A stretch of DNA of 27,885 nucleotides from Armatimonadia bacterium (GTDB lineage: Bacteria; Armatimonadota; Zipacnadia; Zipacnadales; UBA11051). Both the position numbers and the translations under genes were made by a program. Of this stretch, positions 1 to 27,885 are shown piece after piece; the first letter of the stretch is position 1, and each line of letters begins with the position of its first letter. The notes below the pieces were generated by a model. It saw only the letters and a list, made by a program, of their open reading frames with translations. It had not been told where the DNA came from and did not search any database. The DNA lies in contig JBDKRC010000115.1 in NCBI GenBank assembly GCA_039683575.1, positions 1 through 27,885 on the forward strand, given 5' to 3'.

Positions 1-58
1 CCCTCACCTCACCCCAGCCTCTCCCCCGCAACCATGCCAGGCATGCCACCCCCGCCGT

Positions 59-143
59 GTGACCCCAACGGGGTCACCGACTATAGCCAGGGGTGAACCC
101 CTGGTCTGCGAACCACTTCCCCCATCCTGACCCCAAAGGGGTC
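59..143 (-). repeat. Three-hairpin REP-like element
   Basis: Minus strand reads GACCCC-TTT-GGGGTC ... CCAGGGG-TTCA-CCCCTGG-CTA ... GACCCC-GTT-GGGGTC. Same architecture as 12842-12923 and 13680-13761. Confidence 0.75.
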
Positions 144-181
144 GCCCGCCGTAGCCTTGGTACGAACCGCCGCCCCTCACC

Positions 182-1315
182 TCACCCCAGCCTCGCCCTC
201 AGCCACGGCACGCACACCGCCTCTTTGAACGAATGCTGCGGCACGTCCACATTGGCATACTCCAGATACTCATACATCCCCAGCCCTTCCGGCAGCGGCA
301 CGTTGTCGAACGGGCGCAGGTCCGCCGTGGCGCACTTGGGGTAGTACACCACCTCCAGCGCCTCCAACGCCCCCTGACGCTCGTACGCCCGCCGCAGCAC
401 CTGCAGGTCCTCCGTGCGCCCGCCCTCGCTGATCAGCAGCGGGCGCGGGGCCAGTGCCGCCATGAGGTCCGGGTAGTCCATCCACTCGAGCATCGCGGGC
501 ACATACTGATGGATCGACAGGCGCTCGAGGTTGGTCGCTATGGCCCGCCCGCGCCAGCTTGACATGAAGTCATTCCACACCACCGCGGCGATCTCAGGGT
601 CAAGCACCGCGAGCAGCAGCGCCGCCTTGGCCCCCAGCGAGTGCCCACTCGTCGCCACTTGCTTGCCGTCCACGAACCGCTGAACCTTCAGCCACTGCAA
701 AATCGGCAACCGGTGAAACACCGACAGGCTCTCATAGTGCCGCCCCAGCCAGAGGCCGTTCACCGAAAGCTCATACCGCTCCGGCCGCTGCGGCTCAGCC
801 TGCTCGCCTATGCCGGGGTTGTCGGTAGCGACTGCCACCATCCCCGCCCGGCAGTAATGGTAGGCCTGCCGGTTCTTGGGCCAGTGGTCATTATTGGGCG
901 GGCTGCCATCCAACTCCGGCTCCCCCGCCAGAGACTCCTTGCTCCAGTCCGACCCCGGGCAGCAGATCACCCCCGGCGCGGGGTGGGCCTCATCGCAACC
1001 GTCGGGCACGAGCACCAGAAACGGCACCACGCAAAGGGGCTCCGGATAGCACTCCCACCGCTGCAGCGTGTACCCCTCCCGCGCCTGGGACCACACCATC
1101 CGCGGCTCCGGCTGCGGCGGCACCTCAGGGAAGCTCAGAAGTTCCAGCAGCTTCTCCCGAACCAGCCCCCGCCAGCCCTCAAACGCCTCCAGCCCCGTCT
1201 CCGGGTCAAAGGCCAGCTTCGGCGCATGCGCCCTGGCGTACGCATGCAAGAAGGCCACAGAGCTAACCTGCCGCCCATCCTCACGCGAACTCTCAAACAC
1301 CGTGCGCTCAGCCAT
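182..1315 (-). CDS. Alpha/beta-fold hydrolase (dienelactone hydrolase/esterase-like), ~377 aa
   Basis: GHSLG nucleophile elbow, 'DYPDLMAALAPRPLLISEG' segment and a C-terminal His (PQHSF). ATG at 1315 has a GGAGG Shine-Dalgarno 5 nt upstream. Confidence 0.85.
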   Translation of the reverse strand: MAERTVFESSREDGRQVSSVAFLHAYARAHAPKLAFDPETGLEAFEGWRGLVREKLLELLSFPEVPPQPEPRMVWSQAREGYTLQRWECYPEPLCVVPFLVLVPDGCDEAHPAPGVICCPGSDWSKESLAGEPELDGSPPNNDHWPKNRQAYHYCRAGMVAVATDNPGIGEQAEPQRPERYELSVNGLWLGRHYESLSVFHRLPILQWLKVQRFVDGKQVATSGHSLGAKAALLLAVLDPEIAAVVWNDFMSSWRGRAIATNLERLSIHQYVPAMLEWMDYPDLMAALAPRPLLISEGGRTEDLQVLRRAYERQGALEALEVVYYPKCATADLRPFDNVPLPEGLGMYEYLEYANVDVPQHSFKEAVCVPWLRARLG

Positions 1316-1334
1316 GAGGTCCTCCCTGACCAAC

Positions 1335-1370
1335 AAAAAGGCCGGAGGCACGCTCCACCGCGCCTCCGGC
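1335..1370 (-). terminator. Intrinsic terminator-like hairpin
   Basis: 9-bp stem GCCGGAGGC/GCCTCCGGC followed on the minus strand by CTTTTTGTT. Confidence 0.65.
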
Positions 1371-1425
1371 TCTCTTCGCTATTCCCTACCTTGTCGCCGC
1401 CTGCGACGAAGGGATCATCCTCTAG

Positions 1426-1528
1426 CGCGTGGTAGGCATACTCCGTATGCCGGAACATGCTACCTCGACACGTGGCCGGAACTCGTGACCGCAACTGGAT
1501 CCGGCACACGGAGTGTGCCTACCACGCG
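1426..1528. repeat. Inverted GTAG-type REP pair (REPIN-like)
   Basis: CGCGTGGTAGGCATACTCCGTATGCCGGA (1426-1454) is inverted against TCCGGCACACGGAGTGTGCCTACCACGCG (1500-1528). Each arm is GTAG plus an internal palindrome. Confidence 0.8.
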
Positions 1529-1544
1529 ACCAGTTCCCGCCTTA

Positions 1545-1579
1545 CCTGAGCCCTGACACCTGATCCCTGACGCCTGCCG
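1545..1579. repeat. Degenerate heptamer tandem repeat (CCTGNNN x5)
   Basis: cctgagc-cctgaca-cctgatc-cctgacg-cctgccg, directly after the stop codon of the Fe-S gene. Confidence 0.6.
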
Positions 1580-2521
1580 CTACAGCTTCCAGGCCGGGCG
1601 CCGCCGGAACGGGTGCTTGAACTCGTTCTCCAGTTTGCCCTGCTCCTCCAGATGCATCATACAGGCCCGTATGCAGCCCCTGGCGCCCTCCAGAGCCCTG
1701 CCGTAGTCATACGTCGAGCCCACCTTGTACTGCTGCGCCTTGCCTACCGGCTGCGCGAAGCCCTCGGCATCCTCGGGGTTGGTCATGAAGGGATTGTACT
1801 CGGGGGACATGCCGCAGAAGTACCTGCTGCACAGGTCGTAGTCAATGTCCGCCCACTCCACGTCATAGCCCGCCAGCTTGATCTTGACGGTCTCCTTGAT
1901 CGGGATCGCGTTGCCCGTGCAGTCCCGCGCGCAGGCCATGCAGCGGTCGCAGATGGTGCCCGGCTTGATCACCGGATCCGGCTCAAGCTCGGCATCGGTA
2001 ATGATGGCGGCGAGACGCTGGCGGGGGCCGAAACGCTTGGTCAGAAGCATCTTGGACCAGCCGATTTCACCCACTCCGGCGGCCATGGCGGCGATTCGCA
2101 TGTGAACGAACACATCAGGCGCAGCGCGCCCCTCGGCGACGGGCTTGCTGAACGTGAGCCGGGGAGTCCCATCGGCTGAGGCGTTGTTGGTCCAGGGGAA
2201 ATTGTTGGGGATCGGCACTGCCTCGTAGCCCGCATCCTCGATCATCGCAGTGACGCCCCACAGCGTCATCGGCTGCAGGACGTGGTTGATGGCGGCATAG
2301 CCCATGGAGGCGTATGAGACGTAAAAAGTGCCCTCTTCAATGCCGCGGAGGCTGCCGCGGGGGATGCGGAAGCCCATCACGATCATGGACTTGGCGTCAG
2401 GAAAAATCTGGCGCGGGTCGGACTGCAGCGGGGCGCCCTCGAACCGATCCATGGAGGCGATTCCAACGACATCGGCACCCGAGGCGAGGCAGCAGTCCTT
2501 CACTTGCTGGGCATTCAACAT
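1580..2521 (-). CDS. QueG/reductive dehalogenase-like 4Fe-4S oxidoreductase (probably not true QueG), 313 aa
   Basis: 'GADVVGIA', 'AAMAAGVGEIGWSKMLLTKRFGPRQRLAAIITDAELEPD', CxxCxxCxxxC (CDRCMACARDC) and a later 'CIRACM'. AAAGGA Shine-Dalgarno upstream. Confidence 0.8.
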   Translation of the reverse strand: MLNAQQVKDCCLASGADVVGIASMDRFEGAPLQSDPRQIFPDAKSMIVMGFRIPRGSLRGIEEGTFYVSYASMGYAAINHVLQPMTLWGVTAMIEDAGYEAVPIPNNFPWTNNASADGTPRLTFSKPVAEGRAAPDVFVHMRIAAMAAGVGEIGWSKMLLTKRFGPRQRLAAIITDAELEPDPVIKPGTICDRCMACARDCTGNAIPIKETVKIKLAGYDVEWADIDYDLCSRYFCGMSPEYNPFMTNPEDAEGFAQPVGKAQQYKVGSTYDYGRALEGARGCIRACMMHLEEQGKLENEFKHPFRRRPAWKL

Positions 2522-2726
2522 AACTGATCCTTTCCCTTCAGACGGCGCTTTGGCGGTATGTTATCTGTTACGGTATGGGCGTTAAGGTGTGATTTTCGGG
2601 TCTTCAGCGGCAAGGCGGGCCAACCTGGCGATTCGCCGGAGCGCCGTTGTGCGAGCCCTAGCGGCCTGATTCCGCTATTCAATGAAATCTGCAAGTAGCG
2701 AATCATGCAGTGGGAACAGTACAGAC

Positions 2727-3054
2727 TGGCCTGAGAGCCACGTAGAGGGCCTGTTCCGGGCTTTGACCTCTCAGGCTGATCAAGTTGCGCGTTTATTGGG
2801 TCTCTCGGAGGCACTCGAAAGGTAAGGCCCGAGGATCGCCGCGCGCGAGGCCATAATCAGCTCAGCGCCGCTGTACAGCCCGTAGCGGCTACGCTCCGCT
2901 ATTTAAGGAAAACTGCAAATAGTGCCCCAAGAGGGGTCGGAAGGTCCTGCCAGAAACTTGAATCACTATCAAATGGCCCTGAGAGCGGCGTAGAGGCCCT
3001 TTTCGGGCGTTTTCCGGTTTGAGCGAGCCCGTAGTGAATCAGATTTGCAGCAGT
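2727..3054. repeat. Degenerate ~40-bp direct repeat, second copy inside a possible MITE remnant
   Basis: tggcctgagagccacgtagagggcctgttccgggcttt (2727-2764) vs tggccctgagagcggcgtagaggcccttttcgggcgttt (from 2974). Imperfect inverted ends at 2946-2968 and 3032-3054. Confidence 0.45.
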
Positions 3055-3078
3055 GGGAGGACCATGGTCCGCCCCTAC
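3055..3078 (-). repeat. Single GTAG-type REP
   Basis: Minus strand GTAGGGGCGGACCATGGTCCTCCC, same family as the GTAGGGGCGGACC(G)(T/C)GGTCCG units in the 11.5-11.9 kb array. Confidence 0.7.
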
Positions 3079-3121
3079 GGATGATGACCGGATTCGCAAG
3101 TCGAGGCGACCACATCCGACC

Positions 3122-3274
3122 CTACAAGAGCTCGGCAGCCTTCGCTACTACTACTTCCACCACCCGCCTCAGACTCTCCTCCCCAAGTTCCGAATTTGCC
3201 TTCTGAATGTATGCTATCGTTTCAGGAGTGTTGGCCCCGAGTTTGAGGAGTTCCTCCCAGCGATGTGATTTCAT
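3122..3274 (-). CDS. Small 50-aa ORF (MKSHRWEELL...), possibly a gene remnant
   Basis: Protein-like amphipathic composition and lower GC than neighbours. No clear Shine-Dalgarno. Its start codon lies within a repeat shared with 9395-9540. Confidence 0.3.
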   Translation of the reverse strand: MKSHRWEELLKLGANTPETIAYIQKANSELGEESLRRVVEVVVAKAAELL

Positions 3275-3430
3275 GGCGGGGAGGTTCGGGGGGAAGGTGG
3301 AGGATACCTTCCGGGGAGGAGAGGGGAGGAGAGGAGAGACAAGGCATACAGGATGGGCAGGATAGAGGCGAGGATGGATAGGATAAGGCAAAGGCGGGAG
3401 AGGGAGTGAGGAGGGATGGGATGGGAGAGG
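3270..3430. repeat. Purine-rich CAGGAT-containing element, homologous to 9395-9540
   Basis: Collinear shared blocks tttcatgg.g.ggaggttcgg, ggtggag, ggcatacaggatgg.caggat and ggcaaaggc. Confidence 0.65.
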
Positions 3431-3615
3431 GGCCCTGACTGGAGCGAACGTAGCGCGACTGTTGCGTTTAGGATAGGCCGGTGGTGAGCATCCTTAAGGG
3501 AGCGCGCAGATGCTTCGTTTGCAGATTAGCCCGGTGCCACGGCGCAACGCGCGTTTCTACGTCGATCGACGAGCCGACCCCGATCGAGAGCTGCGATCGG
3601 CGAAAGGATTTGCGC

Positions 3616-3780
3616 ATGTTCAGGATGTTGTGGCAAGACGAAGAGGGATTGACGACAGTTGAGTATGCCCTGCTGGTCGCACTGGTGGCCATCGCCGCAC
3701 TCGGAGCCTGGTCGCAGTTGGGAGACCCGCATATTAAGGGAGTCGCGAACAACGCCGCGAACAGCATGCCAGCCGGGTAG
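3616..3780 (+). CDS. flp: Flp/Fap type IVb pilin, 54 aa
   Basis: 'DEEG^LTTVEYALLVALVAIAALGA' prepilin cleavage and Flp motif (G-x4-EY). AAAGGA Shine-Dalgarno 7 nt upstream of the ATG. Confidence 0.9.
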   Translation: MFRMLWQDEEGLTTVEYALLVALVAIAALGAWSQLGDPHIKGVANNAANSMPAG

Positions 3781-3852
3781 GCCTGGCTGAGCGGTGAGGT
3801 GCGGTTAGGGGGGCACGGCTTCGTGAGCGTCTGGGGTGGACATGACCGGAAC

Positions 3853-3926
3853 GGGGACAGACCCCAATTTCGCATTCCGGTTTGTGGGAGGCCGAAGGGA
3901 AGGTTGCGAAATCAGGGTCAGTCCCC
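3853..3926. repeat. Inverted repeat pair (GGGGACAGACCCC-type REP)
   Basis: GGGGACAGACCCCAATTTCGCA (3853-3874) vs TGCGAAATCAGGGTCAGTCCCC (3905-3926). Confidence 0.7.
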
Positions 3927-3961
3927 ATGGGTGGGGAAGCGGTGAGGCGGATCGGGGATAG

Positions 3962-3992
3962 AAGGGCCGGCACTTTTGGTGCCGGCCCTTTT
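3962..3992. terminator. Probable bidirectional terminator between convergent genes
   Basis: AAGGGCCGGCAC-TTTTG-GTGCCGGCCCTT followed by T residues. Confidence 0.75.
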
Positions 3993-3999
3993 GCTTTGG

Positions 4000-6900
4000 C
4001 TAGAGATCGAACCAGAGGTCGGTGGTTATGTTGCGCTCGAAGGGGACGAGCATGCCCTCGGCGTAGGACCAGCCGGGAGGCTGGGTGAAGGCGGTGGGGG
4101 CAATGTCGGTGGAGACTCTGCGGCCGTCGGGCAGGGTCAGTTCGATCCAGAAGCGGCGGACTTTGAAGTAGTCGTGGCCGGGGTTGAGGAGGACGAAGAC
4201 GTTGCGGCGGTCGAGCTTCTTGATGGCCTCGGGGGTTAGCGGGATGCTGACTTTTTCGGCCCAGAGACCCTGGGTCTCACTGCCGCCAGCGGGGGCCATG
4301 TTGCCCAGCATGACGCCGTTGAGCTGGGCGAAGGAGCCGTACTGCTCGCCAGTGCCGGAGAGGCCGTTGCCGTCGTAGACGAGACGGCCGGACTTGGCGG
4401 CGCGGAGTTGGTCGACCGTGAGGCCCTTGGCGGAGAAGGGGGCGGGCTCGCGGCGGTATTGCTCGCCCTGGGCGTCCAGAAAGCGGGTGAGAGCGGGCTG
4501 GAGGGTTTCGAGGCGCATGTCGGCCCAGCAGGCCCAGTCGCCCGAGGAGTCGTCCTTGGGGCCGACGTCGGAGATCATTTTGATGCGGACCTTCTGGCCG
4601 GCCCACTTGGAGAGGTCGGCTTCGAGGGGCGTCCACTCGTGGGTGAGGACGGTTTTCTCGGCGACGATGGTGTCCTTCCCGGAGGCGTCGGTGACGGCGA
4701 GCTTGTAGAGGATGCCGTCGCCGAGGTAGCTGCCATCGGCCTTGCCGACTGAGGCGCGGAAGGCGAGGGGCTGGTTGGGGAGCGTCATCGCCTCGTACAC
4801 CGCGAAGACGTAGCCAGTGCCGTCCTGCCATGGCGGGTGCATGAAGATGGCCTGCTCGCCGACGCCGCCGACGGTGACGGCGCGGGGGACGACGTGGCCG
4901 CCGGTTTTGCCGAAGTCGGGGGTCTCGGGGGCGTTGCGGACGCACATGCCGGTGTCGTAGGCGGCGGGGAGGTCGGCGAGTTTGACGGGGGCGCGGACGA
5001 TGCGCATGCCGCGCTCGAGGGTTTGGTGGAGGTTGTTGGAGGTGATGTCCACGCGGAGGAGGGTGGCGTCTTCGGCTTGGGGTTGGCCGAGGTCGAAGGT
5101 GACCTTGGTGGGGACGTTGGGTTTGAGGGTGAGAGTCTTGGTGGTCGGTGATAACGACTGGGCCGGCTGAAGCTCGGCCCCTCCGGGGAGAGAGACGGCA
5201 AAGGGCGCGGGGGCGGCTAGGTTGCTGGTGAGGACCAACGTCAAATTGTTGCCCTGGAGGGTGGCGGTGGATTCGGTTAGGGGGACTACGGTGAAGTCGA
5301 TCCACTGGTTTTCGAACTGCTGCCAGATACGCTGGTTGGGCTTGGCGTCGGCGGGGATGGTGAAGGTGTGAGGCTGCTTGCCCTGGACGGTTACTGCTTC
5401 GCCGGCGACGACTTGGCCTCGGGAGGACTTGAGGGCTTGGGAGGGACCGCCAAGCTCTCCGGTGAGGAGGTAGCTGAAGGCACCTTCCATGGGGATGACA
5501 TACGTTAGGCCGCGCGCGGTGCGGAGGTTGGCGGCACCCATTTCCTTGCCGTCTTTGTCGAGGGCGACGGCGGAGGTGGCAGTGATGCCGAAGCCGCAGT
5601 CGGCGCCTTTGTAGGGGATGATTTCGAACTTGTTGTCGGGGAGGATGCGGCAGATGCCGATGCCGTCGGAGGCGGCGAGGGGGTGGCGGCTGAAGCGGCC
5701 GCGGCCATCTACATACAAGTACGCAGGCGTGACGCAGTAATCAGAGCGATGGGTTCCGGGGCCATTGTCGGCACTAGCGACGAATATACTGGCACCTTTC
5801 GGAGCCCAGCCGACATAGCCATTGGGTGGCAAGTCAGTCTCTCCATACCTCATGCGGTCGGATTTGTTGCCGTTCACTACCGTCTGGGTGCCGTCGGCGT
5901 AGGTGGTTACTATCTGGTTGCGTTTGTAGGCACCGCTGGCTATGGCGGCAGAGGTGTCCAGGAGGTTGCCCTTCTCGTCCATGTACTGGATGGACTTGAT
6001 GGGCTGCTGGGTGTAGCGGGAGGCTAGTTGCTGGAGCATGTAGTAGCTGCGGAGGCCGTTTTGGAAGCCGCCTTCCATCATCAGGAAGCCGGGGTGGCCG
6101 AAGGCTATTGTGGCGGCTAAGAAGCGGTCTACGTAGGTATCGCGCTCGGTGGGAGTGTCGCCGGCGGCCTCTCCCCTACCGTAGAACATCTCGGGGTTGC
6201 CCATGCCGAAGTTGCAGCAGAGGTCGTGCATTTTGCGGAGGTCGAGGTCAACCAGCCAGGGCATGTCGGGGATGTCGTAGCCGCGATCCTGAGCGTAGTT
6301 GCCATCGGTGAGGCCGCTGTACCAGAAGTGGTGGTTGCCTTCGGAGTAGACCGGGCCCTGCCAGGCATTCTTCTGGTGGAGCATGATTTCGCCGTAGGCG
6401 TAGAAGGTGTCGGCGAAGGTTCCGGCGCCGGGGACGCGGGCGTCGTAGTCGGTGCGGTCCCACGGCGCGACGGCGGTGTGGACGTCGCAGTAGGCGGTGC
6501 TGAAGTGGAACTTGCTTTGGATGATCGGAGCGAGTTTGGCGCAGTATTCGACGGCGCGGGTGGGCTTGGGGGCGTAGCAGCGCATCCAGGCGGAGCCGAG
6601 CTGGTTTTGGGGCGTGCGGGAGATGAGGTCGTAGGACCAGAATTCGTTGACCGGGGCGAAGTCGGTGTAGTTGTTGTAGGGGCCGTAGACGAAGCCGAGC
6701 TTGTCCTGCATGAGGCGGGCGTAGTCGATCTGGCCCTGGTCGCCGCCCTTGCCGGGGGCGGTGCGGGTGCGGAAGGTAAAGCTTTCGCCACCGTCGCGCC
6801 AGCCGGTTTCGTGGTCGGTGATGAGGCACTCGCGCATGCCGTAGCGCCAGACGTTGGTCCAGTAGGCGGCGTCGGACTCGCGGTTGGAGGCACCGTGGGC

Positions 6901-8373
6901 GCGCCAGACGTGGGTGCCGGCGACGGACTTGTAGGGCGAGACGGGGTTGGCGGGCGTGGGCAAGACTTCCTCGTAGCGCGGGGAGAGGGTGAGGAAGAAG
7001 CGCTCGTAGACGTCATTGCGCTTGCCATCGGTCTTGTTGATATAGCGGGTGCCGCCCTGGTAGGAGACCTTGCCATCCTTGACTTCGAGGGCGGAGAAGG
7101 GCTGGGAGGCGTTGGAGAGGTACCAGTCGGTGTTGCCAGCGAGGAAGAGGGGCTTGGCCGGCGGGCCCATGACGACCACGGCGGGGCGGGAGAGACTGCC
7201 GCCGAAGTGGTAGTAGGGGTTGGTGACGAGGCGGGGGTTGTCGGTGCCCTCGGCGTGACCGTAGCGGACTTCGGCGACGTTGCCGCCGGGGCAGAGGGTG
7301 TCGATGACGAGGGACTTGTTCCAGAGGCGGTAGACGTAGGTGACATCCGCGGAGACGCCGTCGCGGCTGACGCGGTAGCGGGTGGTTAGCTCGTTGTTTT
7401 TGAGGCTGGGCGGAGCGAGGGCTTCGATTTTGTCGGGAGCGAGGGCTTTGTCGCCGACCTGGAGATAGACGCCGCCGTCCACGCAGGGGCGGAGGGCGTT
7501 AGCGCCCTTCCAGCGGGCGGTGAGGTCGCCGAAGGTGCCGGTGGCGGGGGTGAGGGCGTAGGTGAGAGTGCCGTCGGAGCCGGTGTAGGTGAAGACGAAG
7601 GATTTGCCCTGGGGGGCGACGGAGGTCTTGAAGTCCTTCGTGAGGTTGTCGGGGAGGATGGTTTGCAGGCGGTTCGGGAACGGGAGCTTGCCCGGGCCGG
7701 TGTTGGTGCCGGTGGTCTGGCCGGGGAACATCGGGATGCCGCGCTCGGGGCGGGGCTCGAAGGTTAGCGGCGGGAATTTCTCGGTGAAGACCGCGAGGTT
7801 GTCGAAGAAGAGCGTCATGTCGGTCTTATTGCGGCCGCCAGTGATGGTGAGGTTCTTGAAGGTGGCACCGTTTTTGGCGCGGTCGATCTGGTCGGGGCTG
7901 AGGCGCTCGTGGAGGACGTACCACTCTTCCCAGTTGACGCTGCCGAGGGTGACGGAGAAGTCCTTGCCCGCCGAGTCGGTGAAGACGGCCTGGATGGTGA
8001 CGGGGGGCTTACTGGGGTTGGGCGAGTAGCCCCAGTTGTTGCCGTAGACCCAGAGGGAGACGGCGTCGAAGGGGGCGGTGATTTTGACGGGCTGGGGCGG
8101 GGCGAAGGAGAGCTCGGGGCCGTCGCCGGTGGCGCGGTAGGTGAGCTTGCCGACGTACTGGTCCCAGAGCTGCTGCTCGCGGGTGCGGGAGAAGGTGGCG
8201 GCCATGGACTTGGGAGTGACGGTCCAGCCGTCGAGGTTCTCGAAGTCGATGAGGGGCGGGTAGAGGTCCTGGGTGCGGTTCGCCCAGTCCATTTCGTAGG
8301 GGCGCTTGCCGACTGGCTCGTCGGCAGCGTAGGCGGTGGTGGCGATGAGGAGGGCGAGGATTATGGTGCGCAT
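4000..8373 (-). CDS. Large secreted glycoside hydrolase-like protein (GH101/GH129-like barrel, NPCBM-like module), ~1457 aa
   Basis: Signal peptide MRTIILALLIATTAYA and GGAGG Shine-Dalgarno. 'STAYCDVH' and 'VYSEG' resemble the Asp/Glu catalytic strands of GH101/GH129. The C-terminal 'AIFMHPP...FRASVGKADG...DLSKWAGQKVRI...DWACWAD' resembles NPCBM/NEW2. The CDS is secure; the family is inferred. Confidence 0.7.
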   Translation of the reverse strand: MRTIILALLIATTAYAADEPVGKRPYEMDWANRTQDLYPPLIDFENLDGWTVTPKSMAATFSRTREQQLWDQYVGKLTYRATGDGPELSFAPPQPVKITAPFDAVSLWVYGNNWGYSPNPSKPPVTIQAVFTDSAGKDFSVTLGSVNWEEWYVLHERLSPDQIDRAKNGATFKNLTITGGRNKTDMTLFFDNLAVFTEKFPPLTFEPRPERGIPMFPGQTTGTNTGPGKLPFPNRLQTILPDNLTKDFKTSVAPQGKSFVFTYTGSDGTLTYALTPATGTFGDLTARWKGANALRPCVDGGVYLQVGDKALAPDKIEALAPPSLKNNELTTRYRVSRDGVSADVTYVYRLWNKSLVIDTLCPGGNVAEVRYGHAEGTDNPRLVTNPYYHFGGSLSRPAVVVMGPPAKPLFLAGNTDWYLSNASQPFSALEVKDGKVSYQGGTRYINKTDGKRNDVYERFFLTLSPRYEEVLPTPANPVSPYKSVAGTHVWRAHGASNRESDAAYWTNVWRYGMRECLITDHETGWRDGGESFTFRTRTAPGKGGDQGQIDYARLMQDKLGFVYGPYNNYTDFAPVNEFWSYDLISRTPQNQLGSAWMRCYAPKPTRAVEYCAKLAPIIQSKFHFSTAYCDVHTAVAPWDRTDYDARVPGAGTFADTFYAYGEIMLHQKNAWQGPVYSEGNHHFWYSGLTDGNYAQDRGYDIPDMPWLVDLDLRKMHDLCCNFGMGNPEMFYGRGEAAGDTPTERDTYVDRFLAATIAFGHPGFLMMEGGFQNGLRSYYMLQQLASRYTQQPIKSIQYMDEKGNLLDTSAAIASGAYKRNQIVTTYADGTQTVVNGNKSDRMRYGETDLPPNGYVGWAPKGASIFVASADNGPGTHRSDYCVTPAYLYVDGRGRFSRHPLAASDGIGICRILPDNKFEIIPYKGADCGFGITATSAVALDKDGKEMGAANLRTARGLTYVIPMEGAFSYLLTGELGGPSQALKSSRGQVVAGEAVTVQGKQPHTFTIPADAKPNQRIWQQFENQWIDFTVVPLTESTATLQGNNLTLVLTSNLAAPAPFAVSLPGGAELQPAQSLSPTTKTLTLKPNVPTKVTFDLGQPQAEDATLLRVDITSNNLHQTLERGMRIVRAPVKLADLPAAYDTGMCVRNAPETPDFGKTGGHVVPRAVTVGGVGEQAIFMHPPWQDGTGYVFAVYEAMTLPNQPLAFRASVGKADGSYLGDGILYKLAVTDASGKDTIVAEKTVLTHEWTPLEADLSKWAGQKVRIKMISDVGPKDDSSGDWACWADMRLETLQPALTRFLDAQGEQYRREPAPFSAKGLTVDQLRAAKSGRLVYDGNGLSGTGEQYGSFAQLNGVMLGNMAPAGGSETQGLWAEKVSIPLTPEAIKKLDRRNVFVLLNPGHDYFKVRRFWIELTLPDGRRVSTDIAPTAFTQPPGWSYAEGMLVPFERNITTDLWFDL
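5142..5187. repeat. REP-derived sequence inserted in frame within the large CDS
   Basis: tggtcggtgataacgactgggccggctga...cggcccctccggg matches intergenic tggtcggtgataacggctgggccggatga...cggcccctccagg at about 10733-10796. Confidence 0.75.
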
Positions 8374-8403
8374 GGTAGAGGCCTCCGGGAGGGTGAGAGC
8401 TTT

Positions 8404-8484
8404 ACAGGATGTACAGGATAAAGGCAAGGATGGGAAGGATGAAGGCGAGAGATTCTGATCCTGAATATCCTGCCTTTATCCTGT
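8404..8484. repeat. CAGGAT/ATCCTG inverted repeat element
   Basis: ACAGGATAAAGGCAAGGAT pairs with ATCCTGCCTTTATCCTGT. The CAGGAT motif recurs near 3350 and 9455. Confidence 0.65.
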
Positions 8485-8498
8485 TCCGAAAGTAGCTT

Positions 8499-8569
8499 TG
8501 TCATTCTGAGCGAAGCGAAGAATCTGCGTGTACAGGTGGCCGGGCTTCTTCGCTTCGCTCAGAATGACA
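8499..8569. repeat. Palindromic element TGTCATTCTGAGCGAAGCGAAGAA ... TTCTTCGCTTCGCTCAGAATGACA
   Basis: Perfect 24-bp inverted repeat directly downstream of the TIM-barrel gene. Confidence 0.85.
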
Positions 8570-8574
8570 GCCTA

Positions 8575-9399
8575 CTAGGTCAACCTAGAAAGGACACTGC
8601 GGAGATGGTTGGCGTTCCGCTTCATGCCGATCTGGGGTTCGGGTAGCTCCGGACGCCAGAATTTTTCGTATTCATCGGAGAGGTAGCCGGTGTAGCCCTG
8701 GTCCTTGAGGATCTGGAGGATGGGCTGCCAGTCTATCTCGCCCTCGTCGAGGAAGTTGGCGAGGGGCTTGCCGTCGACCCGGATGAGGTTCTTGCAGTGG
8801 ACGTGGAGGACGTGGGGGGCCTGGAGGCGGACGGCTTGCAGGGGGTCCTCTCTGCCGGCGGCTACCACCCAGTAGTGATCCATCAGGATGCCGAAGTTGG
8901 GGCGGGCGACCTGGAGGACCATGGCGACGGTGTCCTCGGCGGTCTGGGTGAGGGTGCCGGAGTGGTTTTCCAGGGCGAGTTTGACGCCGTAGTCGGCGGC
9001 GAGGGCGGAGGCTTGTTGGAGGCCGAGGGCGGTGTCGGCCCAGGTAGCGTCGCGGTTGGTGGCGGGGAGGGGCCACATGCCGCCGGTGGCGCGGACGAGG
9101 CTGCAGCCCAGGAGCTGCGCGGCGCGACAGGTTTTGCGGAGGCCTTCGAGGGTCTCGGCCGTGGCCTGGGGGGAGGTGTAGTCCTTGTAGTAGGGGGTGA
9201 GGCAGGCGATGGCTACGCCCTCGTCGGCGGCGGTTTTGGCGATGAGGGCGAGTTCGGCGTCGGTGACGGTTTCGGGGTTGAGGTGGCCGTTAGCGGCGCA
9301 GCGGATCTCGATGCCGTCGAGGCCGAGGTCGCGGCAGAAGTGGAGGGCCTCGAGGAGGGTGAGGCCGGGCATGCCCATGGTGTGTCCGCAGAGTTTCAT
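8575..9399 (-). CDS. Sugar phosphate isomerase/epimerase (xylose isomerase-like/AP endonuclease 2 TIM barrel), ~274 aa
   Basis: 'GLDGIEI', 'LALENH', 'MDHY', 'HVHCKN', 'GEIDW' and 'GYTGYLSDEYE' metal-binding motifs. Confidence 0.88.
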   Translation of the reverse strand: MKLCGHTMGMPGLTLLEALHFCRDLGLDGIEIRCAANGHLNPETVTDAELALIAKTAADEGVAIACLTPYYKDYTSPQATAETLEGLRKTCRAAQLLGCSLVRATGGMWPLPATNRDATWADTALGLQQASALAADYGVKLALENHSGTLTQTAEDTVAMVLQVARPNFGILMDHYWVVAAGREDPLQAVRLQAPHVLHVHCKNLIRVDGKPLANFLDEGEIDWQPILQILKDQGYTGYLSDEYEKFWRPELPEPQIGMKRNANHLRSVLSRLT

Positions 9400-9540
9400 G
9401 GGGAGGAGGTTCGGCGTGGGATGGGTGGAGTCCTTGGAGGGAGGCGAACGGCATACAGGATGGACAGGATTAACGGCGGATGGGGAGGATAGAGGCAAAG
9501 GCAAAGGCAAAGGCGAGGCAGAGGGTGGGGAGGATGGGAG
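9395..9540. repeat. Purine-rich CAGGAT element with (GGCAAA)n, homologous to 3270-3430
   Basis: Collinear blocks shared with 3270-3430, including the ATGAAA start on the minus strand. Confidence 0.65.
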
Positions 9541-9569
9541 GCGAGCGGGGGGCGGGGGGGGCGGGGGGG

Positions 9570-9605
9570 GATCCTTCGTCGCAGACTACGCTCCTCAGGA
9601 TGACA
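9570..9605. repeat. Half copy related to the TGTCAT(T/C)CTGAG palindromic family
   Basis: gatccttcgtcgc...gctcctcaggatgaca resembles the right arm at 8546-8569. Confidence 0.55.
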
Positions 9606-9640
9606 CGCTGGTTGGGGTCTCGTTGGGGTCGGTGACCGCT

Positions 9641-9700
9641 CTCACGGAATGCCCTCCTGCAGAATGCCCTCCTGCAGAATGCCATCTCACGGAATGCCAT
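9641..9700. repeat. 15-bp tandem repeat x4 (core GAATGCC)
   Basis: ctcacggaatgccct cctgcagaatgccct cctgcagaatgccat ctcacggaatgccat. Confidence 0.8.
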
Positions 9701-9722
9701 CCACAGATTCGTCTATCTGCCC

Positions 9723-10682
9723 TCAGTGGTCGTGGCCCTCGTGATCGTGATCGGGAGTTTCCGGGTGCATCAGGGGGCTTACCAGGGCTGGGAGGGGGCA
9801 GGAGGTGCTTTCCATCTCGAGGGTGACCTCGGCGATGTTGAAGCGGGTTTGGAGCATGCCGCGGAGGTCGGCGATGATTTTGACGCGCTCTTCGTCGGTC
9901 TCGGGGCAGGCTACTACGTGGGCGCTGAGGATGAAGAGGTTGGAGCAGGGGGCCCACAGGCGCATGGCGTGGACGTCGTTTACCCCCGGGATCTCGTTCA
10001 TGGCGGCGGCGATGTCGCGGAGGTTGAGGCTGCGCGGGACGCCCAGGAGGAGGATGTGCATGGCCTCGTCGAGCACGCGCCAGGCGCCCCAGATGATGAG
10101 GAGACCCAGGGCGGCGGACATGATCGGGTCCACGAGGTACCAGCCGGTGGTGGCCATGACAATGGCCGCGACGACGACGCCGACGGAGGCGAGCATGTCG
10201 CCGAGAACGTGCATGTAGGCGCTGCGGACGTTGAGGTCGTGATGGTGGCCGGAGAGCCTGGTGAGTACCACGACGTTCACGGCGAGGCCGATGATGGCGA
10301 TGACCATCATCAGGCCGGTTTTGATCTCGGGGGGCTGACGGAAGCGCAGCCAGGCTTCGTGCCAGATCAGAAGGGCGATGACCACCAGGGAGATGCCGTT
10401 GATCATCGCCGCGAAGATCTCGGCGCGGTGCAGGCCGAAGGTGCGGGTGTCGGTGGGCAGGCGGCAGGCGAGGCGCAGGGCGAAGAAGCTGAGCGCAAGC
10501 GACCCGACGTCGGCGAAGACGTGGCCGGCGTCGGAGAGCAGGGCCAGCGAGCCGCTGAGGAAGCCACCGATGACCTCGACGATGAGGATGGCGGCGGTCA
10601 GGATGGTGGCGAGGAAAAGGCGGCGTGACTTGTCGGCGTCGCCAACGCCCATTTCGGTGGCGTGTGTGTGTGTGTGTGCCAT
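9723..10682 (-). CDS. czcD: Cation diffusion facilitator (Zn/Co/Cd efflux), 319 aa
   Basis: 'SGSLALLSDAGHVFAD', 'TFGLHRAEIFAA', 'NVRSAYMHVLGD' and 'DPI'. Six hydrophobic segments and His-rich termini. Confidence 0.92.
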   Translation of the reverse strand: MAHTHTHATEMGVGDADKSRRLFLATILTAAILIVEVIGGFLSGSLALLSDAGHVFADVGSLALSFFALRLACRLPTDTRTFGLHRAEIFAAMINGISLVVIALLIWHEAWLRFRQPPEIKTGLMMVIAIIGLAVNVVVLTRLSGHHHDLNVRSAYMHVLGDMLASVGVVVAAIVMATTGWYLVDPIMSAALGLLIIWGAWRVLDEAMHILLLGVPRSLNLRDIAAAMNEIPGVNDVHAMRLWAPCSNLFILSAHVVACPETDEERVKIIADLRGMLQTRFNIAEVTLEMESTSCPLPALVSPLMHPETPDHDHEGHDH

Positions 10683-10683
10683 G

Positions 10684-10875
10684 GTTGGTCGTTGATGGCG
10701 GTCGGAGCGGGCGAGACGCCCGCACTACGCGTTGGTCGGTGATAACGGCTGGGCCGGATGACCACGGTGAGGCTGTGGTCATGCGGCCCCTCCAGGTTGT
10801 GATCGCTGGTCGGTGATAACGGCCGGCGGGGTACGAGCCCCCGCCCTACAGCGGAGACGGCGTTACGGTAACGGC
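10684..10875. repeat. Cluster of different REP palindromes joined by the GGTCGGTGATAACGGC linker
   Basis: Minus-strand GTAGTGCGGGCGTCTCGCCCGC, GGAGGGGCCG...CGGCCC and GTAGGGCGGGGGCTCGTACCCCGCC units. Confidence 0.8.
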
Positions 10876-10880
10876 GGCGG

Positions 10881-11471
10881 TTATTTTACCAGTCTGGCTC
10901 CGGCTTCTCGGGCCTGGCCCAGGGCTTCCCAGTGGTCGGCTATCTCGCCCGGCAGATCGACCTTCGGGAAGATCAATTCAAGGTAGTCGCCATCCATGGT
11001 GATGACGCTGTGGAAGTACTTCACGTTCGTGCGGATGCCCTCGATCATGTCCTGCTTGTCGCTGCCCAGGACCGACATGAAGAGGAGGTCGCGGCGGCGG
11101 TTGTCCTTGGAGATGGGGTCCTTGAGCAGGAACTTGCGGACCCAGTAGGGCTGGCAGCGGTCGATCATGGCCTTGGCCTGAGCGGTCACGCCGCCGAAGT
11201 AGACCGGCGAGGTGAAGATCACCGCGTCCATGTTCTCAAGGGCGGAGTAGACCGTGTCCATGTCGTCATGGATGACGCACTTGCCGGTCTTGTAGCACCC
11301 GCCACAGCCCTGGCAGGGGCGGATGTTGAGATCGTTGAGGTGGATCTTCAGGGTGGTCGCGCCCGCCTCGGCGGCGCCCTGCAAAGCGGCGTCGAGGAGT
11401 AGGCCGCAGTTGCCCTGGGGGCGGGGGCTGCCCTGGATACCTACAATGAGTTGGGATTTCTTGTCGCTCAT
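10881..11471 (-). CDS. Iron-sulfur flavoprotein / NADPH-dependent FMN reductase family, ~196 aa
   Basis: 'GSPRPQGN', Isf-type Cys motif 'CQGCGGCYKTGKC' and 'FTSPVYFGGVTAQAKAMIDR'. AAGGAG Shine-Dalgarno before ATG 11471. Confidence 0.9.
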   Translation of the reverse strand: MSDKKSQLIVGIQGSPRPQGNCGLLLDAALQGAAEAGATTLKIHLNDLNIRPCQGCGGCYKTGKCVIHDDMDTVYSALENMDAVIFTSPVYFGGVTAQAKAMIDRCQPYWVRKFLLKDPISKDNRRRDLLFMSVLGSDKQDMIEGIRTNVKYFHSVITMDGDYLELIFPKVDLPGEIADHWEALGQAREAGARLVK

Positions 11472-11511
11472 TTTTGACTCCTTTTGGTTTGCGTGGTGGG
11501 TTGGTACCAAG

Positions 11512-11875
11512 GTTGGTCGGTGATGACGGCTTGGGCGGACCACGGTCCGCCCCTACGGTGGGACGTCGGTTGGTCGGTGATAACGGCCGGCGGGGTACGG
11601 AGCCCCCGCCCTACAGCAGAAACGGCGTTACGGCGATGGCCGGACGGACCGCGGTCCGCCCCTACGGCGGGACGTCGGTTGGTCGGTGATAACGGCCGGC
11701 GGGGTACGAGCCCCCGCCCTACAGCGGAAACGGCGTTACGGCGACGGCGTTACGGCGATGGCCGGACGGACCGCGGTCCGCCCCTACGGTGGGACGTCGG
11801 TTGGTCGGTGATAACGGCCGGCGGGGTACGGAGCCCCCGCCCTACAGCGGAAACGGCGGGAACGGCGGAACGGCA
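11512..11875. repeat. BIME-like tandem array of two alternating GTAG REPs (about 3 periods of ~110-120 bp)
   Basis: Alternating GGACC(A/G)CGGTCCGCCCCTAC and GGCGGGGTAC(G)GAGCCCCCGCCCTAC units with the conserved linker GGGACGTCGGTTGGTCGGTGATAACGGCC. Confidence 0.88.
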
Positions 11876-12787
11876 TCAGGGTTTGCGGAGGTCTCTCGGG
11901 TACTTGGACATTACCTCGTCTCTGATGCGCTGGGTCATGGCCAGGGCTTCTTCCATGGGCCGCTGCCACATGTTGCGGCCGAAGATCAGGCCCGTGGCGC
12001 CCGCCTGCATGCAGATATGGGCCTTGGCGAGGAGGTCCTCGTCACTCAGCTTCGAGCCGCCCGAGAAGAGGACGAGAGTCTTGCCGGCGGATTCCACTAC
12101 GCGGCGGACGGCGGCGGACTGATCGTCCTTAAGCTCGTTGTAGGGCTTGGACAGGGCGGCCAAGTTGTCTACCTTGGGGAGGTTGATTTTGACTATGTCA
12201 GCGCCTAACTCGCAGGCGACGCGGGCGGCGTAGTCTACGGCGTAGATTGAGTCGCGACCGCCCTTTGCCTCGATGGCCGAGCCGCGAGGGTAGGCCCAGA
12301 CGATGACGGGCATGCCGAGGGCATCGGCCTCCTGGCGGATCTCCATGAACTGCAGGAAGTCCTCGCTTTGGGCGGGGGAGCCGACGTAGAGGGTGTAGCC
12401 GACCGCGTCGGCACCGAGGCGGACCGCGTCCTCGACGGAGGCGATCAGCGGCGAGAAGGCTTCATCGTCGGGCGGGATCGTGGTTTTGCCGTTGAGCTTG
12501 AGGACCAGCGGCACGCGGCCGGCGTAGGGGGCGAGGTACTTCTCGGCGAGGCCGTATTGGAAGACGATGCCGGTGTAGTTGCCCCGCAGCGCGAGCTGGA
12601 GTTGGAAGTCGGGGTCCTTGCTGGGCGGGTTGGGGAAGAAGTCGGTCGGGCCGTGCTCGAGGCCCTGATCGATGGGCAAAAAGACGGCGGTGCCGTTGGC
12701 GGGGCCATGCTGGTAGAGCAGGCGGTAGAGTCGGGTGCGCTTTCCGGGGGAGAGTGACAGATCGTCGAGAGTCAGGTACTTGTCCAT
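11876..12787 (-). CDS. fbaB: Class I (DhnA/FbaB-type) fructose-bisphosphate aldolase, ~303 aa
   Basis: '[11 protein letters not shown]', '[14 protein letters not shown]', 'WAYPRG', Schiff-base Lys in 'GADIVK', 'FSGG' and 'GRNMWQ'. GGAGGA Shine-Dalgarno before ATG 12787. Confidence 0.9.
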
Positions 12788-12841
12788 GTTGTCCTCCACT
12801 ACTTCATCCTCACGACACGACAGACGACAGGGGCTGCTGCC

Positions 12842-12923
12842 GCCCCTTCGGGGCTCAAGTGTTTCGAGGGCCGGGTACCAGGGGCTTGCGCCCCTGGCTA
12901 GGGTCTGACGGCCCTTCGGGCCT
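12842..12923 (+). repeat. Three-hairpin REP-like element
   Basis: GCCCC-TTC-GGGGC ... CCAGGGGC-TT-GCGCCCCTGG-CTA ... GGCCC-TTC-GGGCC. Confidence 0.85.
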
Positions 12924-12984
12924 GCACGGCGTGTGACCGGGCGGTTTGGGCTCAGTCAAGGAACCGTTACGGCTGGCGGTGTCA

Positions 12985-13120
12985 CGCCCGGCTGGAAGCC
13001 GGGCTCTGTTGGCGATAGCTCGCGGCAGGATGCCGCTCGTACGGCGTAGTAGCGCAGCTTGGCGACTACGGCGGTCGCGAGGCAGCCGCTCGTACGGCGT
13101 AGTGGCGCGGCGTGGAGACC
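12985..13120. repeat. REP-like palindromes with a duplicated GCCGCTCGTACGGCGTAGT block
   Basis: Hairpin GCCCGGC-TGGAA-GCCGGGC. Direct repeat at about 13032-13066 and 13085-13119. A related CGCTCGTAC end occurs near 13900. Confidence 0.6.
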
Positions 13121-13125
13121 CGTGG

Positions 13126-13611
13126 CTAGTCGCGGTTGGTTTTGAACTCCTGCAGCAGGCGGACGTGGGCCTTCTCCTGCTGGATCAGTTTGTCTATCTG
13201 CGGCTGCTCGGCGGGCGGGACGATTTCGCGCATTTCGTACAGGAACAGGATCGTGTCCTTTTCGAAGCCGAGGGCGAAGTCGAGCGCCTGCAGGTCATCG
13301 GTCATCCCGGCGACTACGCGGCGGGCGGTTTCTTCGTCCGGCATGACGCGAGTTTGCAGGAGGGCGGTGATGTACTCCTGCTCCTCGTCTGCGTAGGTCT
13401 CGGGAGCGGAGTAGGCGCCGACGCCCTCGCGGAGTTGGCGGAAGGTTGTCTCGTGGTTCTGCTCGGCCTCGGCGAGGTAGTGCATCATTTTGCGGACGCT
13501 ATCACCCCTGGCGGCGGCGGCGACGGCCTCGTAGAAGGCGTGGCCGCTGCGCTCGGTGGCGATGGCCATTTCGTAGACTTCGGCGGCGGAGAAATTGGCG
13601 AGACTGGTCAT
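13126..13611 (-). CDS. Ferritin-like / rubrerythrin-domain protein, 161 aa
   Basis: Di-iron motifs 'AIATERSGHAFY', 'AEAEQNHE', 'ALGFEKDTILF' and 'QQEKAH'. Confidence 0.88.
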   Translation of the reverse strand: MTSLANFSAAEVYEMAIATERSGHAFYEAVAAAARGDSVRKMMHYLAEAEQNHETTFRQLREGVGAYSAPETYADEEQEYITALLQTRVMPDEETARRVVAGMTDDLQALDFALGFEKDTILFLYEMREIVPPAEQPQIDKLIQQEKAHVRLLQEFKTNRD

Positions 13612-13679
13612 TGTCGGGTCCTTGGCGGTGAGGCAGTGAATAGCGTTGGTCTGGAGCAGAGACGATTTGAGAGGCTGCC

Positions 13680-13761
13680 GCCCCTTCGGGGCTCAATGGT
13701 TTTGGTTGCGCGCACCAGGGCCTTGCGGCCCTGGCTAGAGGCCGGACGGCCCTTCGGGCCT
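13680..13761 (+). repeat. Three-hairpin REP-like element
   Basis: GCCCCTTCGGGGCTCAA ... CCAGGGCC-TTGC-GGCCCTGG-CTA ... GACGGCCCTTCGGGCCTG. Near copy of 12842-12923. Confidence 0.85.
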
Positions 13762-13764
13762 GAC

Positions 13765-13868
13765 GGCAACGGCAACGGCAACGGCAACGGCTGACGGCTG
13801 ACGGCTGACGGCTGACGGCTGACGGCTGACGGCTGACGGCTGACGGCTGACGGCTGACGGCTGACGGC
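13765..13868. repeat. Perfect microsatellites (GGCAAC)4 + (GGCTGAC)11
   Basis: Counted directly: 13765-13788 and 13789-13865. Confidence 0.95.
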
Positions 13869-13974
13869 CTCCGGTTGGCTTGATTGTCGCGATCGGTGAT
13901 CGCTCGTACAGGTGGGCAGGAGGAGGGGCGACACCACCCCTCACAGGTCACGGCTTGCCAGCTACCATTGCCAA

Positions 13975-15036
13975 CTACAGGCCGCCGGCGTTTTGGATGC
14001 CTTTGGCTCCCGGCCACGTGGCGCGGGGCTCGAGGCTGCGCCAGTCGCAGTCCACGCGCCATTGACTGGCTGCTGTATGGGTATAGACGAGCCAGCCGTA
14101 CCTGGGGTCGGCTAGTTTGTACTGCCAGTCGCGATACTTCTTAGGACAGGGCGCGAGGCAGCGGGTTTCGGGAGCGGGCTGGTCGAGGGCGTCGCGCGTC
14201 CAGGGCTGGACGAGGAGCCACGGGCTGGCGCCGGTTTCCTCGAATTCGTGCGGCTCACGCCAGGGACCAAAAGCGCCGCCGGGATCGTAGTGGGTGGCCC
14301 AGTGGTGGTTGTCCGGCGCTCCCGAGGAGGCCAGGTCGCCGCAGGGGCCGATGCCCTCCGGGGCGGGCTGCCAATTGGCAGCGGTCTCGATCATGCTTGA
14401 GATTATCGCAAGGCGCTTTTTGAGCGCGCGGGCGTGGCTGGAGGAGAGGTTCTGGCGGCGGAGAGCGCCGTTGCGGGCGGAACGCAGGTGATCCCCAGCC
14501 GATTCCAGAGCGGCCTGCCGGTCCCACAGCCCCAGTATATCAGCCATCGACCACATGATGCAAAGCGCGGAGTAGTACTCCAGATGGCGCAGGGCATTGT
14601 CCACCTGGTCTACCTGCCGCAGGGCGAGGCCGATGGTGCGGTTGCCGTAGCAGGCGCGCTCTTGCTTGATCGCGTCGCGGAGGGCGCCGAGGCCGGTACG
14701 GGCGGTGCGGCGTTGGACTATGCCGGCATCTTTCTCGAGATACTGAGACCGCTGGGCGCGGTAGGCCTGGCGGATGGCGAGGTCCACCGGGCGGAAGGCC
14801 TGCCAGATGCAGTTGCCGGGAAGCTCGGCGGCCAGGGCGGCGACGGGCTCGGGCTGGGGGCGGGAGGCGCGGTCGGGCCAGGGGGACTGGTTGCGGTCGA
14901 GGGCGCACTGGGCGGCCTGCAGGTCTGCCAGCAGGCTCTGGGCGAGGCCCTGAGCGGCCGCGGTCTCGGCGAAGGCGGAACCGAGGGAAGACAGCATTAT
15001 CACAACCAGTGCGGGTGCCAGATATCTGGGCATCAT
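13975..15036 (-). CDS. Hypothetical secreted protein, ~353 aa
   Basis: GGAGG Shine-Dalgarno before ATGATGATG (exact start 15033-15039). Signal peptide ends AFA-E. Helical N-terminal part and Trp/Pro/Cys-rich C-terminal part. Confidence 0.65.
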   Translation of the reverse strand: MMPRYLAPALVVIMLSSLGSAFAETAAAQGLAQSLLADLQAAQCALDRNQSPWPDRASRPQPEPVAALAAELPGNCIWQAFRPVDLAIRQAYRAQRSQYLEKDAGIVQRRTARTGLGALRDAIKQERACYGNRTIGLALRQVDQVDNALRHLEYYSALCIMWSMADILGLWDRQAALESAGDHLRSARNGALRRQNLSSSHARALKKRLAIISSMIETAANWQPAPEGIGPCGDLASSGAPDNHHWATHYDPGGAFGPWREPHEFEETGASPWLLVQPWTRDALDQPAPETRCLAPCPKKYRDWQYKLADPRYGWLVYTHTAASQWRVDCDWRSLEPRATWPGAKGIQNAGGL

Positions 15037-15194
15037 CATCGCCTCCAAGTGACGAACCTGTCGGGCACCATGGTAAGCTGCGCGGGCCGCTCTGACAAGT
15101 GTAATTCTGTGAGTTCGCGTGGGAGCGGCGAGTTTCCTGCCCGGGCACGGCAGCAGGAAGTATGAGGGGCACGGCGAATCTATAGAACGAATTT

Positions 15195-15206
15195 CGAACA
15201 TGTTCG
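15195..15206. promoter_or_regulatory. Perfect 12-bp palindrome in the divergent promoter region (possible operator)
   Basis: CGAACATGTTCG in an AT-richer patch between two divergent genes. Confidence 0.3.
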
Positions 15207-15320
15207 GTCACTGAATGACAGGCGCCCGAAGGGGAAACCCCTGAGCAGGCGCTTCCGTTGCGGCCAGTGGGATGACGAAGCCGGTTGGCAGTTCATCGAT
15301 CTCATGGAGGCACAGGCATC

Positions 15321-18300
15321 ATGCGAATCACATCCGCGACCGCGCAGAGGGCTATCATCGCCGTGCTGGCGCTGCTCCCGTCGCTGGCGCTGGCCCAACC
15401 GCCAGGGCCCCCGGAGTGGCTGGAGAAGATCGACCCGACCAAGTATATCCTGCTGGCGGCCAACATGAAGCCCCCGTTCGCGTATGGCACGGACCCCCAG
15501 ATTGAGGCCCAGGGGCAGGGCACACGGATTGACGACGGTCAGGGGCATGTGACCGAGCAGACCATCTTCTTCATGTATGCGATGCAGACGGTCAAGCTGG
15601 CGCAACCGTTCGCCAATACGGCCGCGACCAACCCTCCCACAGCGATGCGCTGGGACATGAACTGGAACATGACCGTCGGCATCTACCAGAACGAGGAGAC
15701 CGCCAAAGCCGCCGTCCGCACGCACTATCTGTCGGATTTCGGGCCTTTCACCGCCGAGGATGAGAACTGTCTCAATGACGCGCGACTGCGCAACGGACGC
15801 GGGGCGGCGGGGGCGATGGGGCGTTTCGTGCGTTACCGCAACCTGATCCTGAAGATTGACACGGGTAACATCCAGGAGGTCAAAGGCAACCGGCAGAAGA
15901 TCGACTCCGACCTCTACAACGGGGCCTACGGGGGGGCCCAGAGCCACCAGCAGGACCTGATCGCGGCTTTGGCGCGCGTGTGGCTGGACAAGGTGGCGGG
16001 GCCGGACCGGGCGGACCTGCACGTGCAGAGCGACAAGGTCCTTTTGCGTTGGTGGACAGCGCACCCCACGGTTGAGCGCGAGCCTGCCGCCGATCAGCAG
16101 TACGTCGTCGTGCAGGTAGACAACCGCTCGGACAAGGTCGCCGCCGTGGGCGCGGAGGCACGGCTGCTGCTGGCCAAGCAGGGCGACGCGGAGATGCAGC
16201 CCATCAGTCGCCCGGTGCGTCTGCCGGACATCGCTCCGGGCGGGTCGCGGCTGGCCACCTTCTACTGGGACCTCGGGGGCAAGAGTATCGAGAACGCGGT
16301 GCTGCGGGTTGAGGTGGGCATTCCGAACGTCGAAGACGCCGACATGAATGACAACCAGTGCGACCTGAAATGCTCCATCTACCTGGCCCACAACGGCACC
16401 AGCGCCTACCGGTGGGTGGAGGATTCGTATTCGTTCAACAACTATGGCTTCACCGACCGCGAGGGGCAGGAGATGCTGGAGGGAATCCTCGCCACCATCA
16501 TCGGGCAGGTCTATACCGATCCCCAAGCCTCCACGCTGCTCACCCGCCTGATCTTCCCGCAGACCTACACGCGCTTCATGGACTATCTGCAGGCCAGCAT
16601 GAAGGAGGGCATTGGGGGACACTGCTACGGCCTGGCCGCCACCGCGGGCCTGTACTTTCTCGACCCCTCACTCCGACCCGGCGGGGGCCGGACCTGCGAC
16701 ATGACCCGCGACGCGGCCTCTGCTAACGTCAATCTCTACCAACGGGCACAGATGGTGCCCGTGGTGCAGGCCCTGCTCAGCGGCGATAACTACTTCGAGC
16801 GCAACTGGGGTCCAGTGACCTGCCTCAACACTGTCCGCAACATTCTGAAGACGCAGCGCAAACCAGTCATCCTGTCCATTGGCGGCGACAACCAGGTGCA
16901 AGAGCAGGTGATGGTCAACGGCGTTCCCCAGATGCAACAGGTCAACAAGTCGTGGGGACATGCGCTACTGGCTTACAAACTGGTAGAGGTGGAAGGCCGC
17001 CCGCCGGCAATCTACCTCTACGATCCGAACATCCCGCCGAAGGGCCAGTGGGCCACCCAGAACCCTTCGACCGGCTTCGGAATCAATGTCGGCGATAACA
17101 CCTGGTTTATGGCCTCCCAAATGTACGGGTGGTACGGAGGTGTTAACAGGATTGCAGCGCGGGAGGTAACCCGCGAGGTGTCCGTGGCCGAGGCCAACGC
17201 GGTCATTCCGCTGATCAAAGCCAAGCTGGCCGAGATGATGGCCTGGTTTGACAAGGCCGGCAAGCTGATGGCTACGTTGCACTGCCCGGCTGATGCCCTG
17301 TTCACCGACCCGCAGGGACGGCGGGTGGGGGTGCTCAATGGCAAGCCGATCAACGAGGTGCCCGGCGCGGAAATCCGGTCCTCCGGCGAGGTGGAGATCT
17401 ACATCCTGCCGCGAGATGTGGAGTTCTCGGTGCAGCTTACGGGCACCGGTTCGGGGCAGGCGGGGTTTGACATCATCCGCTCCAAGGGTGGGGTGCCAGA
17501 GGTTGTGATCTTCGACAAGCTGCCCGTCGGGAGTGGCAGCCGGCTGCAGGCGACGCTGGCCAAGGGGGGCGTGCTGGAGCGGATCACGGGCGAGGGTGGC
17601 AAGACATATGCGCCGACGCTGACGGGCACGCTGCAGGGCGACAGGGTGTCGTGGCAGAGTGGCTCACAGCAGCCCACGAATCAGCCCACGAATCAGCCGA
17701 CCAACCAGCCGACGGACCAGCCAACGGCTGTCGGCGAGCTGGTGGTGTGCCGTTCGGTGGCGGACGGCCAGGCGACGGGCGCAGGGGATAGTTTCCCGCG
17801 GCTGGCGAGTATCTCGTGCCTGCTGCGCTACCAGGGACTGACGCCACAGACGGCGACTTGCGTGTGGAAGCGGGACGGGACCGAGGTCCAGCGCTCACAG
17901 CGGGCGCTGCAAGGGGGCAATGGTTGGGTGACGTTCTCGTTGCGGACCGAGGACCCGGCGGGGCTGGCGGCGGGACGGTGGGAAGTCAGCATCGCGGGAG
18001 CCGGTAATACGGTGCTGGGACGGAAGGCGTTTACTATGGGGCCGCAGGCAACCTCGACGCCAACCGGGCAGCAGGGGAATCATGACGCGGACCTCAAGCT
18101 GACCGGGGGCGCCAGTTCCGTGCCGGGGCCGACGCGGTACCCGACCGATAGCGGCAAGTTGCGGATGAAGGTGATCTATACGGCGCCCGGCACGATTCTG
18201 GACACGGTGGGGATCAATGCCGCGACGCCGGGGGATTTCACCATCAGGATAGATGGCGAGGACCGGCTTAGCTGGCAGATCTACAACCCGTCAGTGCCGG

Positions 18301-18569
18301 GGGCACACCGCATCTCCAATGGCTGGCATGTGCTGACGGTGGCCCACAAGCTCAAGCCGGGGCAGTGGTATACCTTCGAGGCAAGGTGGGGAGCTAACGG
18401 GCTGGACCTGAAAGCGCACACGGGCTGGGAGATCCACGATCCGGTGAGGCTGAAGCTGTCGGGCAAGCCGATCTTCATCGGGGACTTCCCCGGCGACGCG
18501 TCCTGGGGAGCGGGCTACAACATCAACCAGTCATTCACGGGGAAGGTAGCCGACCTGCGCATCGAGTAG
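15321..18569 (+). CDS. Large secreted multidomain protein (CARDB/Ig-like, papain-like Cys-His-Asp domain, QPTN linker, C-terminal LamG-like beta domain), ~1082 aa
   Basis: GGAGG Shine-Dalgarno before ATG 15321 and a signal peptide ending ALA-Q. 'VEDADMNDNQ' resembles a CARDB end. 'GGHCYGLA', 'WGHALLAY' and 'IYLYDPN' give the triad. 'PGQWY...IFIG...SFTGKVADLRI' is LamG-like. Confidence 0.75.
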   Translation: MRITSATAQRAIIAVLALLPSLALAQPPGPPEWLEKIDPTKYILLAANMKPPFAYGTDPQIEAQGQGTRIDDGQGHVTEQTIFFMYAMQTVKLAQPFANTAATNPPTAMRWDMNWNMTVGIYQNEETAKAAVRTHYLSDFGPFTAEDENCLNDARLRNGRGAAGAMGRFVRYRNLILKIDTGNIQEVKGNRQKIDSDLYNGAYGGAQSHQQDLIAALARVWLDKVAGPDRADLHVQSDKVLLRWWTAHPTVEREPAADQQYVVVQVDNRSDKVAAVGAEARLLLAKQGDAEMQPISRPVRLPDIAPGGSRLATFYWDLGGKSIENAVLRVEVGIPNVEDADMNDNQCDLKCSIYLAHNGTSAYRWVEDSYSFNNYGFTDREGQEMLEGILATIIGQVYTDPQASTLLTRLIFPQTYTRFMDYLQASMKEGIGGHCYGLAATAGLYFLDPSLRPGGGRTCDMTRDAASANVNLYQRAQMVPVVQALLSGDNYFERNWGPVTCLNTVRNILKTQRKPVILSIGGDNQVQEQVMVNGVPQMQQVNKSWGHALLAYKLVEVEGRPPAIYLYDPNIPPKGQWATQNPSTGFGINVGDNTWFMASQMYGWYGGVNRIAAREVTREVSVAEANAVIPLIKAKLAEMMAWFDKAGKLMATLHCPADALFTDPQGRRVGVLNGKPINEVPGAEIRSSGEVEIYILPRDVEFSVQLTGTGSGQAGFDIIRSKGGVPEVVIFDKLPVGSGSRLQATLAKGGVLERITGEGGKTYAPTLTGTLQGDRVSWQSGSQQPTNQPTNQPTNQPTDQPTAVGELVVCRSVADGQATGAGDSFPRLASISCLLRYQGLTPQTATCVWKRDGTEVQRSQRALQGGNGWVTFSLRTEDPAGLAAGRWEVSIAGAGNTVLGRKAFTMGPQATSTPTGQQGNHDADLKLTGGASSVPGPTRYPTDSGKLRMKVIYTAPGTILDTVGINAATPGDFTIRIDGEDRLSWQIYNPSVPGAHRISNGWHVLTVAHKLKPGQWYTFEARWGANGLDLKAHTGWEIHDPVRLKLSGKPIFIGDFPGDASWGAGYNINQSFTGKVADLRIE

Positions 18570-18596
18570 CGCGGGCGACTGAGTGGAGCGAAAGGA

Positions 18597-18622
18597 CAGG
18601 GGCCGGCATGTGCCGGCCCCTG
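18597..18622. terminator. Hairpin between convergent genes
   Basis: CAGGGGCCGGCA-TG-TGCCGGCCCCTG, with the same stem core as 3962-3992 but no strong U-tract. Confidence 0.5.
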
Positions 18623-18651
18623 ATTGCGTGTGGTGGTCTGCAGCGGCGGAC

Positions 18652-19671
18652 TCAGGCGGCTGGCTGCAGGCTCCTAACATACTGCATGATGACGTCAAAC
18701 ACGGCCTTTGCCTTGACGTAGTCGATGTGCCCGGGGGTGTCTGAGGACTTGTGGTTGCACGCGCGATCCTCGCCCCAAGCGAAGCAGATGATGGGGATGC
18801 CAGCATCGTGGAACGGGGCGTAGTCGCTCTTGCCGCCGAACTGGTCGTATTCGCAGGAGACGCCGAGGGTGGTCGCAAGGTTGAGGCAGGTGCGGGAGGA
18901 GGGCTGACCTTTGGTGCTGAGGTCGCCGATTTCGAGGGTGTCCGACCCGGCGCCGACCATGTCCATGTTGATCATGGCGATGATGGACTTGCGCTCGGCG
19001 GGGCTGAGGCTTTGGACGTAGGCTTTCGAGCCGGTACGGCCGGTGCCTTTGACGGACTTGCCGTTGGTGTACCTGCCCTCTTCGGCGCCGAAGGCCACGA
19101 ACTTGATCGTCGGCGTGTTCTTTTCGCGGATAAGGAGGCGCGCCAGTTCGAGCATGACGGCCGCGCCGCTGGCGTTGTCGTTGGCGCCGGGGGAGGCCGC
19201 GACGCTGTCGTAGTGGGCGCCGATGACGAGCAGTTTGGCGTCGCCGCGCTTGGTGGCGATGAGGTTTTCGGAGGACTTCCCATTCCAGAGGCGGACGGGC
19301 TGGCGGTCTACTTTGTAGCCGAAGGCGGTTAGCTTGTCATAGAGGTAGTCTCCGGCCTGGGCTTCGGCGTCATAGCCGGTGGGACGGGGGCCGATGGTGC
19401 CGGCGAGGTATTGCACGTGGCCGCGCACGCGGGCTTCGTCCCAGACCATGGCGGCGGGAAGGGAAGCCGGGGCGGCGGCGATGGGCGGCGGGGCGGCGGG
19501 GTTCTGTGCGTCGGGAACGACCGGGGCCGCGGCGACCGACTGGTGCTGGCCCAGCATGGTACCGAGAAGCCAGCCGGCAAGGAAGATTGCCAGACCGAGG
19601 CTGAGGGTCATGACGGCGGGCCAGAGGAGCGAGTGCGAGCGAGAGGCGGCTAGCGGTGAGTTTTGGACCAT
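18652..19671 (-). CDS. Membrane-anchored M28 family zinc peptidase, ~339 aa
   Basis: 'GAHYDS', 'GANDNASG', 'FGAEEG', 'NMDMVG', 'SDYAPF' and 'HKSSD'. N-terminal TM helix and Pro/Ala linker. Start is uncertain and overlaps the kinase 3' end. Confidence 0.88.
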   Translation of the reverse strand: MVQNSPLAASRSHSLLWPAVMTLSLGLAIFLAGWLLGTMLGQHQSVAAAPVVPDAQNPAAPPPIAAAPASLPAAMVWDEARVRGHVQYLAGTIGPRPTGYDAEAQAGDYLYDKLTAFGYKVDRQPVRLWNGKSSENLIATKRGDAKLLVIGAHYDSVAASPGANDNASGAAVMLELARLLIREKNTPTIKFVAFGAEEGRYTNGKSVKGTGRTGSKAYVQSLSPAERKSIIAMINMDMVGAGSDTLEIGDLSTKGQPSSRTCLNLATTLGVSCEYDQFGGKSDYAPFHDAGIPIICFAWGEDRACNHKSSDTPGHIDYVKAKAVFDVIMQYVRSLQPAA

Positions 19672-21149
19672 ATCTTCTGGAAGTTCTCCCTGTAGAGGCG
19701 CCATTCGCCGTTACGTTTGGTGTAGGTGTGCGTGACGTTGGCGCTGCTTTCGTAGTTTGAGGCGGGGCCCCAGCCGTGATAGTACTGGACGAATTGAACA
19801 GTGGCCTTGGACCCGTCCACATGGGTGCGAAGGTTGCTGAGTTCAACCTCTTTGTTCGGCTGGCGGCGATTCTCCTTCACGTTCCAGGCACGGTAGCCCT
19901 CCCGGTTCATCTCGTCAACGACACCATCAGACCACAGGCAGGCAGCCTGGGTATCAGCGTCATTGCTTTCCCAGGCGGCACGCCAGCGTTCGACTACGGC
20001 TTCGACGGCGGCGGCTTCCTCTTCGGGAGTCGGGACGGGAGGCGGCGCTGTGGAGTTGGGATCTACCACGGGGCCGGGCGTGAGCGCGCCCTCCTGACCC
20101 GGGGGTTGGACGGGCTGCGGTGTTGCGGGACTGTGGCCCTGGCCGAGGAGGATGCCGGCAGTGAGTACCAGGCCGATCCCAAGGATGGCACAGAGGATCA
20201 CGAGCGGGATGACGACGTTGCTTGAGCGAGGAGGCGGGGGAGGCGGAGGTGGCGGCGCGATGATGGTGCGCTGAGGTACGGGGACGGGCGGCGGCGGGGC
20301 GACGGGAAGGGGGACGGGGATGTTCAGGGGCTGGCCGGCGGCGAAGGCACGGAGGGCGGCGGCCACTTCACCCGCCGAGGCGAAGCGCTGGGAGGGCTCC
20401 AGGGCGAGGCACCGGAGGATGATGGCTTCGAGCGCGGGCGGGAGGGCCGGGCAGTACTGGCGCGGGGGGACCGGCGAGGTCGTGAGGCGCTGCATGGCGC
20501 GTGACATGGGGGTCTCGCCCGCGAAAGGCTCGCGCCCGCAGACCATGCGGTAGAGCACGAGGCCGAGGGAGTAGAGATCGGAGCGGCCATCCACGGGGTT
20601 GCCCTTGATCTGCTCGGGGGAGGCGTACTCGGGCGTGCCGACGGACATGCCGGTGCTGGTAATGCGGATCTCGTCGGCGGCCTGAGCGATGCCGAAGTCG
20701 GTGACGACCGGCAGGCCCATCTCGCTGAGCAGGATGTTGCCGGGCTTCACGTCCCGGTGGACGATGCCCTGCCGGTGGGCGTAGTCGAGGGCTTCGGCGA
20801 CGGGGATGATCAGCTGGGCAGCGCGGCGGGGGTCGAGGACGGGCTCTTTGGTGAGGAGGTCGTCGAGGGTGCCGCCGGTGAGAAGCTGCATGGCCATGTA
20901 GGGCAGGTCGCCATCCTGGCCCGCCACGTAGACGGTGGCGATGCTGGGGTGCTGGGCGAGAGCGGCCATGCGCTGGGCCTCGCGCTGGAAGCGCTGGACG
21001 ACGCCGGGCTCCTGGGCGAGGTGCGGCGGCAGGACCTTGAGTGCGACCGGGCGGCGGGGATTGTCCTGCATGGCCTCATAGACCACGCCCATGCCGCCAC
21101 GGCCAAGCTCGCGGGTGATGGTGAAACCGCCGACGGTGGTTCCGATCAT
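19650..21149 (-). CDS. Hanks-type Ser/Thr protein kinase with TM and C-terminal NTF2/SnoaL-like domain, 499 aa
   Basis: GRGGMG, VALK, HRDVKPGN, DFG, GTPEY and DLYSLG motifs, then a TM helix. C-terminus 'VEAVVERWRAAWESND...ATVQFVQYY...GEWRLYRE'. Confidence 0.93.
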   Translation of the reverse strand: MIGTTVGGFTITRELGRGGMGVVYEAMQDNPRRPVALKVLPPHLAQEPGVVQRFQREAQRMAALAQHPSIATVYVAGQDGDLPYMAMQLLTGGTLDDLLTKEPVLDPRRAAQLIIPVAEALDYAHRQGIVHRDVKPGNILLSEMGLPVVTDFGIAQAADEIRITSTGMSVGTPEYASPEQIKGNPVDGRSDLYSLGLVLYRMVCGREPFAGETPMSRAMQRLTTSPVPPRQYCPALPPALEAIILRCLALEPSQRFASAGEVAAALRAFAAGQPLNIPVPLPVAPPPPVPVPQRTIIAPPPPPPPPPRSSNVVIPLVILCAILGIGLVLTAGILLGQGHSPATPQPVQPPGQEGALTPGPVVDPNSTAPPPVPTPEEEAAAVEAVVERWRAAWESNDADTQAACLWSDGVVDEMNREGYRAWNVKENRRQPNKEVELSNLRTHVDGSKATVQFVQYYHGWGPASNYESSANVTHTYTKRNGEWRLYRENFQKIWSKTHR

Positions 21150-22228
21150 TGCTTTGCGGTCCCCTTCGTGGGTTCGAGGGTCGCTCGTTTGGGCGAGGAG
21201 GCAGCGGGCTGCTTCCTGGCGGGCTTCGGTTTGGCTTTGGCGACCGGTTTGGAGGCGGGTTGGGACGAACCGCTGAGGGAGCAGGTGATGGCGGCCAGCA
21301 TGGCCTCGCGGTTGGCCGACCAGTGGCCGCTACCGGCGGGGAACTCGACCGTGAGCATGGCGGCTCCGAGTGAGAGGCCGCAGTAGTCGCCGAAGCTGCC
21401 GGGAGTTGGATAGCCGATGTCTTCCTTGATCGGATAGCCGTTGCAGCGCTTCATGGCGCGGGCCATGTGGATGCCCGTGCCGGTGGGGTTCAGGCAGCGC
21501 AGAGGCTGGTGGAGGTTGATGACCTTGTCCGGCGGGTATTGCCGCAGCAGCTTGGCGACGGCCTGGGTCTCAGGTTCCGAGAGAGGTCTGGGGCCGGGGT
21601 TGTACTTGTCTTTGGCGGCCTTGGGACGCCAGTTGCGGGACCAATTGCGGTTGATGTCCACCTTGTGGGCGTTCACGCGGGTGCCCGCGGCGAGGCCGTC
21701 GGGGTTGACCGCCGGGACGATGATGACCTGCCGGCCCTTGAGCGCGGAGGGGGTGGACTGAAGGTACTTGAGGAGTGAACGGCAGACGTTGACGCCGTCG
21801 GGTTCGTTGCCGTGGAAGCCGCCGAGGACGACCACTCTCTCGCTGCCGGAGCCAAGGCGGTAGGCGACGATGGACTTGCCGCGAACGGAGGTGCCGATGG
21901 TGAAGCTGCCTGAAGCGGGCTTGGCTGCCTTCTTGGCAGGCGCTTTGGCGGGTGCTTTGGCCGGCAGGCTGGCGACGGTGACGGGCGCGGGGGCCTGAGG
22001 CGTCGGCAGGGCGGGCTGCACCAGAGGCGCGGGAGGTGCCGCAGCGGGTGTGAGGCCGGGCGGCGGAATGGGCGTGTCCGTGGGCTGCACGGCAGCCGGC
22101 GGGGGTGGGGTTGGTTTGGGTACGGTCATGGCTTGCACCAGGGCAACGACTTGAATGATGATGCCGAGGGCGAGAATGGCCCCGACGATTGGTATCCAGT
22201 GTTTGAGAAGTGTGTTTCCGATGGACAT
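21146..22228 (-). CDS. mpaA: Membrane-anchored M14 zinc carboxypeptidase, murein peptide amidase A-like, ~360 aa
   Basis: 'HGNE', 'NPDG...TRVNAHKVDINRNW', 'SEPET', 'LHQP', 'IGYPTPGSFG' and 'TVEFP'. N-terminal TM and Pro/Ala/Lys linker. Confidence 0.85.
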   Translation of the reverse strand: MSIGNTLLKHWIPIVGAILALGIIIQVVALVQAMTVPKPTPPPPAAVQPTDTPIPPPGLTPAAAPPAPLVQPALPTPQAPAPVTVASLPAKAPAKAPAKKAAKPASGSFTIGTSVRGKSIVAYRLGSGSERVVVLGGFHGNEPDGVNVCRSLLKYLQSTPSALKGRQVIIVPAVNPDGLAAGTRVNAHKVDINRNWSRNWRPKAAKDKYNPGPRPLSEPETQAVAKLLRQYPPDKVINLHQPLRCLNPTGTGIHMARAMKRCNGYPIKEDIGYPTPGSFGDYCGLSLGAAMLTVEFPAGSGHWSANREAMLAAITCSLSGSSQPASKPVAKAKPKPARKQPAASSPKRATLEPTKGTAKQ

Positions 22229-22256
22229 GCGGTCCCCCAAAGGGCTGTGATAGTTG

Positions 22257-24182
22257 CTACTTGTAGAGTTCATCTTTGGTAATCCCGAAGCGGTTGCCCT
22301 GATCGCCAAAGACCAACACCTGGCGTCCAGCGCTGTGGTAGCCGCCGTTCTTCCCGCCAATGCGGCGATAGTCAAGGCTGAAAGAGGCCTGAACCGTGCC
22401 GTCAGGGCCTTCGGAGATCTCAATGCCGCCACGGGAGATGTTGATACTTGCCGAGGGGCTCATGATCTTCTGCTCATGAGCGTAGAAGGATGAGCGATCA
22501 TAGCTCTTATTGTTGGAGTAGATTGTGGCGTCAGGGTGGTAGCAAAGCATGACGTAGTCATAGGCTCTGCCGCTTTCCCAGCGCTGAATCCAGCTATCCA
22601 CGGCGCGGTAGATGTCTTCGTCGGGCGCGTCTGAGTGCTCCCAGCCCCAAATACCCTCACGGCCTGTATCACCATTGTCACCATCGCCCTGCGACTGCCG
22701 GGTGACACCCTCAGGCTTAGGCCCTTTGCTCAAGACGACCCGTACAGCGTCTCCGCGCTCGACTTCGGTGCCTGCCGATGGGGTCTGGGACATGATCTGG
22801 CCGGCGGCGATACTGTCGTGGTACCGCTGCTCGTCCGAAATCTGCAGCGGGAGCTTACCGACGCTCATCAGGGTGGCCCGCGCAGCGTCGCCTGTCTGGC
22901 CGACGAGGTCGGGGACCTTGACTGCCGGGCCGCGGCTGAGCGTGACGACGATGGCCTGTCCCTTCTGGCAACGGCCGCCGGGTGCGGGGTCCTGGCGGCA
23001 AATCATGTTAGCGGGGACGGTCTCGTTGAACTGCTTGTCGCTGGCCTGCTGGAGGGTGAAGCCAGCCTTGTTTGAGGTCACGGCGGCGCGGGCGTTGTCG
23101 AAGCTGAGGCCGATGAGGCTGGGGGCCTTGGCGGGGCCGACGAGACCGCTATTGATGAGCATGAGCCCGCCGCCACCGAGGAGGAAGAGCGCGCCAAGGA
23201 TGGCAAGCACCAGGAGGCCGGTCTTGGAGCGGGGCTTCGGCAGAGGGGCAGGCGGGGCGGGCGCGTACGACGTGGGCGCGGGAGTCGGCATGGGAGCAGG
23301 CGTGACTGTCGTGGATTGTGGCATGGCGTAGGGGACGTCGCGGGGGGCGGCCTGCACGTGCGGCAACTGCAGGGCGCGGAGCTCGGCGGCGAGCTGCCCG
23401 GCGTTGGCGTAGCGCTCGCTGGGGTCCTTGGCCAGACACTTGAGGATGATGCGCTCGAGCTCGGACGGGATGTTGCCGAAGCGGTAGGAGAGCGGCGTGG
23501 GCGGGCGTTCCATGTGGGCTACGGCCATGGAGAGGCCGCTGCCCGCATCAAAGGGGAGGCCGCCAGCGACCATCTGGTAGAGCATTACGCCGAGGGAATA
23601 TATGTCGGAGCGGCCGTCAACCGGATTGCCTTTGACCTGTTCGGGAGAGGCGTACTCGGGGGTGCAGATGGCCATGCCGGTAAGCGTCACGCGGACTTCG
23701 TCGCCGGCTTTGGCGATGCCGAAGTCGGTGATGACCGGCTGGCCCTGGGCGCTGAACATGATGTTCGCGGGCTTGATGTCGCGGTGGATGATGCCACGGG
23801 AGTGGGCGAAGTCGAGCGCGTCGGCGAGCTGGGCGCCGATGGCGGCGACTTGGTCGAAGGGCAGCCCGGAGGGGGCGTGGCGGGCCAGATGGTCGGAGAG
23901 AGTGCCGTGGCTCAGAAGCTGCATGGTGAAATAGGCGGTGCCCTGGTCCTCGCCGGCGGCGTAGACGGAGACGACGCCGGGGTGGCCATCGAGGGCGGCC
24001 ATCTTCTGGGCTTCGCTGCGGAAGCGCTCGCTCACGTCGGCGCTGGAAGCGAACTGCGGCGGAAGCGCCTTGAGGGCGACGCGGCGGGAGGGCGTTTGCT
24101 GCTGGGCTTCGTAGACGATCCCCATGCCGCCCCTTCCGATCTCCCGGATGATCTGGAACTCGCCGATGGTCTTGCCAATCAT
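22257..24182 (-). CDS. PknB-like Ser/Thr kinase with TM, two PASTA domains and a C-terminal NTF2-like domain, 641 aa
   Basis: Kinase motifs GRGGMG, HRDIKPAN and DFG. PASTA repeats 'APSLIG...QDPAPG...LSRGP' and 'VPDLVG...QTPSAG...LSKGP'. C-terminus 'IYRAVDSWIQRWES...ITKDE'. Confidence 0.93.
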   Translation of the reverse strand: MIGKTIGEFQIIREIGRGGMGIVYEAQQQTPSRRVALKALPPQFASSADVSERFRSEAQKMAALDGHPGVVSVYAAGEDQGTAYFTMQLLSHGTLSDHLARHAPSGLPFDQVAAIGAQLADALDFAHSRGIIHRDIKPANIMFSAQGQPVITDFGIAKAGDEVRVTLTGMAICTPEYASPEQVKGNPVDGRSDIYSLGVMLYQMVAGGLPFDAGSGLSMAVAHMERPPTPLSYRFGNIPSELERIILKCLAKDPSERYANAGQLAAELRALQLPHVQAAPRDVPYAMPQSTTVTPAPMPTPAPTSYAPAPPAPLPKPRSKTGLLVLAILGALFLLGGGGLMLINSGLVGPAKAPSLIGLSFDNARAAVTSNKAGFTLQQASDKQFNETVPANMICRQDPAPGGRCQKGQAIVVTLSRGPAVKVPDLVGQTGDAARATLMSVGKLPLQISDEQRYHDSIAAGQIMSQTPSAGTEVERGDAVRVVLSKGPKPEGVTRQSQGDGDNGDTGREGIWGWEHSDAPDEDIYRAVDSWIQRWESGRAYDYVMLCYHPDATIYSNNKSYDRSSFYAHEQKIMSPSASINISRGGIEISEGPDGTVQASFSLDYRRIGGKNGGYHSAGRQVLVFGDQGNRFGITKDELYK

Positions 24183-24287
24183 GTTGTGCCCATCCTTGGA
24201 ACGCGGTTAGTACCCGTGGAACTCAGTGACGAGTGGTACATACTGTGAGACAGCGGAATCTTCCGATCAGTGACCAGATCCGAGGCA

Positions 24288-25205
24288 TCAGCCCTTGTGA
24301 CCAGCGGGGACCGGCGTGCCCTGCTGCAGAAGGTCGCTGAGAGTGACAGGTCGCAGGTTCTTTTCGTCCAGCCACTTCAGGGCGCGGGGCAGCGCTTCGG
24401 CGGTGTGCCAGCCCCGTCCGTTGGCGTGCATGATGATGATCGAGCCGGGCCTGGCGCGACGGAACTCGGTAAGGATATCGCTCGCGGTGAAGCTCCGGTC
24501 AGGATCGCCGGTGCTGACGTCCCAGAGGACGGACTGCATGCCGAGGGCAGCAGCTTCGGCTGTGACCTTGCGGTTGAACTCGCCGTAGGGGGGGCGATAG
24601 TAGGCGGCCGGGCGGCCGGTGTGGGATTGGAGCAGTTGCTGCGTCTTGGCCAGTTCATCATGTGCGGCGGCGACGGCGATCTTGGGCATGTGCGGATGGA
24701 GATAGGAATGGTTTTCGAGTTCGAAGCAGGGTATGGAAGCCAGTTCGGCGACCGCGTCCGGGTGGGCTTCGATCCACCTGCCGCCGAGAAAGAAAGTGGC
24801 GGGAGTCTGGGTGGAGATGAGGGTCTCGATGATCTTGTGGTCGTAGCCGGCGGGTTTCTGGGTCTGGCAGCAGTCGAAGGTCAGGGCGACGCAACGGGCG
24901 TCGGTCTTGACATGCGTGAAGACCAGAGGCTCGACCGGAGTGGGCGAGAAGTCTCCATAGTCAGCGGGCGGGAGTTGCGGCTGCTTCGCCACGGGCGTGG
25001 TTGGCTCAGGCTCCGGCCTGGGGGCTGGAGCGGGAGGCGGCGGTGGCGGCGGCGCTGTCCCGGCCGAAGCGGGCGTCGCGGCAGCGGCAACCTGGGCTGG
25101 AGGCGCGGGGGCTTGCTTCCGCGGGAGGTAGTGGTCGAGTGCGGCCAGCACCAGTAGAGCGAGGCCCGCTCCGAGCAGGATGGTGGCGTGGGTCTGGCGC
25201 GTCAT
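24288..25205 (-). CDS. Membrane-anchored CE4/NodB polysaccharide deacetylase, ~305 aa
   Basis: 'VALTFDC', 'ATFF', 'ENHSYLHP', 'RPPYGE', 'WDVSTGD' and 'IIIMH'. N-terminal TM and Pro linker. ATG overlaps the upstream kinase stop (ATGA). Confidence 0.9.
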   Translation of the reverse strand: MTRQTHATILLGAGLALLVLAALDHYLPRKQAPAPPAQVAAAATPASAGTAPPPPPPPAPAPRPEPEPTTPVAKQPQLPPADYGDFSPTPVEPLVFTHVKTDARCVALTFDCCQTQKPAGYDHKIIETLISTQTPATFFLGGRWIEAHPDAVAELASIPCFELENHSYLHPHMPKIAVAAAHDELAKTQQLLQSHTGRPAAYYRPPYGEFNRKVTAEAAALGMQSVLWDVSTGDPDRSFTASDILTEFRRARPGSIIIMHANGRGWHTAEALPRALKWLDEKNLRPVTLSDLLQQGTPVPAGHKG

Positions 25206-26713
25206 TCCTTCTTCAGCCCCCATTTCTCTATCTTCCAGGCATCGCCCTCGCGAACCAGGGCGACGTCGCCGGACCAGTAGCTGGTTGCGGAGGGACCCTG
25301 CAACTCAAGTCTCAGGGGGATTGCGGCTTCCTCAGGGTTGCAGCCCAGTTCGGTTTCGCCCAGGTTCATGATCTCGTACCTGGTGTTGTCGCTGAAGACC
25401 TGGTTGGCGTATTTGTCATAGGACAGAGATTGCTTCCTAAGTGCGGAGAAGCAGGCATAGGCACCGCTGCAGTCGCCAGAGTTGCAGAGGCTCACGTAGG
25501 CCCGTAACGCCTTTTCGGGACCGCCGGAGGGTTGCGGCTGCGCAGGAGGCTCCGGGGGAGTGGGCTCTTCGGATTTGGTTGCCACAAATGGACTCTCTGG
25601 TGCGGTTGGCGGCGCACCGGGGCCGGGAGGGACCGCAGTCGGCGCTACGGGCGTGGGTACGCCCGGGGACGGCGGAGTATAGACCGCCGACGGCGGGGAA
25701 GGGGGTACTACCGTCACATTCTGTGAAAGCATGGCTCCGAAGGCGATGAGGCCGACTATGAGGGCGATTGCACCCACCGAGGCCAGCACGATGATGAGCG
25801 GGTTAGTCCGCGAGCGGGGCGGGACAGGGGGATTGAGCATGACGCTGGTCTGCTGCGGCTGTGCGACCGGCGGGGTGTAGCCGGGCCTCAGGATCACCCG
25901 TGGGAGGGCCTGGGCGCGGAGGGCGGCGGCGAGGTCGCGGCCATTGTTGAAGCGCTGGCTCGGGTCCTTGGCCAGACAGCGCAGGATGATCCGCTCGAGA
26001 CCGGCCGGCATCCCGGCCACGAGATCGCCGGGCCGCCGGGGGGGCTCCTGGAGGTGCTTCATGGCGAAGCCCATCGGCGTGTCGGACTGGAAGGGCAGAC
26101 GGCCGGTGACCATCTCGTAGAGCACGATGCCGAGGGAATACAGGTCCGAACGGCCGTCGAGGGGGTTGCCCCGGACCTGCTCGGGGGAGGCGTACTGGGG
26201 GGTGCCGAGGGTCATGCCGGTGCTGGTGAGGCGGTATTCGTCCATGGCCTTGGCGATGCCAAAGTCGGTGACGACCGGGCGACCGCGCTCGTCGAACATG
26301 ATGTTGGCGGGCTTGATGTCGCGGTGGATGACGCCGCGCTCGTGGGCGTAGTCGAGGCCGTCGGCCACTTGGGCGGCCAGTTCGGCGGCATCGGAGAGCG
26401 GCAGGGCGCCGTGGGTGCGCAGGCGCTGGTCGAGGTCGCCGCGCAAGAGCTGCATGACGAGGTAGGGAACGCCGTCCGACTGGCCGGCGGCATAGACCTG
26501 GGCGATGTTCGGGTGGCCCTCCAGACGGGCCATTTTGTTGGCCTCGTCGGCGAAGCGGGCCGCGACGCCCGGTTCTGCGGCGAGGTGAGGCGGCAGGACC
26601 TTGACGGCCACGCGGCGCTGAGGGGCCTGCTGCTGGGCCTCGTACACCACGCCCATGCCGCCATGGCCGATTTCCCGGATGATCTGCAGGTTGGCGAAGG
26701 TCTCGCCTGTCAT
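25202..26713 (-). CDS. Hanks-type Ser/Thr protein kinase with TM and C-terminal NTF2-like domain, 503 aa
   Basis: GHGGMG, VAVK, HRDIKPAN, DFG and GTPQY motifs, TM and Pro linker. C-terminus 'PEKALRAYVSL...AYACFS...LVREGDAWKI'. Confidence 0.93.
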   Translation of the reverse strand: MTGETFANLQIIREIGHGGMGVVYEAQQQAPQRRVAVKVLPPHLAAEPGVAARFADEANKMARLEGHPNIAQVYAAGQSDGVPYLVMQLLRGDLDQRLRTHGALPLSDAAELAAQVADGLDYAHERGVIHRDIKPANIMFDERGRPVVTDFGIAKAMDEYRLTSTGMTLGTPQYASPEQVRGNPLDGRSDLYSLGIVLYEMVTGRLPFQSDTPMGFAMKHLQEPPRRPGDLVAGMPAGLERIILRCLAKDPSQRFNNGRDLAAALRAQALPRVILRPGYTPPVAQPQQTSVMLNPPVPPRSRTNPLIIVLASVGAIALIVGLIAFGAMLSQNVTVVPPSPPSAVYTPPSPGVPTPVAPTAVPPGPGAPPTAPESPFVATKSEEPTPPEPPAQPQPSGGPEKALRAYVSLCNSGDCSGAYACFSALRKQSLSYDKYANQVFSDNTRYEIMNLGETELGCNPEEAAIPLRLELQGPSATSYWSGDVALVREGDAWKIEKWGLKKE

Positions 26714-26769
26714 GTTATTGGTCGTACCCTTTGCGTCCGTGTCAGCCCGAAAAACGGGCCGGTGAAGGT

Positions 26770-27885
26770 CTACTGATCAGAGTTACGGAGAACCTCAACC
26801 TGAGCTCGACACGTTGCGGCAGCACGGGCGGAGGGCGCATCCCCGCGCGCGTCGAAGGCCGTTGCGGCTTGCTGCAGATGCTGAATGGCTTCATCCCGTC
26901 GCCCCTCGCGCGCGAGACGCTCGCCCTGCGCACGTAGTGACTGCGGGTCTGGCTGCTGCGGTCTCGTTTCGGTGGCGGGCCGGCGAGCAGGACCTGCGCC
27001 GTTGACCCAAATCGTCATTTCACTCCTGGCGGTACCGGACGGGCTCTTTGAGCCGACCTGCTTGGGCCTCCGCGTGGGCGCTGGCGGTTTGTCACTCGCC
27101 CAGATCGTTATCTCGTTTCTTACAGTACCGCTCGGTCTCGAACGACGTGCCGGTGCCGTCGGCTTGATTGTGGGCTTGGTTGTGGGCTTGGCGTGGGCGG
27201 CGGCAACCGGCGCAGGTTTTGCTAAGGGGCCGCTCTGTGGTTCTGGTCGCCTGCCAGAGAGCCCTTCCGTCTCGGACTCAGTCTGTGGAAGCGGTGTCGC
27301 GCGGGTGGCCTTCTCGGGTGGAAGCTGGCGGAACGGATTGGTTGATGACGTAATCGGCTGTTGGGTAGCGTCGAACATCGGGGGTGGCACGGGCAGGGGC
27401 GGCGGCGTCCTGTCGAGCGATGTTTGGGCCGAAGTCAGAGGTGGCGTAGGGGAAGCCGGGGAGCGGCCCGAGATCATGGCCCCAACGGCCACCAGACCGG
27501 CAATGACCCCGATCGCGCCCAGCAAGGCCAGCACATAGACGAGTGGGCTAAGACGTGAGTGCACCACACCGGCCTGCACGGCTGTAACCTTCGTTGGCTG
27601 CGGCTGTGCCGCGGGCGGGGTGTAGCCGGGCTGAAGGACGGCTCGCGGCAGTTGCTGCGCGCGCAGGGCTGCGGCCAGGTCACGCCCGCTATTGAAGCGC
27701 TGGCTGGGGTCCTTGGACAGACAGCGGAGGATGATCCGCTCCAGGTTAGCGGGCATCCCGGCGAGGAAGTCTCCCAGCCGCCGGGGTTGCTCCTCGATGT
27801 GCTGCATGGCATAGCCCATGGGGCTGTCAGAGGTGAAGGGAAGCCGGCCGCTGATCATCTGGTAGAGAACGATGCCAAGCGAGTA
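26770..27885 (-). CDS. Hanks-type Ser/Thr protein kinase (5'-truncated by the window) with TM, long Pro-rich linker and TPR-like C-terminal helices
   Basis: Frame is open to the window edge ('YSLGIVLYQMISGRLPF...RCLSKDPSQRF') and closely parallels the 25202-26713 kinase. C-terminus 'LRAQGERLAREGRRDEAIQHLQQAA'. Confidence 0.88.
   Translation of the reverse strand, partial: YSLGIVLYQMISGRLPFTSDSPMGYAMQHIEEQPRRLGDFLAGMPANLERIILRCLSKDPSQRFNSGRDLAAALRAQQLPRAVLQPGYTPPAAQPQPTKVTAVQAGVVHSRLSPLVYVLALLGAIGVIAGLVAVGAMISGRSPASPTPPLTSAQTSLDRTPPPLPVPPPMFDATQQPITSSTNPFRQLPPEKATRATPLPQTESETEGLSGRRPEPQSGPLAKPAPVAAAHAKPTTKPTIKPTAPARRSRPSGTVRNEITIWASDKPPAPTRRPKQVGSKSPSGTARSEMTIWVNGAGPARRPATETRPQQPDPQSLRAQGERLAREGRRDEAIQHLQQAATAFDARGDAPSARAAATCRAQVEVLRNSDQ

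Follow-up and report, generated by a model that had tools for sequence, protein, structure and literature searches.

A putative envelope-signalling island of receptor kinases and membrane-tethered enzymes in an Armatimonadia bacterium

Kinases and wall-trimming enzymes of described systems

Bacterial receptor kinases with extracellular PASTA repeats, represented by PknB of Mycobacterium, PrkC of Bacillus and StkP of Streptococcus, are among the closest known counterparts of the locus described here, which lies in the genome (G000) of an uncultured Armatimonadia bacterium from wastewater. The window analysed, of 27,885 nucleotides, is one whole contig (C115) of that genome. One of the kinases of the locus, K6, shares with them a Hanks-type kinase domain, a single transmembrane (TM) segment and extracellular PASTA repeats and, as in PASTA-kinase systems that have PP2C and FHA partners, its island also has genes for FHA proteins and a PP2C. 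However, the canonical family member in G000 is a separate gene, adjoining a PBP transpeptidase gene on contig C311, and its product is 34-41% identical to the array kinases, which form one clade (54-98% identity within it); the island has eight paralogues with mostly non-PASTA ectodomains, and its cassettes bring their own gene for a membrane-tethered enzyme. PrkC is reported to be linked to wall hydrolases through WalRK (PMC4478028). The island supplements the canonical PASTA kinase of G000, and does not replace it.

Two mycobacterial arrangements also bear comparison: PknF with the FHA-bearing ABC transporter Rv1747, and the cluster fhaA-fhaB-pstP-rodA-pbpA-pknA-pknB. The former recalls an FHA-ABC_tran-ABC2_membrane protein whose gene heads the arrays of three related genomes (G002, G239 and G130); no FHA-ABC gene was seen on the three G000 contigs. 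The latter resembles the island in its clustering of FHA, PP2C and kinase genes, but the island is without rodA or pbpA (its annotated parts showed no SEDS or PBP gene), and has many kinases, with hydrolases interleaved.

Further parallels come from the trimming of stem peptides. The L,D-carboxypeptidases Csd6, Pgp2 and Bd1075 have a C-terminal NTF2 domain to which the ectodomains of K1, K6 and K7 are homologous, although in the island this domain is joined via a TM to a cytoplasmic kinase, and there is no YkuD-type catalytic domain. The D,L-carboxypeptidases Csd4 and Pgp1 (M99) act in the same pathway as Csd6, and E1, the gene after K1, is M99-like; on metagenome contigs L118 and L119 a Csd4-like gene comes after a Csd6-like one, an order that parallels K1-E1. 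E1 has an HxxE motif, whereas the strong M99 match of L119 has Q for that His (GIQGDE). MpaA (M14) acts on free tripeptide inside the cell. The enzymes of this type from E. coli and Vibrio are the best solved relatives of E3, with conserved zinc ligands and catalytic Glu; unlike them, E3 bears an N-terminal TM and a Pro/Ala stalk and is paired with a kinase, one G002 copy being kinase-fused. When the literature was searched for comparable arrays of kinases and wall enzymes, no description was found.

Extent and gene order of the array

The stretch at 18652-27885 contains seven genes, all on the minus strand, and ORF calls and Pfam families bore out the order, families and single orientation given in a preliminary description of this DNA. 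So too with the tight junctions: letter-by-letter reading located ATGA overlaps at 25202-25205 (K5 stop and E2 start) and 21146-21149 (E3 stop and K7), a gap of 28 nt (22229-22256) separates the K6 and E3 genes, and an overlap of 22 nt at 19650-19671 holds provided that the M28 gene begins at its second ATG. RNA-library contigs covered only short pieces of the stretch.

The array extends beyond the window, very probably onto contig C60 and probably onto contig C292. Eight of the 13 Pkinase matches in G000 fall on the window contig and C60, and this clustering is not due to chance. The join to C60 runs through K4 (26770-27885), of which the window has just the C-terminal portion, truncated at the contig end (Pkinase profile positions 181-253). 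This portion of the Ser/Thr kinase covers the last part of the catalytic domain, a single TM and a long, low-complexity ectodomain with a helical C-terminus; the N-terminal part of K4 is C60:3-575, and the tail of C115, one nucleotide and the head of C60 align in register with the paralogue K3. The extended array comprises eight kinases, four enzymes, three FHA proteins and one PP2C match, PP2C_2, which is the sole such match in the genome; FHA and PP2C genes had indeed been predicted upstream. The alternation of kinases and enzymes fared less well: the downstream genes interleave, but in the upstream part four kinases succeed one another with no intervening enzyme gene, so that alternation is not strict, and the idea that each kinase has a cognate enzyme fails for K2, K3 and K4, which have no enzyme partner.

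Ectodomains and tethered enzymes

The VAxK, HRD, DFG and SPE motifs are intact in all 17 array kinases of G000 and its congener G002. K3, K4 and K5 are 94-100% identical in nucleotides over their first ~540 nt and about 40% identical thereafter. K5 (25202-26713; 503 aa; Pkinase 174 bits) is a single-pass receptor Ser/Thr kinase with its TM at 306-324, intact catalytic motifs and a Cys-rich ectodomain of ~105 aa. Comparison of this ectodomain with Atlas structures gave TM-scores of 0.8-0.87 to NTF2-like parts (MecA_N, Cds6_C); its predicted NTF2-like fold is a lead only.

For three other ectodomains in G000 the relationship to the peptidoglycan-binding NTF2 domain of Pgp2, Csd6 and Bd1075 is supported by profile comparison. 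K1 scored 36.2 bits with Pfam Cds6_C (cut-off 27). K7 (19650-21149; 499 aa; Pkinase 162.8 bits), a receptor Ser/Thr kinase with an NTF2-like ectodomain, scored 19.4 bits, under that cut-off, but its G002 orthologue, with an ectodomain 50% identical, scored 32.2 bits, above it. K6 (22257-24182; 641 aa; Pkinase 169 and PASTA 82.9 bits) has two PASTA repeats and, at its C-terminus, an NTF2-like domain akin to those of Csd6 and Pgp2 (hhalign probability 99.4% to the NTF2a profile), a rare domain with 14 matches among 1.84 billion representatives. Profile matches were obtained to Bd1075 (7o21, 1.2e-12), Pgp2 (6xj6, 1e-5) and Csd6 (4xzz, 1.3e-4), and the Lys of a GTK motif aligns with Pgp2 Lys307; K1 retains the Lys required in Pgp2 for sacculus binding. 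The Pgp2 domain binds peptidoglycan via a pocket (PMC8038945), and the targeting of Bd1075 depends on its NTF2 domain (PMC8938487).

The three enzymes of the stretch conform to the layout claimed for them, each having one hydrophobic segment near the N-terminus and, after it, a stretch rich in Pro and Ala. E2 (24288-25205; alternative start 25223) is a membrane-anchored protein resembling CE4 (NodB-type) deacetylases (Polysacc_deac_1 97.6 bits). Alignment to 7y51 and a motif scan gave TFDC for its motif 1, against the canonical TFDD, so that Cys replaces the canonical metal-ligand Asp. This Asp is missing from motif 1 of the CE4 proteins in G000, G002 and G195, and from this it seems that the array CE4 proteins may have a binding role alone, or be inactive. 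The zinc sites of the M14 and M28 proteins are intact. E3 (21146-22228), a membrane-anchored MpaA-like M14 zinc peptidase (Peptidase_M14 68 bits), has 5hxd (E 7.8e-24) and then 4axv (8.6e-17) as its best solved relatives; across 11 homologues H139, E142, R194, N195 and E295 do not vary, and at least 90% have H240. It is a candidate gamma-D-Glu-mDAP amidase, probably extracytoplasmic because a TM (12-30) and a stalk of ~90 residues precede the catalytic part, with a Lys/Ala-rich tail at the C-terminus. E4 (18652-19671; alternative start 19704; TM at 19-37), the last gene of the array, specifies an M28 aminopeptidase-like zinc peptidase with a membrane anchor (full-length match to the Peptidase_M28 profile, 135 bits; 2ek8, E 1.2e-26, with metal-ligand motifs aligned). 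E1 scored higher with AstE/AspA (55 bits) than with M99 (35 bits); its signal peptide looks cleavable and its anchor is C-terminal, so that it has no N-tail. Calling these cell-wall enzymes draws on family membership for M14 and CE4, and is unsupported for M28; the peptidoglycan theme of the preliminary description is strengthened by the three NTF2-homologous ectodomains and, by predicted structure only, a fourth.

Recurrence in relatives and possible roles

A related array of nine kinases and eight other genes is present in G002, where, in addition, an M14 peptidase with intact catalytic residues is fused to one kinase. Six further Armatimonadota genomes (G195, G033, G239, G426, G130 and G057) have related, in some cases fragmentary, arrays (that of G426 identified by tblastn only), in which kinases are interleaved with NagZ-, LdcA-, MpaA-, NlpC/P60-, amidase- and CE4-type genes. 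By our own count over these arrays, about 20 of the 29 non-signalling genes in them or ending them belong to peptidoglycan-active families; the more distant arrays also include wall-unrelated genes (ankyrin, beta-propeller, unknowns). Kinase-hydrolase pairing, suggested at the outset, is conserved: G000 and G002 share three pairs in which both ectodomain type and enzyme are kept (NTF2 kinases preceding M99-like, M14 and M28 genes, respectively), the first also found, with a K1-type kinase, on metagenome contigs L115 and L116. A kinase with one homologous ectodomain precedes the NlpC/P60 gene in four of four genomes, across families, and in three a CE4 gene comes after a PASTA kinase. Among fusions, three further kinase-M14 clusters occur elsewhere, and there are PASTA-CE4 and kinase-FKBP proteins. 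Having a kinase as neighbour is not general for MpaA-like genes: among 80 MpaA-like loci of other phyla, only two had a kinase within 8 kb, adjacent in neither. The island was not found in two of the three other congeneric species (two kinases each; completeness 90% and 85%), and 11 flanking proteins (10 in the window, one on C292) gave no match in the ~20 kb around the G002 array; this makes the island dispensable, and it may be mobile.

The observations of the preliminary description are confirmed, and its interpretation is partly supported; that each enzyme would remove or generate the ligand of its kinase is the speculative part of it. On balance, we lean towards the view that the stretch forms the downstream end of a ~40-kb accessory island for envelope signalling, built of cassettes that would read the state of the wall. 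Each cassette would pair a single-pass Hanks-type receptor kinase, its small outer domain borne on a Pro-rich stalk, with a gene that lies close by in the same orientation and encodes a membrane-tethered, similarly stalked enzyme from a peptidoglycan-trimming family. Each kinase might use PASTA or NTF2-like modules to read local wall state or wall fragments at the site where its partner trims glycan or stem peptides; from there the signal would pass to FHA proteins whose genes lie at the island head (in relatives, one of them apparently an FHA-gated ABC-2 transporter), with the single PP2C resetting it. The K1/M99-like cassette resembles the Csd6-Csd4 gene pair with a transmembrane kinase in place of the Csd6 L,D-carboxypeptidase domain.

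It is conceivable, though unlikely, that the wall concerned is foreign, the enzymes forming an external muropeptide disassembly line for necromass or prey among other sludge bacteria, and the kinases reporting which fragments are at hand. The arrays together hold membrane-anchored NagZ-like GH3, LdcA-like S66 and MpaA-like M14 proteins and amidases, types that in model bacteria are cytoplasmic and process soluble muropeptides, and an accessory, patchy phyletic pattern, in which divergence is fast and cassettes are gained and lost, would suit such a function. Parts of the stretch occur in wastewater and sludge runs (0.56 of sampled words in the best DNA run), but habitat is a weak guide; moreover, the island yielded no identifiable uptake system, the ABC gene of relatives is of the ABC-2 type, usually exporters, and the NTF2 precedents, Pgp2 and Bd1075, bind the sacculus of their own cell.

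Somewhat less probable still is control from the inside outwards, in which the kinases would phosphorylate Ser/Thr in the cytoplasmic N-tails of partner enzymes, or FHA adaptors binding those enzymes, much as PknB acts on wall-synthesis proteins in mycobacteria; the ectodomains would then mainly position the kinase at the wall and not sense substrates or products. The kinases are catalytically intact by their motifs, the three FHA proteins and PP2C are to hand, and most of the enzymes have Thr/Ser in a short pre-TM tail (e.g. MTRQTHAT in E2), as do the G002 M14, G239 Amidase_3 and G195 S66 proteins. However, these tails are very short (4-20 residues) and differ in sequence between orthologues, E1 has none, and in the kinase-M14 fusion the enzyme is held outside on the kinase's own TM, where phosphorylation of a tail is unneeded. 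That there is no coupling at all, a lineage-specific tandem expansion of kinases having trapped unrelated exoenzyme genes in compact, and so tightly spaced, operons, would accommodate the enzyme-free kinase runs, the unrelated genes of some arrays and the appearance of K3, K4 and K5 as recent duplicates homogenised by recombination, but is already disfavoured, and to us very improbable, given ectodomain-enzyme pairs that repeat in different families of the phylum and on metagenome contigs, the preponderance of wall-active families among the interleaved genes, and the kinase-M14 and PASTA-CE4 fusions.

Returning to the envelope-signalling reading, what appears to be new is a row of receptor kinases, several with outer domains of a wall-binding type, each tending to precede its own membrane-tethered enzyme of a wall-trimming family, which recurs in scattered relatives.

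Gene content and extent of the island

The window is one complete contig of 27,885 bases (C115) in an assembly of 6.23 Mb (352 contigs, 63.5% G+C), and open reading frames and Pfam matches bear out the preliminary description of seven minus-strand genes, of the families ascribed to them, between 18652 and 27885. Followed along that strand, they encode the C-terminal part of a receptor Ser/Thr kinase cut by the contig end (K4, 26770-27885), a second kinase (K5, 25202-26713), a CE4 protein (E2, 24288-25205), a kinase with two PASTA repeats (K6, 22257-24182), an M14 peptidase (E3, 21146-22228), a last kinase (K7, 19650-21149) and an M28 peptidase (E4, 18652-19671). The junctions, read from the sequence, are as tight as had been described (ATGA overlaps at two of them, a gap of 28 nt and an overlap of 22 nt), and in each enzyme a single hydrophobic segment at the N terminus does lead into a stretch rich in Pro and Ala. 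A promoter and terminator scan gave no promoter-like site, and the six terminator-like sites (5.2 expected), all on the plus strand, are uninformative. In one metatranscriptome run, contigs of 160-297 nt, each differing at 0-4 letters, fall on K7, K6 and K5 and across the K4/K5 junction; such RNA-library contigs on K4-K7 demonstrate neither a transcript nor an operon. Between K4 and K5 (26714-26769, minus strand) there is a small hairpin, GCCCG-TTTTT-CGGGC, with no T-run after it.

Convergent with the array is a 1094-aa ORF (15285-18569, plus strand) whose only Pfam matches are a PT repeat and DUF2914 and whose N terminus has a hydrophobic segment. A 1475-aa ORF (4000-8427, minus strand) and the ORFs at 9595-10782, 12946-13794, 13975-15201 and 1580-2521 had no Pfam match at E <= 0.01.

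How far does the array reach beyond the contig end? Contig C60 of the same genome starts within a kinase gene; when the end of C115 is followed by one missing base and the start of C60, the composite aligns in register with the paralogous kinase K3. In a metagenome contig of a different run, position 27883 is likewise joined to the N-terminal part of a K5-like kinase. The contigs break because the kinase domains of K3, K4 and K5 form a near-identical mosaic. A look upstream for further cassettes, with FHA and PP2C genes, had been suggested, and contigs C60 and C292 carry them: C60 has, on the strand of the array, kinases K3 and K2, the M99/AstE-like peptidase E1, kinase K1 and an FHA-TM protein, with two divergent FHA proteins beyond it, and C292, reversed, has the end of an FHA domain, then the only PP2C_2 match of the genome and, adjoining it, an array-clade kinase whose ectodomain is an FKBP-type prolyl isomerase (C292:1153-2724). 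We infer, both contig joins included, the array order PP2C and kinase-FKBP / FHA3, FHA2 // FHA1, K1, E1, K2, K3, K4, K5, E2, K6, E3, K7, E4. Eight of the 13 Pkinase matches in the genome are on C115 and C60, so the clustering is not due to chance. The alternation of kinases and enzymes holds for part of the array, but not for K2 to K5, which are consecutive with no enzyme between them.

Most of the 79 genomes surveyed in the class have one to three kinases, with 10 in the present genome, 11 in a congener (G002) and 10 in G195, a further member of the order. The G002 array, on one strand, runs from genes for FHA-M48, a kinase, NlpC/P60+SH3, a kinase with two PASTA repeats and an NTF2 domain, an M99-like protein, a kinase and M14, through a kinase-M14 fusion, two kinases, an ankyrin protein, another kinase and an unknown protein, to a kinase with three PASTA repeats, CE4, a kinase with an NTF2 domain, M28 and M23+LGFP; at its head are divergent FHA, FHA-ABC-2 transporter and PP2C genes. 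None of 11 proteins flanking the present array (10 in the window, one on C292) was matched within about 20 kb of that of G002. Kinase arrays were also found in G195, G033 and G426 (same order; G426 read by tblastn only) and in G239, G130 and G057 (same phylum). Interleaved in these six are S66 (LdcA-like), PASTA-CE4, NlpC/P60 (+C26), GH3 (NagZ-like), M14, M14+YkuD, Amidase_3 and Amidase_2 enzymes, along with beta-propeller and unknown proteins. By our own count, about 20 of the 29 non-signalling genes inside or ending the eight arrays are of wall-active families. The distribution of arrays is patchy: a K1-like kinase (E <= 1e-60, a strict filter) occurs in 18 of the 401 genomes of the phylum sample, a further 12 K1-like matches that we inspected comprised two arrays and 10 single kinases without a listed enzyme as neighbour, and, of the three other species in the genus, two show only two kinases each (at 90% and 85% completeness). 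A three-kinase contig in another genome (G021) proved to be a different, cytoplasmic kinase-FHA/VWA/PP2C cluster, and was left out.

Kinase modules and their ectodomains

All 17 kinases of the present genome and G002 keep the catalytic motifs, and nearly all have a single TM segment after the kinase domain. The array kinases of the two genomes form one clade, with mutual identities of 54-98%, against 34-41% to the housekeeping PASTA kinase. K6 has a clear kinase domain (Pkinase, 169 bits; motifs VALK, HRDIKPAN, DFG, TLTG and SPE), a TM segment at residues 325-343 and then PASTA sequence in two stretches (82.9 bits), and is by this Hanks-type domain, single TM and PASTA repeats a PASTA kinase of the PknB/PrkC/StkP type. 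It is nevertheless not the conserved, PBP/SEDS-linked copy, being 38% identical to the housekeeping kinase. That role fits C311:13802-14488, which adjoins a Transpeptidase (PBP) gene, and in almost every relative searched the best matches included a kinase of the housekeeping size class (open frame of about 610-670 aa).

The DNA of K3, K4 and K5 (25202-27885 of the window plus C60:3-2133) is 94-100% identical across the first 540 nt or so, and K3 and K4 remain at 98-99% nucleotide identity up to about nt 810; every pair then falls sharply, to some 40%, once the TM and ectodomain sequence is reached. In the comparison with G002, kinase domains cluster by genome, and ectodomains are orthologous across genomes (K1/G2_b 50%, K7/G2_i 50%, K2/G2_f 35% and the C-terminal part of K6/G2_c 32% identity, the G2 names denoting G002 kinases). 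The mosaic and the clustering by genome fit gene conversion or module reuse, with ectodomains being swapped.

What might these ectodomains recognize? By sequence, those of K1, K6 and K7 belong to the NTF2 domain of Csd6, Pgp2 and Bd1075 (Pfam Cds6_C). K1 scores 36.2 bits (cut-off 27); K7 falls below the cut-off at 19.4 bits, whereas its G002 ortholog exceeds it at 32.2, and the C-terminal domain of K6 is homologous to the K1-type ectodomain profile (hhalign, 99.4%). Against PDB, that profile matched Bd1075 (7o21, 1.2e-12), Pgp2 (6xj6, 1e-5) and Csd6 (4xzz, 1.3e-4), entry names that are confirmed in PMC8938487. Searches with predicted structures gave two leads: the K5 ectodomain may be NTF2-like, and that of K2 PsbP/DcrB-like. 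With K5 counted on its predicted structure, NTF2-like ectodomains are therefore on all four kinases that precede an enzyme in this genome; K2, K3 and K4, as far as can be told, have none.

In PMC8038945, the NTF2 pocket of Pgp2 is described as binding peptidoglycan, and a K307A mutant as no longer being pulled down by sacculi; for Bd1075, PMC8938487 has the NTF2 domain targeting the enzyme within the periplasm. The one column that differs (K vs A) between 6xj6 and chain 6xj7, which is taken to be the K307A mutant named in PMC8038945, aligns with the K of a GTK motif. Among the K1-type ectodomains compared, this pocket lysine is present in K1, G2_b and G195, and G033 reads GPK.

In Csd6, Pgp2 and Bd1075 the domain is joined to a YkuD-type L,D-carboxypeptidase domain, but in the array it is joined through a TM segment to a kinase. 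A metagenome scan with three NTF2 sequences gave six loci. On contigs L115 and L116, M99-like genes come after a kinase bearing a K1-type ectodomain. Low-G+C metagenome sequence (L119:1983-4349, and L118) has the YkuD-fused form, and a strong M99 gene directly after it makes this a Csd6-like/Csd4-like pair. The K1/E1 cassette looks like such a pair with a kinase in place of the carboxypeptidase domain. Tandem AEKKRIET repeats link the YkuD and Cds6_C domains of the Csd6-like protein of L119.

The enzymes and their partner kinases

E3 is nearest to MpaA (5hxd, 7.8e-24) and has an MpaA-type M14 site, made up of the zinc-binding HxxE...H, the Arg/Asn for substrate and the catalytic Glu: in 11 aligned homologs, H139, E142, R194, N195 and E295 never vary and at least 90% have H240. 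MpaA is a soluble cytoplasmic enzyme of murein recycling; E3 differs in layout, with an N-terminal TM segment at residues 12-30 and a Pro/Ala stalk. The NagZ, LdcA and MpaA types of enzyme serve cytoplasmic murein recycling, and an N-terminal TM anchor and stalk are seen on a NagZ-like GH3, an LdcA-like S66 and the MpaA-like M14 protein (L104:7995-9305, L101:12931-14208 and window 21146-22228).

E4 has a full M28 domain (profile positions 1-193 of 193, 135 bits), and its co-catalytic zinc motifs HxD, NDxASG, EE, DM and H align with those of 2ek8. E1 may or may not be of the Csd4/Pgp1 (M99) type: it exceeds the Pfam cut-off for M99 (35 bits; cut-off 27) but scores 55 bits with AstE_AspA_cat, and it matches AstE/AspA-type proteins and, more weakly, H. 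pylori entries that we take to be Csd4 (3e-7, residues 43-240; for 2qj8, 7e-9). E2 (Polysacc_deac_1, 97.6 bits) has CE4 motifs 2, 3 and 5, H(S/T)xxH, RxPY and LxH, as HSYLH, RPPY and IIMH. Motif 1, TFDD, supplies the catalytic base and a metal-ligand Asp in CE4 enzymes; E2 reads TFDC, and the G002 and G195 copies TIDLG, so that the first Asp is kept and the second replaced. As the canonical metal-ligand Asp is absent, CE4 activity is uncertain. In G195, a CE4 protein (L102:3736-4935) has a PASTA domain between its TM and catalytic domains, and its motif 1 is TIDLG rather than TFDD.

Pairing of kinase and hydrolase was sought in related genomes, and three ectodomain/enzyme pairs are common to the present genome and G002, the gene after the kinase with the orthologous ectodomain being of the same type in each case (M99-like, M28 and M14). 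A single homologous ectodomain of about 165 aa, with 25 invariant columns, is likewise carried, in four genomes, by the kinase whose gene immediately precedes NlpC/P60 (L014:8533-9027, L102:6225-6719, L106:1310-1804 and L103:3259-3753). The one such kinase scanned matched no Pfam family in its ectodomain, and a metagenome scan with the ectodomain gave 113 pattern matches, none of them a relative. In G002, G195 and G426, CE4 comes after a PASTA kinase; in the present genome the order is reversed, with the CE4 gene just upstream of the PASTA kinase. A complex prediction for the M14 domain of E3 with the NTF2-like domain of K6 scored 0.21 (mark 0.32), which speaks neither for nor against their pairing.

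Kinase and enzyme may also be one protein. A 583-aa G002 protein (L014:15483-17234) consists of a kinase, a TM segment and an M14 domain in which HxxE, NRN, His and Glu are all intact. In P0019, P0020 and P0024, three distant kinase-M14 clusters, the HxxE is degenerate, suggesting a pseudo-peptidase acting as sensor. A general link between MpaA and kinases was considered and rejected: in other phyla, among the best 80 of at least 541 MpaA-like loci, only two had a kinase within 8 kb, and neither was adjacent. The link to enzymes belongs to this clade of kinases, and not to the enzyme families.

A possible wall-sensing network and its significance

The preliminary interpretation, in which each kinase has a cognate enzyme, is partly supported: the genes, the conserved pairs and the FHA and PP2C genes have stood, and strict alternation has not (no enzyme lies between K2, K3, K4 and K5). 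On balance, we are inclined to see the cassettes as functional: a receptor kinase would bind the wall through its ectodomain and operate beside a membrane-tethered trimming enzyme, the kinase signal passing to the FHA proteins and being reset by PP2C. It is unlikely, on our reckoning, that the system looks outward, to wall fragments of foreign origin. Inside-out control, by which the enzymes would be regulated via their short cytoplasmic tails, seems a little less likely again. That kinases and enzymes are not coupled at all is very improbable.

Functional cassettes might be taken a step further, to a speculative and rather doubtful picture of the island as a combinatorial peptidoglycan reader. 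Each cassette would then combine a bond-specific trimming enzyme (for example, of NagZ, amidase, LdcA, MpaA/Csd4/P60 or CE4 type) with a kinase reporting the substrate or product of that enzyme, the peptidoglycan-binding ectodomain being PASTA, a Csd6-type NTF2 domain or, in fusions, the enzyme domain itself. All outputs would feed into a common set of FHA proteins and a single PP2C, so that the cell could decode the chemical make-up of its own or foreign wall material, and new specificities might arise by ectodomain swaps onto a kinase module homogenized by recombination.

In the literature searched, mostly outside subscription journals, we found neither kinase/wall-hydrolase arrays nor kinase ectodomains of NTF2 type described; the related literature located consisted of three Csd6/Pgp2 papers. 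The conflict systems treated in PMC7159879 are other systems. We rate the island as belonging with known wall-sensing Ser/Thr kinase signalling, as a variant of it.

To our knowledge, the choice of ligand by bacterial Ser/Thr receptor kinases is understood for very few ectodomains, essentially PASTA. The island offers a natural series of close kinases that differ almost only in their ectodomains, and a plausible second peptidoglycan-binding sensor module in the Csd6/Pgp2-type NTF2 domain; for several of the kinases, the genetically assigned partner enzymes point to stem-peptide intermediates near the gamma-D-Glu-mDAP bond as candidate ligands. The kinase set, NTF2 module and partner enzymes therefore make the ligand specificity of receptor kinases directly testable. 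The island also shows, in a phylum that has been little studied, enzyme types of cytoplasmic murein recycling in use in a membrane-tethered and probably periplasmic form.
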